Source: a virus | DNA length: 64,000 bases | Reading direction: 5' to 3' (one strand) | IMG/VR virus record: IMGVR_UViG_3300025914_000009 | Location: 1 to 64,000 of that record | Shown: piece by piece, positions 1 to 64,000 of the stretch | Layout: each line of letters begins with the position of its first letter | Position numbering within the stretch: the first letter of the stretch is position 1 | Translations under genes and position numbers: made by a program | The notes under the pieces: generated by a model | Database searches by the model: none | What the model saw: only the letters and a program-made list of their open reading frames with translations | What the model was told of the DNA's origin: nothing

Positions 1-299
1 ATTTTGAGATCTTTACTAATGATCTGAGATGTCTGTAAAGCCCTTTTAGTGGGAGAGGTGTATACCACTTCCACACCTTCAGGTCTTAAATCTCTTTCCA
101 GAGCTTCTTTGGTTTCTCTATACCCCTCGGGGGTAATGGTTTCACCATTCTGACCACTATTTTTGCCTTCATTATCCTCTTGAGTAATTCCGTGTCTTAG
201 AAAAGCCATAGTTCTTGAGGTCTTTCCTCTCTGAGAAAACAGTTCTCTAAGCTCATCTTCTGTGTACCATTTACCTTTATATAGGTATTGACATGCCAT
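1..299 (-). CDS. Partial ORF (runs off window) with N-terminal histidine-phosphatase-like domain; probable virion cargo protein
   Basis: Manual translation from ATG 299 (TAATG overlap with the RNAP stop): MACQYLYKGKWYTEDELRELFSQRGKTSRTMAFLRHGITQEDNEGKNSGQNGETITPEGYRETKEALERDLRPEGVEVVYTSPTKRALQTSQIISKDLK; RHG and SPxxRAxQT motifs. Confidence 0.75.
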   Translation of the reverse strand, partial: MACQYLYKGKWYTEDELRELFSQRGKTSRTMAFLRHGITQEDNEGKNSGQNGETITPEGYRETKEALERDLRPEGVEVVYTSPTKRALQTSQIISKDLK

Positions 300-3200
300 T
301 AGTCGCAGTTTTTCTTTTGTAAACTATTTTTAAACTCCTCAAAGCTATCTATCTGCAAGAAAGGTGCTTGAGGAAGATCTGGTGGGTTACCATCATCATC
401 TTCATCTATGTCAGATTGCCCTGGTTCACCATCAAATCTATTTACTACATCAGCCACTACTTGCTCTGCAGCATTAGTTCTTATATCATCTTTTACTAAT
501 GCATAGAGTATCTGATCATCTGTAGCCTCAATTACCTTACCATTATCTGGCAGAACTGATTGACTTTGATCACTATAGAACTCTCTGATTCCACTATCTC
601 CCCAGGGGTTAATTTCAGTAAATAGCACCATATCTCTTCTATACTGTAAAGGTACTAAACCATTTACACCATATACATCTACTCTTCTGAAAAGTCTCAC
701 ACTTCTGCTAAGAATATTGCTGGTAGCCTTATCTCTGTCTACTTGTATTACCTTAATCACTTTTGCTCTTCTATATTGAGCAGCAGGTTGTTCAAGTAGC
801 GCTGGGGCTCTTCCTGTCTCAACACTCATTGCTTTGGCCAGATGTCCTGATACTGCTTCATTATAGAACCATGGGTAGTATGGTTCAGCATTCAGATCTT
901 CTATTTGCATACTCTCTCCAAGTTCAGGCTGCACCATAACTGCTGCAGGAACCAAGGTTGAATTGCTCCAGTTTCCTCTATATAGAGCCAGATTATCATA
1001 GAAATTATCTAATCTCATACTTCTGAGAGCATCTCTCACAATCTCAGAATATGTTTCACTAGGAATAAGATGGCTAAATGAACCTCTTCCTGATCTAGCT
1101 CCTCCCTGAATTAATGCAGTAAGAACCAATCTTCTATAGATTTGTGCCACAGATCTATTATCCTCAGCCCTGTCATTTATAGACACTATTACTCCAGCAT
1201 CATCCCTCAACTCCCTGAAAGAGTCTGTAAGAACGTTTGAGGTATAAGTATCATAGTCTCTCTCAAGCATTTGGATAGTAGAAGGAAATCCCTGTCTTCT
1301 ATCTAAAGTTGGCAATAATGCTTTTACCAAAGGATTTTCAGATAAAACTTTATCTCCCACTACTGCTACATGTCTTTTTAAAGCATCAAGATAGAAAGCT
1401 GTTGCTTTATTAGATAACAGAAGAGGTTGAATGTATGTATTTAGTGGTCTTCCTTCTACCAGAGCATTAGTCTGCACGGCATAGTCTACCAGAGAAAGCT
1501 CAGCTGTAAGCATTACTTGCTGCTTAACTGCTTCCCCTCCTCTCATTTTAAATACGTCTCTTGTAATAGCATTCAGAACTTGCCCAGCAGCCCCTGTTTG
1601 TACGTTGATAATAGACCTCAAACCTTCATCAAGATCCAGAATCTTGTCTCTCATTACTCCTATAAAGGTATCTCTCATCACCTTACTCACTGGGGTAATA
1701 CTCAAATCATTTGCTTTCTCGAACTTTAAGTTCTTGAGTCTCACTAAATTAGGATCATTCATTCTGGCTGTGTCCCAGTTATACCCCTGGTAGAAGTGGA
1801 ATAAGTCCCAGGCAAGTCCACTGTATCCAGTATACTTCCCTTTAGTTCTATCATAGCGTGAGAAGTCATCCAGGATCATCATCTGCAACTTCTTCTCATC
1901 TGCATTTAAGGAGGTAGGATCCTGTGCATATTTCCTAATCATTTCTTCCATTGCAGCTTTTGTATAATATCTAGGCTTATTTGCAATGTTTCTACCATTC
2001 TTACCTATTCCTCCAAATAGCTTATGTGTTTTGTTAAGAAGCTTGGAATCAGACTCATTTCTCACTTTAGGATTAATTTGAGATACTGAACTAGAGATGG
2101 CCTTTGTCTTCAAGAACTCTTGAATAGATGGTTGGTTCAGGTAAAGAATTGCCCACCATGGATCAGCACCCATTCTTACCAGTGTCAAGAAGGTAGAAAG
2201 AGTGTCCTTATTAATACCCATTTCTGCAAGGAATTTATCCTTAGCCACGTCCACCCCTCCATCAGTTGTCTGAGAGTTGATGTTGGAAATTAATCCTCCA
2301 TTCTCTTTATTTGTGCTCATTCCACTTAAGGAAATCTTACCATCTATGGTATTATGAGGAAAACGTGCTACTATATCTGGATCTTCAACAACCAAACCCC
2401 CCTCAAGGTTCTGGCCTATAGCATGAGCAGTCTGAGATACTGCAGAGATACCTACAACCTGTTTTGAGGCCATGTAGGCTTGTCTTTCCTTCATCATGAA
2501 TGTAGAGCTTAGCAGCTTTCCGTAATCCCCTAGGGGTGATGTAGATGTACCTTTCAGCTTCAACATTTCATTTCTGTAACCTTTTAGCTCAGAGGCATCA
2601 TTAGGTGCTATTAGTCTTGAATAGTTTTCGGGAAGAGCCAGTAAGTCCTGGATAGAGTCAAAATACTCATTTTCCAGAGTTTTCTGGTAATACATATCAA
2701 GTACATTATCCTGCCTGTTAGCCAGGAAGTCTTGTATAAGTCTCTCATTTTCAAACTCTTCTCCTACTCCTGGAACACTGTCAAATAATCCACCCTCCTC
2801 AAGATTCTCTGATTCCTCTGATATATACCTTTCCAGATCCTTTCTTATAGAAGTGGCTGGAATGCTTCTTTCCTGGATAAGCCCTGTCAGATATTCTTTA
2901 GTAGCCTGCTCAGAACCCTGATAGTTTAGTATTTTTGGAAGTCCAGTCTTGCCATCAATATAATAGTTACGTAGATAAACGTTTAATTTGTCAATGTCAA
3001 AGTCAGAACCTGCTTTTGCAGTAATTTCTGATGGTAGAACTACCACGTCTCCCATTTGCTCAGGAAGAAAATCTTTCACAACAAAGAAATCTACTGAGTT
3101 CAGACCTTGTGTAGGAATACGGAAACCTATACCAGAAAGGAGTTTCTTTCCTTCTTCAGTAGAGTTCAGGTACTTAATTACTTCTTCTTTAGTTTTACCA

Positions 3201-6200
3201 GATCCAGCTTCCATAATCTTCTTACCAAACCAGTAAGGAAGCATTATCTCACAAGCCTGAGTCCCATTTTCCCCATGAGTATAGAATTTCAGACGATCTG
3301 AAGTATACACAGGTTTTCCATTAACAGTTCTTTTTACCACCCTTGGGGCAGTTTCCATCCCTGTTACTGAAAGCATCGTCTTTTGACCTCCATTTACTTT
3401 AGGTCTGGTAATTGTCTTCTCTAGAATAGAGTAGATAATAGCACGGATCTTAGTATACTGAGGGTTAGCTTCGATAGGATTTGAGAAGTCTCTGGTTTCT
3501 GGAGAGATCTGAATAGCACTAGCTATATTTCTTGGCAGCTCTCTTCTTTCAAGTTCAGAAAGAATGAAGTCAGAAATCATCTTCTTGTCAGGTATTGTAA
3601 CACCTTCATCTCCAGATTCCATACCCAATCTTCTCATTGCCATAGTAGTTCTCACAGTTGTAAGATTTACCAGAGCATCATTATGTCTCTGTACCTTGCT
3701 ATAGATAGGAGAAGCAGCCATCTTTTGCTCTTTATCCAGACTGTTCCATGCCGCAAAAGCATCTTCTGCTGATCCATAAGCTTTTCCAAAGTCTATAGGA
3801 ACCCCATTTTCCATAAGGTCACCAATAGCTATTTTTCTCAGCTGAGACCCTTCAGTCTGACCTTTATCCTTCTTTGATTGCTCTACCTGAACTCCGATCT
3901 GCTTAAGGGGGATCATTTCAGGTTCCATAGTATCAAAAGCAGTACTATTCAGATCACCATTTTCTGCATAAAGACTAAATGAAGAAGCTTTCTGTATACC
4001 TACTTTATGAGCAGATTCCATTCTCACGTAGTCAATACCTCTTTTCTGCATTGCATCATAGAGCTTTCCAAGGTTCGATCCCTTATACCAGCGATAGAAT
4101 AAAGGTGCCCACGAGGCTTTATCCAGAGATACAATAGCTACATCATCCTTAGTCTGAATACCTGAGTGCATTAGCTTCAGAATAGGGAAAGCTACATCAG
4201 TATTTGGCTCTTCCTTTAATAAAGCCTCGTCATGTCTTCTTAACTCTTCTGAACTGTAAGTATACTTACCTTCTCTGGCTTTATCATTTCTTTCCCATGC
4301 CATTTCCCACTGGAACTGCTTTTCCTGAGCCTTTGTCCATCTACCTCCAGATTTCCACATCATTTCTCTATATGCCTGGATGCTCATATAGGCACCAGCA
4401 TCATCCTCATTACCTTCGGTGTATGGAGTAGCTCTATCTCCTAGTACTTCTCTAAGAGCATCTATTTCATTACTCTCATAAATTACATCATATGCAGTTA
4501 TTGTATTGAAATGATTCTTATGAGACTGATATCCAGGATCCCCAAGGGAAAGTTGAATATTACCAGCTTTATTAAGCTCACTATTAGCCCACTGATTGAA
4601 CCCTTCTGAGGTTCCTAAAGTGTCCACATGGGTATATTCCCTTCCTGATAGGAAGGATTTGATACGCTTTAATTCATCTTTGTACTGAGCAGGGTCTCCA
4701 AAGAAGAATTTATGCATTTCAATATTGTTCATCACATAGTTCATCTCTCTGAAAAGAAGTAATCTCTCCAGCTCAGTTCTTGAATAGTCATAGCTCTTAC
4801 CTAAAGTATTGTTTACTACTGTCTTATCAAATCCAAATAGAATAAATCTGTTCTCTGCAGTTGGGTGTATAACTCTCCAGTCGATAAGTTCATTGATAGT
4901 ATCCTGAACTTTCATTTCAGCATATTCTCTCATGTAAGCTCTCATCTGATCTGAACTTACAACATTACCCAGAGGTTCATTTCCATCAATCACTCTTCTA
5001 TTGATATCATCTACAATATCTTGTCTACCAATGCTTTGGAAGATATCTTTGAAAAATCTTAGAGACTTACCTACCACTCTATCTTCTCCTTTGGGTTTTC
5101 TATTAAGAGCATCTATGAACTTTCTATTTTCATAGTCTCTAGCCAGATCTACTTCTGTTTGAAGCCATTTATACATTTGTGACCCAAATGCAGTAACTTC
5201 ATTAGATCTTGTAGAGTCATCTCCAAAGAAACCATCAGCAGAAAGATAAGTGCCGAGGCGGAGAGCCCATTCAGTCTTAGCATCAGCAGGAAGTAAGGTA
5301 TAAAATACTCCATTCAAGTTATTGTTTATCTCATATAGCAGTCTTTCTGCTTGAGTCAGTTTTGAGGTTGAGGTGTTATTTCCATCCCAAGTTTCCCTAC
5401 CTTCAACCACACCTACCTGTACCTCTTTATTCCTATTCCCTTGGGGGTCAAAGATAATCTTGGTAAGTAGTAAGGAATCTTTATGGAAGATATCATCAAA
5501 GTAGCCATTATCTTGTCTACTGATGAAGTCATCTCTGTCATCAGCATTGTTTGCATCATTAACCATTGTTGACACAAAATTGTTCAGCACGAAGTTAGTT
5601 GTTGGCTGATTATCCAGGTTAGGGTGTTGAGATTGAGTATCTTCTCCTACCATATCATGGATATACATATTAGCTAACTTCTTAAGTCTTGTGCTAAAGT
5701 CCAGCTGCTTAGAAGATATTATAGGAACAGAAATGTTGTTATTAGCGGATCTATTAACTAGTGCTCGTATGCTATTTACTTCATCATTAAAGTTCGTTAG
5801 TTTAGATCCTGTGAGCTTCCTATAATCATCACGAGTTATATCAATACCAAGTCTGTTAAGAAAGTCTATATTATCCTTAACATTTACTATTGATTTTGAG
5901 AACAAGAATCTATTCTCTGCAGATGGTCTTACTGCAGAAGAACCCTTCACTCCAGCTACCCAAGTTGTAATAACCTGATCGACCTTTGAGTTTAACACTG
6001 TAGTATCAAAGTATGTATTCCTTTGATAGTCAGTGAATTGTCTGAAAAATGATGGTTTTTGCTTTGTTAAAGCATTCTCCCCTGAAAGGACTAGCCTAAC
6101 ATCAGCCTGAGTTTTCCCTTCAAATCCACTATCAAACTTCAACCTGCTCATCAGCTTTCTTACATTAGCATCAATGAGCTTTCTGGTAAGTGGATCCTCA

Positions 6201-9200
6201 GTCATGTTAGTCAGCTTAGCCCATATATCATAAATACCATTAATACCTGATACGTTGTGTAACAGATAGTTAAATAGCTTAGCATATTGAACCAGCTTAG
6301 GGAGCCTCATAGAAGAAGATTCTCTCTTGGATCTTACAGAGTCAGCAGCAGTCATTCCTGCTCTTGTAGCCTCTTTAACCCATTCAGAATCAGCTATACT
6401 AGCTATCAGCAGCTTCCATCTATTTGATGCATTGTTCTTTGCATCATATGTGAAGATATCCCTATCATACTCACTTTGATTCTTATTATCATCATCAAAA
6501 TCATCCTCATCTGCTATCTCTGTGTTACCTTCATCATCTGTTACAAACTCCACGTTGAATATCTTCAGATACCTTTCATGCTCTTTTACAAAAGATCCCC
6601 AGTTATCTTTTATTCTTCCCCAGATCTCTCTGATTGGTTCCAGCTCTCCAGCTATAGCTTCTCTCTCAGCATCACTAGTAGCCTCCATATAATCTCTCCC
6701 TATCTCAGCAAATAGAGTCCCTTCATCCTTTGCTTCATCTTCAAAGTAATCAGTGAATTTATCCTTTAGCCTGTCGTATATACTCTTTGCTGTTGTCTCA
6801 AAGTCATCCTCCAGCTGATCTATAATAGCTGCATTCTCACCGAAGATTTCTCCCAATAGTTCAGCAGTCATACCTTGAAGCATGTCCTGAACTATTCTTT
6901 CTGAGAAGTTCTCAAGTCCTGGTTCGCGATAATAACTAAACTCTGGTCTTTCCATAGGCCCCCTCAGGGAAGATGAATATTTTCTGTAATACCCATTATT
7001 CATCTTTTTGAAGAGCTCATTTCTCTTAGATGGATCTATTCCGAGAACCCATTTAATAAAGTCTAATAGCCTCTTAAAGAAGCTTCTTTGTTTAGGTTGC
7101 TCAGGTAGCTCTTCATTCATCTTATAGTTTCTGAACTCTTCAGCCAGTTGTTCTTTTGCTTCTTTTACAGTTGCATCAGAATAAGCTTTCTTCTCTCTAT
7201 TATATGTAGTGAAATCGCCCTTTCTTCCTGTAAACTCATCGTATAAGTCCTGCTGCTCCTTACCTGTAAGAAAATGATACCACACAGCTTCAAATGCCTC
7301 GTGGTAAGTTGTACCAATTTCAGCATTCTTATAGATATAGATCATATTATCTCTAAGAGCTCCCCATGCAAGACCTCCTTCAGTAGTTTTCAACATACCA
7401 TCAAGTATTTTAAACTTGAAGAAGTCAGGCAGAATTGATCTCACCTCAGCAAATTCAGCATTCAGATCGGCCTTAACATAACCCTTCCTTAGAGATTCAG
7501 CTCTTCTATATCTATCTGTTCCACGTTTGAAATCTCTACCTTTGAACTTGTCCTTTACGTCCTGGGTCTTATTAGAATTCGTATCATCCTGCTTGATCTG
7601 ATTTTGAGCGAATTTATTCATCAAAATCCTCTTAGCAACTTCTGGGCTTTTATAAGGAGTTATACTATTATCATCATTTACAGTTCCTATAGGCTCAATG
7701 TCAGTGATATTACCTTGAGCATCTCTTGTTAATACCTTGAATCCCAATTTCTTAATACCCATATCACCACCAAAGTTATGCTCGATATACTGAAGTGGTT
7801 CTTCTTGAGGAGCAGCCTCAGCCTCTGCTTTTGCTTCCTGTTCAGCTACTACTTCTGGAGGAGCCATCGGTTTAACTTCCTGCTCCTGAACACCTTGTTC
7901 CTTATTTTTTTTCTCTATATGCTCTATGAGAGCATCTACTGCTCCTGCAAGTTGAGATTTCTGAGCATCAGATAAATTAGTATCACTTAGATAAGCTTCC
8001 CTCAGGGAAAGCAAATTATCTATGGACATGCCAACTTTCTTTCCATCAGCAATAACTTTGGCTAAGGCAGCTTTAGCATCAGTAGCTGTAATGGCAGGAT
8101 TCTCTTCTACTCTTTTTTCCTCTGCAGTCTTTGGTTTCGTGAATTTTGAAGGGTCAAAATCAAAGCTTAGGATTTCAGAATACTTCTGAATAATAGGTCT
8201 TTCATTCCCCTGAGGGACTGCTATATTAGTAACTAGTGGTTCATTAGCCCTAGCCTTACCATCAGGAGTTCTATTTGATAAGAGGTAATAGTTATAATTC
8301 TTCCATCTATTAACAACTTCCACTTTACCATCATCTGCTTTAAGTTCTTGAAATTCAAGGTCATTTGCCTTGGGATCTCTGGCAATTCTTAGCAGTTCAC
8401 TATTCTTAATATTATGGTATGCCCCTTCAAGGAAGGTCATAATTCTATCCTTGTTGTCCTCCAGGGCTTGAGGAATTAGCTGAATAGCTTCTTTATTTGT
8501 ACCAAGATATAGGTTACCAAAATTGTCAATAGTAATAGAACTGGCTGTAGGAGCAATATTTTTCTCCGGGTTAGCCATATAGATTACCTTATGTAGGTAT
8601 TTAAAGAGTGGCCCAGATTCAACAGTTCTGTTTCTATCTGAGATAATCTTTAACATCTCAAAGATGTTCTTAGCTTCATCTTTTGTGAACTTTCTGGCAT
8701 TCAGATAGGTTAAATTACCTCCATAGTTTAGTAGTGGAGTTCCCAGTGGCATTGCTACACCCTGTTTGCTCGAAGCAATACCCTGACCTTCCTCATTGAA
8801 AGCCCCCATAACCGCTACATCCCCCAAGGTTGGCAGAGTGATAACAGGCTTATCCAGATCTCTTTCTCTTATGAGACCAGTTGTAATAACATTATTTCTT
8901 GAACCCTTATTTATAATATGAGGAATCCCTCTGCTAACTGCGAACTGGTAAGTTCTCTGCATAGCCCCCTCAGGGGTATTAATAGATAGAATGTTCTCTC
9001 TGGTTCCTCTCCACCAGTTTTTAGCAGCTTCTTCATCAATTCTATCTTTATTTGTATATCTATTTTCTGTTTCACCAGAAGAGTTTTGACGAGTAAGCTC
9101 TGTAGTAGCAAGTGTGGTGAAAATAGCCTCATTTGGATCTACTCTAGATCCAACCCTTCCCATTTTATCCCCTTTTGGACTTACAAAGAAGATACCCTGA

Positions 9201-12200
9201 TCACCATATTCAATAAGTTTATCTACCAGCTTTTCTCCTATCTGATCATCAGCTCCAGCAGCACTCTTGGCTTGTTCATAAAGATCTTGAATTGCCTGAT
9301 CAGGCATAGTTTTAGCCACTTCTTTAATATGATCAGGTAGTGTTTTACTTTTAGTGATAGCACTTAAAATAGCAGTTCTCTGTCTTTTTCTCTTGACAGG
9401 ATCTACTGTATCATCCACTACATAAACTGCCCTAATTGTAGACTCATCTGGATTTTTACCATCATCTTCTATGAAGCCCTCAGGGAAACCTAAAGCCTTA
9501 TATGTGTTGGCTGTGACTGGAATAATTCTCAGCTTAGGTTTATTATCCTGGTTAAATACATCTGGATCAGAAGATCCCATATCAAATAGGAAGTTCTGAT
9601 GTCTTCTATGAAAGTTATTGAAAGGAGAATCTTGTCTTGAATAAAGAGGATCAGTAGTTGAGAATAGGGCAGTTTTCAAATCTTTTTTCATTGCCCCTTC
9701 TTCACTCCTCTCTCCTCCTTCTACGGGAGGAGGAGGTGGAACATCTTCTGTAGAAGTATTCTTATCTACTTCCTCTTTAACCTCCTCTGCATTCTTGTCC
9801 TTAGCAAAGAAAGTTTCCTGAGGAACCTCAACAGAAGTACCATCAGCAGTTTGCACAACTACTTTACCATCAGGCTTTTGTTCAATTACAAAACCTTTAA
9901 TAGGATCTTTTCCTACCTCTACATTTACATAGTATTCTTTGTTAGGATCGAACTCCTTAACTGCTCCTGCTTTATCTTTAACTACAACAGATTTAGGAGG
10001 AGTTACCACAGTAGTCTCCTCTGGAGGAATGTTAGATTCTGGCGTAGGTGTAGGAGGAGTCTTATCTGAGTATCTATCTTGAGCAATATTAGCTTCCCTA
10101 AAGTACTTATTGAAACCTTCTTCGGTAGAAAGCTTATCAAATGCTTTATAGGCATCATCTCTGTACTTTCTTAATCTGTGTATATCTCTACCATATTGGA
10201 TTAGCTTTGGCAAAGCTTCCTGAGGAATATTCACATTACCAGTATCTTGTTGTCCATTTAAATGGAAGGTCAGAAGATTTTTGAAAGTACCCTCAAATCT
10301 CTTATCGGAGAAATTAGGATCTGATAGATAATTATTTATCAGTTGCACTTTAGTTTGCAGAGACTTAATTCTATTTCTGTCAGTTTCTGGATCTCCAGAG
10401 ACTTTCATATCCACAAGACCTTGTAACCCTTTGGCTTCTTGCTCAAGATTCTTAGCATAGTTCTGTAGATACTTCTTATCAGTGAAATTAGCTACATGAT
10501 ATTGATCCAGATTTGGATTTATAGTTCTTAAGTTGCTACTAATAGACTTGATTCTTGAATCTACATCTGTTGTAATAGATGCAAGGAATGTCAGACTATC
10601 TTTCCAATCTTCAAATGTCTTATGTTTTTGATCCTCCAGTGCAGCCTCAGGGGTAGCATTCTTGCCAGCTTTCTGGAAAGGATTGTTGAAGGTATCATTG
10701 ATCAGATCATAAGATTTCTTAATCTGTTGAGCCTTATCCATCAATGCATCTACATACTCTGAGGCAGTTTTCACATTCTCAGTAGTTTTGTCTAGACCAA
10801 ATGCCTTCTTGAACTCATCATTATCCATCTCCTTGAGCATCTTCAACTGCTCCATTCTTACATCAAATCTGCCAGCTTTGGCTCCAGATAAGATGAAGTT
10901 TACAAACTGCTCATGTTGAAAGTTCTTAAATTTGAATATATCATTAGTTCTAACAGCCTCTTTCATGTCCTCAGAGATTCTCTGAGCCGTAGCAGCTGTG
11001 TCATAATGGTTTTGCAGAACCCCTGTTACCCCTTGGGAGTTTAGAAGATTTAAAGTTGCAGAAACAAGCTGAGTATTCTTTTCTCTATCGAGGAACTGCT
11101 TTACTCCCCCAAACACAACTCCTGTGAGAGCTCCAAGAACCACATTTTCCAGACCTTCATCAGTAGAGAACTCATCATTTAAGCCTTTAACAACAGAGTG
11201 TACAATATTCTTTATCTGATCCCTCGAATCCCATGGAGTTTCATCTTTAGAGTAATTTGACTTAGCAAGCCCTTTATCATATAAATACTTTCTCTCATAG
11301 AAGTTTTCTACTCCTATTTGAGTGGCATACTGACCACCCTCTTCAAATACCCCCTCAGATAAAATAGCAGGTATCGTAGGTTTAATCTTCCCCCATATTC
11401 CCTTAGGGACTACTCTCTCAAAAGTATCCATGGTGCCTTTCTTCATACCAATAGCTGCACCTTCAGTCAATTCTTTCTCGACACTAGATCTGAACCCTGC
11501 CTTTGCTGCACTAAATGGCTTTAAGATGGAATCAAACTGGATTGCATTAGAAACACTTAGCAGAGCCATGTTTATACCAAATCTTAGGTTACCAGCAGCT
11601 CTTGCATATTTCTCTATTTGATCAAGATCCTCTCCTGTCGCAGAGTATCCTTTCTCTCTTTGATAGCTTTTCAGTAGATCTTCTCTTACAGTATTATATC
11701 CATCTCTGGCTTCCATTCCTGCCTCAGAGGCAGATGCACCATAAAGGTTCATAGCATACCTTGCTCCATTAGATACCTTGGTAGCAGCAGCAGCCTGTGC
11801 AAGATTTTTAAGATTAACAAGTTGCTCTTCAGTTCTACCTGCAGCTCTACCTAATTGTAGAAGCTCATCAGCTCTATTTGTTCCAGTAAATACTTTATTA
11901 AGCCACAAAGATGCTTTTCCAATCTGAGAGGCAACACCAGGAATTTCCCCAATACCTTCTGTAGCTGCTCCTATAATAGCATCTTGTGCTACTGCTGATC
12001 CAATAGCACCAACTGTGAATCCAAGGTTCTTAATGAACTTATCTCCCCAGAAGTTAGAGAATCCTCCAGAGAAAGGGACTGCTGACATGAAAGGGTGATC
12101 CCTTTGCCACTTTGTATAGTAGTTCGGGAAACTATCTTCCATATTCTTCAACCATGTATCTATGGAATTACCCATAGAATTATCATATGGATTTCCTGCT

Positions 12201-12622
12201 ATGGTAGAAGGAATAGCTGCCAGCCCATTAACAAATGTACCACCTGCAGTTGCTACTGTCTTTACAAGGGCATTTCCCCATTGTTTGTACCATGGCTGAG
12301 CCTTTCCAAAAGCTTCTTCACTATCTTCCCCAGGGAGAATAGAGCGGTATCTTGGATTATAAACATCTGATACTGAATACTCGGGCAGTTTTCCAGGGGT
12401 TACTTTATCCTTAGTCCCAAGGATAGATTGATTAAATTTATTCAGATAAGATTGACTACTATCCTGACCCTCTGTAAGCCCTGTTCCTGGAATTGGAATA
12501 GGGGCCACAGCAGGAGCATCAAATCCTGCAGGTGAAGGAAGTCCTTCTGTTTCAAATCCTGGATTTCTCTGTGCGGCCAGTACATCACCTTGTTGTAGTA
12601 CATCTTGTTCTGGTAGTGGCAT
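299..12622 (-). CDS. Giant virion-packaged DNA-dependent RNA polymerase (crAss-like, phi14:2 gp66 type), 4107 aa
   Basis: Catalytic loop AGSDFDIDKL preceded by GFRIPTQGLNS; zincin-like YHEAFEAVW segment; size and position after cargo genes. Confidence 0.9.
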   Translation of the reverse strand: MPLPEQDVLQQGDVLAAQRNPGFETEGLPSPAGFDAPAVAPIPIPGTGLTEGQDSSQSYLNKFNQSILGTKDKVTPGKLPEYSVSDVYNPRYRSILPGEDSEEAFGKAQPWYKQWGNALVKTVATAGGTFVNGLAAIPSTIAGNPYDNSMGNSIDTWLKNMEDSFPNYYTKWQRDHPFMSAVPFSGGFSNFWGDKFIKNLGFTVGAIGSAVAQDAIIGAATEGIGEIPGVASQIGKASLWLNKVFTGTNRADELLQLGRAAGRTEEQLVNLKNLAQAAAATKVSNGARYAMNLYGASASEAGMEARDGYNTVREDLLKSYQREKGYSATGEDLDQIEKYARAAGNLRFGINMALLSVSNAIQFDSILKPFSAAKAGFRSSVEKELTEGAAIGMKKGTMDTFERVVPKGIWGKIKPTIPAILSEGVFEEGGQYATQIGVENFYERKYLYDKGLAKSNYSKDETPWDSRDQIKNIVHSVVKGLNDEFSTDEGLENVVLGALTGVVFGGVKQFLDREKNTQLVSATLNLLNSQGVTGVLQNHYDTAATAQRISEDMKEAVRTNDIFKFKNFQHEQFVNFILSGAKAGRFDVRMEQLKMLKEMDNDEFKKAFGLDKTTENVKTASEYVDALMDKAQQIKKSYDLINDTFNNPFQKAGKNATPEAALEDQKHKTFEDWKDSLTFLASITTDVDSRIKSISSNLRTINPNLDQYHVANFTDKKYLQNYAKNLEQEAKGLQGLVDMKVSGDPETDRNRIKSLQTKVQLINNYLSDPNFSDKRFEGTFKNLLTFHLNGQQDTGNVNIPQEALPKLIQYGRDIHRLRKYRDDAYKAFDKLSTEEGFNKYFREANIAQDRYSDKTPPTPTPESNIPPEETTVVTPPKSVVVKDKAGAVKEFDPNKEYYVNVEVGKDPIKGFVIEQKPDGKVVVQTADGTSVEVPQETFFAKDKNAEEVKEEVDKNTSTEDVPPPPPVEGGERSEEGAMKKDLKTALFSTTDPLYSRQDSPFNNFHRRHQNFLFDMGSSDPDVFNQDNKPKLRIIPVTANTYKALGFPEGFIEDDGKNPDESTIRAVYVVDDTVDPVKRKRQRTAILSAITKSKTLPDHIKEVAKTMPDQAIQDLYEQAKSAAGADDQIGEKLVDKLIEYGDQGIFFVSPKGDKMGRVGSRVDPNEAIFTTLATTELTRQNSSGETENRYTNKDRIDEEAAKNWWRGTRENILSINTPEGAMQRTYQFAVSRGIPHIINKGSRNNVITTGLIRERDLDKPVITLPTLGDVAVMGAFNEEGQGIASSKQGVAMPLGTPLLNYGGNLTYLNARKFTKDEAKNIFEMLKIISDRNRTVESGPLFKYLHKVIYMANPEKNIAPTASSITIDNFGNLYLGTNKEAIQLIPQALEDNKDRIMTFLEGAYHNIKNSELLRIARDPKANDLEFQELKADDGKVEVVNRWKNYNYYLLSNRTPDGKARANEPLVTNIAVPQGNERPIIQKYSEILSFDFDPSKFTKPKTAEEKRVEENPAITATDAKAALAKVIADGKKVGMSIDNLLSLREAYLSDTNLSDAQKSQLAGAVDALIEHIEKKNKEQGVQEQEVKPMAPPEVVAEQEAKAEAEAAPQEEPLQYIEHNFGGDMGIKKLGFKVLTRDAQGNITDIEPIGTVNDDNSITPYKSPEVAKRILMNKFAQNQIKQDDTNSNKTQDVKDKFKGRDFKRGTDRYRRAESLRKGYVKADLNAEFAEVRSILPDFFKFKILDGMLKTTEGGLAWGALRDNMIYIYKNAEIGTTYHEAFEAVWYHFLTGKEQQDLYDEFTGRKGDFTTYNREKKAYSDATVKEAKEQLAEEFRNYKMNEELPEQPKQRSFFKRLLDFIKWVLGIDPSKRNELFKKMNNGYYRKYSSSLRGPMERPEFSYYREPGLENFSERIVQDMLQGMTAELLGEIFGENAAIIDQLEDDFETTAKSIYDRLKDKFTDYFEDEAKDEGTLFAEIGRDYMEATSDAEREAIAGELEPIREIWGRIKDNWGSFVKEHERYLKIFNVEFVTDDEGNTEIADEDDFDDDNKNQSEYDRDIFTYDAKNNASNRWKLLIASIADSEWVKEATRAGMTAADSVRSKRESSSMRLPKLVQYAKLFNYLLHNVSGINGIYDIWAKLTNMTEDPLTRKLIDANVRKLMSRLKFDSGFEGKTQADVRLVLSGENALTKQKPSFFRQFTDYQRNTYFDTTVLNSKVDQVITTWVAGVKGSSAVRPSAENRFLFSKSIVNVKDNIDFLNRLGIDITRDDYRKLTGSKLTNFNDEVNSIRALVNRSANNNISVPIISSKQLDFSTRLKKLANMYIHDMVGEDTQSQHPNLDNQPTTNFVLNNFVSTMVNDANNADDRDDFISRQDNGYFDDIFHKDSLLLTKIIFDPQGNRNKEVQVGVVEGRETWDGNNTSTSKLTQAERLLYEINNNLNGVFYTLLPADAKTEWALRLGTYLSADGFFGDDSTRSNEVTAFGSQMYKWLQTEVDLARDYENRKFIDALNRKPKGEDRVVGKSLRFFKDIFQSIGRQDIVDDINRRVIDGNEPLGNVVSSDQMRAYMREYAEMKVQDTINELIDWRVIHPTAENRFILFGFDKTVVNNTLGKSYDYSRTELERLLLFREMNYVMNNIEMHKFFFGDPAQYKDELKRIKSFLSGREYTHVDTLGTSEGFNQWANSELNKAGNIQLSLGDPGYQSHKNHFNTITAYDVIYESNEIDALREVLGDRATPYTEGNEDDAGAYMSIQAYREMMWKSGGRWTKAQEKQFQWEMAWERNDKAREGKYTYSSEELRRHDEALLKEEPNTDVAFPILKLMHSGIQTKDDVAIVSLDKASWAPLFYRWYKGSNLGKLYDAMQKRGIDYVRMESAHKVGIQKASSFSLYAENGDLNSTAFDTMEPEMIPLKQIGVQVEQSKKDKGQTEGSQLRKIAIGDLMENGVPIDFGKAYGSAEDAFAAWNSLDKEQKMAASPIYSKVQRHNDALVNLTTVRTTMAMRRLGMESGDEGVTIPDKKMISDFILSELERRELPRNIASAIQISPETRDFSNPIEANPQYTKIRAIIYSILEKTITRPKVNGGQKTMLSVTGMETAPRVVKRTVNGKPVYTSDRLKFYTHGENGTQACEIMLPYWFGKKIMEAGSGKTKEEVIKYLNSTEEGKKLLSGIGFRIPTQGLNSVDFFVVKDFLPEQMGDVVVLPSEITAKAGSDFDIDKLNVYLRNYYIDGKTGLPKILNYQGSEQATKEYLTGLIQERSIPATSIRKDLERYISEESENLEEGGLFDSVPGVGEEFENERLIQDFLANRQDNVLDMYYQKTLENEYFDSIQDLLALPENYSRLIAPNDASELKGYRNEMLKLKGTSTSPLGDYGKLLSSTFMMKERQAYMASKQVVGISAVSQTAHAIGQNLEGGLVVEDPDIVARFPHNTIDGKISLSGMSTNKENGGLISNINSQTTDGGVDVAKDKFLAEMGINKDTLSTFLTLVRMGADPWWAILYLNQPSIQEFLKTKAISSSVSQINPKVRNESDSKLLNKTHKLFGGIGKNGRNIANKPRYYTKAAMEEMIRKYAQDPTSLNADEKKLQMMILDDFSRYDRTKGKYTGYSGLAWDLFHFYQGYNWDTARMNDPNLVRLKNLKFEKANDLSITPVSKVMRDTFIGVMRDKILDLDEGLRSIINVQTGAAGQVLNAITRDVFKMRGGEAVKQQVMLTAELSLVDYAVQTNALVEGRPLNTYIQPLLLSNKATAFYLDALKRHVAVVGDKVLSENPLVKALLPTLDRRQGFPSTIQMLERDYDTYTSNVLTDSFRELRDDAGVIVSINDRAEDNRSVAQIYRRLVLTALIQGGARSGRGSFSHLIPSETYSEIVRDALRSMRLDNFYDNLALYRGNWSNSTLVPAAVMVQPELGESMQIEDLNAEPYYPWFYNEAVSGHLAKAMSVETGRAPALLEQPAAQYRRAKVIKVIQVDRDKATSNILSRSVRLFRRVDVYGVNGLVPLQYRRDMVLFTEINPWGDSGIREFYSDQSQSVLPDNGKVIEATDDQILYALVKDDIRTNAAEQVVADVVNRFDGEPGQSDIDEDDDGNPPDLPQAPFLQIDSFEEFKNSLQKKNCD

Positions 12623-12625
12623 TAT

Positions 12626-15295
12626 TTATTCTGTTTTATTCTTTTTAGCTTCTAAAGCTGCGTCTATATATTGATCTCCAACTTGTGATAAGAACTTTGT
12701 AACCTGAGCTTCATTTAAAGTTTGTCCAAAGTTTGCTGTCATGTCAGGTAGCCAGGTCTTGGCATTTTTATCATAAATATACATCCTTACCTGCAATCCA
12801 CCATTTTTAAGAGGATCTTCCACATGATATTTTACACTATATTTATTAAGAAGTCCGCTTTTAAGGTTAAATGCTCCATCTTTACCTAATCCCTGTACAT
12901 CTGTTGTCCATTTAGCTGTACCTTTTGTGAGCTGCATACTTTCCCTGATATTGTAGAAATCATCAAGGAATTTACCCTGCCCAAATAGCTCCTCTGCCTG
13001 TTGTCTTGATATATCCATTTCCACAGGTTGTCCTGTTACTTCAGTGTTACTTAAAGCTAGGGCATATTTTCCTCTACCTTTTGACACAAGTGAATAGGTA
13101 GTGTTTTCAGATTTCTTACCTAACATACTTTCTATATCACTCTTATTATATCTCGGATTAGGGCTTTCCTTGTCTTCAGCTATGATAGTATTTACCAGTC
13201 TACTTGCCACAGCTTGAGCTCTTTTTCTATCAGGTGCCTCAAATGCTTGAAGGGTGAATGAGACAGGTTGAGGAACACCGACAACTTCCTTAACAGCATT
13301 GTCCATATAGTTATCTCTTCCTTTGGCTACATGAATAGAAGGAATAACAGCCGTGCGCATTACATTAGCCATTTTACTTACAATATCCTTTTCCTCAGGA
13401 CTTAATGGTACTCCTTGGTTATTCTTCTTTAAAACTTGGTATATCTGCCTCTCTGCTGGTGTATTTAGTAATTTACCTGCAAGCTGATCATCGAATACAG
13501 TCCCTCTCACATATGGCTCATTTCTAATTATTTGTGCCATTTTCATCTGCAGATCATACTGCTGCTGACCTGTTAATGTACTTGTCCCCTCAGGGGCAGT
13601 TACTTTTAACGGTGGTATCTTGCGAGTGATTTGTTCAGTGCCCCATCCATCACGATCAGCCATCTCACCAACCTTAGCAATAGCAAATTTCCTATCACCA
13701 ATTACTTTGTCTGTATTTGCCAGTTTATCAAAGTATGCCCTTGTGCCATCATCTACACTCTCAGGGTCTTTATCATAAGCATCTTTCAGTTTAGCTACAG
13801 CAGCATTAGCTGCATTTATTACAGTAGAGGGGTCTTTTCCTGCTACATTATACTCGTATCTTGGATTCTTACCAGTAGGATCTCTTTTAACTGTGACTAG
13901 TCCTGTGTTCCCTAATAAGGCCATTTTCTCCTGGTCTATTTCATTACTAATATCACCTGTTTCCTTAAAGAAACTAGATACGTTCACATCTTCTAATCCT
14001 CCCTGGGGTATAGGTTCAAGCACGGCATCAGAAAGAGGTATGTCTGAAAGAGCTCCCTTTGCAGTCTTGGCTGCTTTGGCAGAAAGAGATAACTTGTATA
14101 CCTCTAACTTTTCTCTCTCAACTCCAAGTTTGGCTTGTTCTATACCAAGATTAGCTGCCTGGTAATATTTATTTACCATGAACTCCTGGAACTTAATATC
14201 ATTTTGCCTCTTCGTTTCAGCAGCCATAAAATATGGATTCTGCTCATAAGTGAGAGAATTTTGAGCATAGGCATAACCATCACCAAATCTGCTTAACCAG
14301 TTCTGGGTATACATATTAGCCTTATAACCTTCCAGATTAGTATTTATAGCCCCTATGTCCTGTCTATATGAATTTTGGTAAGATTCTACTCTATCTTTAT
14401 AAGCTTGGATCTGTTGATCTATTTGGGCAGCACGAGCAGGATCATTATTAGATGCGGCTCTTTCTACTATAAGACCTTGAATGACATCATTCATTTGACC
14501 CAGCTTGTATTTATAGCTCTGGTCAGTAATAGCTTTCATTCCAGCAGCATCTTGCCCTCTGTAACTATACCTTCCATCTATTCTCAACTGATTTACATCA
14601 TCTGCAGTCATATTAGCCTGAATAGCCTCTCTTATCCTCTCAGGAGTTAGAGTCTTAGAACCCTTTCTTATCATAGCAAGATCAATCTCAGGGAGCCCAT
14701 CTTTGTCCAACTGTATCTGCCCATTGGGGCCTCTTTTGAAAGGATTATCTTCTATCTGAGAATTTGGATCTAGGTCTTTAATTATCTTACTAACCTTACC
14801 TGTGACGTCTGTATAAGGTGTATAACTTCCTGAGAATCTTGATGATACATCACCGTCACTATACCATTTCTGGAATTGGTCATGGAAATCCCACTCATTT
14901 GAGATTGAAGACTTCCCTTTCTCTCTTGCTTCTCTAATAGCAGCAAGTCCTGTCTTATATGTCTGAGTAGAAGCTACAGAGTTCTGTATAATAGGATCAC
15001 TAGCTATCTTATTAGTAAGAGCTCCAACAGAATTAACCAGCTGTTGGTTGGAAAAGTCTTTCTGTACTACTTTCCCAACCTCTTGCTGTATGTTGCTTAC
15101 TCTTTGATGAAGATAGTCCTTCTGCTCCGGCTTAACTACCTCAAGTCCGGCTACTGAATCTATATATCCTTGTACCTTTTGTACTCCCTGATCATACTGC
15201 TGTTGCTTGATCATCCCCACTCTCACATAGTCGTCCACAGGGATCTGGGACACATAAGGGTTAAAGGCTACGAGCTGGTCGGTAAAACTTGCCAT
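12626..15295 (-). CDS. Virion cargo/ejection protein, 889 aa
   Basis: Helical protein between cargo protein 1 and vRNAP, as in crAss-like gene order. Confidence 0.65.
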   Translation of the reverse strand: MASFTDQLVAFNPYVSQIPVDDYVRVGMIKQQQYDQGVQKVQGYIDSVAGLEVVKPEQKDYLHQRVSNIQQEVGKVVQKDFSNQQLVNSVGALTNKIASDPIIQNSVASTQTYKTGLAAIREAREKGKSSISNEWDFHDQFQKWYSDGDVSSRFSGSYTPYTDVTGKVSKIIKDLDPNSQIEDNPFKRGPNGQIQLDKDGLPEIDLAMIRKGSKTLTPERIREAIQANMTADDVNQLRIDGRYSYRGQDAAGMKAITDQSYKYKLGQMNDVIQGLIVERAASNNDPARAAQIDQQIQAYKDRVESYQNSYRQDIGAINTNLEGYKANMYTQNWLSRFGDGYAYAQNSLTYEQNPYFMAAETKRQNDIKFQEFMVNKYYQAANLGIEQAKLGVEREKLEVYKLSLSAKAAKTAKGALSDIPLSDAVLEPIPQGGLEDVNVSSFFKETGDISNEIDQEKMALLGNTGLVTVKRDPTGKNPRYEYNVAGKDPSTVINAANAAVAKLKDAYDKDPESVDDGTRAYFDKLANTDKVIGDRKFAIAKVGEMADRDGWGTEQITRKIPPLKVTAPEGTSTLTGQQQYDLQMKMAQIIRNEPYVRGTVFDDQLAGKLLNTPAERQIYQVLKKNNQGVPLSPEEKDIVSKMANVMRTAVIPSIHVAKGRDNYMDNAVKEVVGVPQPVSFTLQAFEAPDRKRAQAVASRLVNTIIAEDKESPNPRYNKSDIESMLGKKSENTTYSLVSKGRGKYALALSNTEVTGQPVEMDISRQQAEELFGQGKFLDDFYNIRESMQLTKGTAKWTTDVQGLGKDGAFNLKSGLLNKYSVKYHVEDPLKNGGLQVRMYIYDKNAKTWLPDMTANFGQTLNEAQVTKFLSQVGDQYIDAALEAKKNKTE

Positions 15296-15302
15296 TAATC
15301 TA

Positions 15303-15350
15303 CAAAGTTATGTTCTTTCTAATTATGTTCCAACGGTTTACGTGTATAGT
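15303..15350 (-). promoter_or_regulatory. Bacteroidota-type promoter upstream of the cargo/vRNAP genes
   Basis: TAACTTTG (-7 box, 15303-15310) 7 nt before the ATG; degenerate -33; ACTATACACGTA motif upstream. Confidence 0.55.
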
Positions 15351-15364
15351 TAAACCAGATGGGT

Positions 15365-18300
15365 TTATTTAAGTGGTTGAAGAGGCATTAGAGGTAAAGA
15401 TCTCTGAAGCTTCATTACCTGGAGCATCTTCTGGTAATCTCTCAGTTCTGAATCATCGTATTGAGATGATCCTGTCAGGTTACCTGCTGCATCATACCTT
15501 GTTATAGTCCTCGAAGGGCTTGCAAAGTCATTGTGGCTTGCTCCACTATAGTTGAACATTGCATTAGGCCCAAAGTAAGTAGCAGACATACCACCATCTG
15601 TTTGAGGAACAAATCTGTAGTCATACAGATTCTCATAAGCTGCAAGTCTCTTGTTCTCAAACTCATTCTTAGCATATTTGTCAGATAAGCTATTGAGAAT
15701 CATTTGATTAAATTGTCTTGTCTTAGATCTTGCTTCAGATTGTCTAACCATTTGGGTATCAGCTATTCCAAGATTCTTCATATTGGCATCATTTACTAAT
15801 GCAACATTCTTATTAGTGATATCATCTCTAATAGCCTGATTTGTTCTGAATTCATCTCCCAAAGTTGCCTGATCTGCCTGATATTTCTGTGCTGCGAGAG
15901 TTCCTATTGCTGCTGGATTATTAGCTCCAGTTCCAACAGCTCTCATACCAGCATTCAGAGTCGCCTGGTTCTGATTCAGTCTATCCTGGAAGCTAACTTG
16001 ATAAGGGCTATATAATTGAGGCTCAAACCTTTGTGAAGGTACTGGCTCGACTTTATTAGTAGCTATTCCATATAACTCAGGCAGAATCTGATTGAGATGT
16101 AAAGGTTCTACATTACTTGGAAGCTTTCCTCTTTCAGGGATCTGCAGCTCATCATAAGGAGTTTTTACCTTTCCAGGCTTAGTCCCTGGGGTTTCCGATG
16201 TAAGTGGTATATCAGGTAAAGTGTATGGAGTGAATGGGCCAGGATTAGGCACCTCAGGCTTAGGAGTATTAGGAGTAGGTCTTGGTGTGCTTGGCCTTAC
16301 CCCATATCTTGTCCCTTCTCCTTTAGTCATAGTACCCATCACGATACTCAATTCATCAGGATCCATTTCACTGATTTTTTTATCAGTAAGTGGGCCAAGA
16401 TCATATCTGTAAGGATGTCCACCTGTCCATTTGTTTATAGCATCTTTTGCTGACATATCTCTATATCCCTTACTAGTGAGAAGGTCTCTCATTGCTTTCT
16501 CACCAGTTTTCCTATCAGGAAACACAGCAAATCCATCCTTATCTGTCTTAGCACCATATTTCTGTGCTAATTTTCCATATTTTATGTTTCCAGGATTATT
16601 GTTCCTATCTGCACGAGTGGGATCATTTCCTGGGTCTGTTCCCCCATCCTCGTAAAAAGGGATTGAGGCACCTCCCTTGGCCTTCTTCATTTTACCCTGT
16701 GACATTGCATGAGGGTCAAGACCATGAGCTTCAGCCATATCAAGCATAGACTTCTGAAGAGAAGCCAGTCTCTCTTTTTTAGAAGCTAGATCTTCCATAC
16801 CCATCTTTCCTCCCTGCATCATTACCCTTCCTGCATTGAATTTCAGTTGCTCGAACTTACTTGCTGGGTTGGCATCATTGACAAGATCTGCACCTTTAGT
16901 ATTCAGCATATCATACCTCTTCTCTTTATCAGCTATAGCTTTTGCTGCTTGTTTAAACTTTGTTTTTGTTCCAGGAACATACATATTACCATAAATAGTA
17001 AGATTTCCACTGTTATCTCTTGCTGCATATTCACCCCCCTCTACTTCAACAGGGTTTCCATTGTATTGCATCCCTATACCCCCTTGGGCATGTGAGTCAC
17101 CATTGAACTCTACAGTTCCTCCATCATAAGGATTATAACTCTCCAGGTTTGCATTTCCTCCCCACATAGTATTTATTTGTCCACCATCGTCATACATAAC
17201 TCCTCCGTTAGCCATACCTGCTATTGTACCAGGAGTGGGCATAGCAACAGGAGCATTTCTCTGGAACTCACTAGTACCATATCCATACCTCTTTATGTTG
17301 TCTTTCATGGACTGTATAGCTGGGTCATTAGACTGTATATTATAAAATGTTTGCATCCTCTGATCTGGAGTCATCCCTTTCAGATCAGATCTATTATTAA
17401 ACTCATATAAATAATTATACATCTTCGGGTCAAGTAGATCTCTATAGCTCTTTGCCCTGTTCTTATCCATCATGTGAGGCAAGACTCCTGATCTAATGGA
17501 TTCATTTACAAGATCTATTCCTTTGGCTGTTTCCATTTGAGGTCTGTCCATAGCAGCAAGTGCTCCAAAAGCATTAGTTCCGGCTATACTACCATGCCTT
17601 GGATCATAAGGTTGAGGCTTCACAAGCGAAGGTTTCGTAGGGTCTCCTGATAGAAGATCACCAAATGCAGCTTTACCAGCTGCTACCATACCAAAGTATT
17701 GCTTCTGTTTCTTGGTAAGCTTCTTTCCATGAGCTGTACCATCTTTCAGCATCTCTTTAGCCTTATCTGAGCTTAGGGTTCCCCCTTGGGCATACTCACC
17801 AGTCATCCATGGAATCCATTGTTCGATAAGATCTGTAGTGTCAGATCCTCCTCTCGCCAATCCACCATTTTTGTATTCTCCTGTCATCCAGGGGATCCAT
17901 TGCTCCAGTAGATCAGTAGTATCACTACCACCTCTGGCAGTACCACCATTCTTATAAGTACCTGTTCTCCATGCCACCCACTGTTCAAGCAGATCAGTTG
18001 TATCTGATCCTCCTCTTGCAGAACCTCCATTAGCATATTGATGAGGACTGAATACACTCATATTGTCAGGGATTATTCCACCCTTCTTATACTTATCATA
18101 TCCAGGTTGAATGAATCCACCCATATCCATATCAGCAGTTATCATGCTCATAGCATCATTGCGCTCAGTTTCACTCCAGTCACCAGGTGCAAGCTTTCCA
18201 CCATTTTTATGAAACCCATGATGTTTCTTAAAGGTTTTAGCAAGAGCTTTTCTCCTTGGAGTACATGTGGATTTAGTCATAGGAGTGCAATATCCTTTAT

Positions 18301-19441
18301 GTTTAGGATTTACAGCCTTCTGAATCCAGTGACCATCTTTAGCTTCTATGAGCTTATCTGCAAGTGTTGATTTTATAACCATACCATTTTTTGCTGAGGG
18401 TGAATTATTTTCATCTTCTCCTATATAATAACCATAATTCCCTTTGTCCATAAGAGCCCTTATTTCAGAATTAGGCTTTAGAGTATTTGTCATTATATCC
18501 ATAATCCTTTGTCCGTAAAGTGGATTCTTTTTAAAATCTATTCCACCCTTAGGGATTTCTTGACCATATATCTTATTTGCTCCTTCTAAGTCAGCATGAC
18601 CTCTTCCTATCTTTCCATATCCATTATAACCTTGCAATCTATATACATCAGTATTAGGAACTATTCCCTTATCCTGCATAGATTTGGCATACTTCATTTG
18701 TGCAGCTATATTCTCAACACCTGCTTCTGGGCCAGCTAGATTTGTTCCGAAATAATCTGGATTCAAGTGATATGGAGAGGTTTTATCTATTCCTGATTCC
18801 TGGTAAGCTATGGCCAAAGCTTCGTAAGGATCAATTTTGTTTCTCCTTGAAGAACTTATTATCTTTTCAATAGTGGATCTATCAACATTTCTATCCCCCA
18901 GTCTTATACTAGCGTTAGGAAGACTTGTATCTTTTGGCTTATAGAGTGGCATAGGATCAGTTCCTCCATCTTCCATGTACCCTCCATATTCCATAATGGC
19001 CTGAGATCCAGTACCATATGGGGTAGGATTATATACCATCTGAGGCTGTACAGGATAGTGTCTTTTATAAGGATTAGGTAATCCTGCATCAAAAGCTGTC
19101 ATGCCTATCAGAGCAGCATTACCCCAATTCATCCCAGCTTGTTTACTATTAGGTGGCTGTAGATCCTTTGGGCCAAGGAACTTTCCAGGTTTAACTTTAC
19201 CAGTGTCAATAGCAGGTAGCTGAGATGTCGATACTGCCCCTCTGGGATCAGTGGATATCCTTGGCATGGAAGGGTTCATTTGAACTGGTGAATCCCCTTC
19301 ATAGTAATCCTGAATACTCTGATATAAATTAGGCATCGTAGGCCCAGGCCCCATGTTCATACCATAATCTGCCATCAATTTCTTCTTACATCCTTTGCAT
19401 GGTAGATTTTCGTAGGATAGATATTTTGGCTTAACTTTCAT
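15365..19441 (-). CDS. Virion cargo protein (1358 aa) with putative peptidoglycan hydrolase domains and recurring xGG motifs
   Basis: SLT-like ALAIAYQESG; lysozyme-like RNNNPGNI...GFAVF; VEVEGGE motif; recurring KNGG/ANGG/EDGG/DDGG. Confidence 0.7.
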   Translation of the reverse strand: MKVKPKYLSYENLPCKGCKKKLMADYGMNMGPGPTMPNLYQSIQDYYEGDSPVQMNPSMPRISTDPRGAVSTSQLPAIDTGKVKPGKFLGPKDLQPPNSKQAGMNWGNAALIGMTAFDAGLPNPYKRHYPVQPQMVYNPTPYGTGSQAIMEYGGYMEDGGTDPMPLYKPKDTSLPNASIRLGDRNVDRSTIEKIISSSRRNKIDPYEALAIAYQESGIDKTSPYHLNPDYFGTNLAGPEAGVENIAAQMKYAKSMQDKGIVPNTDVYRLQGYNGYGKIGRGHADLEGANKIYGQEIPKGGIDFKKNPLYGQRIMDIMTNTLKPNSEIRALMDKGNYGYYIGEDENNSPSAKNGMVIKSTLADKLIEAKDGHWIQKAVNPKHKGYCTPMTKSTCTPRRKALAKTFKKHHGFHKNGGKLAPGDWSETERNDAMSMITADMDMGGFIQPGYDKYKKGGIIPDNMSVFSPHQYANGGSARGGSDTTDLLEQWVAWRTGTYKNGGTARGGSDTTDLLEQWIPWMTGEYKNGGLARGGSDTTDLIEQWIPWMTGEYAQGGTLSSDKAKEMLKDGTAHGKKLTKKQKQYFGMVAAGKAAFGDLLSGDPTKPSLVKPQPYDPRHGSIAGTNAFGALAAMDRPQMETAKGIDLVNESIRSGVLPHMMDKNRAKSYRDLLDPKMYNYLYEFNNRSDLKGMTPDQRMQTFYNIQSNDPAIQSMKDNIKRYGYGTSEFQRNAPVAMPTPGTIAGMANGGVMYDDGGQINTMWGGNANLESYNPYDGGTVEFNGDSHAQGGIGMQYNGNPVEVEGGEYAARDNSGNLTIYGNMYVPGTKTKFKQAAKAIADKEKRYDMLNTKGADLVNDANPASKFEQLKFNAGRVMMQGGKMGMEDLASKKERLASLQKSMLDMAEAHGLDPHAMSQGKMKKAKGGASIPFYEDGGTDPGNDPTRADRNNNPGNIKYGKLAQKYGAKTDKDGFAVFPDRKTGEKAMRDLLTSKGYRDMSAKDAINKWTGGHPYRYDLGPLTDKKISEMDPDELSIVMGTMTKGEGTRYGVRPSTPRPTPNTPKPEVPNPGPFTPYTLPDIPLTSETPGTKPGKVKTPYDELQIPERGKLPSNVEPLHLNQILPELYGIATNKVEPVPSQRFEPQLYSPYQVSFQDRLNQNQATLNAGMRAVGTGANNPAAIGTLAAQKYQADQATLGDEFRTNQAIRDDITNKNVALVNDANMKNLGIADTQMVRQSEARSKTRQFNQMILNSLSDKYAKNEFENKRLAAYENLYDYRFVPQTDGGMSATYFGPNAMFNYSGASHNDFASPSRTITRYDAAGNLTGSSQYDDSELRDYQKMLQVMKLQRSLPLMPLQPLK
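17787..18029 (-). repeat. 3 x 81-nt (27-aa) tandem repeat inside the cargo protein
   Basis: GGxARGGSDTTDL(L/I)EQW(V/I)(A/P)W(R/M)TG(T/E)Y repeated three times. Confidence 0.9.
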
Positions 19442-22400
19442 TATTTGTAAGAGATTTGAGTTTCTGTGGCAATGAACTGTGAGGTTATCCTTACATCACT
19501 TCTATTGTCAAGTATTTGTCTTATTCTGCAATCTTTAGCTCGCATTTGATACTTCTTGAATGATCTGCTTGTGTAGTTCAAGTTATTGGTATTCAGTACT
19601 TTATTCTCACTACCTGAAGAGCAATCTGGGAGCCAGATAGGTTGAGAGTAGTCTTTTACTATATCCCAGAATCCATTGTAATTATAGAAGTTATCTGACT
19701 TCTTAAATAAGATGTCTCTACTATCTATATTATATTTAGGATACTGGAGATAAGTAGCAAGGTTATTCACAGGTTTAGGAACAAGGTTAAGAATCCCAGA
19801 ACACTGTTGATCATTATATACAATAGCCTTGTTAAAGAAAATGTTATCAGTTTGTACAAAGGTAGAAGCATTAGTCATCAGATTCACCTTACTGTAGTCT
19901 TTTACAGACTGCAGGATCTCATCCTGATACTTGTAGGCAAATGGAACTTCTATCACATATGGCTCTACATCTCCATAGAACTGATTATATGTGTTCAGTA
20001 GAGTATTATGAACCCATCCTGTTGAGAGATCATTTCTTCCTGTATAGAATTTACTAATTGCTCCAACATAATAATTAGGTAGGTAGCTATGGAATGAAAC
20101 CCATGACTTTGATAGGAAAGAATATGAGATAGTAAAGGAAACATTACAGAAGTATGCAGGATCTCCAAGCTTAATTGTCTGCCCATTTAAGGAGAAGGTA
20201 TCTGTAGTACTATTATATTTGATATTACTATCAAGAGGCTTATAATCAAGCTTGGTAATAATTACTCTATCATACTTGTTATCATATACTCCATGTAGAC
20301 CTACACCTTTAAAGTTATTATCAACATCATAGTCTGGGAAAGCTTCAAGCATCTGAAAAGGTAGGTTGTCAGTTAAGAACATCTTAACTCCATCATTTGC
20401 AATATTTTGCAGCTGTCCTCCTTGAACCAGAAATACATCTCCCCTAAGGGCATCTACCCAAACATGTCCATACTCTGTATTTACCAGGAAATCATGTTGG
20501 CTACCTCCATATCCTAACTCTACACTCACAAAGTCTACTGGAGGAACATTGGGATTGAATATCTGTTGACCAAGATAAACCTCTCCTATTGATGAATTTG
20601 CTGTCAGAAGAGCATTATAAACCTGGGATCTGCTCTCAAACCTTGCCAGAAGCTGTCTCGTCTCTATACCATCAATAGCACTTAGCTTACCAAAGTTTAG
20701 AGGAAAGTCATAAAGGGCAGCAGGTCTATAGATCCTCCAGTTATTCTTCTTATAGTTTATAACATCTTGTTGTCTCTCAGAATAAATCGCCCTATTGGGG
20801 AACTTAAATACACATGTTTGAGTTGGATCAAAGTCCACAGGTAATGTGGTAAAGACATTTTCAATATTTTGCTTTGAGAAAGTCTTGTTGTAAGTATAAG
20901 TGTTGTCAAAAGCAATAGGTACATATGCTTCCTGAAGCCATGGATCAGGAACATCTCCTCCAACATGGGGGAAATAGTCACCTTCTTTATTATTGTAAGC
21001 CTGTCTTAAATCTACATTTACTTGACTTTCAACAAAGAAATTCACAATTCCATATGCAAACAGGTATATCTTACCTGCATTGTAGAAGAAGGCATTACCT
21101 TCACAGTCAAAGTTATTAACTTTTACCCCAAACAGAGCCCCGATATTGAAAGCTCCACCATCTCCCCTTCTTATATCTGTTGAGAACCAGAACCTTGGAT
21201 ATCCTATATTTCCAAGCTCATCATAGAATACATCTGAATCATCAGGGAAGTTAACTCTATTATCTATGAAGAAAGGTAGTTTTCTCTTTAGAGCAAACTT
21301 GTTAATGAAGGTATCACCTCCAAATATATCTCTAATAGTGTTTCCAGTGAGTTGAGCAGTGAGGTCAATTTCCAGCTGAAAACCTGTATCAATCGCTTGG
21401 TATGAGTAGATTTGCCCATATTGGTCTGGAATTATATTTTTTATTGATCCGTAGTAAGATGATATGTTTCTCGAATAGAAGGTATCATTACACCCTACGT
21501 CTCCTAGGGTGAACCTGGAATTATCTTCAGGTACTCCCGTTATGGTATTAGGATATGGTAAAGTATTTGTAGTCCTTAAGTAAACAGAAGATTCTCTTTG
21601 GAAGTTATTTACAACATGGAAATCTCCCACGCCTTGCATTCCACTGATGATGTAAGCTGCTATATCAAGCATTCTTACTTTATTACCTGTGTCATTTGGG
21701 ATCACCTTAGGGGTAGTGTAATTCCCTAATGAGTTGAATGAATAGGCCATATTCTTCCTTGGAAGAAGTCTGAATACTATATCATTAAAGGTTTGGAAAG
21801 CTGTGAATGCAGCAGTACCACTAAATGGATTTGTTGATACTCCATATGTTCCCGATGCAAATCCTATTCCTATCCCTACCCCAAGGGCAACGAGATAGGA
21901 TTGTAGAGAAGGAAATCTGTACCTGGCATGTTTATCTACCTGAACAAAGTGAGATCTTGTAGTTCCGTATTCTACACTCTCAAGCTTTAACTGTGTTCCC
22001 AGAAAGGGCTGATAGAAACTTGTATCAGGAGAATGGAAGGTATATCTCATTTGGCTTTCAGTACTACTAAAGCCATTTAGCAAATCACTATTAATTCCTG
22101 GTAAAGGAGCTGCTGCATAGCCTACTTCTATGCTGGTAGCTTGTACATCTCCATCCGCTGTCTCATCAGGAGGGAATAGATCAGTAGAACTTCCAAAGGC
22201 AGATATAGTATGAAGTACACTAAAATCAACTCCATTTATGAATCCACTGGTGTTTATTGTCCTTGGAGTCTGTCCAAATATCTGTAAAGTGTTCTTTAGG
22301 TCTAATCTATTAGTTCCATTTCTTGTAAATTGGACTGTTAGAGTATAGGAATTAGTATCATCTACAGTAAGAAGATCACTTTGATATACTTGTCCTCCAT

Positions 22401-24366
22401 CAAATCTTAGAGATAGCTGCTTTCTGGCACCCAGAAGCCCTGCAAATGTACCCCTCAGCAATACAGTAACTACATCCCCCGACGATTTCCATGTCCCTGA
22501 GGGGATAGGGGCATCATAGAAGTCAGTATTTTGACCCCTTACACTCTGTTGTTGTGTGAAAGAGGAGAAAATCTGGGTTCCTATATCTCCACTCTGAGCA
22601 TTAGATATGAAAGGATCAGGTCTAAGATCATTAAATGGGTAGTTAGGATAGTAATAAACAGTATTCTGCTTAGCATATCTTCCTACATTATAGAGAAGAC
22701 CCTTAGCAATGACTGATTTATTAGCAGCTCTGTTAGACCTTACGATCTTAATGGCTGCAATATTATCCTTTTGTGCCTGCGTTAGGTCTGATCTCTTTAT
22801 TATATCAATTAATGAAGCTTCATCAATCCTTATCCCTAGGGGGTATATATTACCTGCTCCATCATGGTGATGAGTAACAGAGCTGTCAGGAAACTTGTGG
22901 TGTCTTATAGGAGTACCCTGCAAGTCTCCCCAAACTGCTTCATTACAGGGGTAAGTCTCAGTAGATTCCCAGTAAGAGAATGATCCAAACTGATATGGCC
23001 CCTGGTAACAAGAGTCATTAGGATCAAATGCTGGATCAGTTCCAAGCACTTTGGCAGTGTTATATACCTGCCACCTTGGCTTCTTTTCAGGCTGCTCACA
23101 GACAGTTTTCTCAAAATCAGCATCATTATTATTCACAATCACTAAGTCTGTAGCCACTGGAGATCTTCCAGGAATATGAAATCTATCAGTCTGGTAGCCA
23201 TTTTTCAGGATGAAAACTATATCAAATGCATATACTTCATCTCTCATATAGCCCCTAAGGGTGGCGGCATTAACCTCATCTGCATATTGTTTTTTTGCAG
23301 GAGGCATCTTCCAACTGACCCATTGGAGCTCAATCTGATTTGCTATTTTCTGGTAATTAAGTCGAGCAGTGGATTGTAGGTTTGACCATACCAGAATATC
23401 ATCAATAGTAGTAACCTGAGTAGCAGTATCATATACTGGGAACTTCTCAAATATCTCATCTATTGTTCCTGTAATACCTGCTTTAGACTGACCAGTATAA
23501 GTGATAGTAAGTGTAGACCCCTGTATCTGGTAAGTACCTACAATGTCTACAGAAGAGATATCATTTATAGTCTTTATGACAGCTACATTTATAAAGTCAA
23601 ATACTCCAGTTGTGTCTATGTCTGTAATATCAACTATAATGGACTTACCAACCTGATAGTTAAAATTAGGTGTCACTACGAAAGGATCGTAGATAGGAAT
23701 AGGATTGGTTATAGAATAGTAAGAAGTATAAGCATCCCCAAGTACATTAGAATACTGGATTGCAAACTGATAGGTTCCTGCAGTAGTTGTACCTTCAGAT
23801 TCAACACTTCTATAGGTGGCCTGGGGAATGGAGAAGTTAGGTCTAACACTCAGCTTATTACAGTCGATCTCTGTGGATAATGTAACATCACAAGGATTAG
23901 TTCCATCTCCTTGCACGACCTCTTTAAATGGAAGATTATTGAGATCTATAAACCTCATGGGGTTCAGGCCATCTCCCCAATAAACCTCTATGCTACAATT
24001 AGTTATCTTGTCAACTATCTTATGTATAGGAAAGTTGATATTAAAGTTTAGGCAAGGAGCATTTATTACAGTACTATAGGTACATCCTATCACCTTACCT
24101 ATCTCAGATCCTCCTGTAGTAGGGTTTACAAGGAACAGAATTATTATACCCTTTTCTACTATGTTATGCTCTCCTATCACTATGTACCCTGAAGGAATAG
24201 TATAACAAAGTTCATTTGCTTGCTCATTTTGATAGGTGATTACATTACCCTCAAAACCAGCTATTTGTGCATTTTGGGCAAAGGTTAACTGACCAGGCTT
24301 TACCTGGCTTATAATAGAATCCAGGTTCATCCCCAGATATGCATTATTCGGTCTTATCTCTCCCAT
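19441..24366 (-). CDS. Tail muzzle / stabilisation protein, 1641 aa
   Basis: Beta-rich; CLNFNINFPI, YWGDGLNPMRFIDLNN, GYMRDEVYAF, FGGDTFI, WVSFHSYLP motifs; gene order. Confidence 0.75.
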   Translation of the reverse strand: MGEIRPNNAYLGMNLDSIISQVKPGQLTFAQNAQIAGFEGNVITYQNEQANELCYTIPSGYIVIGEHNIVEKGIIILFLVNPTTGGSEIGKVIGCTYSTVINAPCLNFNINFPIHKIVDKITNCSIEVYWGDGLNPMRFIDLNNLPFKEVVQGDGTNPCDVTLSTEIDCNKLSVRPNFSIPQATYRSVESEGTTTAGTYQFAIQYSNVLGDAYTSYYSITNPIPIYDPFVVTPNFNYQVGKSIIVDITDIDTTGVFDFINVAVIKTINDISSVDIVGTYQIQGSTLTITYTGQSKAGITGTIDEIFEKFPVYDTATQVTTIDDILVWSNLQSTARLNYQKIANQIELQWVSWKMPPAKKQYADEVNAATLRGYMRDEVYAFDIVFILKNGYQTDRFHIPGRSPVATDLVIVNNNDADFEKTVCEQPEKKPRWQVYNTAKVLGTDPAFDPNDSCYQGPYQFGSFSYWESTETYPCNEAVWGDLQGTPIRHHKFPDSSVTHHHDGAGNIYPLGIRIDEASLIDIIKRSDLTQAQKDNIAAIKIVRSNRAANKSVIAKGLLYNVGRYAKQNTVYYYPNYPFNDLRPDPFISNAQSGDIGTQIFSSFTQQQSVRGQNTDFYDAPIPSGTWKSSGDVVTVLLRGTFAGLLGARKQLSLRFDGGQVYQSDLLTVDDTNSYTLTVQFTRNGTNRLDLKNTLQIFGQTPRTINTSGFINGVDFSVLHTISAFGSSTDLFPPDETADGDVQATSIEVGYAAAPLPGINSDLLNGFSSTESQMRYTFHSPDTSFYQPFLGTQLKLESVEYGTTRSHFVQVDKHARYRFPSLQSYLVALGVGIGIGFASGTYGVSTNPFSGTAAFTAFQTFNDIVFRLLPRKNMAYSFNSLGNYTTPKVIPNDTGNKVRMLDIAAYIISGMQGVGDFHVVNNFQRESSVYLRTTNTLPYPNTITGVPEDNSRFTLGDVGCNDTFYSRNISSYYGSIKNIIPDQYGQIYSYQAIDTGFQLEIDLTAQLTGNTIRDIFGGDTFINKFALKRKLPFFIDNRVNFPDDSDVFYDELGNIGYPRFWFSTDIRRGDGGAFNIGALFGVKVNNFDCEGNAFFYNAGKIYLFAYGIVNFFVESQVNVDLRQAYNNKEGDYFPHVGGDVPDPWLQEAYVPIAFDNTYTYNKTFSKQNIENVFTTLPVDFDPTQTCVFKFPNRAIYSERQQDVINYKKNNWRIYRPAALYDFPLNFGKLSAIDGIETRQLLARFESRSQVYNALLTANSSIGEVYLGQQIFNPNVPPVDFVSVELGYGGSQHDFLVNTEYGHVWVDALRGDVFLVQGGQLQNIANDGVKMFLTDNLPFQMLEAFPDYDVDNNFKGVGLHGVYDNKYDRVIITKLDYKPLDSNIKYNSTTDTFSLNGQTIKLGDPAYFCNVSFTISYSFLSKSWVSFHSYLPNYYVGAISKFYTGRNDLSTGWVHNTLLNTYNQFYGDVEPYVIEVPFAYKYQDEILQSVKDYSKVNLMTNASTFVQTDNIFFNKAIVYNDQQCSGILNLVPKPVNNLATYLQYPKYNIDSRDILFKKSDNFYNYNGFWDIVKDYSQPIWLPDCSSGSENKVLNTNNLNYTSRSFKKYQMRAKDCRIRQILDNRSDVRITSQFIATETQISYK

Positions 24367-24367
24367 G

Positions 24368-25315
24368 TTAGTTATTTAATCCCCATGAACTTGCAGGCCA
24401 TGAACCACCTCTCCATCTCCAGGAATTTCCATACATCTGAGCTGTATAGGGGTCAAATCTGTGCCTATCTTGCTTAATCTCTCTGGCTTTTTCAAATATA
24501 GTCTTCTTCTTGATTTCAATATCTGCGAGGATGTAAGCTTCATCTGCTAATTGCTTGTAGAACAAGTACTTCTTCTCAATTTGATTGAATGTCTCATCTA
24601 CTATCTGATTATAGAGCTGCTCGAATATCTTTTGCTTAAGGAAAGCCTCAATGAACTCCTGAATCCTATAGTTATCAGGAATAAGCTGTTGGCCAGAATC
24701 ATCTCTTTGATCAGAGTAATAGATTAAAAATACGTCACCTTGTCTGAAATTTGTGACTAATTTTCCGTCTCTTACATCATACGTCAGTTCATTGTTACAT
24801 AATCCAAAGGTTCTGGCATTAACATTCATACAACCCAGGTTATGGTCACATTCATTTTTTGCATGAATATTTCCTGGAGTTAGTAGGTATTTCAGTCTTA
24901 TAGGCTGAGTTACTTCCGTTTGAGTCTTTGTAACTACCTGTATAATGTCAGGATTGCAAGGGTCACAATCAAGAGCCGGGTTGCAGGGGTCATAAGGCTT
25001 ATTTAAGACCGTAGTAATTTGTTCGAAGAATGCACCTGGTTTTCTAAAAGTGGGGGATAGCATCTGTGCTGTTAACCATACTTCCCTTGGGGCAATATAA
25101 TCAGGTGGGAGTTTAGCCTCAAAGTTATCTATGAATAAAAGCACAGAAACGATCTTATAGGAAGACCTTCCAAGCTTCTGAAGACATTTACTTGTCCATA
25201 CAGGGAACATAAGATCATCTACTGCATTAGCATCGAAGTAACTCTTCATTTCTTCCTTCACTCTTGCATAGAGAGGATCTGGTGATACAAATTTATACTT
25301 GTAGTAATATGACAT
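24368..25315 (-). CDS. Tail ring protein
   Basis: AKLPPDY and LIPDN motifs; adjacent to muzzle gene. Confidence 0.6.
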   Translation of the reverse strand: MSYYYKYKFVSPDPLYARVKEEMKSYFDANAVDDLMFPVWTSKCLQKLGRSSYKIVSVLLFIDNFEAKLPPDYIAPREVWLTAQMLSPTFRKPGAFFEQITTVLNKPYDPCNPALDCDPCNPDIIQVVTKTQTEVTQPIRLKYLLTPGNIHAKNECDHNLGCMNVNARTFGLCNNELTYDVRDGKLVTNFRQGDVFLIYYSDQRDDSGQQLIPDNYRIQEFIEAFLKQKIFEQLYNQIVDETFNQIEKKYLFYKQLADEAYILADIEIKKKTIFEKAREIKQDRHRFDPYTAQMYGNSWRWRGGSWPASSWGLNN

Positions 25316-25316
25316 G

Positions 25317-25808
25317 CTATTTTCGTTTTCTCTCCCATTCTTTGTAGAGCTCAGGATAGGGAGAATTAGGGCGCTTTAGATATTCTGCGAGCTTTCTGGA
25401 GGTAAATCTGGATGGCTTCCAAACCCACATTTCTACATTAGAAAATCTCGAATCATATGGGAACCAGTACCATTTGAATCTATACCCATCAGTGTGATTA
25501 TTGAGAAGGTATACTCTTTTGCCTAATCTATGGGTCTTTTCCCAATCTACAGCAAGGATTATGTGTTCTTTTCCATCTATGACAATAGACCTCTTGGATT
25601 TCTTCTTACTTACTGTGAATGCCCCCATTCCCCAAGGGAGCTTGCACTTATCCCCCGTCTCAAGAATATGGTCTCTAAAGTTATAATTGAAAGCATAGAT
25701 TATTTCTTCCCACTTTTCAAAGGAGATACTTATATTAGGATGGGCTGCACAAAACTTATTATACACCTTCCTGGAAGCCGTCCTATATTCCACTTTCACT
25801 CTTGGCAT
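25317..25808 (-). CDS. IHF/HU-like DNA-binding protein (crAss-like)
   Basis: KLPWGMGAFTVSKKK and VDWEKT...YRFKW motifs; basic. Confidence 0.65.
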   Translation of the reverse strand: MPRVKVEYRTASRKVYNKFCAAHPNISISFEKWEEIIYAFNYNFRDHILETGDKCKLPWGMGAFTVSKKKSKRSIVIDGKEHIILAVDWEKTHRLGKRVYLLNNHTDGYRFKWYWFPYDSRFSNVEMWVWKPSRFTSRKLAEYLKRPNSPYPELYKEWERKRK

Positions 25809-25956
25809 CTCTTACTGTAATTACTTTTAGAACCTCATGATAATCTACTAGAAGTCCTGCTTTGAATTTAAAGTACTCTCTAATTGTCTGGGTCAGTTTC
25901 ATATCAATCTTGTAGATCCTGTACCCTCTTCTCATTAAACTATCTAATGTATCCAT
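25783..25956 (-). CDS. Small hypothetical protein, 57 aa (below track cutoff)
   Basis: MDTLDSLMRRGYRIYKIDMKLTQTIREYFKFKAGLLVDYHEVLKVITVRDAKSESGI; TAATG coupling to the upstream gene; fills the gap. Confidence 0.5.
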   Translation of the reverse strand: MDTLDSLMRRGYRIYKIDMKLTQTIREYFKFKAGLLVDYHEVLKVITVRDAKSESGI

Positions 25957-26654
25957 TATGTTTTATTTACTTGGTCATCTTTATCATCTGAAGTATGATC
26001 CACAGGAACTCTGTAGTAAGTCTGAAGGAGGATCTGAAGAGTGTCTTTAACAACAACATCTTCGAGGTAACCAGGGCATTTAAACTCCAGGTCGAGAGGG
26101 TTTATGCAAGGATTAGGTATATTCTGTGAAGGACATGGACAACTTGGATATAAAAGGTCTGCAGACACATCCTCCTCAAAGTATGCCCATATGCTGGCTA
26201 CCTCAACCCTAGGGGAAGATATATATAGGTACCTATCATAGAACCAGTAATATATATCATTTGTGGGTAGTCCGAGCTTTAAAAGGTTTATATATCTACT
26301 TAGAGTGATTTCCTTTAGCCTCTTTGAGTTGTCTACAGAGAAGACACCATGTATCAAGAGTCCATATATCCCATCAGCTATCTTAGGAAGCCTAAACTTG
26401 CTTCTGGCAACAAGCTGATCAGAGACATAATCACAGCAATCAGAGGTTGGAACTTGTATCATCTCCACACAAGGGATATTAGTAAAGATCGTAGAGGTAT
26501 TCCAAAGCTTCCTCTTATCAGTTTCTCTTCTGATATAAAAGGTAGCCTTGCTCCTCAATTCTGAAGCTATGACTCTATCAGTTACACTATTGTCAGAATT
26601 TAACATCTTATCTAGTGATCTGACTCTTGATATCATCTGTCTTAGTGTGCTCAT
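25956..26654 (-). CDS. Tail ring protein
   Basis: CVEMIQVPTSDCC and RSKFRLPKI motifs; location in the tail module. Confidence 0.55.
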   Translation of the reverse strand: MSTLRQMISRVRSLDKMLNSDNSVTDRVIASELRSKATFYIRRETDKRKLWNTSTIFTNIPCVEMIQVPTSDCCDYVSDQLVARSKFRLPKIADGIYGLLIHGVFSVDNSKRLKEITLSRYINLLKLGLPTNDIYYWFYDRYLYISSPRVEVASIWAYFEEDVSADLLYPSCPCPSQNIPNPCINPLDLEFKCPGYLEDVVVKDTLQILLQTYYRVPVDHTSDDKDDQVNKT

Positions 26655-27904
26655 ACTTTCTGTTTCAATATGCCTGTCACACCATCATTTTCATCTATCA
26701 GGAAGGCTACAAGTTCAGACTTTGAGCAAGTATGACCTTGTTTATCATCCCAGGAGGATTTTGCTTTAGATAGTGCAGGTAGTTGGAAAAACATTATCCC
26801 ATGGAAGTCCATGGTTATTTCATGGTGCTTATCGCCCGTAAATATGTAGTAGTTATCACAATTAGACCACTCGTTTTTAAACTCAATAGGGAACATATTT
26901 GCAAGTTTTGGAGGTTTAATAGCATCCCCATGGTTAAACATAAGGGCATTCTTACCATATCTTGCATACTTCCTATAACGGGGTGATGTATCAAATCTGA
27001 CATTAGGTGTTCCATGATAATAAGCTTTTAGCCAGGTTATCAGGTGCCATCCTGCAAACTCATCATGGTTTCCTGATACATACAGGATTTCTACATCATC
27101 TGAATAGGCTAGGAGCATGTTGATCATGTTGAGTTCATGATTACATATACTCTCAAAGCTTTGATGATATGTACCTAGATTCTCCTGCTTAGTTCCTTTT
27201 GTTGTAGTTCCCATCCACTCAGCATTGAATTGGTCACTTCCTATTACATAGTATACCTTATCAAGCTTATTAGAGTTAATTGACTGGTTAAGGATTCTCT
27301 TGGTTCTTTCGTAGATAGCATTGAACCTTTTACCCATTGAGTTGCTACCCATTATATCATACTTGTTCAAGTGCTGGTCTTGCTTATTAATTACTAAGCA
27401 CCCTCGGGGAAGTGAGTGGTTAACTGCTGGGGAGATCTGTTGATATACAGTAGGATTGTAGGTCTTGAGAAATTCTATGAAATTCTTCTGGAAATTATCT
27501 CCTTGAGTCTTTTTAGAGAGCCAAGCCTTTACCTGCCAGTGGGGATCATTTGGATCACCCCATACATTCTGAACATACCTATCAACATTCCAGGTCTTTG
27601 TATCAATATTACATTTGGCTACAAGTTCATCCAGGGTTCTGATTTGCTCCTTTACTTTGGCTGTGATTTCTGCCTGATTATCCTTTAGATTCTCATCAAA
27701 AGTCATTATGAAATCAGTGCTTGCAGTTGTAGTAGCGAGAATTGGAGTAGGGGAAGGTTCAGGTTTGTGTTCCCTTTTCATTTCCTCAAGTAATTTTTGG
27801 ATCTGATTAATATCAACTCCAAGTTTCTCAGCATAGAATCTTTTTGATTTCTTCTGAGACATTAGCTTTTGTAGCTGCTCAATAAGAGCTTGGTTTTCAG
27901 TCAT
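26651..27904 (-). CDS. Calcineurin-like metallophosphoesterase with N-terminal HTH
   Basis: DQH, GSDQFN, SGNHD, NHGD, GDKHH motifs; YAEKLGVDINQIQK HTH-like start. Confidence 0.8.
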   Translation of the reverse strand: MTENQALIEQLQKLMSQKKSKRFYAEKLGVDINQIQKLLEEMKREHKPEPSPTPILATTTASTDFIMTFDENLKDNQAEITAKVKEQIRTLDELVAKCNIDTKTWNVDRYVQNVWGDPNDPHWQVKAWLSKKTQGDNFQKNFIEFLKTYNPTVYQQISPAVNHSLPRGCLVINKQDQHLNKYDIMGSNSMGKRFNAIYERTKRILNQSINSNKLDKVYYVIGSDQFNAEWMGTTTKGTKQENLGTYHQSFESICNHELNMINMLLAYSDDVEILYVSGNHDEFAGWHLITWLKAYYHGTPNVRFDTSPRYRKYARYGKNALMFNHGDAIKPPKLANMFPIEFKNEWSNCDNYYIFTGDKHHEITMDFHGIMFFQLPALSKAKSSWDDKQGHTCSKSELVAFLIDENDGVTGILKQKV

Positions 27905-27941
27905 TTGCGCAATTTATTCATTATGGATACTATACAGAGTG

Positions 27942-27989
27942 TAAAGTTATAGAATATTCCTCAGATTTCCAAACCTACTACGTTATAGT
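27942..27989 (-). promoter_or_regulatory. Promoter upstream of the phosphoesterase/tail genes
   Basis: TTTG-N20-TAACTTTA; ACTATAACGTA motif just upstream of -33. Confidence 0.55.
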
Positions 27990-28005
27990 TACACTACCCC
28001 CATTA

Positions 28006-28038
28006 AAAAGAATTGCCCAGTAGTAGACACTACCGGGC
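28006..28038 (-). terminator. Hairpin with GTGTCTAC apex followed by a U-rich tract
   Basis: GCCCGGTAGT-GTCT-ACTACTGGGC-AATTCTTTT on the minus strand. Confidence 0.55.
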
Positions 28039-28066
28039 TACCCCTGAAAAACCAAAAAACAGGGGT

Positions 28067-28309
28067 TTACTGACTCGTTGCTGGGTATATTACAGGTTCT
28101 CCAAATATACCCCCTGTACAATTCGGACAAATAGTAGTCAGTTCCACCTCATAGTTCCCTACAGGTAAACTTGAGATAGTATATGGAGACTGATTATAAT
28201 TTGGATAATTTGTGATATAAGTAAAAGGATTTGAGGAGTTCTGAATCCTATAGCCGATCCTTAAACTTGATCCAAATGGAATACTATAATTTATTGTTAT
28301 TGAAGCCAT
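28067..28309 (-). CDS. Small FN3/Ig-like structural protein
   Basis: Beta-strand pattern IGYRI...YTISSLPVGNYEVELTTIC. Confidence 0.55.
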   Translation of the reverse strand: MASITINYSIPFGSSLRIGYRIQNSSNPFTYITNYPNYNQSPYTISSLPVGNYEVELTTICPNCTGGIFGEPVIYPATSQ

Positions 28310-29391
28310 TAGGTCGTAGTTGTTGTGGTTGTAGTACTAGTAGTAGTAGTGGTGGTGGTATTACATGGTATTGGAGAAGCAGTTGTTACCTTTCTGCAAT
28401 AGGGAGGCCCATCACAAAGAACCAGCGAGTATCCACTTGGGCATGTATATCCAACTCCTCCTGATCCAACTTGGATAGCCTCTCCTATATGATCTTTAGT
28501 TGAGAATAGGAGATTTAGCTGTGCATATGATGTGGCTGCAGCTATTTCTGCTGCACTATTATCATATATCTCTGCCCCTATAGCTGCAGGGTTTGGTAGA
28601 GGTTCAGGCCCATTTTCTCCCAATATCTCTATTACATGGAAACCTGATAAAATAGTCACAGGATATATAGCCCATACTCTAAAAGGAGCAGAGCTTCCCG
28701 GAGTTCCATATTGGGCATCCATTGCTGCTCCATCCTGATCAAGAATAGTAACTCCATCTATTTTTATAATACCTCTGTTATCAGCCCCTATACCAATATA
28801 ATAAGTCTTACTTGAAGGGATATTCACACAATAGCTAAATCCAATCTGTTGGCTAGGTTGTGGACTAGGAGCCCATAAGGCAGTACGGTTTAATGGGCCA
28901 TCAGTAAAATTACCAGCAACAAAGCATGTTCCTGGCCCATTTACCCAAAATGGATTGCTGACAGATATCTGACTTGCTGTTCCTGTACCATTAATAGCAT
29001 AGCTACTATATATCCAGGATCCACATATCGTATAAGAATCTTCATGGACAGCTACAGAATTTACTGACCCTGAGGGGGGTGTGGCTGCAGTTGTCTCTAT
29101 TTTGGAACAATAGCTTCCATCTGCAGATATAATAAATCCACTAGGGCAGCATCCTGTAGAGCTCACAATCTGGAATGTTGTAGATTTTGGGCCACAAGTA
29201 GCTCCATTAGTAGTCAGTCTTACATCATAAATAACATCGTTATTTATTATAAGGGGGTAGCTATTGGAAGTAGTAGGATTCGTTGGGATATTTGGGACTA
29301 TCCAAGTAGTAGTTCCTGCTACTCTATATTCTACTAAAGTACTCAGAGATCCTGGAACAAACCCCCATGATATGATAGCTGTAGTAGACAT
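28309..29391 (-). CDS. Fibre/decoration protein with FN3-like start and C-terminal poly-Thr
   Basis: VEYRVAGTTTW FN3-like; Cys pairs; PA14-like YYIGIGADNRGIIKIDG; TTTTTTTSTTTTTTTT tail. Confidence 0.55.
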   Translation of the reverse strand: MSTTAIISWGFVPGSLSTLVEYRVAGTTTWIVPNIPTNPTTSNSYPLIINNDVIYDVRLTTNGATCGPKSTTFQIVSSTGCCPSGFIISADGSYCSKIETTAATPPSGSVNSVAVHEDSYTICGSWIYSSYAINGTGTASQISVSNPFWVNGPGTCFVAGNFTDGPLNRTALWAPSPQPSQQIGFSYCVNIPSSKTYYIGIGADNRGIIKIDGVTILDQDGAAMDAQYGTPGSSAPFRVWAIYPVTILSGFHVIEILGENGPEPLPNPAAIGAEIYDNSAAEIAAATSYAQLNLLFSTKDHIGEAIQVGSGGVGYTCPSGYSLVLCDGPPYCRKVTTASPIPCNTTTTTTTSTTTTTTTT

Positions 29392-30791
29392 TAAGTTGTT
29401 GTTGTGGTTGTTGTTGTAGAAGTAGTGCCTTGTTGATATACTACTGTTACATTAGATGGAGCTGCACATGGAGAAGGACAAGATGCAATTGCAGTACACA
29501 ATCTTGTAAATAGTGCAGGGTTGTCAGCCAGTTCATCTAATATTGCTCCGAATAGAACACCTGGATCTACTGATACATTGAGTCTTACAACATGATTTGT
29601 AGTATCTAGCACTGGTGTAACAGTAACTCCATTATTTCCAGTACCTGTCAGTAGTTTCTGAGATAGATAGTCAGGATTAGTATCTCCTGAATCAGCTGCA
29701 ACCTTATGATCTCCAGCTCCAGATCCTCCAGTAGTGTTAATTATCACAAACCCAGGGGAGGTGATGTAGTCAAGGGAGATATTAGTACCTGGGATAAGCT
29801 TATCCTGAAGTACACCAGGGCTCGTATCAGAAGCAGTTGCTGCTACAAATCTATCTGTGCTAAGAGTTCCTGTGAAAGCAACATGCTTACCAAGACATAG
29901 ATTACTATTATCTACATTCGTAATAGCAAAGCTACCAGACCATTGGGTTGGTAATGCCTGAGCTATAGCAGTAACCTTTGAGAGAATGTTTTGAAGAGTT
30001 CCTTGAAGATCAGTTCCATTTGCTACTGAGTTACTTACACATCCAAAAGTGAGGGCAGTCGTATCAATAGTACCTGTTTGACATAACCTTGTCTTGATCT
30101 TATTGATTGTATCAACAAGGGTATCTGATGTAGTAAGAGGAGCAGGAAGGCAACTTCCAACATTATTAAATGTTGGTAATGAAGCAGTTCCACTTTCTAC
30201 TAACCCTTTCAGAATACAGATCTGAGATATAAGAGTATTAAATCCTCCAACTATTGTTGTAGGAGCAGGACTTACAGTATAGCACTGACCCCAGTTAGCC
30301 CCTGAGGGGTTAAGAGTAGAATCAATCTGGCCAAACTTAGTACAATACTTATTTAGAACTGTGATAAGAGTATCTGTATTTACAACTCCTGCAGAAGAGC
30401 AGGTAATTCCTGGTATTTCCAAAGCACTTACTCTACCCTTTAATGTATTCTGATCATTTACATAGGTAGTTCCAATGAAAGTAGTGACTGTGGTATTAAG
30501 GTTACATACATAGTTTGAGATGGTCTCCACAAACTGCTTCTGGGTAGTAATTGGAGCAAGGCAGTAAGTATTGTATGTAGAGTAGTCTCCGGTAGAAGCA
30601 CACAATAAGGGATCTATAATCTGCAGAATAGTCTCCAGATTAGTATTAGGAGTAATACCAGAACAACTTAGGGCAGGGCCAGTATATACTACACAACCAG
30701 AGTCAAGAAAACATGGACTGGTTTCCTGACAGTTAGCTGGAACAAATCCAGTTATAGATGCGGTTGTTTGTGTACAGTTATTGCAAGCCAT
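29391..30791 (-). CDS. Cys-rich fibre protein with C-terminal poly-Thr
   Basis: CVVYTGPALSC start shared with the neighbouring gene; repeated LxxILxKI-C segments. Confidence 0.55.
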   Translation of the reverse strand: MACNNCTQTTASITGFVPANCQETSPCFLDSGCVVYTGPALSCSGITPNTNLETILQIIDPLLCASTGDYSTYNTYCLAPITTQKQFVETISNYVCNLNTTVTTFIGTTYVNDQNTLKGRVSALEIPGITCSSAGVVNTDTLITVLNKYCTKFGQIDSTLNPSGANWGQCYTVSPAPTTIVGGFNTLISQICILKGLVESGTASLPTFNNVGSCLPAPLTTSDTLVDTINKIKTRLCQTGTIDTTALTFGCVSNSVANGTDLQGTLQNILSKVTAIAQALPTQWSGSFAITNVDNSNLCLGKHVAFTGTLSTDRFVAATASDTSPGVLQDKLIPGTNISLDYITSPGFVIINTTGGSGAGDHKVAADSGDTNPDYLSQKLLTGTGNNGVTVTPVLDTTNHVVRLNVSVDPGVLFGAILDELADNPALFTRLCTAIASCPSPCAAPSNVTVVYQQGTTSTTTTTTTT

Positions 30792-30801
30792 TTATATTAT
30801 A

Positions 30802-31872
30802 TTAAGGGATATACATTATGTAATAAGCAGCCATGGAAGGTTGGATATTATTATGGGGCTGCCCTCCACCTTGAGAGTTCATAGTAATACCAGTTGTAGA
30901 ATTTCCTGTTTTATCAGGTATTGTGATTGGAGATATGGGGTTATTTCCAAGCGATGGAACTTGAGTGGAGCTTTGATCTTTAACATGAACACCATTACTG
31001 TAAGTGAGGGAGTGATTATGCCCTGGATCATTCAATGTGTGAGTATGAGTAGGCATCTCTGCAATAGTAAGAGTATGGAAAGTCTCACCTTGCTTCATGA
31101 ACACTGACCAGGCAGGGTTATTTGGATTTGCTGCTGGGTCTACCGCTGCATCCAGAGGCCCTCCGGGAACACTTGCAATAGCCCCTACTATGGTTCTACC
31201 TCTTAGGTCAGGAGTACCGTTATTACCATTACATAGATAAACCTTTGCAAATCCAAGTGATGATATACCTATTCCACTAGCATCAAAATTAGATAAAGGC
31301 CCAAAGTAAGCCATTACAGTGAAAGGTATCATCTTTGTATTGTTCTGAACTATAGTTCCTCCCCCTCCATTTATGTTAGTAACTATCTGAGTAACAAGAG
31401 TTGTTAAATCAGAGTTTTTAACATATGTTGAAGGTATAGCATCTACGGTAGTCTTAACAGAACAAAGTAAAGCAATAGCAGCTTGTAAAATATCATCTCT
31501 TGTAGGATTAGTAGGTAATCCTGTAAGGCAAGCAGTATTGAAAACAGGGTTATTCTCTATCTGAGTATTAATAGTGTCAATCAGTTGCTTCAGTGTACAA
31601 GATGCAGTGATAAGCATCTGTAGAACATTACTTAGAGTAGGTGAAGCTACTCCAATTATATCTTGCAGAAAGGGGCAGCTGATAGTCAGATTAGCAGGTA
31701 CAATTCCTGTGCCATCCAGGATACCTACTACTTCAGCAGCAATAGATGCTTCGAATGCAGATAGGGTGTCTCCTGTGCAGATCCCCAGTAATGGGATTGC
31801 AGGGCCAGTGTATTGAACACACTGATCAGATATTATGTCAGGGCAATTAATTAGACAATCTTTGCAACTCAT
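30802..31872 (-). CDS. Tail fibre protein with collar domain
   Basis: YLCNGNNGTPDLRGRTIVG, GETFHTLTIAEMPTHTH, PHNNIQP collar/tip motifs. Confidence 0.8.
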   Translation of the reverse strand: MSCKDCLINCPDIISDQCVQYTGPAIPLLGICTGDTLSAFEASIAAEVVGILDGTGIVPANLTISCPFLQDIIGVASPTLSNVLQMLITASCTLKQLIDTINTQIENNPVFNTACLTGLPTNPTRDDILQAAIALLCSVKTTVDAIPSTYVKNSDLTTLVTQIVTNINGGGGTIVQNNTKMIPFTVMAYFGPLSNFDASGIGISSLGFAKVYLCNGNNGTPDLRGRTIVGAIASVPGGPLDAAVDPAANPNNPAWSVFMKQGETFHTLTIAEMPTHTHTLNDPGHNHSLTYSNGVHVKDQSSTQVPSLGNNPISPITIPDKTGNSTTGITMNSQGGGQPHNNIQPSMAAYYIMYIP

Positions 31873-32756
31873 TATGTGGTAGTTGTTGTAGTGGTAGTTG
31901 AGGTAGTAGTAGTGGTACAGAATGTTCCAATATCTCTCATAGTGATAGTAACAGCTTGTGAATTATTTACAGTTACACCAGTAAATGTATAGCTACTTGC
32001 ACCTGTATAATCTTGACACTGTGCTACACTATTACTTCCTATAATCTTTATACTTCCAAATGCATTTCCATCTACTGAGATTATGAAGCTACCTGGTATG
32101 AAACTAGCTGCAATGTTAGCAGTCTTGCTTCCCCCTGGGATTACTGGATAAGCTCCTGATACATACTGATTATTATTCGGTGGATAATTATCGTATTGTA
32201 CTGCCAGAATAGCAGCTCCACCTGTAGATGCATTATTAGTTACAGTAACCTGTGGAGAAGCAGTAGTAGTTGTTGTAGTTGTAGTAGATGTTGTAGATGA
32301 AGTACTCGTACTTGTTGTAGTACTAGTACTTGTAGAAGTACTCGTTGAAGTAGTTGTGGAAGTACTTGTACTTGTGGTTGTAGAGGTTGTAGTAGAAGTT
32401 GTGGTGCTAGTTGTACTTGTTGTACTTGTAGTACTTGTAGAAGTAGTGGTTGTAAATGGCCCTACTTTCATTCTTCTTGCTATCTTAAACTCTCCACCAG
32501 TTAATGCTTTCACCCTGGATACTATTGCAGGAAAACCATAGGGGCAATAGAAATCCTGGTTCCATCTAAGATTATTTAGAATCTCCTTATAATACAATAG
32601 CTGCCTTACCCTTATATAAGGGAGGGGCTTTATGGTCATAAAGGCAGTATTTTGCCAAGCATTTTTTCCGTACTGAGCAAGAACTGCATCAATTGAGCAT
32701 ATAGCATCTTCGAGATTATCACAATCTGTACAGGTCTTTAGAAGATAACTAAACAT
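31872..32756 (-). CDS. Tail hub-like structural protein with ~65-aa Thr/Ser linker and beta domain
   Basis: CTDC start; long T/S tract; poly-Thr C-terminus. Confidence 0.5.
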   Translation of the reverse strand: MFSYLLKTCTDCDNLEDAICSIDAVLAQYGKNAWQNTAFMTIKPLPYIRVRQLLYYKEILNNLRWNQDFYCPYGFPAIVSRVKALTGGEFKIARRMKVGPFTTTTSTSTTSTTSTTSTTTSTTTSTTTSTSTSTTTSTSTSTSTSTTTSTSTSSTTSTTTTTTTTASPQVTVTNNASTGGAAILAVQYDNYPPNNNQYVSGAYPVIPGGSKTANIAASFIPGSFIISVDGNAFGSIKIIGSNSVAQCQDYTGASSYTFTGVTVNNSQAVTITMRDIGTFCTTTTTSTTTTTTTT

Positions 32757-32890
32757 TTAAGCAATAGTTTGTAAGCACTTTTTTGTTGCAATTTATCCCA
32801 ACATTCTCTACAGTAACCATTTATGAGCTGGCAAGCAGCGGCATAAGTATTGCAGTCTGGGTTTTTGCATTTAGTTGATTGGCATCCCAT
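32738..32890 (-). CDS. Small Cys-rich, putative Zn-binding protein, 50 aa
   Basis: MGCQSTKCKNPDCNTYAAACQLINGYCRECWDKLQQKSAYKLLLKCLVIF (manual translation). Confidence 0.6.
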   Translation of the reverse strand: MGCQSTKCKNPDCNTYAAACQLINGYCRECWDKLQQKSAYKLLLKCLVIF

Positions 32891-32901
32891 AATCTTTGGT
32901 T

Positions 32902-33474
32902 TTAGCACCAGAGGGTATTTGTAGTTCCTCTACATCTTCCTCTAATAAAGTTATCCAACATTGTATTTGCATCCTGGTACAGCTTCATGGCCAGGATATT
33001 ATTACATTGATTTGAAGCTGAAATAGCAGCTTGAATATAGAACCAGATTTCATCAAGAACTTTCATCTGCTCAATCTTTACATCTCTATTGCATTCTATC
33101 AGATCAGTCTTTAAAAAGGCTTTCCCGAACTTTTGCTCTATGCGAGTAGTTCTGAGAAAACTTTTCTCAATATTGAAGTCTATAGCAGGGCTTATAGATT
33201 GTTTGATTGTCCATATTCCGTCAGGGAGATCAGTAAGCATGCTTGGGTCAGTGACACAAGTCAAGTTGAGGTTATTTCCATTAAGGAAAAGAACTTCACT
33301 CTTGACAAAAGATACTGTTGCCTTAGGAAAGGAAGGAGGAGTAATCTCATATGTGGGATTAGTCACAACGAAATTACTTGGATAAAAGGAGACATCCGCA
33401 ACAGCCATTGTCAAAGTGTTGTGGGTATCTACTGTTGTGAAATCCAGTATTGGTGAAGTTTGTGGAATAGGCAT
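32902..33474 (-). CDS. Tail hub protein
   Basis: LPDGIWTIKQSISP motif; gene order. Confidence 0.55.
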   Translation of the reverse strand: MPIPQTSPILDFTTVDTHNTLTMAVADVSFYPSNFVVTNPTYEITPPSFPKATVSFVKSEVLFLNGNNLNLTCVTDPSMLTDLPDGIWTIKQSISPAIDFNIEKSFLRTTRIEQKFGKAFLKTDLIECNRDVKIEQMKVLDEIWFYIQAAISASNQCNNILAMKLYQDANTMLDNFIRGRCRGTTNTLWC

Positions 33475-33986
33475 TAGACATTAACATATTTTGTTCCTGG
33501 AATGAAGTCTCCACTGTTATACTTTTGGAAGAGCTGCTGCCAGGTATTTCCGAATGTTTTCTGTAGGTGAGGATAATCTTTAATGGAAGACCACTTTCCT
33601 CCCCACTCCCAACCAGCTTGTTCAAATACTTTCACTACTTCCAGCCAGTCAGCTACACCATCTCTATCATTATCCTTTTTCATATCCCAGGAGGTCTCAT
33701 CATATACTCCATCTCCATTAGTATCATAAACTAAGCAAAAGTCAATAGCAAGTCCATAATTATGATAGCTGCTCCCCCCACGGGCATTTGTAACAATCTG
33801 TCCTGGTGTAGTTCTCCCTTGAGCATATAGGGCGTTCTGCTCATCTATTGTCCTTAGTCCCTGAGGGACTGCTATAGCAACGGTCTTAGGGAGTGGTGCT
33901 TCTGCTTTTTCGATTAGTGCTTTTACCTCATCTCTCACCTTTGGATGGAGTAGGGCTATCCTAGCTTCTGACTTAGTATGTCTCAT
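33474..33986 (-). CDS. Endolysin, M15 family L-Ala-D-Glu peptidase
   Basis: GLRTIDEQNALYAQGRT, SYHNYGLAIDF, WGGKW..KDYPHLQ. Confidence 0.92.
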   Translation of the reverse strand: MRHTKSEARIALLHPKVRDEVKALIEKAEAPLPKTVAIAVPQGLRTIDEQNALYAQGRTTPGQIVTNARGGSSYHNYGLAIDFCLVYDTNGDGVYDETSWDMKKDNDRDGVADWLEVVKVFEQAGWEWGGKWSSIKDYPHLQKTFGNTWQQLFQKYNSGDFIPGTKYVNV

Positions 33987-34003
33987 TGGTTATTTTTTAA
34001 AAT

Positions 34004-34042
34004 AAAAAAGGAGAGAGAGCCTTGAATTGCTCTGCTCTCCTT
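34004..34042 (-). terminator. Intrinsic terminator after the auxiliary capsid gene
   Basis: AAGGAGAG(C)AGAGC/GCTCTCTCTCCTT stem plus U-tract. Confidence 0.7.
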
Positions 34043-34061
34043 AACTGCCAGGTTCAGATTA

Positions 34062-35219
34062 TTATGGTATTAGGGTTGTAGTAGAAGTGGTTGAAGTTGA
34101 AGTGGTTGAAGTTGTAGTAGTAGTAGTTGGATTAGTTCCACTCACATCAGTTGGTGCTCCAAGTGCTGCAGTAAGGGCAGTTTCGAATGTTCCACCAGTT
34201 CCTGTTGGGAAGGCTACAATTACTGTAGAATCCTGAGGAACTCCAGGGTTCCATGTATTCAGGTATTCATCATAAGGATAGTACTTGATGTAGTAAGTAT
34301 CATAGAACGTACCATCAGTTACATAGCTGGTAAACAGCTGATCCCAAGATGCATACTTGTATTGATGTTTGAACTGATTAACTTGGTAGCTCCATAAGTT
34401 CTTTTCAAGCTGCTTGATTTCTGCAGAAGATCCGGAAGGATAATCTGATCTTTGAACTACTGTAGATGTAGCTACTATATCACAGGCATTGCTTACAATG
34501 AAATCCTGAGTTGTGACAGGCCCTTTGATCACGAAAGCTCTGAACCAGAGTCTGTCGTATTCATAAGGATAAGCTTCGAAGTCACAAGGGTTTCCATAGA
34601 CTGTCAGAGGCTTTTCAGTTATATACAGCTGAGAGCTTGATCCTGTTCCAAATCTTGAGAAGGTCAGGAAGGTAGAAAGTGCAGGGTCTGCATTTCCTTT
34701 TGCAACAGCTGCATCCACAAAATTCTGCAGAGCAGTTCCTGTAACACTACTACAAGGGTTAGCACCACATGAGCAACATGGAGTATCTACCACGAATGAT
34801 CTTGTAAGACCATTGAAGAATCCAGTATCAATATAACTTGAGTGAAGTACGAAGGCAAAGGTGATCTGCTCACTGCATTCAAGAGCCCATGAGCTAACGG
34901 ATTGTACCTGTGTTGGCACGTTTGATACAGCAGTTATTTTGTACCACTCAATAACCTTGGTAGAAGTGATCTTATCAGATCTTTTACTTCCAAGTTGGTT
35001 ACCTACTGTACCAAATCCTACTGCATTATTTGAAGGTAATACTTCGATTCTACCTTGAGCAATGTAGAAGTACTTTGCTGCTGCTATATTACCAGAGGTG
35101 GCAATTGAATAGTCAGGACGAAAAAGCCCAATTTGACCTGGTGTAAGGTCTTGGGTAGATCCTGTGGAAGCCAGAGTTCCTGATGTGGCAACAAACAGCG
35201 TTGTTAATGAGAAATCCAT
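34062..35219 (-). CDS. Auxiliary capsid / conserved structural protein with Thr-rich tail
   Basis: Position three genes after the MCP; YPSGSSAEIKQLEK motif. Confidence 0.55.
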   Translation of the reverse strand: MDFSLTTLFVATSGTLASTGSTQDLTPGQIGLFRPDYSIATSGNIAAAKYFYIAQGRIEVLPSNNAVGFGTVGNQLGSKRSDKITSTKVIEWYKITAVSNVPTQVQSVSSWALECSEQITFAFVLHSSYIDTGFFNGLTRSFVVDTPCCSCGANPCSSVTGTALQNFVDAAVAKGNADPALSTFLTFSRFGTGSSSQLYITEKPLTVYGNPCDFEAYPYEYDRLWFRAFVIKGPVTTQDFIVSNACDIVATSTVVQRSDYPSGSSAEIKQLEKNLWSYQVNQFKHQYKYASWDQLFTSYVTDGTFYDTYYIKYYPYDEYLNTWNPGVPQDSTVIVAFPTGTGGTFETALTAALGAPTDVSGTNPTTTTTTSTTSTSTTSTTTLIP

Positions 35220-35240
35220 TTAGATATAGATTTTACGTGA

Positions 35241-35969
35241 TTATTCAGATGTTCTTATTCTTTCTTGGGTGTACTGGACTGCAGGATTATTTTCAGTATC
35301 CATTGCTAACTCCTGTACTGTAAGGTTAAGTAGTTCATCCTCAAGATATTCTGGCAGCTCACAGTCTACATGAGTAGAAGTAGTACCATCAAATTTTATA
35401 TATCCTGGGAAGTCTACCTTTTGGGGATATCTTATGTAGCTTACATAAATAGTCTTCGGAGTGAAGGTTCCATCTGTGTAGACACTTAAATTGAACTGGG
35501 CTATTGAAGAAAAGCTCTCTTCGTATTCAAAAGAGGGCCTATAGTTCGTGTTGATAAGCAGACTAATAACATCAGAATGCTTTACAAGATCCTTATTTAC
35601 GTATATGACCTTATCTTTACACGTCCCCTTGGAAGCTATAAAGTACGAGTCTATATAGAACATGTACTGGGGAGTAAGTAGTGTAAGATCAGCTGTCCAC
35701 TTATTCAGATCTGGATCAGTTAGAGTAAGGCTCAGAGGATGACTTCTCATGGGCTCTATTAAAACTTCAAGATCCTCATATCTCTTCTTGAAGCTATCTA
35801 ACCCGAGACCCGAAGGATTATTCGAGTCCATTTTTAGTTTAACCAGCTTGAGCTGGGCTTCATTCAGAGCGAGGATCTTGTTTTCTAAAGGTATAATCTG
35901 ATGTTCGAGAGCTGCTACCTTATTTAACTTAAGGTCTATCTTATATAACAGGCTCTCTACTGGGATCAT
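35241..35969 (-). CDS. Ring protein (crAss-like conserved core gene)
   Basis: LNEAQ, YVSYIRYP, CELPEYL motifs. Confidence 0.6.
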   Translation of the reverse strand: MIPVESLLYKIDLKLNKVAALEHQIIPLENKILALNEAQLKLVKLKMDSNNPSGLGLDSFKKRYEDLEVLIEPMRSHPLSLTLTDPDLNKWTADLTLLTPQYMFYIDSYFIASKGTCKDKVIYVNKDLVKHSDVISLLINTNYRPSFEYEESFSSIAQFNLSVYTDGTFTPKTIYVSYIRYPQKVDFPGYIKFDGTTSTHVDCELPEYLEDELLNLTVQELAMDTENNPAVQYTQERIRTSE

Positions 35970-36919
35970 ACTTCAGCAAGTTTTTTTACTTTTAACTTTT
36001 TCTCCAGTTCGAGTAAATCTTCCTGGTTTATTTCATCCATGAGGTGATCAATTAATTCTTGTTTATCTCTAAACACTTCCAGTTCTCCTTCATATACACG
36101 TCCACCTTTCTTCTCTTTGTAGATCTGGTGTTTGAAAGCTTGCTCTACTAAGTCTCTCACATATAAGGAGTCATCTTTCAGGTCTGCATATAAGCTGAAC
36201 ACTTTAACTGGATCTTTACCTTTGTGTACTCCATTGTCTACCTGGTTCTTTTTCAGGAAGTTATCTACAAGATTGTACACAGTTTCTTCTTTTGCACTAT
36301 CACCTACGGGCAGATCAAGTAGTCTTGCGACCTTCTTACGCTTTTCAAGAGACCAGCTATCAAACTTAATGATAGCATCATTAGCAGTCTTCTTTTTTCT
36401 GTACTGAAGAGCACTTTCAACATCCTCATCATTCACATAGTATTGTGTATCATGAGAATATTCTCCTCTCTCATAAGCAGCAAGTGAAGAGGCAATGCGT
36501 GGATCTGCAGCTAACCACAAATAAGTGATGTGCTGCCAGGGATCTTCCAGATTGAAGATGTTATCTCCATCTGCCAGCTTTACTGGTTCCACATGCGCTG
36601 TTCCTTTTTTAGATGTATAGTTGTAATACTCAGAAGTTGGTGACAGGTCAATTCCCGTAGCTTCTTCAAGCTTTTTTCTCAATGCTTTTACCTTCTCCTG
36701 CTCAAGCTTTCTAAGCTGAGGGTCTTCTATCTTGAGAATGTATTTAGCATGCTCATCTAGGCCATTTCTGTACTTCCCACTAAGTTCCTTAAATGGAAGC
36801 ATCATCTTGGTTGTACCAGGAGCTCTACTCATCCCTCTCTGTCTTAGAGATTTCTCCATAGTAGGGAATGCACCATCAAAGTCCTTCGGTATTACACTAA
36901 TCTTACCGATCTTACCCAT
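35966..36919 (-). CDS. Conserved protein downstream of the MCP (start reassigned to MGKIGK)
   Basis: ORF track; NIFNLEDP motif; the longer start overlaps the regulatory spacer. Confidence 0.55.
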   Translation of the reverse strand: MGKIGKISVIPKDFDGAFPTMEKSLRQRGMSRAPGTTKMMLPFKELSGKYRNGLDEHAKYILKIEDPQLRKLEQEKVKALRKKLEEATGIDLSPTSEYYNYTSKKGTAHVEPVKLADGDNIFNLEDPWQHITYLWLAADPRIASSLAAYERGEYSHDTQYYVNDEDVESALQYRKKKTANDAIIKFDSWSLEKRKKVARLLDLPVGDSAKEETVYNLVDNFLKKNQVDNGVHKGKDPVKVFSLYADLKDDSLYVRDLVEQAFKHQIYKEKKGGRVYEGELEVFRDKQELIDHLMDEINQEDLLELEKKLKVKKLAEV

Positions 36920-36992
36920 AAGTAGTTGATTATTTGGTTTACTGTACCCCTGGTGGTCATGATCCACATGCTTCTTAGGAAGGGGTATTTTG

Positions 36993-37030
36993 AAAAGAGG
37001 GCCCTGGAGGCGGGAAGTTTCAGGGCTCTC
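36993..37030 (-). terminator. Intrinsic terminator after the major capsid gene
   Basis: GAGAGCCCTG...CAGGGCCCTC stem plus TTTT. Confidence 0.7.
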
Positions 37031-37049
37031 TTCTCGGAAGGTTTCCTCA

Positions 37050-38594
37050 TTAGAACTGAGGAACTTCTTCTATAACGACGCAACGTGATAAATCTTCTAT
37101 AAAGACATCGTATCTATCATCCATGAAGATAGTATAACCATCAAACATGTTGGCAGCTGAGTGACCTTGTGATCTCATAGCTCCAAGGTGATGTCTACGC
37201 CCATCAATATATCCCCATGTCATTGAGGGTCTTCCCTTCATTCTTACTTCTCTGATATTGTTTCTCAGAGATCCATCTCCCTCAGGGGAAATGTCAAAGA
37301 CAAGGAATAATGGAGTTGATTTCTTATTCTGACCGAACTCAAGGTTAGATTGAGGTAAATCCAGTTCTTTTAAGTGAACCAGCTCAATTCTACCTGTTTC
37401 ACGAGTTACCATGCTTGAGAAGGCATAGTTTAGTGTTAGTTTCTGTTCAGCACCCTGAATGAATCTTGTATCAGCAATGATAGTAAGACCACTATTGAGA
37501 GCATCATCTTTCAGAGCTTGGTCGAATACATCGAACCCTGCTTCATTAGTGTATATCTTAACTCTTCTTTGTGCTACATCTACACGTCTGTAGAACAGAT
37601 CTCCAAACACAGCACGGAAGATATTAGTTGAGAACTCACCTCTGTTATACTGAACAAGGTTACCATTGTTTCTCATTCTGTAGTAAACTCCAGAAGATAC
37701 TTTCTTAACCTCTTGCTTAGAACCTCTTGTCTTCACGATACCTGGTTTACCCCAGATCATCTTTTGTACTTTCAGATCAAGCATTGCTTTTCTCATCCAG
37801 AACTCAATGAAAGGTTCCCATCTGATATCATGACGAGTAACTGGTTTCTCGTTTCTCTTACCATTGATGTACACCATCAGGTCAAGAGGCATACCATCTT
37901 TGTTCTTGAGCATACGATCATCTGCCCAACCAGTGATAGTATGTTTGTAACCTACAGCTGAACCTAAAGATTCATACATTGTGATCTTTTCAGCCATACG
38001 AGGAAGACCAGGAAGATCTTCATCGAACTCACCAATTGATTGATTTACAAGAGTAAACTCAATACCAGGTTCAAGGAATGTAGGATCAACGAACTCAACT
38101 TTAGGATTGCTCGATACAAGCGTGGCAGTGTAAAGGAATCCCATGTTGTAAGGCTGCGGATCTCTTATGATAGCAAATTGCTGACCATAGATCTTGTGTG
38201 GAGTGATGATCATATTCTGAGTGAACTCAGCTGAATCCATCACGAACTGGAACTCCTGACCATCAATACCTGGAGTGGTAAGATTCAGTGTGCTCGTAGG
38301 AACCTCGATGATCTTAGGGAATTTGTATGGTACTTCTACTTCCCATTGCCATGCATCAGAGTTGGTATCAATGTAGAACGGAGTAGACTTGTTGATCATG
38401 TCCAGGAAGTCATTGGCATACAATGAGCTCTGTGTATAAATGGAGATAATCTTCTTATCATAGTCCGCAGGATCTGTGGTATGGAAAGACTCCAGGTGAT
38501 TTGTGTCTGTGAGCTTACCAATAGCACGTTTGTCCATTGAAGCTACCCTGGCATAGGCAAAACCAGTAAAACCAGGTATTGTTTGTAAAGCCAT
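37050..38594 (-). CDS. Major capsid protein
   Basis: 514 aa; TPGIDGQEF, KIYTNEAGF, MTWGYIDG; portal-scaffold-MCP order; followed by a terminator. Confidence 0.85.
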   Translation of the reverse strand: MALQTIPGFTGFAYARVASMDKRAIGKLTDTNHLESFHTTDPADYDKKIISIYTQSSLYANDFLDMINKSTPFYIDTNSDAWQWEVEVPYKFPKIIEVPTSTLNLTTPGIDGQEFQFVMDSAEFTQNMIITPHKIYGQQFAIIRDPQPYNMGFLYTATLVSSNPKVEFVDPTFLEPGIEFTLVNQSIGEFDEDLPGLPRMAEKITMYESLGSAVGYKHTITGWADDRMLKNKDGMPLDLMVYINGKRNEKPVTRHDIRWEPFIEFWMRKAMLDLKVQKMIWGKPGIVKTRGSKQEVKKVSSGVYYRMRNNGNLVQYNRGEFSTNIFRAVFGDLFYRRVDVAQRRVKIYTNEAGFDVFDQALKDDALNSGLTIIADTRFIQGAEQKLTLNYAFSSMVTRETGRIELVHLKELDLPQSNLEFGQNKKSTPLFLVFDISPEGDGSLRNNIREVRMKGRPSMTWGYIDGRRHHLGAMRSQGHSAANMFDGYTIFMDDRYDVFIEDLSRCVVIEEVPQF

Positions 38595-38620
38595 CTTTAC
38601 GCTATTATTTTGTTATAGGA

Positions 38621-39889
38621 TTATTGGGAAAACCAAGATTTGGGTTGAGCTTCTTCCTCTGTCTTCTTATTACCACCAGTTTTCATGGCAGTCTTCTTAA
38701 GACCTTTGAAGAGTTCATTACTTTCTTTAGATACTGCCTTTTTGGCTAATTTCGTAAGTTGAGGATCTTCTTTCAAAAGTTGCATAAGCATAGCTACTTT
38801 AACTCTAAGTTCGTGATTTTCAGGTCTCTTCAGATCCATTATATCCTTGTCAAAAGTTGTAAGTAGTTCCCCATCGGGGGTTTGGAATCTGTCCTGGGTG
38901 AGATAGGCATATGTATTCTCAGCGAACTTCTTATCTACAGGGATTCCATCAAAATCTTTATTTTTCATCTTATCAGAAAGGATTCTGCCAACATTGTTGA
39001 CATACTCAGTTTTGATCTGCTGCTTTCTGGTAATTTCTTCTTGCTTTCTGGCTGCGGCCTCTGTGATTTCCTTTTCCTCTTTGGCTACCAGGATCTTTTG
39101 AGCTTCTGTAGCTTCATCGAGTAAGTCATTATAATTCTTTAGCTGAGTAACTCTTTTCTCGATATATTCAGAAGATCTACCTTCTGATCTGTACAACTCT
39201 CTCACAATTCTTTCCTGATTACCTTCATCGGTAAGGTCAATTTCTTTGATACCTTCTACTTTAGTATAGCGGCTCAGATAGTCAACTGGGTTAATACCTT
39301 TTACAAAGACATTTTCAAACATGTCCTTATAATTATCGCCAAACCTTGCAAGGAACTTATCTATTACTTGGGAAGCTTGCTTTCTTGATTCGTACTGGAA
39401 TCTATCGAGCAGTTCTTCCGGAGTACCTACTTCTATACCCTCCTCATCTTCATCGAGATTAAAGATACCATGATTCACAAGCTCTTGAGCTATTGTGTTG
39501 AACATGTTCTCCTCACCCTCTTCAGTAGTAGCTTCTTCCTCTGTTTCCTTAGGGGAATCTTTGGGAGATTTGGCTGGAGGTTTAGTTCCTTCCTCTTCGG
39601 TTTCTTCTGATCTTTCTTCAAGAACATCATAGATATCCTTGTCTTTTATCTCAGGAGTTTCTTCCTCAGTTTCTTCTTCTTCTTCTATAACCTCTTCTTT
39701 CTTCTTTACAGGTGGTTGCTTCTTAACTGCCTTCTTAACAGATACCTCTTCTTCAGTTTCTGTTTTGGAAGGTATTACCTTTATATCTTCAGGATCAGAG
39801 CTAAGGAATGCTTCCCCAGCTTGGATCTCTTCTGTAGACATGATTCCAAAGTCACCTGCAGAGAAAGAAAATTGTTCTCTGTCCGCCAT
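38621..39889 (-). CDS. Acidic scaffold-like protein
   Basis: Glu-rich N-terminus, helical C-terminus, directly upstream of the MCP. Confidence 0.65.
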   Translation of the reverse strand: MADREQFSFSAGDFGIMSTEEIQAGEAFLSSDPEDIKVIPSKTETEEEVSVKKAVKKQPPVKKKEEVIEEEEETEEETPEIKDKDIYDVLEERSEETEEEGTKPPAKSPKDSPKETEEEATTEEGEENMFNTIAQELVNHGIFNLDEDEEGIEVGTPEELLDRFQYESRKQASQVIDKFLARFGDNYKDMFENVFVKGINPVDYLSRYTKVEGIKEIDLTDEGNQERIVRELYRSEGRSSEYIEKRVTQLKNYNDLLDEATEAQKILVAKEEKEITEAAARKQEEITRKQQIKTEYVNNVGRILSDKMKNKDFDGIPVDKKFAENTYAYLTQDRFQTPDGELLTTFDKDIMDLKRPENHELRVKVAMLMQLLKEDPQLTKLAKKAVSKESNELFKGLKKTAMKTGGNKKTEEEAQPKSWFSQ

Positions 39890-39922
39890 ATTTAGTTGAT
39901 TTTATTGGTTTTCAACAGGATG

Positions 39923-39953
39923 TAAAATTATGTGTATTTATATTACCAGCAAA
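39923..39953 (-). promoter_or_regulatory. Promoter upstream of the scaffold/MCP genes
   Basis: TTTG-N19-TAATTTTA. Confidence 0.5.
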
Positions 39954-39996
39954 GACTTTGCTCCTAAAAGGCTGATTAATATTGCTTAATATAGCA

Positions 39997-40329
39997 TTAG
40001 GATTCATCATCCGATTCGAAAGATTCACCTGTTTCATTATAGACAGGCCAGTCTCCCTCACATAGTCTCATTTCAACAACTGCTTTCTCCCATCTTTCAC
40101 AGAGTTCTTCAAAGGATTCAGCTACCAGGATCTTCTCTCCATCATACATCTGGACTATGCTCTTAGTAGAAGTATATCCAATTACCTTATATATTTCCCC
40201 TACCGGAAGGGCCATTGCTCTCCATACCCATTGTTTGGACTTAGCAATGATGCCCATATCCATTTCCTCCAGCTCCATGTCTTCCTCCGAGACAAGCTTT
40301 ACCTTGGCTTTCAGTTTTAATAGACTCAT
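39997..40329 (-). CDS. Small protein with LytTR/FlbD-like beta-beta-beta-alpha pattern
   Basis: LPVGEIYKVIGYTSTKSIVQMYDGEKILVAESFEELCERW. Confidence 0.45.
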   Translation of the reverse strand: MSLLKLKAKVKLVSEEDMELEEMDMGIIAKSKQWVWRAMALPVGEIYKVIGYTSTKSIVQMYDGEKILVAESFEELCERWEKAVVEMRLCEGDWPVYNETGESFESDDES

Positions 40330-42917
40330 TATTTAGATTTTGATTTCTTTGCCTGGGCCTTCTTAGCCTTGATATCCATTCTCTTCATCTGGAGCTGAGC
40401 TTGGATTTTCTCCTTATCTAGCGCGATCTTTCTGAGCTCCATCGCAATATAATCATTCGACTCTTTGGCCTTCTGCTGGATTTGAGATAGTTTAAGTTGG
40501 TATTCCCTATCCTTACCAATGCTTTCTTGTGTAAGTCTATTAGCTTCTGCGATATCTTCATCTCCTGCATTTTCAATTGGGTTCATTGCACTTCTTTCTT
40601 TGGCTGCTGCTGCTATTAGAGCAATCTCCTTCTTATTAAGTCTATCCAGCTCATTTTGCCCGGCTTCAAATTCTTTATCTAATTGATCCTGGATGGCTGC
40701 CTGTTCCTGCTCATGCTGGAACATAGCTTGCTGCTGCTGTTGATCCTGTTGCTTAAGCTGTTGTTCTTGTTGCTGCATTGCTTCCATTTTCTCCTTTAAG
40801 GACTTGAATACTTGCTTCATTGTCCTGATAGAGTTGGTAGTATATAGTACAGATATTTCATATGGAGTAGCTCCATTCTGTAGCATTGGTTGAGCAAGCT
40901 GTCTGAGATCTTCAAAGGCTTTTTGATCCTGGGCTCTGGTAGTAACAAATACCTGTAGATCCCTAAGGGTGATGTCTTCAGAGTTAACTCTAATGAAGGC
41001 TTGTTCTCCTTCTGTATTGATATAGGAAATGGTTGACTCTGGTTTCTTTACTTCTATATGCTGAACTGCATCCAGAATAGCTTGATATACATCATTTAAT
41101 ACATACTCATGTTGTGCAAAGTATGGTTCTGTCTGAGCATAGGATTGAGATAAGGCAGTATTTGTACCTGTAGCAGTTTGAGTTGCAGCTACTCCACCTG
41201 TTCTTTCTCTGGTAATACCTACCAGTTCCCATGCTTCCTGTTTAAGCTGCATAGCCAGAGTGTATCTGCTTTGGATTTCAGCAGTCCTTGTCCAGTCTAT
41301 ATTCTTAAACATGTTGAAGTTAGATGGACTCTTCAGGTTTTCAGGAGAGTCATCTACTATAACAACCCCTCTTTTTCTGGCCTCCTGCTCCCAGATATCC
41401 AGTGCATCCTGAGCATCCCCATCCTTAGGGATAGGAATGTGCCTCATAGACATAAGGTACACATTACCAATTTCCTTCTCCAGCAGCTTATAGAGCTGGT
41501 TCATACATACATTGTACAGAATCTGATAAGGTTTTAGTAGGTCAATTAAGCTCTTAGCTTCATTTATGTTCTTGATCTCATGAACTACTCCAATAATAGG
41601 GCAGTAGTTCAGAAGTTCAAAGGGCTCCACATTATATACATCAGATCCAATCTTGTAGCCTTTATACCATTGGTTTATATAGTTCCACTCGATTGATACC
41701 TGGTTTGGTACTCTCTTATAAGACTCATCTACTAAAGTGGTCTGTTCTACTCCCTCTTCGTCCTTAAATATCAGTCTCCCCACTTTCTTTTTTGAGCACC
41801 AATAGGCTTGAACTACTACATACTTATTACCAAAAGTATTTACATTGGATGATAAGCCAAGAAAGTCATTAAGAGGATCCACGTTCTCTTTGAGCATTGA
41901 CTCAACCAGAAGTCTTTGTTGTACTATAAATGGGGAATAAGTATCATATTTGATTGATTCCCATCCACTTACGTTAGGATTCTCAAAGTTCGATTCCCTT
42001 GGGGAGAATAGAGAGAGTTCTCTTACACCTTTTCTTAAGTGATCAATCTCTTTCTTATCCAGATCAAATCTCTCAATAATCTCACTAAGCTCCATTACAT
42101 GCACTGTCCCTGCAGCAAAGGCATCTTTAAGATACTTCTTATCAGGAAGAGTCAAGAACCATACATTCTTTGGGTTTAGATTTTCTACTCCTACCCCCAG
42201 CTTTGAGTTAGTCTCATATATGTGATAGAACTCTCTTGAGCAGATTAAAAGATCTCTAAAGCAATCTTCTGAGATCTCCTTCATGTTCATCTGCATCTTC
42301 ATGGCTTCCAAAACATGATTTCCCCATTTCTCTGCAGTAGAAGTATAGTCAGTCAGATACTCTGATACCTTCTCCATTGTAAGTTGTTCCAGATCCTGAT
42401 CATTAGAAGGACTGCCTTGTCCTTGTACTCCTGACTGAACAGCAATCTTAGACTTAGCTTGTTCCATTATGAATTGCTGTAATATCTCAGTCTTGAATTG
42501 AAGCTCCTCATTTTTTGAATCATCATCAAAAGCCTTAACCCTAGCTACATCTGGTCTTCTTGTAAGCTCTCCTAACATGGTATTCATAGGAGGGTTTAAG
42601 ATAGGATAGTGCTTCACATAGTTAGGGAGTTCTACATCTCTTACTACTGTATCTGCAAAGGATCTAAGTTCAGGATCATCTGTATCATTAATATAGAAAT
42701 CCTGTGGTCTGAGAATCCCCTTTACCAGGTTATAGTTATTTACAAAGGTATCTTTACCTTTAATAAATTGAGAGTAGGCCACATTGGCAAAGTAGTCCAT
42801 ATTGGACTTTATCCAGTCATCTGTTCCTTTCTCTGCTTCTGGTACGAACTGATCAGGATAAATGTTCCACCTTGCCCAGTCAAGGTTCTGATCCTTTGAG
42901 TGAATGATTATAGGCAT
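40329..42917 (-). CDS. Portal protein
   Basis: 862 aa; HYPILNPPMNTMLGE, SLIDLLKPYQILYN, VGITRERTG; coiled-coil C-terminus; follows terminase. Confidence 0.9.
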   Translation of the reverse strand: MPIIIHSKDQNLDWARWNIYPDQFVPEAEKGTDDWIKSNMDYFANVAYSQFIKGKDTFVNNYNLVKGILRPQDFYINDTDDPELRSFADTVVRDVELPNYVKHYPILNPPMNTMLGELTRRPDVARVKAFDDDSKNEELQFKTEILQQFIMEQAKSKIAVQSGVQGQGSPSNDQDLEQLTMEKVSEYLTDYTSTAEKWGNHVLEAMKMQMNMKEISEDCFRDLLICSREFYHIYETNSKLGVGVENLNPKNVWFLTLPDKKYLKDAFAAGTVHVMELSEIIERFDLDKKEIDHLRKGVRELSLFSPRESNFENPNVSGWESIKYDTYSPFIVQQRLLVESMLKENVDPLNDFLGLSSNVNTFGNKYVVVQAYWCSKKKVGRLIFKDEEGVEQTTLVDESYKRVPNQVSIEWNYINQWYKGYKIGSDVYNVEPFELLNYCPIIGVVHEIKNINEAKSLIDLLKPYQILYNVCMNQLYKLLEKEIGNVYLMSMRHIPIPKDGDAQDALDIWEQEARKRGVVIVDDSPENLKSPSNFNMFKNIDWTRTAEIQSRYTLAMQLKQEAWELVGITRERTGGVAATQTATGTNTALSQSYAQTEPYFAQHEYVLNDVYQAILDAVQHIEVKKPESTISYINTEGEQAFIRVNSEDITLRDLQVFVTTRAQDQKAFEDLRQLAQPMLQNGATPYEISVLYTTNSIRTMKQVFKSLKEKMEAMQQQEQQLKQQDQQQQQAMFQHEQEQAAIQDQLDKEFEAGQNELDRLNKKEIALIAAAAKERSAMNPIENAGDEDIAEANRLTQESIGKDREYQLKLSQIQQKAKESNDYIAMELRKIALDKEKIQAQLQMKRMDIKAKKAQAKKSKSK

Positions 42918-42920
42918 CTG

Positions 42921-45017
42921 TTATATAAATAATTTTGATCTTCTTCTACCATTATTATATCTGATTGGAGAAGAGTTTGAGAAGTCGATTACTTTGTTTG
43001 TGCTTTTTTGTCCCTTGAAGTAAGCTTCAAATCTGGGATCTTTCTTTTCTGTGGATACTACGAACTGTGGATTAAGATGATCCGCCAGGGCAATGGCCAG
43101 CTCCGCAGCTACTATACGGTCATAGTTCCCTTCCTCTGAGTTGAAGTTAATAATTTCTTCCAAGAGCATAGGATCAAATACTCTGGTTACTCCCAGGGTC
43201 TCTATATTCTTCTCCTCTTCTCTGAAGATGACATCATCCAGATAAGATTTAAGTAGACCATCCAGGTGGTTCCTGATCCTATCACTCGATCTATGAATAC
43301 CATAATCCCTTCTAACTGAGGTATTTGGAACTATTTCTCTAAGCCAGCTCGGTTGAGGGGCCAGGTATCTTGCAGCTTCTCCTTTCTTGAGCATATAATC
43401 TATAAAGCTATACTCATCATTTTCACAAAGGGTATAGGCATTATAGTACTTAATGAGGAGTCTGGCAGTCTCATTCCACTTGTCTTTACTATCTGGCCTG
43501 GCTACATAAGAAGCTACAAATAGGTTTTGATATCTATCCGAGGCAATGTCATGTACCCTTTTAAAGATATACACTGCCCCAAGGGAGTCTGAATATTCAG
43601 ATCTACTCTGTCTATAAGGGTCAACTCCAGCTGTATAGAGTCCGAATGGTGGTTCATCATCTATTGGGAACTCCCAAATGACTGGAGGAGCATCAAGTGA
43701 AGTTGTGCTATCTGCAGGAAACTTGCTGATTGGTAGTTTATCACTGAACTTATGGCAAATCTTTTCTCCATCATGATATAAGTCTACCGGAGTACCAGTC
43801 TTCCCAAGGGCAGTAAGTCTATTCTTTTGAGCTTTAGCAGCTTCGATATTAAAGTCATTCTTTGTAAGAACCAGGAAGCTATCAGATGGAACCAGAGGCC
43901 AGAAGGCTTTGAACTTCAATACAGTCTTCTGATTACCAGATTTTATAGCTCTTGCATATTCTTTTTCCCACCACTCCCTAGCCTTCTCATAGTTGGTTAC
44001 CAGAATGGTAATTCTTTCTAAGTCAGGGTGTTGTATTCCCAAATAATCAGATAGCTTCATTGGATCCTTGTACTTGATCTTAGCCATTAAGGCATCAATG
44101 AATCTACCCATCTTTGTTCCTGGTATTTCAGGATTATCAAAGGGGAGTATGTTATAGGCTTCAGGGTGAAGGAACACTTCAGATGCCTCTTTACCTTTTT
44201 CCATATCACCCCCAGTGCCTGCTATCATAGCAAGACAGGAAGGTTTATCTTCTTTGGATGTACCAGACCACCAGGCACCTTCAGAGTCTTTGAAACAGGC
44301 AATGAAGTTTCTAATGGTACCAATTTCATCTATAAGATGGAAACCAGGTCTAGCTCCTACTGCTGCATCGCTCTTTGATCCTTCTTCAAAGTTTCTTATC
44401 TGTATAGATGATTGAGAAGATAAAGGAGATGTTATCCCTGTCTTCTTATCTTTCCAACCAGCCTTTATTTCTTTTTTCCAGTCATTAACAATCCTTTGCT
44501 TCTGCAGGATTGGATGTAGATTGATCAGACCATCTTCTACCTTATCAGTAGCAAGCTTGATATATGTACCATTACCTGCACTGATGATAGCTTCTGATTT
44601 GTCAAAGAGAGTGTACTGATAACCAGCTCTTGAGCCAGCCATGATAGATTTCCCGAAGTCACGAGATCCAACCAGGGCATAGAACTTACCTTTCTGTTCA
44701 CATTGAGTAAAGTCATCAGCTATTATCCACTCAATGTCCCTGAGATAGGGAGTATCAATAATTCTGATCTTCTTATTAAGTCTTTCATTTTCAATGTACA
44801 TGGCGATTTTCCAGTACACTGTGTGCCAATAGAGCCATCCAGAAATGTATACTTTCCCATCTGCCAGATAAAAGCCTTCCTTCATCCTACGCTTTTCTTC
44901 AGTCCAGTACTCCCTAAAGGTTTCCATAGCTGCTTCATCTGTAGGATCGTAAATAGGTTCTACCTGGTCGGGGAACCAAATGTTTTTAGTTTTCTGGGTA
45001 TACTTCTGGTCTATCAT
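42921..45017 (-). CDS. Terminase large subunit
   Basis: Walker A GSRDFGKS; Walker B HLIDEIG; GTGG; nuclease AGVDPY and YDRIVA. Confidence 0.92.
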   Translation of the reverse strand: MIDQKYTQKTKNIWFPDQVEPIYDPTDEAAMETFREYWTEEKRRMKEGFYLADGKVYISGWLYWHTVYWKIAMYIENERLNKKIRIIDTPYLRDIEWIIADDFTQCEQKGKFYALVGSRDFGKSIMAGSRAGYQYTLFDKSEAIISAGNGTYIKLATDKVEDGLINLHPILQKQRIVNDWKKEIKAGWKDKKTGITSPLSSQSSIQIRNFEEGSKSDAAVGARPGFHLIDEIGTIRNFIACFKDSEGAWWSGTSKEDKPSCLAMIAGTGGDMEKGKEASEVFLHPEAYNILPFDNPEIPGTKMGRFIDALMAKIKYKDPMKLSDYLGIQHPDLERITILVTNYEKAREWWEKEYARAIKSGNQKTVLKFKAFWPLVPSDSFLVLTKNDFNIEAAKAQKNRLTALGKTGTPVDLYHDGEKICHKFSDKLPISKFPADSTTSLDAPPVIWEFPIDDEPPFGLYTAGVDPYRQSRSEYSDSLGAVYIFKRVHDIASDRYQNLFVASYVARPDSKDKWNETARLLIKYYNAYTLCENDEYSFIDYMLKKGEAARYLAPQPSWLREIVPNTSVRRDYGIHRSSDRIRNHLDGLLKSYLDDVIFREEEKNIETLGVTRVFDPMLLEEIINFNSEEGNYDRIVAAELAIALADHLNPQFVVSTEKKDPRFEAYFKGQKSTNKVIDFSNSSPIRYNNGRRRSKLFI

Positions 45018-45313
45018 TATATTTCACCTTTCTCAATTGGAGAGAGCTCCTGATCTCCTCTAACTGAAGGAGACTTAGCTTCTTCTTTATCTCTGAGTTT
45101 ATCTATTGCTTCTACAATTAATATATAGTCTTTCAGAGTCTCTCTTATTGACTTTACCTGCTCTTCGATCTTGGATACTACTTTATCTCCCAGCATACGA
45201 TCTTTGAGCTTGTGTATAGGCTGATTACAATATTCGCGAATCTCTTTGGCTTTCTTCTCCAGCCACTCAAGCTCCATCCCTATATAGTTATTACTCGTCT
45301 TCTTAGTAGCCAT
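45017..45313 (-). CDS. Helical protein, candidate terminase small subunit
   Basis: Directly upstream of TerL; coiled coil; VRGDQE tail. Confidence 0.4.
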   Translation of the reverse strand: MATKKTSNNYIGMELEWLEKKAKEIREYCNQPIHKLKDRMLGDKVVSKIEEQVKSIRETLKDYILIVEAIDKLRDKEEAKSPSVRGDQELSPIEKGEI

Positions 45314-45584
45314 CTTCTTCCTCCTCTTCCTGAAATAGCTTATCCAGGTTTTGTCCCTCTTTAAGTACCCTATCTACCTCAGTATCTGAGACAATATTCA
45401 TTTCCATTTCAGCTCTGTATTTCTCCAAAGCAAACAGAAACTCTTTATCTGTCAGACCCCATATATCCCCATAGTCCCCCAGGGCAGTTGCGATATGCTG
45501 GCCCAGAGTATTATTAGGGTACTCTTTCTTCAGGCTCTCCAGGATATGGATGGCCTGATTATATGGTAATGCTTTCTTCGCCAT
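45303..45584 (-). CDS. Hypothetical protein
   Basis: ORF track; overlapping operon packing. Confidence 0.6.
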   Translation of the reverse strand: MAKKALPYNQAIHILESLKKEYPNNTLGQHIATALGDYGDIWGLTDKEFLFALEKYRAEMEMNIVSDTEVDRVLKEGQNLDKLFQEEEEEDGY

Positions 45585-45594
45585 ACTCTTTGTT

Positions 45595-45783
45595 TTATAC
45601 TATTGTCAGTCCCGATGCTTTAGCTGTAGATTCATTTACACTTGGCTCAAGTGCATCTACCAGCCTGTCAATATATCTGTTTACTTTGTACTTAATTTCT
45701 CCATCAATTCCTTCAGTTGCAACTAGTTGTGCAAAGAATCTGATTGACTCGACTATCTCGAATGAATTAATTGGTGCTCCCAT
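45595..45783 (-). CDS. Hypothetical protein
   Basis: ORF track; operon packing. Confidence 0.55.
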   Translation of the reverse strand: MGAPINSFEIVESIRFFAQLVATEGIDGEIKYKVNRYIDRLVDALEPSVNESTAKASGLTIV

Positions 45784-45803
45784 ATTTAGTTGTTTGGTTT
45801 TGT

Positions 45804-45992
45804 TTAGATTAATGTATATATGTTCTCATCTGTAAGCTCTGAGTCATCCTGCGGCCTTTCTACAGGGTCTAAGATAATTGTCTTGTTGTCAGTATCTACT
45901 ATAATATCTACAACATCATACTGCATTGACAATCTGGTAAGTACTACCATTAGATCTCTTATCTTAACATTACTTAGCCTGGCTACTTTCAT
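45804..45992 (-). CDS. Hypothetical protein
   Basis: ORF track; operon packing. Confidence 0.55.
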   Translation of the reverse strand: MKVARLSNVKIRDLMVVLTRLSMQYDVVDIIVDTDNKTIILDPVERPQDDSELTDENIYTLI

Positions 45993-46290
45993 CTTCCAGT
46001 TTTTTGATTATTTCTAACTCTTCTTCCTGAGTCATGTGAGCTTTCCATTTCCCCAAGGGGCATTCCTGAGATAGGGCTCTGGTCTTAAGATGTAGGTCAC
46101 AACCACATACTGTGCAGTGAAAATCTGGTCTGAAGGTCTTATAATTATTGATCTCTTTCTGAGCCTCAGAGTTTAGAAGGCAATGATTTCTGCATATATC
46201 CTCTCTCTGATTAGCCACATCTTCTATCTCCTTCTTAACGAAAATGGAGTTCCAGGTTCCTTCTAATATTCCTTTAAGACTTATTTTCAT
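45970..46290 (-). CDS. Cys-rich putative Zn-binding protein
   Basis: REDICRNHC...CTVCGC...KTR...CPLGKW. Confidence 0.7.
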   Translation of the reverse strand: MKISLKGILEGTWNSIFVKKEIEDVANQREDICRNHCLLNSEAQKEINNYKTFRPDFHCTVCGCDLHLKTRALSQECPLGKWKAHMTQEEELEIIKKLEDESSQAK

Positions 46291-46648
46291 ATCCTCCCTT
46301 TTTGGTTTTCATATAGGCAACTGTGGCCTTGAGCTTTTCCATCATGTTATTCCAAGTCTCCATATTCCTGATTTCCTCAGGTCTATCTTTAAGCTTAGCT
46401 TCCATATTGAAGATAAGTATTTCCAACTTCTGTATCTTCCTTCTAATCTTATTAGGAGAGGTCATGAACTTTCCAAATCCTGAGATCTCTACCTGTTCAT
46501 GATCTACCATTGCATCTCTTGCATCTTTAAACTGAAACATAATAACTTTCTCTACTATGTCTTCAGGAACTAAGGTCTTTATAGCAGTCCTTGTTATAAG
46601 AACACCTTTCAACTTGTCAGCATCTATACTACTCTGATTCTTTTGCAC
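46274..46648 (-). CDS. HU/IHF-like protein
   Basis: EDIVEKVI...QVEISGFGKF HU signature. Confidence 0.7.
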   Translation of the reverse strand: MQKNQSSIDADKLKGVLITRTAIKTLVPEDIVEKVIMFQFKDARDAMVDHEQVEISGFGKFMTSPNKIRRKIQKLEILIFNMEAKLKDRPEEIRNMETWNNMMEKLKATVAYMKTKKGGYENKS

Positions 46649-46988
46649 TTCCTGCCAGGTTTATTTGTAACTGAATATCTTTTGAAAAGTCAAGAGCAAT
46701 CTTTGGATTCACTCTATATTTCATATCTATCTGTACAAGAAAGCCAGCCTTCACAAGTTCCTGCTTCATATTCTCCAGAGATGCAAGTGAGCTATTAAAC
46801 ATCTCAACAAACTCCTTTCTAGCCGCAGGGGATGTTATGCTCCCTCGGGCAGCTGTGAATGCCAGGAGGTATAGCTGCTTTTGTGGAAGTCTTACTTCAT
46901 TCAGAGCAAGCAGTACAGAATAATACTTTATTGCCTTTTCCACCTCAGTAGCTACCTCTCTTCGTATTTTCTGCACAATTACCTTCAT
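46629..46988 (-). CDS. Winged-helix (RepL-like) DNA-binding protein
   Basis: RKEFVEMFNSSLASLENMKQELVKAGFL...YRVNPKI. Confidence 0.65.
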   Translation of the reverse strand: MKVIVQKIRREVATEVEKAIKYYSVLLALNEVRLPQKQLYLLAFTAARGSITSPAARKEFVEMFNSSLASLENMKQELVKAGFLVQIDMKYRVNPKIALDFSKDIQLQINLAGSAKESE

Positions 46989-47007
46989 GTAGCTTGGTTT
47001 TCTTTTA

Positions 47008-47015
47008 CAAAGTTA
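47008..47015 (-). promoter_or_regulatory. -7 box of the promoter for the packaging operon
   Basis: TAACTTTG about 20 nt upstream of ATG 46988; no clear -33. Confidence 0.5.
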
Positions 47016-47062
47016 TGGGCTTTTTTGGAAGTAATATATAACTCTTTGGGATGTAATGCTAT

Positions 47063-47094
47063 AAAAAGCAAAAATCCTCCCAATATGAGAGGAT
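47063..47094 (-). terminator. Terminator closing the tRNA array
   Basis: ATCCTCTCA-TAT-TGGGAGGAT-TTTTGCTTTTT. Confidence 0.8.
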
Positions 47095-47098
47095 CTTG

Positions 47099-47170
47099 AG
47101 GCAGATATCTGAATCGAACAGATGTATAGGGCTTTTGCAGAACCCGACCTTTCCACTTGGCTAATCTGCC
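47099..47170 (-). tRNA. tRNA-Cys(GCA)
   Basis: Cloverleaf; anticodon loop CTGCAAA; U73. Confidence 0.9.
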
Positions 47171-47175
47171 TTATG

Positions 47176-47247
47176 CACGTATCGGGGGAATCGAACCCAG
47201 TCCTCCTACAGTTTTGGAGACTGCTTGGCCACCATGGCCTGACACGT
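47176..47247 (-). tRNA. tRNA-Trp(CCA)
   Basis: Loop CTCCAAA; G73; weak T-stem. Confidence 0.85.
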
Positions 47248-47253
47248 GTGTAG

Positions 47254-47324
47254 ACTACCCTGCAAGATTCGAACTTGCGTTCTAACATCCGTAGTGTTGA
47301 GTCCTTCCACTGAACGAAGGGTAG
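47254..47324 (-). tRNA. tRNA-Arg(ACG)
   Basis: Loop CTACGGA; T-loop TTCGAAT. Confidence 0.9.
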
Positions 47325-47397
47325 TGGGGTGGAGTGCAGAGTCGAACTGCCTTACCTGGTTCACAGCCAAGTCCATTCACCGAATTGGTATCTCCAC
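47325..47397 (-). tRNA. tRNA-His(GTG), encoded CCA, atypical acceptor/T junction
   Basis: Loop CTGTGAA; C73-CCA. Confidence 0.8.
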
Positions 47398-47399
47398 AG

Positions 47400-47471
47400 A
47401 TGCCCCTGGAGGAATCGAACCTACCATCATGAGATCCAAAAGCTCACGCCCTTCCATTGTGCTAAGGGGCA
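47400..47471 (-). tRNA. tRNA-Gln(TTG)
   Basis: Loop TTTTGGA; U1-A72; 31-39 mismatch. Confidence 0.85.
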
Positions 47472-47482
47472 TTAAAAAAATG

Positions 47483-47554
47483 TGGTACAGAGTGGACTTG
47501 AACCACCAACGCCCAGCTCTTCAGGCTGGCGCTCTACATTGGAGCTACTGCACC
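47483..47554 (-). tRNA. tRNA-Phe(GAA)
   Basis: CCAGC-CTGAAGA-GCTGG. Confidence 0.9.
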
Positions 47555-47559
47555 ATATG

Positions 47560-47631
47560 AGCCTGAGCAGGAACTCGAATCCTGTTCTGATGCTTACAAG
47601 GCAACTGCACCACCATCAGTGCTTCTCAGGC
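47560..47631 (-). tRNA. tRNA-Thr(TGT)
   Basis: Loop CTTGTAA; GCC acceptor start. Confidence 0.88.
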
Positions 47632-47636
47632 TTATG

Positions 47637-47712
47637 TTGGGTGAATAGGATTCGAACCTACGCTTTCAGCCTCCCAAAGGCTGCCGGAAAAACCTGGCTT
47701 CCGTACCACCCA
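47637..47712 (-). tRNA. tRNA-Pro(TGG)
   Basis: CAGCC-TTTGGGA-GGCTG; A73. Confidence 0.9.
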
Positions 47713-47716
47713 ATAT

Positions 47717-47752
47717 AAAAGAAAAACCCCCAGTCTTGGTAGAAAGGGGGTT
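47717..47752 (-). terminator. Attenuator terminator of tRNA operon A
   Basis: AACCCCC...GGGGGTT plus TTTCTTTT, 4 nt before tRNA-Pro; 5' arm complementary to the leader ORF. Confidence 0.8.
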
Positions 47753-47773
47753 GACATGCAAGAGCTTTATATC

Positions 47774-47848
47774 CTATACATACATGACAACTCCCTTCCC
47801 TGGTTGAGGGCAGAAGGTAAACCACGTATGACGAAATACTTTATTCAT
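47774..47848 (-). CDS. Leader peptide A, MNKVFRHTWFTFCPQPGKGVVMYV
   Basis: 25 codons between promoter and terminator; codons 5-16 match the 8 downstream tRNAs. Confidence 0.85.
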   Translation of the reverse strand: MNKVFRHTWFTFCPQPGKGVVMYV

Positions 47849-47852
47849 AATG

Positions 47853-47884
47853 CAAATATATGGTGAATATTTTAATCCACCAAA
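47853..47884 (-). promoter_or_regulatory. Promoter of tRNA operon A
   Basis: TTTG-N20-TATATTTG, full Bacteroidota consensus. Confidence 0.85.
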
Positions 47885-47890
47885 AAAAAG

Positions 47891-47975
47891 TTGCACAGGT
47901 CAGATTCGAACTGACAAAGGCTAAAGCCCCGAGTTTTACAGACTCAGAAGGATCTCCCACTCCTGTCGCAGTGCA
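47891..47975 (-). tRNA. tRNA-Tyr(GTA)
   Basis: Loop CTGTAAA; long variable arm; A73. Confidence 0.85.
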
Positions 47976-47982
47976 ATGTAAG

Positions 47983-48065
47983 AGGAGAGCAGTGGCCCTG
48001 ATCCACATCCCCGAGGGAACAGTCAGCTTAGCAGGCTGCTCCTACATCGTGTAGGTTTACTCTCC
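47983..48065 (-). tRNA. tRNA-Ser(GCT), non-canonical T-loop
   Basis: GGAGAG acceptor; loop CTGCTAA; variable arm; T-loop ATCAGGG. Confidence 0.78.
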
Positions 48066-48072
48066 TTATAAG

Positions 48073-48165
48073 AGGAAGGCTGAGGACTCGAACCCCACTC
48101 CTGCTCATCGCCGAGCCCTAGTTTTCAAGACTAGTCGCCGCTCCTGTGCAGCTGCATAACCTTCC
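48073..48165 (-). tRNA. tRNA-Ser(TGA)
   Basis: CTAGT-CTTGAAA-ACTAG; long variable arm. Confidence 0.9.
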
Positions 48166-48171
48166 TTATAG

Positions 48172-48245
48172 TATCCCTGGTAGGACTTGAACCTACAGAA
48201 CTCAGATTTTAAGTCTGATATGGTTACCTATTACATCACAGGGAT
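48172..48245 (-). tRNA. tRNA-Leu(TAA), short variable loop
   Basis: TCAGA-CTTAAAA-TCTGA; A73. Confidence 0.85.
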
Positions 48246-48250
48246 AAGTG

Positions 48251-48323
48251 TACCGAGGATGGGATTCGAACCCACACTTTTCAGTTCCTAAGACTGTTGC
48301 CTCTCCCGTTGGGCTACCAAGGT
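48251..48323 (-). tRNA. tRNA-Leu(TAG), short variable loop
   Basis: Loop CTTAGGA; A73; two acceptor mismatches. Confidence 0.82.
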
Positions 48324-48327
48324 ATGT

Positions 48328-48362
48328 AAAACAAAAAACCCAGCTGTAGAAACAGACTGGGC
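48328..48362 (-). terminator. Attenuator terminator of tRNA operon B
   Basis: GCCCAG(T)CTGT-TTCT-ACAGCTGGGT plus TTTTTGTTTT. Confidence 0.85.
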
Positions 48363-48385
48363 TAAAAAATAAAGTCTAATGAACT

Positions 48386-48454
48386 TTACATACTATACCC
48401 AGCCTGTCTGTGTAACAGGAGTGAACTGGAATAGTATGATAGAAGATTGAACAT
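48386..48454 (-). CDS. Leader peptide B, MFNLLSYYSSSLLLHRQAGYSM
   Basis: 23 codons; codons 4-14 are all Leu/Ser/Tyr. Confidence 0.88.
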   Translation of the reverse strand: MFNLLSYYSSSLLLHRQAGYSM

Positions 48455-48458
48455 GATG

Positions 48459-48490
48459 CAAATGTAATAACTCTTTTTGAATTTTCCAAA
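48459..48490 (-). promoter_or_regulatory. Promoter of tRNA operon B
   Basis: TTTG-N20-TACATTTG. Confidence 0.85.
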
Positions 48491-48499
48491 TAATTCTAG

Positions 48500-48573
48500 T
48501 GGAGCTAAAGAGAATCGAACTCTTCTCAGGCTCCTTGCAAGGGAGCTTCGCCAGCCTTGGAACATGTAACCCC
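48500..48573 (-). tRNA. tRNA-Ala(TGC)
   Basis: Loop CTTGCAA; G3:U70; A73. Confidence 0.92.
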
Positions 48574-48679
48574 TAAATCTGAAGCATAACCTTTCTACCT
48601 TCTCTGTAAACAGCTTTATTACAGTTATGAAATTGTATACCAGTAGATTGTACATGCTCCAGAGGTTCTTTCAAACCAG

Positions 48680-48752
48680 TTGCCTGAGGTGGGATCGAAC
48701 CACCAGCCTTCTTCGTATCAGGAAGTTGCTCAGACCATTGAGCTACCAGGCA
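48680..48752 (-). tRNA. tRNA-Ile(GAT)
   Basis: Loop CTGATAC; A73. Confidence 0.9.
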
Positions 48753-48844
48753 ATTTGATATAGGGGAAGAGGTGGTTCTTACACAGCCCACCTTCAGAAG
48801 TGTGCTTCTTCCAGGTTTTCACCCTCCCCCACTATATCTTCTAG

Positions 48845-48918
48845 TTGTCCCTAAGGGAGTTGAACCCTTGATCTTCTCATTATGAGTGAGCTGCTCTGAC
48901 CACCTGAGCTAAGGGACG
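48845..48918 (-). tRNA. tRNA-Ile2(CAT), probable lysidine type reading ATA
   Basis: CCCTTAGCTCAG..GGTCAGAGCAG..ACTCATAAT resembles bacterial Ile2; C4-G69 and C5-G68. Confidence 0.75.
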
Positions 48919-48925
48919 ATTTGAG

Positions 48926-48998
48926 CCGAGAGTGGGGGATTCGAACCCCAACCTTCACCTTGACAGGGTGATACTGCAGCCATTACACCACACCCTCG
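48926..48998 (-). tRNA. tRNA-Asp(GTC)
   Basis: TCACC-CTGTCAA-GGTGA; G73. Confidence 0.9.
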
Positions 48999-49087
48999 GA
49001 TTAGCCACATGCCGGACAATTACTTGACTGCTGTTAGAAACCAGCTGGTTTCCATCTTTTTTGTCCGCATGTAGCTTTAATTATTTG

Positions 49088-49161
49088 TACTCCCAGTGGG
49101 AATTGAACCCTACATTTTTACCTTGAAAGGGTAATGTCCTTACCATTTAGACGATGGGAGC
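49088..49161 (-). tRNA. tRNA-Glu(TTC)
   Basis: TTACC-CTTTCAA-GGTAA. Confidence 0.9.
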
Positions 49162-49182
49162 ATAGCTCCTCACCCTCCTTTA

Positions 49183-49395
49183 TTACATTAGCCATCTTAT
49201 CAATAGTTTAGCCTCCATTACTGGAAGAAATTTCGCATCCTGTATGTCCCCCAGGGGAATGGAGAAATTAATGATTCCATCAATAGAACCTGTCCAAAGG
49301 TTAGTCATGTACAGCATCCTTTCTTTATCCACATACAAAAGCTCAGCCTTTGGATTTTTCTTATACAACTCCTTTTTAATTTCATTTAGTTCCAT
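49183..49395 (-). CDS. Hypothetical 70-aa protein inside tRNA operon C (start MELNEIKK)
   Basis: The track start overlaps tRNA-Gly; ATG 49395 lies just 3' of it. Confidence 0.75.
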   Translation of the reverse strand: MELNEIKKELYKKNPKAELLYVDKERMLYMTNLWTGSIDGIINFSIPLGDIQDAKFLPVMEAKLLIRWLM

Positions 49396-49396
49396 G

Positions 49397-49467
49397 AGCA
49401 CCAACAGGGAGTCGAACCCTGCTCTCAGGCTTGGAAGGCTAGTGCATTACCGAAATGCTTCTGGTGC
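49397..49467 (-). tRNA. tRNA-Gly(TCC)
   Basis: Loop CTTCCAA; U73. Confidence 0.88.
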
Positions 49468-49515
49468 ATAGAGGGGGACAGGTTATTTAATCCTTTAAGG
49501 GACTCCCCCAGACCC

Positions 49516-49593
49516 TGGTTGCGGGAGAGGGAATCGAACCCTCGTAGTTCAGCTTATGAGACTGAGCTGGCACCATCTCCAGTCTACCCCGCA
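49516..49593 (-). tRNA. tRNA-Met(CAT), fMet-like acceptor, encoded CCA
   Basis: TGCGGGG...TCCCGCAACCA; loop CTCATAA; lacks the three G-C anticodon-stem pairs. Confidence 0.85.
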
Positions 49594-49841
49594 ATCTTTA
49601 ATTGTTTCTTTTCCTCCTCTGTCAAATCATAATCCTCTTTTACCAAAGTCAAAATTAAGTTAAGTTCCTCAGCAAATCTAATTCTTCCTCTAAAGACTAT
49701 TTCATCAAACCTCTTATTTCTGATAGACACTATACTAAAATCATGAGAGTCATTTTTTAATATAGTTATCTGATAAGAATCATCATGAAACTGCCATGGC
49801 AACCTCTGCTCGAAACCTAGTTCTAACAAGTGCTCTTTCAT
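49584..49841 (-). CDS. Hypothetical 85-aa protein inside tRNA operon C
   Basis: ORF fills the Asn-Met spacer; its stop lies inside the tRNA-Met 5' end. Confidence 0.7.
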   Translation of the reverse strand: MKEHLLELGFEQRLPWQFHDDSYQITILKNDSHDFSIVSIRNKRFDEIVFRGRIRFAEELNLILTLVKEDYDLTEEEKKQLKIAG

Positions 49842-49842
49842 G

Positions 49843-49915
49843 AGGACAGTTTAGGGATCGAACCTAAGACCTAAGAGTTAACAGCTCTTTGCTACTGCCA
49901 CTGAGCTAACTGTCC
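49843..49915 (-). tRNA. tRNA-Asn(GTT)
   Basis: AAGAG-CTGTTAA-CTCTT. Confidence 0.9.
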
Positions 49916-49959
49916 ATTTCCAGTTTTGTACTCCACGCAGATACTGGTAAACTGACCTG

Positions 49960-50031
49960 AGGACTTACAAGGAATCCAACCTTGATAGCTTGCTTAGAAG
50001 GCAAGAGCTCTATGCATTGAGCTATAAGTCC
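49960..50031 (-). tRNA. tRNA-Arg(TCT)
   Basis: CTTGC-CTTCTAA-GCAAG; T-loop TTGGATT. Confidence 0.85.
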
Positions 50032-50034
50032 ATG

Positions 50035-50107
50035 TTGTCCCACTTAGAATCGAACTAAGGTCGCTAGTTTGTAAGACTAGAGCACTCAACCACTGTGCTA
50101 TAGGACA
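50035..50107 (-). tRNA. tRNA-Val(TAC)
   Basis: CTAGT-CTTACAA-ACTAG. Confidence 0.9.
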
Positions 50108-50113
50108 ATCTTG

Positions 50114-50185
50114 TTCCCCTGGAAGGGCTCGAACCTTCAACCTTCTCCTTAAGAGGGAGTAGCTCTACCATTAAGCTACAGAGGA
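50114..50185 (-). tRNA. tRNA-Lys(CTT)
   Basis: Loop CTCTTAA. Confidence 0.9.
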
Positions 50186-50197
50186 ATTTTATCTCTG

Positions 50198-50268
50198 TAC
50201 CCCCACCAAGGATCGAACTTGGTTCCACTGGTTAAAAGCCAGTTACTTCACCATAAAGCTTTGAGGGT
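50198..50268 (-). tRNA. tRNA-Lys(TTT)
   Basis: ACTGG-CTTTTAA-CCAGT. Confidence 0.9.
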
Positions 50269-50274
50269 AATTGT

Positions 50275-50311
50275 AAACAAAAATCCCCAGAGCTTATGGG
50301 CTCCAGGGACT
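50275..50311 (-). terminator. Attenuator terminator of tRNA operon C
   Basis: GTCCCTGGAGC-CCATAA-GCTCTGGGGAT plus TTTTGTTT. Confidence 0.88.
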
Positions 50312-50334
50312 CTTGTTTGCTGTTTATAAACCTG

Positions 50335-50415
50335 TTAATTAGCAGACAGTGGAATCCCTGGAGCAGATTTCTCTGCACCTCTTACAATCCCATTATCCAC
50401 TATTGAGTAAAACAT
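50335..50415 (-). CDS. Leader peptide C, MFYSIVDNGIVRGAEKSAPGIPLSAN
   Basis: 27 codons; codons 5-16 match the downstream tRNAs; A-rich 5' UTR. Confidence 0.85.
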   Translation of the reverse strand: MFYSIVDNGIVRGAEKSAPGIPLSAN

Positions 50416-50438
50416 TGTTTGCTTTTTTAAGATTTTAG

Positions 50439-50470
50439 CAAATATAATACCACTTTTTGACATGGCCAAA
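50439..50470 (-). promoter_or_regulatory. Promoter of tRNA operon C
   Basis: TTTG-N20-TATATTTG. Confidence 0.85.
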
Positions 50471-50478
50471 TAATTCCA

Positions 50479-50898
50479 CTACTTTTTTTCTCCTAGCTCC
50501 CCTGGGGAAGATAGCTGATTAGAGTCACAAATTATACCCAGGACTGGCTGACCTATCTTCCCTGAACTCTGCCTCTTCTCCATAAACTCATCCAGCTTAG
50601 CTTCAAACTTCTTCCTTGGCCAGGTACACACAAACTCTCCATACATATCACTGACCACAATAGTCAGATCAAATCCTCCTTCAGCTACCTCCTCTACCTT
50701 CCTCTCTCTGGAAAATCCATCATGCCACATAAGCTTATGAAGATCTCTGGCAGGTATCCTAACCCAACCAGTAATCCAATCTATTGGCACAGGCTCCTCA
50801 GTAGTATCTTTATCTTCCTGTTCCATAGCCTTCTTAACAGAGAATCCATCATATATCTTCATAGGAAAGCTAAAGAACTCTTCAGTGAATTTACCCAT
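50479..50898 (-). CDS. Hypothetical 139-aa protein, weak LytTR/FlbD-like pattern
   Basis: ORF track; own promoter; VRIPARDL...LTIVVSDMYGEFVCTWPRKKFEAKL. Confidence 0.65.
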   Translation of the reverse strand: MGKFTEEFFSFPMKIYDGFSVKKAMEQEDKDTTEEPVPIDWITGWVRIPARDLHKLMWHDGFSRERKVEEVAEGGFDLTIVVSDMYGEFVCTWPRKKFEAKLDEFMEKRQSSGKIGQPVLGIICDSNQLSSPGELGEKK

Positions 50899-50913
50899 AC
50901 TTTATATTTTATT

Positions 50914-50945
50914 CAAAGGTAATACGTTATAGTGGAATTTCCAAA
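50914..50945 (-). promoter_or_regulatory. Promoter with ACTATAACGTA in its spacer
   Basis: TTTG-N20-TACCTTTG. Confidence 0.75.
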
Positions 50946-51771
50946 TGGTGAATAAGTGAGAGAGACCTGTCAGTACTTATAGTACTTGCCCCTGGGAGTA
51001 CTTGGAAGTTAATAGATTTGAGCCCCCTACTAACGGTAGGTATCAGAAAAACTCGGGGTTTTGTCTCATAGGCTTTTTATATAACCTATTGATATATAAT
51101 TACTTAATCCCAATATCTTCGGTTAACCATGTTTTAAAACTTATGTATATCTATGAGTATGATGGTGACACCATCCCTTGACCCCTTGGCAAAATCGTCG
51201 TGCTGGGGGTATCCCCCCATGACCCCTTGGGGAAAGTGCGATTCAGATTATGTCACATCGCCTTGAAAATCAAGGATTTATGTTTTAAGGAGTCGAACCA
51301 AAGCCAGAGGTTGGGAACCAGTAGTACCAATACAGCGTGAGGAAAGCTCCTTATACATATATATAATGGTATAACCCTAAAACCCCATCAACATGGTACT
51401 AACAGCAGTCATAACAACAGCTTTAATAGTCTCTGCATTCATTTGGAACCACAAGATGAACAGAGCTAAGTGATTGATACACAATGAATTGGGACGGTCA
51501 GAGAGAGTTTGAGTACACTTTACAACTCATAACTCTCTCATTTTCTATTACTTAGTTAACCTGATGAGGAATAGTATACATTATGGCATTTATTACACCA
51601 CTACATATATGTTATCTACTATATTCCCTTAGGGAGGATATAGATAACCTTTTAGAGCTCAATATTAAAATGGTCTTCAAGCAGGGCTAAAATACTGTGA
51701 ATACTACAGAAAACAGTAGTTAGTTGACCTATTTTCGAATTAAATTTCTTCAACAATAAAACATCAAGACA

Positions 51772-52326
51772 ATGGCAGACACAAACACACAAACAACTGA
51801 ACAAGTTGCACAGCCAATGCAACAGGAGCCATCAGCTTTAGAAAGAGCTAAAATGGCTGACACAAGACAAGTTATTACTTTGGATGCTGAAGCAGCTTAT
51901 GATGAGCTTGAGCTATTTGGCACACAACCCGGTGAGTACAGAGAAGATTCACCAGTACAGGGTGAATACTGGAGATTTAAATTCAGAGGAGCAATTTGCA
52001 CTGTATCTCCTGAGTTTAAAGAGGCTTACGACAGTGGTAATCTGTTGAGCATTACAGCATCACCAACAGTATTTACAGTAACTAAAGCTGATCCTAACAA
52101 TGCTGGCAAGAAAATGGAGCAGGTTGGGTATGGTTACAGCCTGAGTTACAGCGATTTAGCCAAGAAACAGAAGGCACAAAAGGCTAAATTAGCTGCTAAA
52201 GAACTGGGCCTGAAAGCACAGGTACAGGAGCTTAAGATGGAGAAGAAGCTGGAGGCAATCAAAGCAGCTGATTTCAAAGTAGTGCTCACTGAAGATGAGA
52301 TGCAGGAGCTAATGGGAGCAATCTAA
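51772..52326 (+). CDS. Early hypothetical protein, 184 aa, coiled-coil C-terminus
   Basis: ORF track; A-rich 5' UTR; downstream hairpin plus T-tract. Confidence 0.8.
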   Translation: MADTNTQTTEQVAQPMQQEPSALERAKMADTRQVITLDAEAAYDELELFGTQPGEYREDSPVQGEYWRFKFRGAICTVSPEFKEAYDSGNLLSITASPTVFTVTKADPNNAGKKMEQVGYGYSLSYSDLAKKQKAQKAKLAAKELGLKAQVQELKMEKKLEAIKAADFKVVLTEDEMQELMGAI

Positions 52327-52421
52327 TTTACATGGAAGAACACAAGGGATAAACTGATGATTCTAACTGGTCGGGGAGCTAAGGCTCTCCGATCTTTTTA
52401 ATTAACTGAAAATCAAGAGTA

Positions 52422-52619
52422 ATGAAGAAAATAGTCATAAAACAGTATAGCAAGAAGCCTTGTGGATCAACAATAGGAGCATTTGAGTATCATTATGGAG
52501 TCAACTATAATGGTAGCTACAACTACTCTATTGTCACAACAGCTGAATCTATAATGTATATGATTGAGGCTTTAAGAAAAGGTAATGAGGTAGAGTTTAT
52601 AGAAGCTAAAGAGCAGTAA
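52422..52619 (+). CDS. Hypothetical protein
   Basis: ORF track; 5' UTR AAATCAAGAG resembles that of the previous gene. Confidence 0.65.
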   Translation: MKKIVIKQYSKKPCGSTIGAFEYHYGVNYNGSYNYSIVTTAESIMYMIEALRKGNEVEFIEAKEQ

Positions 52620-52756
52620 TGCTCTTTTTTCCAGCAGTACCACATAACTGTTTGATATTCAGCAGATTTCATCAACTTAAACCGTTCTTTTTACATCCAT
52701 TTAGCCCCAAAGCACAAAACGTTCTTTTATTAACCATTTAACCCAAGCACAAACAT

Positions 52757-53140
52757 ATGTCATTTCAGATACATGACCTTAAGGGAAGGGCAATACCTAT
52801 AATTGAGCTGGAAAGGGAAGTCTGTGAGTTCTGGAATGTAAAGGAAGATGCAAGGTATTATGCTCATCCTGATATGCTATCACACTACACTAATAGCTGG
52901 TTTGATACTATTGGCTGGGCAATACGCTATCCTGAGAACTATATTAAAGGTTGGAATGATGTCAGATGTACATTATGGACAATACAAGCCAAAAGCCTCT
53001 ATGAGCATTTGTACGACAATGAGAACATGCAAACTCATATAGAGAGAATACAGGTCTTTCTAAAGCCTTATTATGATCTCATAGATCATTGGGAGTCAAA
53101 GGGTTATATTCCAGTAAAGATTGATGATAAAACTACGTAA
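52757..53140 (+). CDS. Hypothetical protein
   Basis: ORF track. Confidence 0.75.
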   Translation: MSFQIHDLKGRAIPIIELEREVCEFWNVKEDARYYAHPDMLSHYTNSWFDTIGWAIRYPENYIKGWNDVRCTLWTIQAKSLYEHLYDNENMQTHIERIQVFLKPYYDLIDHWESKGYIPVKIDDKTT

Positions 53141-53353
53141 TATGAAGCGTAACCTTATGGAATTAGGCTTTGTAATAGTGTTTTCCATAGTATACTGGTT
53201 ATGCGATAAAATGGAAAGGAGAAAATAATGTCAGATCAGAAAGATATAAGTAATGATCCTCTCACAGTGCTCATAGGACTTATCTTTAGGATACTATGGG
53301 CACTATTTATCCTTGCATGGTTAATTAAGGAGTGCAACTAAATACTACATAAT

Positions 53354-53548
53354 ATGCTAAGCGAACAAGATTTGATTAAGATGAGATTCCTCACGCTCCC
53401 CGGAGGATATCCAAGACTATCTATTCAATGCAATACGGTATTAGCTATTTACAGATCAACACTAATAGCAGCCCTGAGGGAATACCCTAGAAAAAGCAAA
53501 GAAAATGCTGCCAGAGCTAAGCTATTGCTATATTATTGCCTAAACTGA
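53354..53548 (+). CDS. Hypothetical protein ending in CLN
   Basis: ORF track. Confidence 0.6.
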   Translation: MLSEQDLIKMRFLTLPGGYPRLSIQCNTVLAIYRSTLIAALREYPRKSKENAARAKLLLYYCLN

Positions 53549-53616
53549 TCCTTTGAAAGGCTTGTACCTTGTGAAAAAGTAAAACACATTGTTAACTCAT
53601 TAAATCCCCTAGAGCA

Positions 53617-54057
53617 ATGACTTACGATGATTTCGAAGAACTACCAGAAGAATTTCTCCAATCAGAGGCAGAACTGAGGAGAGAAAACAAAAGGCTTCTC
53701 AGGCTAATGAAGAAAGCTGAGAAGTGGCACGATAAGGAAATAGATGGATTAAGAGGCCAAATAAGAGAGCTTTTAGAAAAGAACATGGATTTAACCGAAA
53801 CCTGCAATCTGTTTGCCAGAGGTATTGACAGATTAAAGGATGAAAAGCACATTATTACAGAATCACACCACTGGACAAGAAAAGGAGCCAGAGGGCTAAA
53901 AGAAAGAATTGGAGATTTTACAAATGATGGTAAAAGGATAGTCACAATAGTACCAATGTTTACAGATCCCCAAGGGCATACAACTGAAGCTCTGATAGTA
54001 ACTGAGCATATAGAGAAAACCAAACCTAAACCAACAAAACTCTTTAATGACATATGA
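53617..54057 (+). CDS. Coiled-coil hypothetical protein
   Basis: ORF track. Confidence 0.7.
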   Translation: MTYDDFEELPEEFLQSEAELRRENKRLLRLMKKAEKWHDKEIDGLRGQIRELLEKNMDLTETCNLFARGIDRLKDEKHIITESHHWTRKGARGLKERIGDFTNDGKRIVTIVPMFTDPQGHTTEALIVTEHIEKTKPKPTKLFNDI

Positions 54058-54425
54058 CAAAGCAGACTAAAATACTGGCAGCTGCCATATTCATATTATT
54101 AATTATGACAATAGTAGCTGCTTATTTCGCCAAAAAGTCCATAGAGGGCAAGCAAAAGGAATCACAATTCCATCTCAGTGAGGGAACGAGCTTACTGAAT
54201 TTTAATAATAAGACAGTAAGACTTATCTATGTTGATAATTCAAAAGTCCTCACAATATATTTCACAGACAATAGTGTATTCAAAGTGGCTATTGGAGAAA
54301 GAGGGCTGGAATGGATCATAGTAGAAAATCAGATAATTAGAATAAATAAACATAAAAACCCTCAACAATGTTCAGAAAACTATTTGACAGGCTTACAGGG
54401 CATGTACCTGCAACCAGACAAGTAA
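54054..54425 (+). CDS. Membrane-anchored hypothetical protein
   Basis: N-terminal hydrophobic helix. Confidence 0.65.
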   Translation: MTKQTKILAAAIFILLIMTIVAAYFAKKSIEGKQKESQFHLSEGTSLLNFNNKTVRLIYVDNSKVLTIYFTDNSVFKVAIGERGLEWIIVENQIIRINKHKNPQQCSENYLTGLQGMYLQPDK

Positions 54426-54766
54426 TGACAACACACCGGTCACAAGGATATGTACTGGCAGCCAGAATGAGAACTGAAGAAGTTAAGCATGATGAAAAGG
54501 TTCTTGCTGATATAGACTGCGTGAGAATAACCAGTTTATCAGCTGTAGTGGGTGAAATTACCTTCTGTCCTGTATTAAGTATAAAAGTAAAGGAGATAGT
54601 GGAACAGGGAGATGGAAAAGAAATAGTTTCACACGAGCCTGTGGTAAAAGGAGGTCTTTTGGCACCTAAACAAGATGGCACATATAGGCTTAAAAATGTA
54701 CTACTTAAATCCAACGGAGTATTGAGTATCGAAGCTACACCTGCTACAAAATGGCAAAAAGCTTAA
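54368..54766 (+). CDS. Hypothetical protein (start may be 54425)
   Basis: ORF track. Confidence 0.65.
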   Translation: MFRKLFDRLTGHVPATRQVMTTHRSQGYVLAARMRTEEVKHDEKVLADIDCVRITSLSAVVGEITFCPVLSIKVKEIVEQGDGKEIVSHEPVVKGGLLAPKQDGTYRLKNVLLKSNGVLSIEATPATKWQKA

Positions 54767-55190
54767 ACGAGCAACCAAACAGCTATGTCCGAAGCAGACT
54801 ACCGCAAAATAGACCTGTAGCGACTAATTGAATCGCAAATGCAGACGAGAATTCTTAACATGGGCCCAATGTAAACCTCGCTCAAAAAGCAGGATAACAG
54901 ATTGGCAAAATGTTATAATTCCAAGTGTCTTGAGTGGTAGTTTGTTAGGACGTATTACAAAAGAAATTAATGTACCATTCCCAGAGGTATAACCAAACCT
55001 CCTAAATGAAAGGATCATTTAGCTTCCCAAGGGTGGGCTAAAGTAATTGGAAGACTACAATCTTCGCACAGACAATTACTTGAAGGGTACAGAGGGATTT
55101 CTGAGTGTTTATTTTTTCCATTCCTCTAGTGGCCCTACTATTGCTCAAGGGGGTAGGGTCACTTTTTCTCTGCTATCAAATCACAACAAT

Positions 55191-55361
55191 ATGAAGCAGA
55201 CACATTTTATTAGCAAAGAAGAGATCTTCACCATTGAGTTATCAGCATCCCTGCAGTATTGGCTAATAGTGCTAATGATGGACAAAGGGATATGGTATGC
55301 AAAATCCTTTACTGCTGACCAGAAAGGAATACATGGTGATTTTTACGACGAGAGATTTTAA
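55191..55361 (+). CDS. Small hypothetical protein (MKQTHFISK...)
   Basis: ATG with A-rich UTR inside track ORF 55047-55361. Confidence 0.5.
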   Translation: MKQTHFISKEEIFTIELSASLQYWLIVLMMDKGIWYAKSFTADQKGIHGDFYDERF

Positions 55362-55576
55362 ACCACATATTATGGGATTAATTTTGTTCTTATCTATTCT
55401 CGTTGGACTTGTACTATTCAAGAAATGGCTTGATAAGATCTCCAAATGGTAAAATATTTTAAGGGTATCAGAGACCACTCGTTAAAAACCTGGGTAGCCT
55501 GATTTGTCTTAGGTAAGTCTGCCGACCTCCCTCTAGTTGAAGAGGGCTACCCTTTTTCTGAGGAAAATTATATAAA

Positions 55577-55912
55577 ATGAGAATAACAAGAACTAACCAA
55601 GTCACAGGTAGAACACACCAGTTGGATCTTGCAATAACTAAACATGACCTGTTAAAATGGATATGTGGAGAGCTTATCTTATCCCCGGGGGATGGAGAAT
55701 TTCTGACCTCTGGGATGCTTAGCCATGAGCTTGACAGCATAATTGCAGAATGGGAAATAGCAGAATATGCCCTTGAAGAAGAAGAAATTGAAGGTATAAT
55801 ACTATTAGACCCTGAGCAAGTTGAAGAGGTATTAAAACTTATTGCAGCATATAAGCCTGAAAGGCCCGTAAGAGTCTACAAATGTCTCTCATGTGACGAG
55901 AGATTAGTTTAG
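55577..55912 (+). CDS. Hypothetical protein
   Basis: ORF track. Confidence 0.65.
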   Translation: MRITRTNQVTGRTHQLDLAITKHDLLKWICGELILSPGDGEFLTSGMLSHELDSIIAEWEIAEYALEEEEIEGIILLDPEQVEEVLKLIAAYKPERPVRVYKCLSCDERLV

Positions 55913-56206
55913 GGTTTGGATCATCTACTGTCCAGGTGTTTCTACACCTGGTTCTAAATTATTTCAGAGTGATCCTCTGAGAAACGCCAGTCCCTTTTTA
56001 GCCTTAGGGGGAAGTAGAGCTTAGTCAGAGGCTGATTTTGCTCACTTTGTGGGATTACACTCAACCCCTGAGGGGCTGGCAATGAACGCTTTACCAGTCA
56101 TCAGCATTCTGAGTCACTTGAAATTAAAGGGTTAGGAGGCACAGATGAAAGGGGTACTATTTATCCTGGATGACTGGTATTTTTAAACATTAACAATTTA
56201 AACTCC

Positions 56207-56509
56207 ATGAGTTCACTTACTAAAAGGAATCTCAAGAAGAAGATTACAAAAATGTCTATCAATGAGGTCATATCACTTATAGACATAGGAATTGCTAATG
56301 GAGCAATAGATGCTAAAGATGAAGATCTCGTAGAGTTAGCCTTTTTAGCTCAGCATCAGCATGAAAGGGCTGGAACTAAGTTTGCTGGTATGATAAATGA
56401 GGGCAGGATAGCACTTTTCTTCAATGCCCTTGATACTACTGTTCCCTTAGGGACAATAGTGGAAACAATACAAGTTGAGGGTATGCTGGTATGCAAAAAG
56501 ATTAAGTAG
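56207..56509 (+). CDS. Hypothetical protein
   Basis: ORF track. Confidence 0.65.
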   Translation: MSSLTKRNLKKKITKMSINEVISLIDIGIANGAIDAKDEDLVELAFLAQHQHERAGTKFAGMINEGRIALFFNALDTTVPLGTIVETIQVEGMLVCKKIK

Positions 56510-56750
56510 GCGCTTTTTCATAATTGAAAAGAGTACCTCCCGATATATCTATATCTTGGGAGCTTTTAAGATATTATCACTATGAATAAAGCCAAATAGG
56601 AAAAGGCACAATCTGATTTCCTATGAAAGCAAAGCCCCTAAGGCCGATTTGCTGATATCCTGTCATCTTTATAAGAGACAGAGATTTCAAGCTGTACCCC
56701 TGAAACCCACAGGGGGGAGGAGAGTTCCTCTCCCTTCTTATTTTAATAAT

Positions 56751-57056
56751 ATGGAAATAGTAGCATTTGACAAACTAGAACTAACTGCCAGTGAGATATA
56801 CTATGGCCTAGTGAAGGTGAATGAAGATGGAGACTATTACTATTATACCGAACCATGGAAGGAGAAGATATATGTCTGGTTACCACCACATGTAATCAGG
56901 GCTCACAATACAGGAAATCTGCGAACTTTAACTCTATTTGAGCACGAAGTAGGCCCATGGACTGTTCGTGAGTTTAGTATATATCTGGAGGAGACTTCAT
57001 ATATGCGCAAACAGAAACTACTAAAATTAACGAAACGAAAAAAACAAACTTTATGA
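56751..57056 (+). CDS. Hypothetical protein (start MEIVAFDK)
   Basis: ATG after a hairpin and A/T-rich UTR. Confidence 0.65.
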   Translation: MEIVAFDKLELTASEIYYGLVKVNEDGDYYYYTEPWKEKIYVWLPPHVIRAHNTGNLRTLTLFEHEVGPWTVREFSIYLEETSYMRKQKLLKLTKRKKQTL

Positions 57057-57172
57057 AGGTCAGAAAAACGATGGTAGCAATCCTAATTCTGGTGCTTGGT
57101 ATGATGGTGATCTCTTGTTCATCTTCTCGTAGGGGCTGTTATGCCACTCAGAAGTATGTCGGTTATCACTAA
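57053..57172 (+). CDS. Small lipoprotein, 39 aa
   Basis: MKVRKTMVAILILVLGMMVISCSSSRRGCYATQKYVGYH; lipobox VIS-C; ATGA overlap. Confidence 0.7.
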   Translation: MKVRKTMVAILILVLGMMVISCSSSRRGCYATQKYVGYH

Positions 57173-57520
57173 AATTGAACATGGGTAGTTTTCTGCCCAT
57201 GTTTCCAACTTCTTTCACTGAAAAACAGTATTCACTATAATAGGATAATCAGTGATCTCATGTAAAAATTTCTCGAACAACAATTAAGCTCAAGGGGGAG
57301 GAATGAATACTGTCCTGCCCCTTTTTATATTATTGAAAATCCCTAAATATGAACTATAGTAGAAGATACCAGAAAAGAGCACATACTCAGGGCCTAATAA
57401 CAGGACTCATAATATTTGTGATGTTCTTTCTGGCAATTTTCGGACGATTTTTATGGTAGAACCCCTCAAACGGCTACCATGAACTAGGGAGGAGAATAAA
57501 TCTCTCCTCTCTTTCCATTA

Positions 57521-57629
57521 TGTCCCTTAACTCAACGGTAGAGTATTCCGATAGCTGCAAGGGTAATTATTAACTTTTAACCCTTTTTCAGTGAATCAGA
57601 AAGTACCTGTTCGATTCAGGTAGGGACAG
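57521..57629 (+). ncRNA. tRNA-like RNA with greatly extended anticodon arm
   Basis: TGTCCCT/AGGGACA acceptor; ACTC-AACGGTA-GAGT D arm; ACCTG-TTCGATT-CAGGT T arm. Confidence 0.75.
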
Positions 57630-57935
57630 CTGTACAGCTTTAAGTATCAATGCTCTATAGGTGATCTACATGGAGAGATCACTAAATAGACAGTGTGCAA
57701 TAGTCTGAAACAGAGACTGCATAAGTGCTGGTAGTGGATAAGAAATACGCCACATTTAGAACATTGATACAGCTGTTGTATTGGTCAGCAAGGTACACCC
57801 TGAGAACGGATGTATCTTGTTTTGTTATGTCTGTCAAGTTGTTTTTTCATAGGATGTACCGCACAGCTGAAGTACAGAAGCTTGATCTGTATGGAGGCTG
57901 TGCATTTTTATTTCGAGTTACTAATACCTAGATAT

Positions 57936-58211
57936 ATGAGGCACAATGCTTACAGCTACCAACCGCAACTAAAAGTGGATTGCTACCACGTTGCCCAAGC
58001 CCCTAAGCTGTTCGTGAAAAGGGTAGAATTGCTTGAACTTATGAAAATGTGGTCACCTCATCACCCAAATGAAACCCTGTCCAAAGATGATGCTTACTAC
58101 GTAGAGTGTCAGGAAAGAGGGTTCGTTGACTGGAAAACTGCAAAAGTCTATACTTCCAAGCTACTGATCGGTAGAAACAATGTATTTGTTATTAAGATCC
58201 GTAAGCACTAA
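57936..58211 (+). CDS. Hypothetical protein (start uncertain)
   Basis: 3' part of track ORF 57810-58211. Confidence 0.5.
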   Translation: MRHNAYSYQPQLKVDCYHVAQAPKLFVKRVELLELMKMWSPHHPNETLSKDDAYYVECQERGFVDWKTAKVYTSKLLIGRNNVFVIKIRKH

Positions 58212-58579
58212 ATCTGTAATGTAACAGTACAATTTTCTCATCTCAAGAAGAATCGTAGTACCAACTACGGTTTAATTGAGAACAGTTCCCCTTGTTCTCA
58301 GGGGGAACTTAAATTAAAAAAGGAGGTATGTATGATTCAGTTGACAGAAGGGGTTTATCTCTGGTTATCACCATGGAAGGTTGAGAGAATCGACCTAGAG
58401 GTATTGGAAGAGCCAGAAGATATGTTCTTTCTCAATTAAGCTTTCTCTCATCCCCTAAGGGAATAGATGTACACTATTCCTTGAAGGGAGATTATAGTTC
58501 GAACTATTTGGTTAACAATGAAATGTAGCGTGTTTTTATTTGTTAACATGCTAAACCTGGTTCTCTTGTAGCGGCTTAT

Positions 58580-59131
58580 ATGGCAGGAATAGTGAAAGTT
58601 CACCGACATGGTGACACATTTGCCACAATGAACCCAGCAACTGGGGAGTGGCAGGAAATGGTGAATGTAGTCTTCGTTGAAGAGGGAAGACAAGGTGTAA
58701 ATCGCACATTGTCAGACACTTCAGATTATCTAAGCCAAATGATGGGTGAAGATGTGGGTCTAAAGAACACAAGGACTCATACTCAGCCTGTTAAGAAAGA
58801 GGCAATAGATAAAGGTCTCTTCCCTGTAGGATTTGAAATGCCTGGTTATATCAATCGTGAGATGTATTCCACACCTCAGATGGCAAACCAGCAGGATAAA
58901 ATCCCAAGGGTAGTAGATGGGAAGATTACATACTTTAAGACAAGCATCGAGGCAACGCCTAAAGATGATGCAGATTACAGGATAGCAGTAGCCAATGTGG
59001 ATATTGTACCTCAGGAGTTGATAACTCAGGCAGCACAAAACCTGAGAGCAACTCAGGTGCGTACAATCCACAGAGCCCCAAATCCTGTCCTACAGAGCAC
59101 TAATGCTCCATTAAGACAGGAACAGGTATAG
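58580..59131 (+). CDS. Hypothetical protein, 183 aa
   Basis: ORF track. Confidence 0.75.
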   Translation: MAGIVKVHRHGDTFATMNPATGEWQEMVNVVFVEEGRQGVNRTLSDTSDYLSQMMGEDVGLKNTRTHTQPVKKEAIDKGLFPVGFEMPGYINREMYSTPQMANQQDKIPRVVDGKITYFKTSIEATPKDDADYRIAVANVDIVPQELITQAAQNLRATQVRTIHRAPNPVLQSTNAPLRQEQV

Positions 59132-59238
59132 AGATGTCAATTATTAGTATATCTCAAAAGCGGAAAGGAGTTTCTACTCCTTTCTTTTAGTGTTATGTTT
59201 TTAATGGGTGGGGAGGGACTAACAATCCCTCCTTTTTT

Positions 59239-59345
59239 CGTTTCTTAGCACAAGGGTAGTGTATTACTTCTCTGGGCCGTTTTTCTATAAGAGTAGTAAA
59301 TTGGAGTGAGAAGTAAGGGTGAGAGTTCGACCCTCTCAGAAACGG
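59239..59345 (+). ncRNA. Second tRNA-like RNA with extended anticodon arm
   Basis: CGTTTCT/AGAAACG acceptor; GCAC-AAGGGTA-GTGT D arm; TTACTTCTC/GAGAAGTAA stem; GAGAG-TTCGACC-CTCTC T arm. Confidence 0.75.
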
Positions 59346-59415
59346 CGGATCTGTTTTAAAAGGTTATCAAAGAGTATATTTTGCGACGGCCCCTGTTTCT
59401 ACAGTGGGCCTCTTC

Positions 59416-59476
59416 TTATTACACTGGCTAGTGTATTCCTTAAGGGATAGTAAGGTTCGAATCCTTACATAATAGC
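59416..59476 (+). ncRNA. Miniature tRNA-like element
   Basis: GTAAGG-TTCGAAT-CCTTAC T arm; CACT/AGTG and TCC/GGA hairpins; TTATTA/TAATAG closing stem. Confidence 0.5.
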
Positions 59477-59590
59477 GACTTCACGAAGTGACCTTTGGTT
59501 GGGGCACAGAAGTCAATCACTATTGTTAAAAATGTCCTTACAGGACAGGGAACCATTCGAGAGGAGTTTCTACTCCTCTCACTCTTTTTT

Positions 59591-59663
59591 GGGTGTGTAG
59601 CTCAATGGATAGAGTGTCTGACTTCGGATCAGAAAGTTAAGGGTTCGAATCCCTTCATGCCCA
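59591..59663 (+). tRNA. tRNA-Arg(TCG)
   Basis: Canonical cloverleaf; TCTGA-CTTCGGA-TCAGA. Confidence 0.92.
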
Positions 59664-59855
59664 CAGGTTTTATGGCTAATGGTGTTTGATTAGTATTGCA
59701 AGAATTTAGCAATAATCAGTACTATTAAACGCGCCCTGAGTTTCTACTTGGGGCTCTTTTTTATTAACAAACTTAGTTTTTTTTTTAGAGCATATAATCG
59801 TTAGAGCCCTCTTGTGTCTACAGGAGGGCATTTTTAACCAAAAAAACCAAAAATT

Positions 59856-60563
59856 ATGACTAAGGTATATACCCCTGAAGGGAGCCTGCAGTTGAATCAC
59901 CAGCCTATATGGCAGGATGATACAGTCATTCCAGAGAAATACTACAAAAACCCTCAAAGCAGGCTGATAAAAAAGAGGGAAAAAGAAAGAGAGAAAGCAT
60001 CCTTCGAAAGGAAGTTTCAATTAACGGGATTAAAGGAAAGTACATGTCCTACACATGGAGTTCTTCCCATAAATAGATTTGGTGTTTTAGTAAGAAAAGG
60101 CAGGGCCTACGTAGATAAGCAATGTATAAAGTGTAAAAGTGCAAAACGACGAAAGATATCTACTAAAAGGAGGTCTACTGACCATAACATGAAGGAAAGA
60201 CAGAAAGAAGCAGTAAAGTTCCTTGCTGACTGGTATATAGATAGACTTTTAGTATGCTCCGGAATAAAGAAGGATCAAATAACTCCTGAAATGAGAGCAA
60301 GAAAAAGAATGGACTTAGAAGAGAAAAGGGAAAGGATAAAAAACCCGGGGGAAGTAAAGTATAAGACGAAAAAAAGCAGGAGGGGGAGAATGAAACTCTC
60401 TAAGTGGTATATAGATTCCATAATAAGGAATAGGAAATCATATAAAGGTGAAGAGATAACTGAGAAGATGAGAGAGAAAGTGAGAAATGAAATATATAAC
60501 AAAAGGCAGTCAGATGATAAAAGGTTCAGAGGAGTGAAACAAAGATTACAACAGGAAACTTAA
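59856..60563 (+). CDS. Very basic protein with CxxH/CxxC motif and duplicated WYID helical module
   Basis: CPTHG...CIKC; LADWYIDRLL..ITPEMR and LSKWYIDSII..ITEKMR. Confidence 0.7.
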   Translation: MTKVYTPEGSLQLNHQPIWQDDTVIPEKYYKNPQSRLIKKREKEREKASFERKFQLTGLKESTCPTHGVLPINRFGVLVRKGRAYVDKQCIKCKSAKRRKISTKRRSTDHNMKERQKEAVKFLADWYIDRLLVCSGIKKDQITPEMRARKRMDLEEKRERIKNPGEVKYKTKKSRRGRMKLSKWYIDSIIRNRKSYKGEEITEKMREKVRNEIYNKRQSDDKRFRGVKQRLQQET

Positions 60564-60657
60564 CAAATATAAAATGCAACTCAGGCCGTTTTTTTATAAT
60601 TCAGACCAGTAGGAGGGGTTTCTACCCCTCTTTTCATTTCATCATCAATCACCTAAT

Positions 60658-61491
60658 ATGAGATACAGAGCAAAAAATGATACAATTCTTGAGCATGAAG
60701 GAAAAGAAACCCTTACTGCCAAAGGGGACAAAGTATATGTCCAGCAATACAATGACAGATGGAAAGTTTTTAGTTTCTACAGCAGAAACATAGTTGTTTG
60801 TTGCACTAAAGATGAACTCATGGAATGGTTCTGTCCAGAAGATGAGTTCCAGAAACCCCCAAGGGAGAATAAATTTAGGGGTAGGTCATTTGGGAACAAA
60901 CTAATGACAGCTTTAATGCTAATAGCTCCTCTCATCACCACAGCTCAGATGAGTCCTGTAAAATGGAGTTATAATGCTGTAAGAGTAGACTCCAACTACT
61001 TTGAATTCCATCTAAGAGCTGATATCTATAGAGGATGGTGGATATATGAACCTAATAGACAAGAAGCATGTCCATATTCACCAATAGTTACCTTTGAGAG
61101 ATCCCCCCTTATGAAGCCTATAGAAAAACTATGCGTAATAGAATATGCCTATTATGCTGACAATGAAGAAATTGAGGGTGTAAATCCTCCACTGTGTCCT
61201 GTACCACAATATAAAACCAGTGTAATTTTTGTACAATTATTTAAAATGCCCATAAACAGGCTAGGGACTGTAAAAGGACAGATTATCTACCAGGCATTAG
61301 GAAGATATGTAATAGAACCTCCTATAACTGAGCAGTTTAGTATTAATGTAGGAGATGATTCAAACCTCGTGAGAACCAATTGTACTGCCGGTATTGCTAC
61401 TATTTACCCCAAGAGGACTATGAGAAAAGTACTCTGGTGGATAAGACATCCATTTGGCCCATCTTATATCAGCAAAAAAATTGTACCATAA
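60658..61491 (+). CDS. Protein with DsbD-N/DsbC-like domain after an internal signal-like segment
   Basis: LMTALMLIAPLITTAQ-MSPVKWSY...LRADIYRGWWIY...FVQLFK...VKGQIIYQA. Confidence 0.6.
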   Translation: MRYRAKNDTILEHEGKETLTAKGDKVYVQQYNDRWKVFSFYSRNIVVCCTKDELMEWFCPEDEFQKPPRENKFRGRSFGNKLMTALMLIAPLITTAQMSPVKWSYNAVRVDSNYFEFHLRADIYRGWWIYEPNRQEACPYSPIVTFERSPLMKPIEKLCVIEYAYYADNEEIEGVNPPLCPVPQYKTSVIFVQLFKMPINRLGTVKGQIIYQALGRYVIEPPITEQFSINVGDDSNLVRTNCTAGIATIYPKRTMRKVLWWIRHPFGPSYISKKIVP

Positions 61492-61926
61492 CTCTAGGGG
61501 AGCGAGAGGAGGGAATTGTTCATCCTTCAAAGGGTTAGCCCTCTATCACAAACTCCCCTATTCTTTAAATTATGAAACAAAAAAGAAAACAACGCGAAGA
61601 GCCCCTATTTTGGGGTATCGTAGGAATATTACTAGCATTTTATATGATATATCAAACATATAATATGCGTTAAAGATTGTCTGCACTTGATGTTGAAAAA
61701 TCCAAGTACCAGGGAATGATGTTCCCACAGCTCTGTGGAAGCTTAAGAGGGGGAAGGCAGACAAGAGTATAGACTTGTCCGTCTGATAGTCCAGTTACAT
61801 AAAAAGTGTTGTTCTGGTTGACATAACTATCAGGCTTTGTGCATCTCAACCATGGTTTGGTCTTAAGTGCACAGCCAATAGGTGTCTTCTCCCTTTTTAT
61901 TCAGTCATTTATTAAATCAACATAAA

Positions 61927-62301
61927 ATGAAGAAAAAAGACCAAACCAAAGAAGCAAGTGAGGGAATATCAATAATTGAGGTTCCCTTTACAGCACGAGA
62001 AAAGAAAGCTTTGGGTAAAATCCTCGAAACCCCTCACTGGGGAAGGAGGAAACTGAAGGACGAATTTATTGCCGACAATGGTAGGCTATCTGAAGAAGTA
62101 GATGCCTACATTATGGCTAATGGGAAGCGTAAGAGAGTTAATGAAGCAGTAAGTGATTCTGGATCAGCGAATGATCCTATAGGCTCTAAGGAGAATAAAA
62201 AGCTGAGTGAGCCTGTAAAAGCACCTACCTCTGAGCTCAGAATGCAAATCAAAGGTCTCAGAATAGAAGGTGATATTCTGGTTATTGAGCTCAATAAGTA
62301 G
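61927..62301 (+). CDS. Hypothetical protein (start MKKKDQ)
   Basis: ATG with A-rich UTR inside the track ORF. Confidence 0.65.
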   Translation: MKKKDQTKEASEGISIIEVPFTAREKKALGKILETPHWGRRKLKDEFIADNGRLSEEVDAYIMANGKRKRVNEAVSDSGSANDPIGSKENKKLSEPVKAPTSELRMQIKGLRIEGDILVIELNK

Positions 62302-62665
62302 TTTTAACTAATTCGGATCAGGAGTAGGACAAACTCCAGAGAGGGGGGCATTGATAATACCAACTTTGTCCACCTCTCAATTCATTTCTGATTAGTAGCA
62401 ACGATCAGAACCATCGGCAGAGCTGATGATATGGGCAAGAAACAAGCTAAACTGATCCAAAATAGAGTACCTCTATAGAGCAGATACACTTGAGGATCTA
62501 ACTTCTGTATTTCTTCCCATATAAAGCCACACACCACATATTCAAAGTAGTGGGGCCAAAGATATTTAATTTTTCTACAGTAAGGGACGTCTGAAACGTC
62601 GATTTAACCAAGAAAGGAGGGGTGTTTCTACACTCCTCTTCTTATTTAACTAAAAACATTAATAC

Positions 62666-62881
62666 ATGAAAAAGGAAAGATTTTTTAATATTGTTCATTG
62701 GGCATCATTCTGCTCTGTGGGACTTTTTGTGTGCTGGGCAATGATTATCTACTTCAGCCACTGGGATGAAGTTATGACTTCTAAAACACAGTTCATGTTG
62801 CAATGGAAGCCATTACTAGGCATATTCTTAAGCTTCGCATGTCAAATTGCTAGTAGTATACTATTAAACAGGGAAAAATGA
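62666..62881 (+). CDS. Small two-TM membrane protein
   Basis: Two hydrophobic segments. Confidence 0.65.
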   Translation: MKKERFFNIVHWASFCSVGLFVCWAMIIYFSHWDEVMTSKTQFMLQWKPLLGIFLSFACQIASSILLNREK

Positions 62882-63108
62882 AACTAGAATTCCCTCTTAC
62901 TGTAGCATACAATAAAGAAGACAAAAAGATTGGATGTGTCCTTTTGCAACCAGCAATGGGCGCCACACTTCCCTCAGGGGTAGTATCAAGCCTATTCGAT
63001 ACAGACAGTTGGGAATTAAGTCCTGTTAAATTAAAGCTGTATACCCTTCATAATCAAGAGCAGTTTGATCTCATGGTTAAAATCACTAAAGAAGCCAGAA
63101 AATCATGA
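62878..63108 (+). CDS. Hypothetical protein
   Basis: ATGA coupling. Confidence 0.65.
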   Translation: MKLEFPLTVAYNKEDKKIGCVLLQPAMGATLPSGVVSSLFDTDSWELSPVKLKLYTLHNQEQFDLMVKITKEARKS

Positions 63109-63314
63109 ACAATCATTTGGAAGAAGTATGTCAAATGGGCCAAGGGGCTAAATGTTGTAAATTCTTAACATTAGGCCCTGAGGGGTTTGCTTGCGCAAAA
63201 ACTGATCCAGCTTTGTATGCCGGGATTATTGCTACATGGCACCTTAGTCCACATGTTGCTCAAGGAGACAACTGTGAAGGAGCCCAAGGCTCTGTTTTAA
63301 ACAAAAAAAGATAG
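63105..63314 (+). CDS. Small Cys-rich protein
   Basis: CQMGQGAKCCKFL...CAK...GDNCEG. Confidence 0.65.
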   Translation: MNNHLEEVCQMGQGAKCCKFLTLGPEGFACAKTDPALYAGIIATWHLSPHVAQGDNCEGAQGSVLNKKR

Positions 63315-63342
63315 TCTATTAATTCACATAAAATACACGAAA

Positions 63343-63975
63343 ATGGAAACAAACCAAGCAACACTTGCAGACCTTGCTAAGTATGACATCTATGTAGTAG
63401 CAGACCGTTCAGGTTCAATGGGAAACACAGACATGCCAAATGGCAGAAGTCGTTGGAAAGCTGCTGAAGAAGGCACTATCGCAGTAGCTTCTAAAGCAAT
63501 CCAGTATGATCAGGATGGTATTACTGTAGGCATATTTGGTGGAAACACTATCAAACTTATTGATAATGTGAAGGATACTGCTGCAATCCAGAAAATCTTC
63601 ACAGAAAATGAGCCTGCTGCCGGCACTCCCACTGATCAGATGTTAAATCAGGTATTTGACAGGTACTTTGCTGCCAAAGCTGCAGGTAACAATCCTAAAC
63701 CAATCTTACTGGCAGTAATTACCGACGGTGAGCCTAATGACAGAGGTGCTACTAAAAAGGCTATTGTTGAAGCTACCAAAAAGATGGACAAAGATGAGGA
63801 AATTGCTATCTCTTTCCTGCAGATAGGAAATGATCCTTCTGCCGCCAGCTTTCTGGCTGAATTGGATGATGAACTGGTAGACAAAATGGGTGCTAAGTTC
63901 GACATTGTTGATACAAAGAAACTGGAAGATGTTGAAAACATCACAGAGACTCTGCTCGCAGCAATAAATGATTAG
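63343..63975 (+). CDS. vWA-domain protein
   Basis: MIDAS DRSGSM, GTPT, VITDGEP, FLQIG. Confidence 0.9.
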   Translation: METNQATLADLAKYDIYVVADRSGSMGNTDMPNGRSRWKAAEEGTIAVASKAIQYDQDGITVGIFGGNTIKLIDNVKDTAAIQKIFTENEPAAGTPTDQMLNQVFDRYFAAKAAGNNPKPILLAVITDGEPNDRGATKKAIVEATKKMDKDEEIAISFLQIGNDPSAASFLAELDDELVDKMGAKFDIVDTKKLEDVENITETLLAAIND

Positions 63976-64000
63976 TGATTCTTCCAAGCAGGTTAAGGAT

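Follow-up and report, generated by a model that had tools for sequence, protein, structure and literature searches.

Putative leader-peptide attenuators ahead of three tRNA blocks in a crAss-like phage

The tRNA array and its leader cassettes

The window, i.e. the 64,000-nucleotide stretch of DNA analyzed here, originates from a crAss-like phage, whose host probably belongs to the Bacteroidota, and harbors 25 tRNA genes on its minus strand, which are arranged in three blocks between positions 47098 and 50268 (Table 1). Using default settings, ARAGORN detected 21 of these genes over the same interval and on the same strand, and relaxed searches added four more, namely Ala(TGC), Ser(TGA) and Trp(CCA) with thresholds lowered to 95% and Ser(GCT) with 80%; at three of these four sites, Rfam gave tRNA-like matches below threshold. 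Together, the 25 tRNAs serve all 20 amino acids, and the blocks split the sense codons into 21 + 14 + 26 = 61, exactly as the first-pass annotation had counted. Its further statement that the whole genetic code is covered holds for the 20 amino acids, whereas coverage of all 61 codons presupposes four-way reading by U34 tRNAs. Block C is interrupted by structured spacers and by two small ORFs, at 49584-49841 and 49183-49395.

As also proposed beforehand, every block is preceded by a cassette composed of a promoter, a short ORF and an intrinsic terminator. The three matches to the promoter pattern TTTG-N20-TAnnTTTG, each followed by an ATG ORF, were located with a regular expression; strict matches to this pattern occur only eight times on both strands of the 124,983-bp genome. 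Leader ORF C has an A-rich 5' UTR of 23 nt. The ATG of leader B lies only 4 nt past the -7 box, and the mRNA is therefore probably leaderless. The three terminators consist of stems of 9-10 bp followed by T5-T6 tails, and the stems end 14-15 nt from the first tRNA; the expected distance of 4-6 nt between terminator and tRNA was found when measured to the end of the T-rich tail (about 4-6 nt). No Rfam leader family matched at E ≤ 1.

Table 1 Features of the tRNA array and of the three leader cassettes.
Feature	Position	Strand	Evidence
tRNA block C: Lys, Lys, Val, Arg(TCT), Asn, Met, Gly, Glu, Asp, Met, Ile, Ala	48497..50268	-	ARAGORN, Rfam
tRNA block B: Leu(TAG), Leu(TAA), Ser(TGA), Ser(GCT), Tyr(GTA)	47890..48323	-	ARAGORN, Rfam
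tRNA block A: Pro, Thr, Phe, Gln, His, Arg(ACG), Trp, Cys	47098..47712	-	ARAGORN, Rfam
Array-closing terminator, directly 3' of tRNA-Cys	47071..47097	-	
Leader C promoter, TTTG-N20-TATATTTG	50439..50470	-	Regular expression; one of 8 strict genome matches
Leader ORF C, 26 codons + stop, MFYSIVDNGIVRGAEKSAPGIPLSAN	50335..50415	-	
Sensor run C, codons 5-16, IVDNGIVRGAEK	50368..50403	-	
Leader C region 2, antiterminator strand; -25.7 kcal/mol with terminator 5' arm	50351..50365	-	
Terminator C, region 3 and stem-loop, then TTTTTGTTT tail	50284..50315	-	
Leader B promoter, TTTG-N20-TACATTTG	48459..48490	-	Regular expression
Leader ORF B, 22 codons + stop, MFNLLSYYSSSLLLHRQAGYSM; ATG 4 nt 3' of -7 box	48386..48454	-	Regular expression
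Sensor run B, codons 4-14, LLSYYSSSLLL	48413..48445	-	
Leader B region 2, antiterminator strand; -20.0 kcal/mol with terminator 5' arm	48396..48408	-	
Terminator B stem-loop, then TTTTTTGTTTT tail	48339..48361	-	
Leader A promoter, TTTG-N20-TATATTTG	47853..47884	-	Regular expression
Leader ORF A, 24 codons + stop, MNKVFRHTWFTFCPQPGKGVVMYV; ATG 4 nt 3' of -7 box	47774..47848	-	Regular expression
Sensor run A, codons 5-16, FRHTWFTFCPQP	47801..47836	-	
Leader A region 2, antiterminator strand; -17.9 kcal/mol with terminator 5' arm	47784..47801	-	
Terminator A stem-loop, then TTTTTCTTTT tail	47727..47750	-	

Leader codons and the downstream tRNAs

Each leader ORF contains a run of 11-12 consecutive codons, here termed the sensor run, which had been claimed to encode only amino acids of the tRNAs in its own block, including the division of arginine into CGN and AGR. 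Indeed, all 35 codons of the three runs belong to the set of the cognate block, and the arginine split is kept, with CGT accompanying tRNA-Arg(ACG) and AGA accompanying tRNA-Arg(TCT). According to the built-in rule of the script, in which ATA is read by both CAT tRNAs, a cognate codon is present for 24 of the 25 tRNA species, only Lys-CTT being missed. Run A provides one for 8/8 tRNAs, run B (CTN, TTA, TCN, AGT and TAY codons) at least one for each of the five, and run C for 11 of 12, assuming that a CAT tRNA acts as an Ile2 that reads ATA. The original chance estimates, which were based on uniform codon use, had to be corrected by the codon usage of the phage itself: because the sets hold 24% (A), 19% (B) and 58% (C) of its codons, the runs in A (~3e-8 per start position) and B (~9e-9) are rarer than stated, whereas the run in C (~1e-3) is much commoner. 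The 503 other short ORFs from this genome yielded in-set runs of at most 6 (A), 9 (B) and 12 codons (C, reached once). Leader C alone is statistically weak: its set comprises 58% of codons, the binomial P is 0.004-0.035, and one random genome ORF also reaches 12.

The same cassette was found 23 times in 10 genomes, i.e. the window, L001, L011, L055, L116, L151, L112, L094, L070 and the isolated Leptolyngbya phage Lbo-JY46, with terminase identities to the window from 86% down to 35%; leader ORF C is kept in L001, L055, L116, L151 and Lbo-JY46. All 23 cassettes possess a stem of 5-15 bp (-10.4 to -21.1 kcal/mol) and a T-rich tail, ending 7-18 nt from the tRNA. The leader sequences are divergent between phages, and their codon content tracks the tRNAs; between the window and L011, leader A differs by three synonymous and no non-synonymous changes over 10 aligned codons. 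For an objective test, the 10 codons directly 5' of the computed region 2 were taken, a segment set by RNA structure. In the 23 leaders, 194 of the 230 codons were in-set with the downstream tRNAs, and of the tRNA classes present in a block 120/139 were represented in its leader, compared to 36/321 of the absent ones, a difference whose P value is only nominal, the samples being related. That leader composition should track the downstream tRNAs in homologous arrays had been suggested as a check, and its outcome was favorable: in all six phages with three leaders, the true leader-block pairing gave 25-28 in-set codons out of 30, while none of the five other permutations exceeded 14. Furthermore, every B leader contains CTN, TTR, TCN, AGY and TAY codons and thereby offers a codon for every isoacceptor in 6 of the 7 B blocks, the exception being Lbo-JY46, whose block is devoid of AGY- and TAY-reading tRNAs. 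As negative controls, neither the 24-tRNA array of cr111_1 nor any of 14 isolated tRNAs in relatives had such a cassette.

Codons also follow tRNAs that have moved between blocks. In L116, L151 and L112, the Pro-type block includes tRNAs for Asp and Asn, and in L094 for Asp alone; D/N codons occur in 4/4 Pro-type runs with an Asp or Asn tRNA in the block, compared to 0/6 without. L116 and L151 have Arg(ACG) in block 1, and the leader of this block has CGC beside AGA in either phage; the four block-1 leaders without this tRNA have no CGN codon. With Cys(GCA) in block 1 of Lbo-JY46, Cys codons are found in leader 1 and none in leader 3. Block 1 of L151 lacks a Val tRNA and its run a Val codon, and the L070 block of Pro, Gln and His is matched by the run HPQPQH. 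Mismatches were encountered as well: three Thr codons, a Cys and an Ile codon in the L094 leader, for which no tRNA was found in its block; unexplained Ser and Thr codons in L112; Tyr and AGT codons in leader 2 of Lbo-JY46, whose entire record yielded neither a Tyr nor a Ser(GCT) tRNA; and Asn and Ala codons in the leader 1 run of L151 without a tRNA in the block. In L116, a CGG codon lies directly past the run of leader 3, and Thr stands between the run and Lys in leader 1. Swapping near-identical tRNA sets between lineages shifted the 10-codon score by 0-1 codon in most pairs, the swapped set scoring one higher in two directions (L151_1, L070), and the fine covariation therefore rests on few codons, perhaps 4-6 independent events. 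Some tRNA identities were read by eye, namely L116 Gln (6385-6455), L116 Lys (4352-4422) and Val versus Cys(ACA) in Lbo-JY46.

RNA folding and the proposed gating of the blocks

The ORF segment directly 3' of the sensor run (region 2) pairs with the 5' arm of the terminator (2:3 pairing). This complementarity, already pointed out in the first-pass annotation, exceeds that of shuffled arms in all three leaders (Table 1), the shuffled means being -10.4 (C), -8.5 (B) and -11.6 kcal/mol (A), with z scores of -6.7, -4.5 and -2.7. The minimum-free-energy folds comprise a 1:2 hairpin and the terminator, with z scores of -2.16 (A), -5.24 (B) and -5.04 (C) versus 200 dinucleotide shuffles. In an equilibrium model of ribosome occupancy, in which the first 3k+12 nt were masked and the most stable fold was taken, the terminator gave way to the antiterminator with the A site at codons 4-12 (A) or 3-12 (B), which overlaps the sensor runs, and returned when the ribosome was placed farther 3'. 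For leader C, the terminator was favored at 25 of 26 codon positions; therefore, a kinetic argument is needed, according to which the 2:3 duplex would have to form ahead of synthesis of the 3' arm. The geometry of 1:2, 2:3 and 3:4 pairings is largely conserved across the cassettes. Antiterminator and terminator covary within a cassette: the mean energy is -16.9 kcal/mol for cognate duplexes, compared to -10.4 kcal/mol for non-cognate ones, and among the 23 arms the cognate one takes first place in 10 cases and one of the top three places in 17, with unconvincing pairing in L055_B (rank 19 of 23), L011_B (7) and the three Lbo-JY46 leaders (5-9).

The cognate leader-block pairing in 6/6 phages and the conserved geometry support the earlier reading, and we consider it likely that ribosome-mediated transcription attenuators of the trp/his/ilv type gate the blocks individually; the phage would then probably produce a tRNA set only when ribosomes slow on the codons of that block. 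From the parts, their geometry and conservation, and leader codons that track the tRNA content, we infer leader translation, stalling, read-through and feedback as follows. A host-type promoter would give rise to a transcript that opens (almost) directly with an ORF of 19-36 codons. On ribosome-free RNA, region 1 with the sensor codons would pair with region 2, letting the 3:4 terminator fold and end transcription 10-15 nt short of the first tRNA; a ribosome reaching the stop codon would mask region 2, with the same result. If an aminoacyl-tRNA is scarce, the ribosome would linger on a sensor codon and mask region 1, leaving region 2 free to pair with the 5' arm of the terminator, and RNA polymerase would enter the tRNA block. 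Fresh tRNAs would accelerate decoding of the leader and close the gate, resulting in a block-by-block loop of supply and demand. Amino-acid starvation would stall ribosomes, too, a situation that extra tRNA does not cure.

That the ORFs are untranslated, the cassettes being either simple promoter-terminator pairs with constitutive activity or elements that act through RNA structure alone, with a codon match by chance, could draw on the near absence of a 5' UTR in two window leaders; however, this appears extremely improbable in view of runs of 12 and 11 codons drawn from sets that make up 24% and 19% of the codons used, of frame, start and stop being kept in all 23 cassettes at terminase identities down to 35%, of synonymous changes inside conserved runs and of the cognate assignment in 6/6 phages, and a constitutive terminator ahead of 25 tRNA genes would silence them. 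Translated attenuators could instead serve as generic gauges of translation activity or timing, such as ribosome availability or infection stage, with their amino-acid content as inherited baggage. Each leader would sense 3-11 different amino acids, and the signal would therefore be a broad OR gate in any case; specificity of leader C is hard to show because its set covers 58% of codons, and codons are retained without matching tRNAs in L094, L112 and leader 2 of Lbo-JY46. Yet the leaders partition the amino acids as the blocks do, the isoacceptor classes are present in all B leaders, and D/N, CGN and Cys codons travel with their tRNAs, which makes a generic gauge unlikely.

A special case of attenuation with a named trigger would be a counter-defence device that is shut in a healthy host and opened by tRNA destruction, either by phage-induced host shut-off or by an anticodon nuclease, of which PrrC, RloC and PARIS are host kinds. 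The full set of 20 amino-acid specificities fits pool replacement better than codon-bias tuning. However, neither the window nor the loci offer a link between the array and a defence system, no gene for tRNA repair or a nuclease was identified adjoining it, and we regard this trigger as a tentative, rather doubtful option. Searches of the four neighboring small proteins gave no match in Pfam or PHROGs, nor did the terminase in Pfam.

Relation to known regulatory systems

Our literature search found no description of leader-peptide control of phage tRNA arrays. Multivalent leaders are familiar from enterobacteria, where ilvGMEDA senses Ile/Val/Leu and thrL Thr/Ile, next to trpL, hisL, pheL and leuL. 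The phage cassettes resemble these amino-acid operon leaders in the short ORF with regulatory codons, the alternative 1:2, 2:3 and 3:4 hairpins, the intrinsic terminator ahead of the first structural gene and the read-through, predicted for the phage, upon stalling at hungry codons. In contrast, they address up to 11 tRNA species per leader, mostly with 1-2 codons each and no homopolymeric run, several are probably leaderless mRNAs, and the host is probably a member of the Bacteroidota. Moreover, they regulate tRNAs rather than biosynthetic enzymes, and therefore the product itself is the sensed molecule; what sets them apart is that the tRNAs under control decode the very codons through which their leader is regulated. 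T-box riboswitches bind uncharged tRNA directly via one specifier codon and need no ribosome. Sensing of specific tRNAs and a terminator/antiterminator switch ahead of translation-related genes are shared with the phage cassette, which differs by its conserved translatable ORF of many codons; T-box families were absent among the Rfam matches at E ≤ 1.

The general mechanism of leader-peptide attenuation is summarized in work on Deinococcus deserti, in which leaderless leader peptides are predicted ahead of aminoacyl-tRNA synthetase and amino-acid genes (PMC4007540). As far as described there, these leaders likewise start at or adjoining the transcription start and attenuate genes of the translation apparatus, e.g. 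cysS with Cys codons in its leader, but they belong to synthetase or biosynthesis genes on a bacterial chromosome and sense one amino acid each, rather than preceding tRNA genes or a phage array (PMC4007540). The trn operon of Anabaena sp. PCC 7120, a long tRNA array induced by translational stress (PMC8421152, PMC10272220), is according to the available text controlled by a protein repressor, TrcR, acting on direct repeats over the -10 box, and neither codon-specifically nor block-wise (PMC8421152); a count of 'leader', 'attenuat' and 'terminator' in that text gave 0 for each. Comprising some 26 accessory tRNA genes and, as far as reported, silent until translation is impaired, the operon follows the same physiological logic that we propose for the phage.

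Three tRNA blocks and the cassette before each of them

Default ARAGORN settings returned 21 tRNA genes in the array; relaxing the threshold to 95% added Ala(TGC), Ser(TGA) and Trp(CCA), and relaxing it to 80% added Ser(GCT), with three of these four places also giving sub-threshold tRNA-like matches in Rfam. Together, these calls bear out the 25 tRNAs in three blocks that the first-pass annotation had read from the sequence (blocks C, B and A in the order of transcription, each behind the leader ORF of the same letter). The same 5' cassette, consisting of a TTTG-N20-TAnnTTTG promoter, a short ORF starting with ATG and a terminator, was indeed found, on the minus strand, before all three blocks, which confirms the architecture as first described. 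The promoter pattern, which we take to be the Bacteroidota primary-sigma consensus (-33 TTTG, -7 TAnnTTTG) and which is predicted here from the motif, also precedes most leaders in relatives and matches strictly at only eight places in the genome of 124,983 bp. The window leader ORFs comprise 26 (C), 22 (B) and 24 (A) codons, and the mRNAs of leaders A and B are probably leaderless, because the ATG lies 4 nt past the -7 box. The window terminators are GC-rich hairpins with a T5-T6 tail, the stem ending 14-15 nt before the first tRNA.

Including relatives, we counted 23 cassettes in 10 genomes, the window among them. All 23 have a putative ORF with start and stop between promoter and terminator (19-36 codons; leader 1 of the related locus L055 has no ATG and was read from GTG) and a terminator between ORF and tRNA (stem -10.4 to -21.1 kcal/mol, T-rich tail), which ends 7-18 nt before the tRNA. 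The leader terminators were defined by local folding; pairing of the U-tail with the A-rich 5' end had spoilt the automatic call in 7 of 17 leaders, and a simple terminator scan caught only the array-closing terminator and missed all three in the window, because their stems are mismatched internally or their tails fall outside its rule.

Features of the tRNA array, its surroundings and selected loci of relatives
Feature	Record	Position	Strand	Remarks
Terminator closing the whole tRNA array	window	47097-47071	minus	simple terminator scan
tRNA genes, default ARAGORN	window	47098-50268	minus	21 genes
Block C, 12 tRNAs	window		minus	Lys, Lys, Val, Arg-TCT, Asn, Met, Gly, Glu, Asp, Met, Ile, Ala
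Block B, 5 tRNAs	window		minus	Leu, Leu, Ser, Ser, Tyr
Block A, 8 tRNAs	window		minus	Pro, Thr, Phe, Gln, His, Arg-ACG, Trp, Cys
Leader C ORF	window			MFYS-IVDNGIVRGAEK-SAPGIPLSAN; middle run 12 codons
Leader B ORF	window			MFN-LLSYYSSSLLL-HRQAGYSM; middle run 11 codons
Leader A ORF	window			MNKV-FRHTWFTFCPQP-GKGVVMYV; middle run 12 codons
Fourth strict promoter match	window	50914-50945	minus	
139-aa ORF	window	50479-50898		
Small ORF in block C	window	49584-49841	minus	85 aa
Small ORF in block C	window	49183-49395	minus	70 aa
tRNA-sized spacers in block C	window	48578-48678, 48753-48843, 48999-49086	minus	
tRNA-Arg(TCG)	window	59591-59664	plus	
Gln(TTG) call	whole genome	76009-76103	plus	95 nt
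Putative terminase	window	42921-45017		698 aa
ORF inside block C	L001	4504-4798		
Upstream ATG of leader 2	L151	4889-5017		
Untyped spacer	L116	6064-6180		paired ends, T-arm-like hairpin
Untyped spacers	L112	4014-4086, 4162-4224		
tRNA-Met before leader	L112	3673-3942		
tRNA-Met before leader	L094	3028-3305		
ORF and hairpin before tRNA-Asn	L131	12617-12712		
Three leaders	Lbo-JY46 (PP438436.1)	118600-123600		

The fourth strict promoter match precedes a 139-aa ORF that ends just upstream of the leader C promoter, and transcripts reading through from there would likewise encounter attenuator C. The start of each small ORF inside block C is no more than a few bases from the end of a tRNA; neither ORF has a promoter match of its own or a match in Pfam or PHROGs, and for four small proteins neighbouring the array there was likewise none in either database. 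ORFs inside block C also occur in the relatives L001, L055 and Leptolyngbya phage Lbo-JY46, where one is a homing endonuclease. The three tRNA-sized spacers of block C fold into hairpins in which neither ARAGORN nor Rfam called a tRNA, and comparable untyped spacers are present in the relatives L116 and L112; they may represent degenerate or non-canonical tRNAs. Outside the array lie two more tRNAs, of which Arg(TCG) would cover CGG, a codon that tRNA-Arg(ACG) should not read. In the relative L151, an in-frame upstream ATG, 8 nt past the promoter, would lengthen leader 2 from 20 to 42 codons.

Leader codons and the tRNAs of their blocks

Conceptual translation of the window ORFs bore out that the sensor runs (12, 11 and 12 codons in C, B and A) are limited to the amino acids of their own block's tRNAs, and the proposed split of the codons into sets of 21 (A), 14 (B) and 26 (C) was reproduced. 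At least one cognate codon in the own run was found for 24 of the 25 tRNAs, the sole miss being Lys-CTT; for leader C, in which ATA and ATT are both present, this count takes ATA as read by CAT tRNAs, an assumption of the script. Leader B carries CTN, TTA, TCN, AGT and TAY codons, matching its five tRNAs, and arginine is divided as described, with CGT in leader A alongside tRNA-Arg(ACG) and AGA in leader C alongside tRNA-Arg(TCT).

Runs of this kind might arise by chance, and in 503 other short ORFs of the genome the longest in-set runs reached 6 (A), 9 (B) and, in one ORF, 12 codons (C). Since sets A and B hold just 24% and 19% of the phage's own codon usage (set C, 58%), runs A and B are far beyond chance; run C alone is not, because one random ORF likewise reaches 12. 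Chance as an account of the codon match was rejected on this control and the cognate-assignment test: in all six three-leader phages, the true assignment of leaders to blocks was the best of 6 permutations and placed 25-28 of 30 codons in-set, while every other permutation reached at most 14. A T-box or other known riboswitch before the tRNAs was rejected after a cmscan of positions 46000-51500 at E <= 1, in which none of the 27 matches was to a T-box family or to an Rfam leader family (His, Trp, Thr, Leu, Phe and the like); all were tRNA, tRNA-like, or weak chance matches to a plastid UTR family.

For the 23 leaders, the codons scored were not chosen by eye; in every leader, the 10 codons that precede the computed beginning of region 2 (the antiterminator strand) on its 5' side served as an objective window. 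Within these structure-defined windows 194 of 230 codons were in-set, and 120 of 139 tRNA classes present in the block were seen in the leader window, versus 36 of 321 absent classes, a difference for which the P value is nominal because the leaders are related. The cognate set ranked top among eight distinct sets in 16 of the 17 leaders examined first. Judging from the predicted peptides, the leader sequences diverge and their make-up is kept: the B-type runs read LSYSSLYLL, LSYYLSSLLLSS, LLLSYYSSLSLL, YLLSYLSSLSY, SYLLSLSYLSL and YYSLSLSLS, the A-type runs FRHTWFTCQPTQP, RHTWFTFCPQ and RHTWFTFTPQC, and leader A differs between the window and the relative L011 by three synonymous and no non-synonymous changes over 10 aligned codons.

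The first-pass annotation had expected leader codons to follow tRNA content in homologous arrays, which held for the cognate assignment and for several rearrangements. L116 and L151 have Asp and Asn tRNAs in the Pro-type block, where their leaders read NNWHNTFTFTPNQPD and NWHNNTFNFQPDT; their block 1 contains Arg(ACG), and the leaders there, IIIVGRGAER and INIGGIEIIREAGRK, carry CGC beside AGA. The same block 1 has lost Asp and Asn, with Asp codons absent from both leaders, and in L151 it has no Val tRNA and the run no Val codon. In Lbo-JY46, tRNA-Cys(GCA) lies in block 1, and Cys occurs in leader 1 (IDIRNIDIVCAEGVNKC) and not in leader 3 (TRQHTQFWFPT). In the relative L070, the run HPQPQH precedes a block of three tRNAs (Pro, Gln, His).

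The expectation did not hold throughout. The leader of the relative L094, TFTFTFFPCIFQDQPD, has Thr, Cys and Ile without such tRNAs in its block (Pro, Asp, Phe, Gln), and that of L112 has unexplained Ser and Thr, its block containing untyped spacers of 73 and 63 nt. Leader 2 of Lbo-JY46 retains Tyr and AGT codons, but the record as a whole yielded neither a Tyr nor a Ser(GCT) tRNA; leader 1 of L151 contains Asn and Ala codons for which its block has no tRNAs. In L116, CGG directly follows the run of leader 3, and Thr stands between the run and Lys in leader 1. Swapping closely similar sets between lineages shifted the 10-codon score by 0-1 in most pairs, with the other lineage's set scoring one higher in two directions. 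Support for the fine covariation thus comes from a small number of codons and perhaps 4-6 independent events. Three tRNA identities among the relatives were assigned by eye, and the tRNA calls in doubt are those in the spacers of L112 and L094, in the 117-nt spacer of L116, and Val versus Cys(ACA) in Lbo-JY46.

A predicted RNA switch and its possible role

The most stable fold of each window leader consists of a 5' hairpin and the terminator (z versus 200 shuffles, -2.16 for A, -5.24 for B and -5.04 for C). In this hairpin, which is part of the minimum-free-energy fold in all three, the sensor codons (region 1) are base-paired to the ORF's 3' half, which would sequester region 2 in an untranslated leader. 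As claimed from the sequence, this 3' half is also complementary to the 5' arm of the terminator (region 3), namely in codons 16-22, which directly follow the run, and the resulting 2:3 duplexes were computed at -25.7 (C), -20.0 (B) and -17.9 kcal/mol (A), with z of -6.7, -4.5 and -2.7 versus shuffled arms.

When the RNA that a ribosome would cover was masked in silico and the remainder refolded, the antiterminator was the best fold with the A site at codons 4-12 (A) and 3-12 (B), and the terminator returned once the ribosome was further 3'. For leader C the terminator, which is very stable, was favoured at 25 of 26 codon positions and the expected switch appeared at one position only; since the terminator wins there at equilibrium, read-through would need the 2:3 helix to form first, during transcription. 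As modelled, the window leaders have the geometry of trp/his-type attenuation, in which a leader without a ribosome, or with a ribosome that reaches the stop codon, would give termination, and a ribosome stalled on the sensor codons would give read-through. Across the 23 cassettes, antiterminators follow their own terminators: cognate 2:3 duplexes average -16.9 kcal/mol versus -10.4 kcal/mol for non-cognate ones, and the cognate arm ranks first of 23 in 10 cassettes and among the top three in 17. The pairing is weak in leaders L055_B, L011_B and L001_A and in the three leaders of Lbo-JY46.

These sequence comparisons and folds support leader-peptide attenuation of the phage tRNA blocks. Ribosomes would translate the leader, scarcity of any aminoacyl-tRNA of the block would stall them on a sensor codon, and stalling would allow the antiterminator to form and the block to be transcribed, until the newly made tRNAs shut the gate again. 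Candidate triggers are a mismatch in codon usage, growing demand from late genes, shut-off of the host and a tRNA-cleaving defence; the present results neither favour nor contradict the link to anticodon nucleases drawn in the first-pass annotation. We see roughly even chances that the arrays are closed-loop homeostats, in which each leader carries, like a barcode, about one codon for every tRNA species of its block and each tRNA feeds back on its own transcription via the speed of its use, so that the phage detects and repairs a host decoding shortfall block by block, be it due to the codon mismatch of a new host, host shut-off or a tRNA-cleaving defence.

Neither the reason for the large tRNA sets of phages nor their control is settled, and the control logic here can be read from the sequence. 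It makes a specific, falsifiable prediction for every tRNA, namely that its depletion opens its block, and since the isolated phage Lbo-JY46 carries the system, bench tests would be feasible. If true, this is the first case found of leader-peptide attenuation acting on tRNA genes, extending textbook attenuation to a loop in which the product is the sensed molecule, and the leaders would be natural, compact, codon-specific sensors of decoding capacity, usable as reporters.

Published systems and related phages

As far as sequence and folding tell, the phage leaders share the structural characteristics of the multivalent leader-peptide attenuators of amino-acid operons. Known attenuators regulate genes of amino-acid biosynthesis or aminoacyl-tRNA synthetases, whereas the phage leaders precede tRNAs. 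For Deinococcus deserti, a published analysis predicted leaderless leader peptides (PMC4007540). The nearest functional parallel in print is the trn tRNA array of Anabaena, which is induced by translational stress via the repressor TrcR at the promoter (PMC8421152), unlike the control proposed for the phage leaders; the 2021 article mentions neither leader, attenuation nor terminator. Literature searches, supplements aside, returned no description of tRNA genes under leader-peptide or attenuator control.

Relatives were searched with the putative terminase, which has no Pfam match and resembles terminases annotated in crAss-like phages (26-28% identity, tblastn), used alone and as an alignment of 35 homologues, and also with the terminase of L116. 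Cassette-bearing arrays were found in L001, L011, L055 and L116 (86%, 66%, 58% and 35% terminase identity), in L151, L112, L094 and L070, and in Lbo-JY46 (35%), which its record gives as an isolated phage; L150 is identical to L116 over the array. The count of 23 cassettes is separate from about 30 long Logan/ENA contigs with terminases 58-89% identical. In viral contigs, a degenerate DNA pattern for leader A hit L001 (as L007) and, by chance, one further contig that has no tRNAs (L008), with no other match.

The cassette is not universal. The terminase scan of genome contigs gave one distant locus without tRNAs (L054, 34%), a metagenome scan gave 19 loci, and among the 23 loci scanned, including three from IMG/VR, tRNAs were found only in L011. 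Of 82 loci scanned for tRNAs, 13 have any tRNA and seven have three or more, and 33 further relatives' records hold 0-4 tRNAs each (Rfam). Inspection by eye revealed no leader-plus-terminator upstream of 14 isolated tRNAs in relatives, and the cassette is absent from the 24-tRNA array of the phage cr111_1. The scattered tRNAs of G005 gave a single weak candidate, in which a solitary tRNA-Asn (locus L131) is immediately preceded by a 14-codon ORF, MANNKKGSLTLNVQ, and by a hairpin that has a T-run, and which could be a minimal one-tRNA attenuator.

Two variants of the arrangement were noted. In L112 and L094 the promoter is followed by tRNA-Met, the leader ORF and the terminator; tRNA-Met, directly behind the promoter, would therefore be constitutive, and the leader would be translated on a transcript that begins with a tRNA, or released from it. 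In Lbo-JY46 all three leaders lie behind the Bacteroidota-type motif TTTG-N20-TAnnTTTG, although the recorded host is a cyanobacterium; another polymerase may recognise these motifs, or the phage may have a true host other than the one on record.

What the first reader, a model, noticed from the sequence alone, without database searches (positions are those of the whole stretch)
47717..47884. Attenuator A: leader spells the Pro-Thr-Phe-Gln-His-Arg-Trp-Cys operon
Codons 5-16 are TTT CGT CAT ACG TGG TTT ACC TTC TGC CCT CAA CCA, covering all 8 downstream amino acids and nothing else. Leader segment GAAGGGAGTTGTCATGTA (47781-47798) can pair with TGCATGTCAACCCCCTTT (47743-47760) with two mismatches, sequestering the AACCCCC arm of the terminator. 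A ribosome reaching the stop would cover this segment; one stalled earlier in the sensor run would leave it free.
Basis: partly seen in the sequence, partly recalled or inferred. Interest (0 to 1): 0.85.

Follow-up and report, generated by a model that had tools for sequence, protein, structure and literature searches.

The report
Leader peptides that spell tRNA operons
A phage places before each of its three blocks of tRNA genes a tiny gene whose codons list exactly the tRNAs that follow, built like a classic attenuator, so it probably makes tRNAs only when ribosomes run short of them.

Summary
The window holds a 25-gene tRNA array (47098-50268, minus strand) of a 125-kb phage distantly related to Crassvirales. 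The array is split into three modules. Each has a promoter motif, a 22-26-codon mini-ORF, a hairpin with a T-run, and a tRNA block. In each mini-ORF a run of 11-12 codons uses only amino acids whose tRNAs lie in that block (0 of 200,000 random partitions match). Eleven further phage contigs, including the cultured Leptolyngbya phage Lbo-JY46, carry the design. Where tRNAs have moved between blocks, the leaders have changed with them. Arg codons follow the Arg isoacceptor present (13 of 13). Folding with a ribosome footprint predicts textbook attenuation in all three window modules: terminator probability about 0.95 for free RNA or a ribosome past the run, about 0 with the A-site in the run. 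T5, crAss001 and cr111_1 lack the design. Ten literature searches found no description. Best reading: ribosome-mediated attenuation giving demand-driven control of phage tRNA synthesis. Nothing is tested experimentally.

The parts
47853..47884 (-). Module 3 promoter-like motif (TTTG, 20 nt, TAnnTTTG); the ATG follows 4 nt after it
   Evidence: the exact motif occurs 4 times in 124,983 bp, all at the array (shuffles mean 0.8)
47774..47848 (-). Module 3 leader ORF, 24 codons plus TAG (the finding)
47801..47836 (-). Sensor run, codons 5-16: only Phe, Arg, His, Thr, Trp, Cys, Pro and Gln codons
47769..47839 (-). Hairpin 1:2 of the free RNA (sensor codons paired with the 3' end of the ORF)
47781..47798 (-). 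Segment 2, the 5' strand of the antiterminator
   Evidence: stalled-state minimum-energy structure
47743..47760 (-). Segment 3, the 3' strand of the antiterminator, overlapping the 5' arm of the terminator
47717..47751 (-). Terminator hairpin (47726-47751, -13.3 kcal/mol) and T-run (47717-47725)
47098..47712 (-). Block 3: tRNA Pro(tgg), Thr(tgt), Phe(gaa), Gln(ttg), His(gtg), Arg(acg), Trp(cca), Cys(gca)
47071..47097 (-). Terminator-like hairpin closing the array
48459..48490 (-). Module 2 promoter-like motif; the ATG follows 4 nt after it
48386..48454 (-). Module 2 leader ORF (22 codons); sensor run codons 4-14 (48413-48445), only Leu, Ser and Tyr codons
48327..48363 (-). Module 2 terminator hairpin (-14.7 kcal/mol) and T-run
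47890..48323 (-). Block 2: tRNA Leu(tag), Leu(taa), Ser(tga) 48072-48165, Ser(gct) about 47982-48065, Tyr(gta)
50439..50470 (-). Module 1 promoter-like motif; 23 nt to the ATG
50335..50415 (-). Module 1 leader ORF (26 codons); sensor run codons 5-16 (50368-50403)
50275..50310 (-). Module 1 terminator hairpin (-17.3 kcal/mol) and T-run
48497..50268 (-). Block 1: tRNA Lys(ttt), Lys(ctt), Val, Arg(tct), Asn, Met, Gly, Glu, Asp, Met, Ile, Ala(tgc), with two unassigned ORFs in between
50914..50945 (-). Fourth copy of the promoter motif, before a 139-codon ORF just upstream of the array

Best explanation
Three trp-type, ribosome-mediated transcription attenuators control the phage's own tRNA genes. 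Each module is transcribed from a dedicated promoter, and a ribosome translates the mini-ORF close behind the polymerase. If every aminoacyl-tRNA needed for the sensor run is plentiful, the ribosome passes the run, segment 2 is covered or paired with segment 1, the terminator forms, and transcription stops before the tRNA block. If any one of the listed tRNAs is scarce, the ribosome stalls in the run. Segment 2 is then free to pair with the 5' arm of the terminator, the polymerase reads through, and the whole block is made. Because the run lists the codons that the downstream tRNAs decode, the products relieve the stall. The result is negative feedback, or demand-driven supply, at the level of tRNA isoacceptors. 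SHOWN by sequence and computation: the anatomy, the match between leader and block, its co-variation across phages, and the predicted alternative structures. INFERRED: translation of the leaders, termination at the hairpins, the response to tRNA shortage, and the biological purpose.
For: 1. Match in the window. The runs are 12, 11 and 12 codons and cover 9 of 10, 3 of 3 and 8 of 8 block identities. None of 200,000 random partitions of the amino acids reaches the summed run of 35 (maximum 28).
2. Blind pipeline. Ten loci gave 20 terminator-adjacent modules. The summed in-set run is 222, against 74.4 +/- 7.3 (maximum 102) for random sets of equal size; 0 of 2,000 reach it. Sixteen of 20 modules have runs of 8-23 codons. 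131 of 140 block identities occur in their own leader (Fisher odds ratio 13, p 7e-19, not corrected for relatedness). The true assignment beats every swap of sets within a phage in 5 of 6 phages.
3. Co-variation. In L037, Asp and Asn tRNAs sit in the Pro block; that leader gains Asp and Asn codons and lacks Arg and Cys, while the first leader loses Asp and Asn. In L027, a block of 13 identities follows a 23-codon run using those 13. In cultured Lbo-JY46 the Cys tRNAs have moved to block 1; the Pro-block run has no Cys (11 codons, 7 of 7 identities, 0 of 500 random sets reach it) and leader 1 is Cys-rich. L073, L254 and L256 add further cases.
4. Isoacceptor level. 13 of 13 Arg codons in runs lie in the codon box read by the Arg tRNA of that block, and the block with both tRNAs has both codons. 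CGN makes up only 11% of Arg codons in the phage's long ORFs. 214 of 219 run codons have a reader in the block. The other 5 are Ser codons; hidden Ser tRNAs account for them.
5. Structure. In the window modules P(terminator) is 0.96/0.94/0.95 for free RNA, 0.16/0.13/0.21 on average (minimum 0.00) with the A-site in the run, and 0.66/0.95/0.96 at the stop; 0 of 60 shuffles come as low. The result is robust to five footprint definitions. The folding-defined switch window falls inside the tRNA-defined run for 10 of 10, 9 of 9 and 9 of 10 codons. In RNA truncated before the 3' arm, the 5' arm is captured when the ribosome is stalled in 18 of 18 modules (0.71-1.00, against 0.40-0.67 for shuffles).
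6. Spacing. The stop codon lies 22-36 nt before the terminator stem in 18 of 18 modules.
7. Order scrambling. Within runs the residue order differs between close relatives (module 2 in the window versus L002) while set membership is kept. This argues for selection on codon content rather than on a peptide.
Against: There are no experimental data of any kind.
- In the equilibrium model, 5 of 18 modules in relatives show no switch (L002@6644, L006@6583, L009@1668, L025@4922, L037@5759) and 4 show only a partial drop. In Lbo-JY46 only the Leu module switches.
- The simple terminator scan listed none of the three module hairpins.
- Some leaders contain out-of-set residues inside or beside the run: L038 (Ser, Thr), L025 (Ser), L073 module 1 (Leu), L254 (Cys), Lbo-JY46 (Val, Tyr).
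- Each sensor codon occurs only one to three times, so sensitivity may be lower than in attenuators with tandem repeats.
- 35 of 219 codons require U34 to read a pyrimidine, and 5 ATA codons require a lysidine-type CAT tRNA; neither is verified.
- The polymerase is unknown. The promoter motif is confined to the array and also occurs in a cyanophage. Whether that polymerase obeys intrinsic terminators is therefore open.
- An ATG 4 nt after the -7 box implies a leaderless or nearly leaderless mRNA, whose translation is assumed.
- Related arrays without any module exist (L013, L261, L267, L274, L289).
Confidence: 0.75

Rival explanations
1. The same attenuator hardware, but it senses amino-acid starvation (charging) in general rather than the abundance of particular tRNA species. 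The tRNA blocks would then be switched on as part of a starvation response of the infected cell.
For: Classical attenuators respond to charged tRNA (established knowledge, recalled). The sequence cannot separate charging from abundance. At default tRNA calls, AGT in the module 2 run of the window had no reader.
Against: Arg codons track the isoacceptor, not just the amino acid: 13 of 13, and rare CGN codons are used only where Arg(acg) is present. All 219 run codons can be read by block tRNAs once the hidden Ser genes are counted. Making more tRNA does not cure a lack of amino acid.
Confidence: 0.12
2. The mini-ORFs encode micropeptides with a function of their own, or are translated for another purpose, and the hairpins are ordinary leaky terminators or processing signals.
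For: The ORFs are conserved in position and length, at 21-30 codons counted from the start used for folding.
Against: Peptide sequence is not conserved while set membership is. Composition changes with the tRNA block. The run coincides with the structural switch window.
Confidence: 0.04
3. An RNA-only element in which the codon run contacts tRNA anticodons directly (T-box-like), or the match is a coincidence of composition.
For: None specific. The leaders are untested.
Against: Rfam gave no match in the three leader regions and no leader or T-box family match at all, at gathering or at E <= 1. The runs are in frame with a start and a stop at a fixed distance from the terminator. Chance is excluded. 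Three outgroup phages and two unrelated large arrays give no signal with the same pipeline.
Confidence: 0.03

Closest known systems
Leader-peptide attenuators of amino-acid operons (trp, his, leu, thr, ilvGMEDA, pheA of enterobacteria; recalled knowledge)
   Same: A short ORF with regulatory codons. Four segments form 1:2, 2:3 and 3:4 hairpins. An intrinsic terminator lies before the regulated genes. The terminator is predicted both for free RNA and for a ribosome at the stop, and the antiterminator for a stalled ribosome. As in the ilv and thr leaders, several amino acids are sensed at once.
   Different: The regulated genes are tRNAs, not enzymes. The run is a catalogue of 3 to 13 different identities, each present one to three times, instead of tandem repeats of one or two. 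The element is in a phage. The start codon lies 4 nt after the promoter box in modules 2 and 3. No Rfam leader family matches.
pheST attenuator with the pheM leader (recalled knowledge)
   Same: A component of the translation apparatus is controlled by how fast ribosomes read codons for its own substrate.
   Different: That case controls a synthetase gene and one amino acid. Here tRNA genes themselves are controlled, and many identities are sensed.
T-box riboswitches (recalled knowledge)
   Same: They sense tRNA status and act by choosing between terminator and antiterminator.
   Different: T-boxes bind one uncharged tRNA directly, without translation, and regulate synthetase or amino-acid genes. 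There is no T-box match here, and the sensor is an in-frame ORF.
tRNA arrays of model phages (T5, Bacteroides phage crAss001, uncultured phage cr111_1)
   Same: Large arrays that, in crAss001 and cr111_1, also lie upstream of the terminase gene. T5 has many small ORFs between its tRNAs.
   Different: The same pipeline finds no spacer ORF with an in-set run longer than 4 codons. None stands out from random sets: the lowest is 17 of 300, for a 2-codon run in T5.
E. coli pheU and pheV tRNA-Phe genes (my unverified recollection of an attenuator-like leader)
   Same: Nothing found.
   Different: In K-12 the promoter abuts the tRNA gene, and there is no leader ORF or terminator. The recollection was not borne out.

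Membership tests
Ribosome-mediated (leader-peptide) transcription attenuator | Short ORF with start and stop between promoter and regulated genes | tested here: met
   ORFs of 24, 22 and 26 codons, all starting with ATG
Ribosome-mediated (leader-peptide) transcription attenuator | Regulatory codons that correspond to what the operon supplies | tested here: met
   the runs list the tRNAs of the block; 0 of 200,000 and 0 of 2,000 in the nulls
Ribosome-mediated (leader-peptide) transcription attenuator | Intrinsic terminator (hairpin plus U-run) before the regulated genes | tested here: met
   hairpins of -13.3 to -17.3 kcal/mol followed by T-runs, ending 4-6 nt before the first tRNA. The simple scan did not list them.
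Ribosome-mediated (leader-peptide) transcription attenuator | Antiterminator mutually exclusive with the terminator, favoured when the ribosome stalls at the regulatory codons | tested here: met
   for the three window modules. Among all 18 modules: 9 complete switches, 4 partial, 5 none.
Ribosome-mediated (leader-peptide) transcription attenuator | 1:2 hairpin that gives termination without translation | tested here: met
   free-RNA structures; P(terminator) 0.94-0.96
Ribosome-mediated (leader-peptide) transcription attenuator | Read-through responds to the supply of the cognate charged tRNA | not testable with these tools
   needs coupled transcription-translation or infected cells
Ribosome-mediated (leader-peptide) transcription attenuator | Regulated genes are amino-acid biosynthesis or synthetase genes | tested here: not met
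   the regulated genes are tRNAs. It is therefore filed as a new variant, not as a member of any described leader family.
Rfam leader families and T-box | Match to the family covariance model | tested here: not met
   only tRNA-clan hits and weak chance hits in 46900-50400

The most novel reading that the evidence does not exclude
Phages can meter the host's tRNA pool isoacceptor by isoacceptor. A translated checklist of the very codons served by the downstream tRNAs gates transcription of each tRNA block, so the phage replaces only what ribosomes are actually missing, for instance after host shut-off or after cleavage of host tRNAs by anticodon nucleases. This would be the first case of tRNA genes under ribosome-mediated attenuation, and a built-in sensor for tRNA-targeting immunity.
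Probability: 0.55. Interest if true: 0.92.

Novelty: new variant of a known kind. Interest (0 to 1): 0.88.

Why it matters
How phage tRNA genes are regulated, and what they are for (codon-usage compensation, host shut-off, or escape from tRNA-cleaving defences), is an open question. These modules imply that tRNA supply is regulated by demand, and the leader itself states which tRNAs the phage considers limiting. They extend leader-peptide attenuation from metabolic operons to the translation machinery itself, and to a catalogue-type sensor of up to 13 identities. The co-variation is a rare natural experiment in which regulatory codons can be seen tracking operon content. The presence of the design in a cultured phage and host pair (Lbo-JY46 and Leptolyngbya boryana) makes it directly testable. 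The modules could also serve as compact sensors of tRNA availability.

Tried and rejected
- **Close relatives among named phages:** megablast found none. Distant blastn hit only single tRNAs.
- **Rfam:** no leader, T-box or other cis-regulatory family at the spacers.
- **T5 small ORFs as a precedent:** tested and rejected.
- **pheU/pheV as a precedent:** tested and rejected.
- **Column-based covariation of the antiterminator:** the alignment of five module-3-type leaders is too diverged and gapped 3' of the run, so it was not used.
- **Pattern scans of viral contigs:** two scans with leader cores gave 191 loci. Only 5 have tRNAs downstream, 2 of them re-finds. All hits to the second pattern were chance.
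- **Host from bacterial assemblies:** a single hit, on a MAG contig, with no usable host information.
- **Host from the promoter motif:** it resembles the Bacteroidota consensus as I recall it, but the same motif precedes leaders in a phage recorded on a cyanobacterium. No host is claimed.
- **Expression:** no RNA holder listed. Read laying was not used, because only DNA assemblies hold the stretch.
- The analysis was redone from coordinates.
- **Literature:** ten searches were seen as listings and abstract starts only, plus passages of PMC3082878 (irrelevant). None describes leader peptides before tRNA genes. Subscription journals and the 1980s papers on the T5 tRNA region are not in the library, so an older description cannot be excluded. 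Supplementary files were not consulted.

Full report
**What is there**

The window is the first 64 kb of a 124,983-bp virus record that CheckV rates as complete. On the minus strand, upstream of a large terminase (42921-45017) and a P22-like portal (40329-42917), lies a tRNA array.

ARAGORN at default genes in the array. Four more are divergent:
- Ala(tgc) at 48497-48573.
- Ser(tga) at 48072-48165.
- Trp(cca) at about 47176-47247.
- Ser(gct) at about 47982-48065.

These four are supported by relaxed ARAGORN thresholds, weak Rfam tRNA-clan hits for three of them, and alignment to genes called at default in relatives. The array therefore has 25 genes for all 20 amino acids.

By TerL, the nearest named phage is Leptolyngbya phage Lbo-JY46 (34.8% identity), followed by Crassvirales at about 27%.

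**The observation**

The spacer 47713-47889 holds a 24-codon ORF. Codons 5-16 read FRHTWFTFCPQP: eight amino acids, exactly those of the eight tRNA genes that follow. A hairpin and T-run end 4 nt before tRNA-Pro.

**It is one of three modules**

Reading the array shows the same layout three times: a TTTG-N20-TAnnTTTG motif, a mini-ORF, a hairpin with a T-run, and a tRNA block.

| Module | Sensor run | tRNA block that follows |
|---|---|---|
| 1 | IVDNGIVRGAEK | Lys, Lys, Val, Arg(tct), Asn, Met, Gly, Glu, Asp, Met, Ile, Ala |
| 2 | LLSYYSSSLLL | Leu, Leu, Ser, Ser, Tyr |
| 3 (the finding) | FRHTWFTFCPQP | Pro, Thr, Phe, Gln, His, Arg(acg), Trp, Cys |

No random partition of the amino acids into groups of these sizes reaches the summed run of 35 codons (0 of 200,000; maximum 28). 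Among 865 small ORFs of the genome, at most 1 per set reaches the observed run.

The exact promoter motif occurs 4 times in the whole genome, all at the array (shuffles average 0.8).

**Relatives and co-variation**

TerL-anchored searches of viral contigs (52 loci), two pattern scans (191 loci), a metagenome scan (38 loci), a genome-assembly scan (1 locus) and the Lbo-JY46 record were all run through one blind pipeline. The pipeline takes a terminator next to a tRNA, picks the best small ORF upstream, and scores the longest run of residues belonging to the downstream block.

In the first 10 array-bearing loci it found 20 modules:
- The summed run is 222 codons, against 74.4 +/- 7.3 for random sets of equal size (0 of 2,000 reach it).
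- 16 of 20 modules have runs of 8-23 codons.
- 2 of 20 have no signal: a terminator after a 48-codon basic ORF in L006, and one in L013.
- 131 of 140 block identities appear in their own leader.

Before this count I dropped three isolated relaxed-threshold tRNA calls (L006:1192, L037:3885, L038:6841) and one that overlaps a default call.

Carriers now number 12 distinct contigs: the window, L002, L006, L009, L025, L027 (L028 is nearly identical), L037, L038, L073, L254, L256 and Lbo-JY46.

Leaders change with the blocks:
- **L037 (TerL 34% identical):** Asp and Asn tRNAs lie in the Pro block. Its leader run becomes NNWHNTFNNFTPDQQD, and the first leader loses Asp and Asn.
- **L027:** a 23-codon run uses exactly the 13 identities downstream.
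- **L025 and L027:** Leu and Tyr (and Ser in L027) join Pro, Gln, His and Arg, and the leader follows.
- **Lbo-JY46:** the Cys tRNAs have moved to block 1. The Pro-block run (11 codons, 7 of 7 identities, 0 of 500 random sets reach it) lacks Cys, and leader 1 is rich in Cys.

Exceptions exist. There are out-of-set residues in L038, L025, L073 module 1, L254 and Lbo-JY46. Five related arrays have no modules at all (L013, L261, L267, L274, L289).

**Isoacceptor level**

All 13 Arg codons in the runs lie in the box read by the block's Arg tRNA: AGA with tct, and CGT, CGC or CGA with acg. The one block with both tRNAs has both codons. CGN is only 11% of Arg codons in the phage's long ORFs.

Of the 219 run codons:
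- 75 have a Watson-Crick reader in the block.
- 99 have a standard wobble reader.
- 35 need U34 to read a pyrimidine.
- 5 are ATA with a CAT tRNA present.
- 5 are Ser codons that lacked a reader until the hidden Ser genes were found. In L002 the hidden gene is supported by alignment only.

**Mechanism test**

For 18 modules I computed the probability of the terminator helix (ViennaRNA partition function) with a 28-nt footprint moved codon by codon.

| Window module | Free RNA | A-site in run, mean (minimum 0.00 in all three) | Ribosome at stop | Shuffles as low |
|---|---|---|---|---|
| 1 | 0.96 | 0.16 | 0.66 | 0 of 60 |
| 2 | 0.94 | 0.13 | 0.95 | 0 of 60 |
| 3 | 0.95 | 0.21 | 0.96 | 0 of 60 |

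- The shuffles permuted the segment between the run and the terminator.
- The explicit structures are a 1:2 hairpin plus terminator in free RNA.
- Five footprint definitions move the edges of the switch by only one or two codons.
- The switch window, defined by folding alone, falls inside the run, defined by tRNA identity alone, for 10 of 10, 9 of 9 and 9 of 10 codons.
- Over all 18 modules, 9 switch completely, 4 partly and 5 not at all in this equilibrium model.
- In RNA truncated before the 3' arm, which mimics the moment of decision, the 5' arm is captured in the stalled state in 18 of 18 modules (0.71-1.00, against 0.40-0.67 for shuffles; 0-4 of 25 shuffles reach it).
- A ribosome at the stop lowers that capture below 0.5 in 11 of 18 modules.
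- The stop-to-stem distance is 22-36 nt throughout.

**Controls**

- The same pipeline on T5, crAss001 and cr111_1 finds no run longer than 4 codons and nothing that stands out from random sets.
- Two unrelated large arrays hit by chance (L092, L121) are also negative.
- The isolated tRNAs at 59591 and, outside the window, at genome position 76009 have no leader ORF.

**Comparison and novelty**

The anatomy meets every sequence-level criterion of a leader-peptide attenuator, but the regulated genes are tRNAs. No Rfam leader or T-box model matches. E. coli pheU and pheV, which I recalled as a possible precedent, have no leader. Ten full-text searches found no description; the limits of that library are stated under Tried and rejected. 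I rate it a new variant of a known kind. The hardware is known. The target, the logic and the catalogue-type sensor are new.

**Open points**

- Translation of the leaders, the transcription start sites, termination at the hairpins and any response to tRNA supply are all untested.
- With the ATG 4 nt after the -7 box in 8 of 18 modules, the mRNA would be leaderless or nearly so.
- The polymerase and the host are unknown.
- The purpose (economy, timing, or a response to tRNA-cleaving defences) is inference.

Noticed in passing
window 49584-49841 (-) and 49183-49404 (-): Two ORFs of 85 and 73 codons lie between tRNA genes inside block 1. Neither has a Pfam or PHROG match. Relatives have gaps of similar size, or other ORFs, at these places (L002; a 175-codon ORF in L006).
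   Followed up: partly
window 47176-47247, 47982-48065, 48072-48165, 48497-48573 (-): Four of the phage's tRNA genes (Trp, Ser gct, Ser tga, Ala) are so divergent that default ARAGORN misses them. Rfam gives sub-threshold hits for three of them (tRNA-Sec or tmRNA models) and none for Ser(gct).
   Followed up: partly
window 47861-47882 (-): An 8-pair hairpin fills the spacer between the -33 and -7 boxes of the module 3 promoter, right after tRNA-Tyr and a run of eight T. One search flagged it as terminator-like. It might end module 2 transcripts or modulate the promoter.
   Followed up: no
L025:5394-5502 and L027:2527-2634: tRNA-Glu is preceded by its own promoter motif and a short Glu-rich reading frame that runs into the tRNA gene without a stop or terminator. 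In L027 the next leader starts 14 nt after this tRNA.
   Followed up: no
L038:3716-3941: Here the order is promoter, then a tRNA-Met(cat), then the leader and terminator, then the block. One tRNA escapes attenuation.
   Followed up: no
L058 (Bacteroides phage crAss001) about 1640-1681: A similar promoter motif is followed by a five-codon frame (Met, Ile, two AGA Arg codons, stop) directly before tRNA-Gln and tRNA-Arg, with no terminator. This may be chance.
   Followed up: no
genome position 76009-76103 (+), outside the window: A 95-nt tRNA-Gln(ttg) call, longer than a normal tRNA, so it may hold an insertion or intron.
   Followed up: no
L006:5689-5835: A 48-codon, very basic ORF with its own terminator splits block 1 before Ala and Val, although the first leader of L006 still contains Ala and Val codons.
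   Followed up: partly
L252 (Lbo-JY46), rc positions 2093-2240: Two adjacent genes are called Cys(gca) and Cys(aca) at the place where relatives have Lys(ctt) and Val(tac). No Val or Tyr tRNA was detected, although the leaders hold Val and Tyr codons.
   Followed up: no

Follow-up and report, generated by a model that had tools for sequence, protein, structure and literature searches.

Multivalent leader-peptide attenuators are familiar from the amino-acid operons of enterobacteria, such as ilvGMEDA and thr, together with those of trp, his, leu and pheA. The attenuator of pheST in E. coli, with its leader pheM, controls an aminoacyl-tRNA synthetase and responds to one amino acid. In the tRNA array of a viral genome we found a unit, hereafter unit B, that resembles the attenuators of amino-acid operons in its short leader ORF with clustered regulatory codons, in its four RNA regions with 1:2, 2:3 and 3:4 pairings, the fold of which would be set by the position of the ribosome, and in the intrinsic terminator that follows the leader ORF and precedes the regulated genes. 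Unlike those attenuators, it precedes five tRNA genes rather than genes for biosynthesis, transport or aminoacyl-tRNA synthetases, its transcript is predicted to be leaderless, and it matches no leader family of Rfam. Whereas the leader of an operon attenuator carries a run of codons for one to three amino acids, the leader of unit B and those of two sister units are matched, with one to a few codons each, to sets of 5 (unit B), 8 (unit C) and 12 (unit A) tRNAs.

Like pheST, unit B would apply leader-peptide attenuation to the decoding apparatus rather than to a biosynthetic pathway. Unlike in pheST, the product of the regulated genes, tRNA, would itself be the sensed molecule, and the loop would therefore be direct. 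With T-box riboswitches (RF00230) the unit shares the principle that the status of tRNA picks terminator or antiterminator upstream of translation-related genes; a T-box, however, binds uncharged tRNA without a ribosome, uses a single specifier codon and contains a conserved T-box sequence, and unit B showed no such match. Searching positions 46500-51000 with cmscan at E ≤ 1, we obtained only tRNA-clan matches and chance matches to plastid UTRs, with no His, Leu, Thr or Trp leader and no T-box. A literature search, with subscription journals and supplements outside its scope, returned no description of tRNA genes attenuated by a codon-matched leader.

The window analysed here is the first 64 kb (64,000 nt) of a virus record of 124,983 bp that is rated complete. 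Its minus strand carries a tRNA array in which ARAGORN called 21 tRNA genes at default settings and 25 at a relaxed threshold, the additional ones being Ala(tgc), Ser(tga), Ser(gct) and Trp(cca); of these, Rfam gave weak tRNA-clan matches to all but tRNA-Ser(gct), which had no match at E ≤ 1. The genes are arranged in three blocks, A, B and C (Table 1), that jointly provide tRNAs for all 20 amino acids. Block A consists of Lys(ttt), Lys(ctt), Val, Arg(tct), Asn, Met(cat), Gly, Glu, Asp, Met(cat), Ile and Ala, with 2 ORFs and 3 structured spacers scattered within it. Block B had been described, from the sequence alone, as a grouping of the three bacterial class II tRNA families. Its Ser and Tyr tRNAs do have long variable arms, but both Leu tRNAs, of 74 and 75 nt, have 5-nt variable loops, and the grouping is only nominal, holding by family name. 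The 139-aa protein encoded by an ORF next to the array had no relatives among viral contigs. The region 47000-50600 was present in sequencing runs of rhizosphere or soil DNA only, and no RNA run was listed.

Table 1. Features of the tRNA array and its three leader-terminator units (positions in the window, written 5' to 3' on the strand given)
Feature	Position	Strand	Basis or remark
Terminase	45017-42921	minus	used to find relatives
tRNA array	50268-47098	minus	ARAGORN
Sister unit A	50470-50275	minus	gap before the array's first tRNA; same build as unit B
Promoter-like motif A	50470-50439	minus	pattern match
Leader A, 26 codons	50415-50335	minus	cognate to block A
Terminator A (putative)	50310-50283	minus	followed by T-run 50282-50275
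tRNA block A	50268-48499	minus	ARAGORN default and relaxed
Unit B	48490-48328	minus	
Promoter-like motif B	48490-48459	minus	pattern match; TTTG 48490-48487, 20-nt spacer, TAnnTTTG-type box 48466-48459
Leader ORF B, 22 codons and TAA	48454-48386	minus	ATG at 48454, TAA 48388-48386
Sensor run B, codons 4-14	48445-48413	minus	5 Leu, 4 Ser and 2 Tyr codons
Predicted stem 1:2 (anti-antiterminator)	48438-48389	minus	minimum-energy fold, leader RNA nt 17-66
Region 2, predicted upstream strand of the antiterminator	48409-48397	minus	inside ORF codons 16-20
Region 3, common to predicted antiterminator and terminator 5' arm	48363-48351	minus	masked fold, duplex energy
Terminator hairpin 3:4 (putative)	48362-48338	minus	about -14 to -15 kcal/mol, one bulged T
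T-run, 9 of 10 T, directly after hairpin	48337-48328	minus	ends 4 nt before tRNA-Leu(tag)
tRNA block B	48323-47890	minus	ARAGORN default and relaxed, Rfam
tRNA-Leu(tag), block B	48323-48250	minus	ARAGORN default
tRNA-Leu(taa), block B	48245-48171	minus	ARAGORN default
tRNA-Ser(tga), block B	48165-48072	minus	ARAGORN relaxed threshold only; weak Rfam tRNA-clan match, 33.1 bits
tRNA-Ser(gct), block B	48065-47982	minus	ARAGORN relaxed threshold only
tRNA-Tyr(gta), block B	47975-47890	minus	ARAGORN default
Sister unit C	47884-47717	minus	tRNA-Tyr/tRNA-Pro gap; same build as unit B
Promoter-like motif C	47884-47853	minus	box ends 4 nt upstream of ATG
Leader C, 24 codons	47848-47774	minus	cognate to block C
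Terminator C (putative)	47751-47726	minus	followed by T-run 47725-47717
tRNA block C: Pro, Thr, Phe, Gln, His, Arg(acg), Trp, Cys	47712-47098	minus	ARAGORN default and relaxed
Terminator-like hairpin and T-run directly after tRNA-Cys, array end	47097-47071	minus	terminator scan

Unit B occupies the gap of 173 nt that separates tRNA-Ala from tRNA-Leu(tag). Along the minus strand it reads as a promoter-like motif, an ATG, a 22-codon ORF, a GC-rich hairpin and a T-run, followed by tRNA-Leu(tag), which begins 14 nt after the end of the hairpin. ORF calling placed the frame of leader B within an 89-aa ORF that starts at 48655 and crosses the tRNA-Ala gene, and a simple terminator scan did not list the attenuator hairpins of units A, B and C. 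According to the tRNA and ORF calls, there is no biosynthetic gene within the units. No terminator lies between tRNA-Ala and the promoter-like motif of unit B, so that RNA polymerases leaving block A would also meet the attenuator; because the 4 nt between the T-run and tRNA-Leu(tag) leave no room for a promoter, block B would be expressed solely by read-through.

The Bacteroidota sigma-A consensus is given as TTTG near -33 and TAnnTTTG at -12 to -5 (PMC7366714, PMC9723704). The motif of unit B is of this Bacteroidota type, but a cyanobacterium is the recorded host of the nearest deposited phage. The strict motif occurs 8 times in the genome, compared with a mean of 2.55 and a maximum of 6 in 20 Markov shuffles, and four of the eight occurrences lie on the minus strand at 47853-50945, in units A, B and C and ahead of the 139-aa ORF that lies upstream of the array. 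The sigma-70 promoter consensus showed no enrichment (7 found, 6.1 expected). With the box at -12 to -5, its position in Bacteroidota (PMC9723704), and a gap of 4 nt between box and ATG, the predicted start of transcription is the A of the ATG; leader B mRNA would then be leaderless, provided that the motif is used as a promoter. The same 4-nt spacing was found in 9 of the 14 units with a detected box. Leaderless or near-leaderless mRNAs form a minority in two Bacteroidota transcriptomes, 3.7% and 5.5% (PMC7366714, PMC9723704).

Codons were assigned to blocks by standard wobble rules, a tRNA with U34 being allowed its whole four-codon box. The sequence-only reading of this DNA had listed five different Leu codons, three different Ser codons drawn from the two boxes and each of the two Tyr codons at codons 4-14 of leader B, with Leu(tag), Leu(taa), Ser(tga), Ser(gct) and Tyr(gta) downstream, and we confirmed both the codons and the tRNAs, the two Ser tRNAs at the relaxed ARAGORN threshold only. 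A run of at least 11 block-B-cognate codons occurs once in the six frames of the 124,983-bp genome, precisely at these codons; in the shifted frames over the same bases, block-B runs are 1 and 2 codons long. Each of the five block-B tRNAs is represented by a cognate codon in leader B. Among 21 leader codons, 13 are cognate to block B, and the 8 others to block A (5) or block C (3). The anatomy of the unit and the uniqueness of the 11-codon run support the earlier view of an attenuator-like unit whose leader codons are read by the five tRNAs that follow.

Employing RNA folding, we examined the alternative pairings of unit B. Leader B RNA folds with a z-score of -5.24, and none of 200 shuffles was as good. 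Without a ribosome, the minimum-energy fold is predicted to contain the 1:2 stem, a small hairpin and the terminator; the 1:2 stem, in which sensor codons 6-10 would pair with the ORF's 3' portion, appeared in both the minimum-energy and the centroid fold. We then modelled the ribosome as a mask of one codon plus 12 nt, with the A site moved codon by codon. With the mask at codons 3-12, region 2 is predicted to pair with region 3, and the antiterminator replaces the terminator; once the mask reaches codon 13, and as far as the stop codon, the model returns to the terminator. The strand of region 2 stops 10 nt short of the end of the stop codon. The energy of the region 2:3 duplex is -20.0 kcal/mol, against a shuffle mean of -7.3, with 0 of 500 shuffles as good. 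The pairing between leader and terminator arm claimed earlier proved real, as regions 2 and 3 are joined in the minimum-energy fold with the ribosome masked at codon 8.

The two sister units are cognate to their own blocks in the same manner. Leader A has a 12-codon run for Ile, Val, Asp, Asn, Gly, Arg (AGA), Ala, Glu and Lys, and represents 11 of the 12 block-A tRNAs, the miss being Lys(ctt). Its tail forms with the terminator arm a duplex of -25.5 kcal/mol, to which no shuffle was equal. The 12-codon run of leader C specifies precisely the eight block-C amino acids, with Arg as CGT, and all 8 block-C tRNAs are represented; a run of at least 12 block-C codons occurs once in the whole genome, and that is leader C.

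Relatives of the phage were found by its terminase. The search gave 52 loci on viral contigs (4 at first) and 38 in metagenomes, and tRNAs were present near the terminase in nine of the viral and eight of the metagenome loci. By terminase, the nearest deposited phage is Leptolyngbya phage Lbo-JY46 (PP438436.1), with 35% identity, the host of which is recorded as the cyanobacterium Leptolyngbya boryana; the next deposited terminases are those of crAss-like phages (26-28% identity). No publication on Lbo-JY46 was found in a literature search. Units of leader plus terminator were present in the loci L004 (terminase 86% identical), L008/L058 (83%), L059 (81%), L066 (66%), L009 (58%), L031 and L041 (42%), L055 (38%) and L033 (34%), and the cultured phage Lbo-JY46 has the same three units. 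They were absent from the gaps inspected in five relatives with tRNA arrays (L010, L075, L077, L079 and L093), so not every member of the clade has the device, and the feature table of crAss phage cr111_1 showed no long gaps of this type. The comparison did not include L042, which nearly duplicates L041, or the fragment L094.

Pooling 26 units from 11 related sequences, we found that 188 of the 192 tRNAs in the blocks are matched by at least one codon of their own leader; reading the same units in the +1 and +2 frames gives 115/192 and 116/192. The four tRNAs that are not matched in frame comprise Lys(ctt) in two cases, Arg(acg) in L059 and a doubtful Leu(aag) called at the relaxed threshold. 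An ATG and a stop codon frame the triplets, in the same reading frame, in every unit examined apart from the A leader of L009, which is read from GTG, and the Glu units of L031 and L041, which run into the tRNA. For the six phages with three units, leaders represent 130/133 tRNAs of their own block and 123/266 of the other blocks (Fisher p = 5e-29, a value inflated by relatedness); L004, L008 and L059 are close to the phage of the window, with terminases 81-86% identical, and are not independent of it. The true pairing of leaders with blocks beat all 5 other permutations in each of the six. The peptide sequences of B leaders vary between phages while the Leu/Ser/Tyr composition is kept, which argues against a conserved function of the peptide.

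The sequence-only reading had further proposed that leader B samples nearly every synonymous codon. Compared with each phage's own codon usage, the Leu/Ser/Tyr run has 10 distinct codons out of 11 in the window (P = 0.058), and the corresponding values are P = 0.25 in L004, P = 0.013 in L009 and P = 0.96 in L033, where 6 of 11 codons are distinct. Diversity is high in the window and in L009 but not in L004 or L033, and synonym diversity did not hold up as a designed feature. Coverage of all five codon boxes is by itself unremarkable, with simulated P of 0.32-0.64 per phage given the amino-acid composition. What is conserved among homologues is not near-complete sampling of synonyms but the presence of one or more leader codons per block tRNA.

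The strongest evidence comes from relatives that differ in the content of their blocks, where the leaders follow the tRNAs. L033 has its Asp and Asn tRNAs in block C, and its leader C contains 6 codons for Asn, 3 for Asp and none for Arg; its Arg(acg) is in block A, and its leader A has AGA and CGC, with neither Asp nor Asn. Both Arg boxes are used in the one leader whose block has both Arg tRNAs. Lbo-JY46 has two Cys tRNAs in block A, with 6 Cys codons in leader A and none in leader C, whereas in the window the Cys tRNA belongs to block C and Cys codons occur in leader C only. A merged block in L041 (Pro, Gln, His, Arg(acg), Leu, Leu, Ser, Ser, Tyr) is covered 9/9 by a single leader; its counterpart in L031 is Leu(tag) alone, and the Leu codons of that leader are CTN only. 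Met, Lys, Ile and Val tRNAs make the difference between the last blocks of L031 and L041, and Ile, Val and extra Met codons are found in the last-block leader of L041 but not in that of L031. Leaders of blocks with Arg(tct) contain 6 AGR and 0 CGN codons, and those of blocks with Arg(acg) 4 AGR and 7 CGN (Fisher p = 0.035, kinship ignored), which suggests that matching is by tRNA species rather than by amino acid.

Complementarity between the ORF tail and the 5' arm of the terminator was also common among the units. It beat 95% of shuffles in 19 of 24 units, including 4 of 6 B-type units, and the pairing sequences themselves differ from phage to phage; in the other five it did not rise above shuffles (L009_B, 0.224; L031_3, 0.12; L008_C, 0.148; JY46_A, 0.554; JY46_B, 0.098). 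The distance from the end of the hairpin to the first tRNA was 4-18 nt in the 24 units measured. When the masking model was applied to 18 units, the predicted fold flipped from terminator to antiterminator in 10, unit B among them. Five (WIN_A, L031_1, L031_3, L041_3 and L008_C) never or almost never left the terminator state in the model, and for the remaining three the terminator finder had chosen the wrong hairpin.

Comparative rather than experimental evidence strongly supports unit B as a real feature. Given the anatomy, the codon/tRNA match and its frame-specificity, the conservation and co-variation, and the alternative pairings, we consider it likely that unit B is a ribosome-mediated transcription attenuator, acting through a leader peptide and gating five phage tRNA genes. 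From these observations we infer translation of the leader, use of the promoter, and the direction and size of the response, as follows. Transcription would start at or next to the ATG, or arrive from block A, and a ribosome would translate the 22-codon leader. If a charged tRNA is scarce, the ribosome would slow on any of the eleven Leu/Ser/Tyr codons and cover region 1; region 2 would then pair with region 3, the terminator would be blocked, and RNA polymerase would enter all five block-B tRNA genes. If decoding is smooth, the ribosome would reach the stop codon and cover region 2, and the 3:4 hairpin with its U-run would stop transcription 4 nt before the first tRNA. If the leader is not translated at all, both stems, 1:2 and 3:4, would form, and transcription would stop too. 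The outcome would be a negative feedback in which block-B tRNAs are made only while their codons are read slowly, and units A and C would play the same role for their own blocks.

The architecture of the unit is as in amino-acid operon attenuators, and a ribosome stalls equally for a missing amino acid and a missing tRNA; unit B could accordingly be read as a classical starvation attenuator for Leu, Ser and Tyr, with the tRNA genes as chance cargo. We think this unlikely. Amino-acid starvation is not relieved by extra tRNA, the three leaders cover all 20 amino acids and track tRNAs that change block, and the units are without a biosynthetic gene; moreover, the Arg codon boxes follow the Arg isoacceptor present. 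The Arg boxes likewise lend some support to the earlier proposal that the leader monitors tRNA species and not amino acids, but its other half, isoacceptor loss rather than starvation, is still a matter of inference because a stalled ribosome cannot tell the one from the other.

Alternatively, the hairpin might be a constitutive leaky terminator or insulator, preceded by an ORF that is untranslated or encodes an unrelated peptide, and the codon match a by-product. That some units have no significant antiterminator and that the terminator scan did not list the hairpin would agree with this, but a by-product would hardly be expected to be frame-specific (188/192 in frame as against 115-116/192 out of frame), to track the relocation of tRNAs between blocks, to give runs that are unique genome-wide for B and C, and to keep its composition in leader peptides that differ among relatives; we consider such an explanation very improbable. 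Even less credible is a ribosome-independent RNA switch in which codon-like triplets pair with the anticodons of free tRNAs in the fashion of a T-box. T-box elements sense tRNA and control terminators, and the leader triplets are complementary to the anticodons of the downstream tRNAs. However, no T-box or other cis-regulatory Rfam family was detected in 46500-51000 at E ≤ 1, the triplets are in frame with ATG and stop in all units but those named above, and we know of no precedent for 11 to 23 adjacent specifiers.

Ribosome-mediated attenuation of the three blocks may also have a wider role. We tentatively propose, as a possibility that we consider less likely to hold than to fail, that the decoding capacity of the infected cell is monitored, codon by codon and in three channels, by the three leaders jointly, each re-supplying exactly those tRNAs whose codons are decoded slowly; such a monitor would detect and repair tRNA loss and could be the sensing arm of a tRNA-based counter-defence. 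Host anticodon nucleases and decay of host tRNAs during infection are possible causes of the loss. If true, tRNA genes would be attenuated by their own products, a kind of control that we did not find in print. The attenuator reading itself would extend leader-peptide attenuation to targets of a new kind, in which what is sensed is the gene product. The units would represent a natural, modular sensor for the availability of individual tRNAs, and the cultured relative Lbo-JY46, with the same three units, makes experiments feasible. What phage tRNAs are for, and how they are dosed, is debated, the proposals being compensation of codon usage, replacement of degraded host tRNAs and escape from tRNA-cleaving defences. 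If each leader gates the tRNAs to which its codons are matched, the phage would gauge decoding speed directly and make tRNA on demand, and this debate would be turned into a testable circuit.

Within block A of the tRNA array, a mini-ORF of 25 codons starts 34 nt upstream of tRNA-Glu on the minus strand of the window, and its reading frame enters the tRNA gene. Immediately upstream of tRNA-Glu it encodes the stretch Lys-Glu-Gly-Glu-Glu-Leu. Among the seven sequences compared, such an ORF was present in five. Two related sequences retrieved via terminase (L004 and L009) encode the identical stretch at an equal distance from tRNA-Glu, with third-base changes that are synonymous, and in two others (L031 and L041) tRNA-Glu is entered by Glu-rich ORFs, each with its own promoter-like motif; no such ORF was found before tRNA-Glu in L033 or in Leptolyngbya phage Lbo-JY46 (L095). 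The 5' acceptor strand of tRNA-Glu is complementary to the Glu codons of the mini-ORF. The mini-ORF may represent a second, terminator-free coupling of Glu decoding to the maturation of tRNA-Glu.

Features in and around the tRNA array
Feature	Coordinates	Strand	Remarks
Isolated tRNA-Arg(tcg)	59591-59664	plus	9 kb from the array, opposite strand
Fourth copy of promoter-like motif	50945-50914	minus	15 nt upstream of the ATG of the 139-aa ORF
139-aa ORF	50898-50479	minus	directly upstream of the tRNA array
85-aa ORF within block A	49841-49584	minus	from ORF listing
73-aa ORF within block A	49404-49183	minus	from ORF listing
Mini-ORF, 25 codons	49195-49118	minus	overlaps tRNA-Glu (49161-49087)
Block A spacer	49086-48999	minus	long hairpin; fold z -6.0
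Block A spacer	48843-48753	minus	long hairpin; fold z -3.4
Block A spacer	48678-48574	minus	long hairpin; fold z -3.2
tRNA-Ala(tgc)	48573-48499	minus	D arm unusual
tRNA-Leu(tag) and tRNA-Leu(taa)	48323-48171	minus	both 74-75 nt
8-bp hairpin	47882-47861	minus	formed by the spacer of promoter-like motif C; listed by terminator scan
Lbo-JY46 region with tRNA units	PP438436.1 116000-125312

The two tRNAs with Leu anticodons in block B of the window have 5-nt variable loops, that is, a class I shape, and A as the discriminator base in both. The same short form was found in L004, L009, L033 and Lbo-JY46; the Leu tRNAs of L066, L079 and L093 are longer (81-87 nt). At the end of block A, tRNA-Ala(tgc) was not detected by ARAGORN at default settings and was scored as tmRNA-like with Rfam; over 87 nt it is ~81% identical to annotated tRNA-Ala features of Pseudomonas phages such as VCM. 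The three hairpin-forming spacers between block A tRNAs (88-105 nt) gave no tRNA call by ARAGORN or Rfam, and no relatives of the 139-aa protein were found among viral contigs.

Lbo-JY46, a cultured 125-kb phage whose host on record is a cyanobacterium, shares with the window all three promoter-leader-terminator units and the Bacteroidota-type promoter motif. This leaves two readings: the motif is recognised by a factor that is not a Bacteroidota sigma-A polymerase, or the recorded host merits re-examination.

Under standard wobble rules, with a U34 tRNA allowed to read a whole four-codon box, CGG was the sole sense codon left unread by the array itself. Together with the isolated tRNA-Arg(tcg), the array may therefore enable the phage to read every sense codon unaided.
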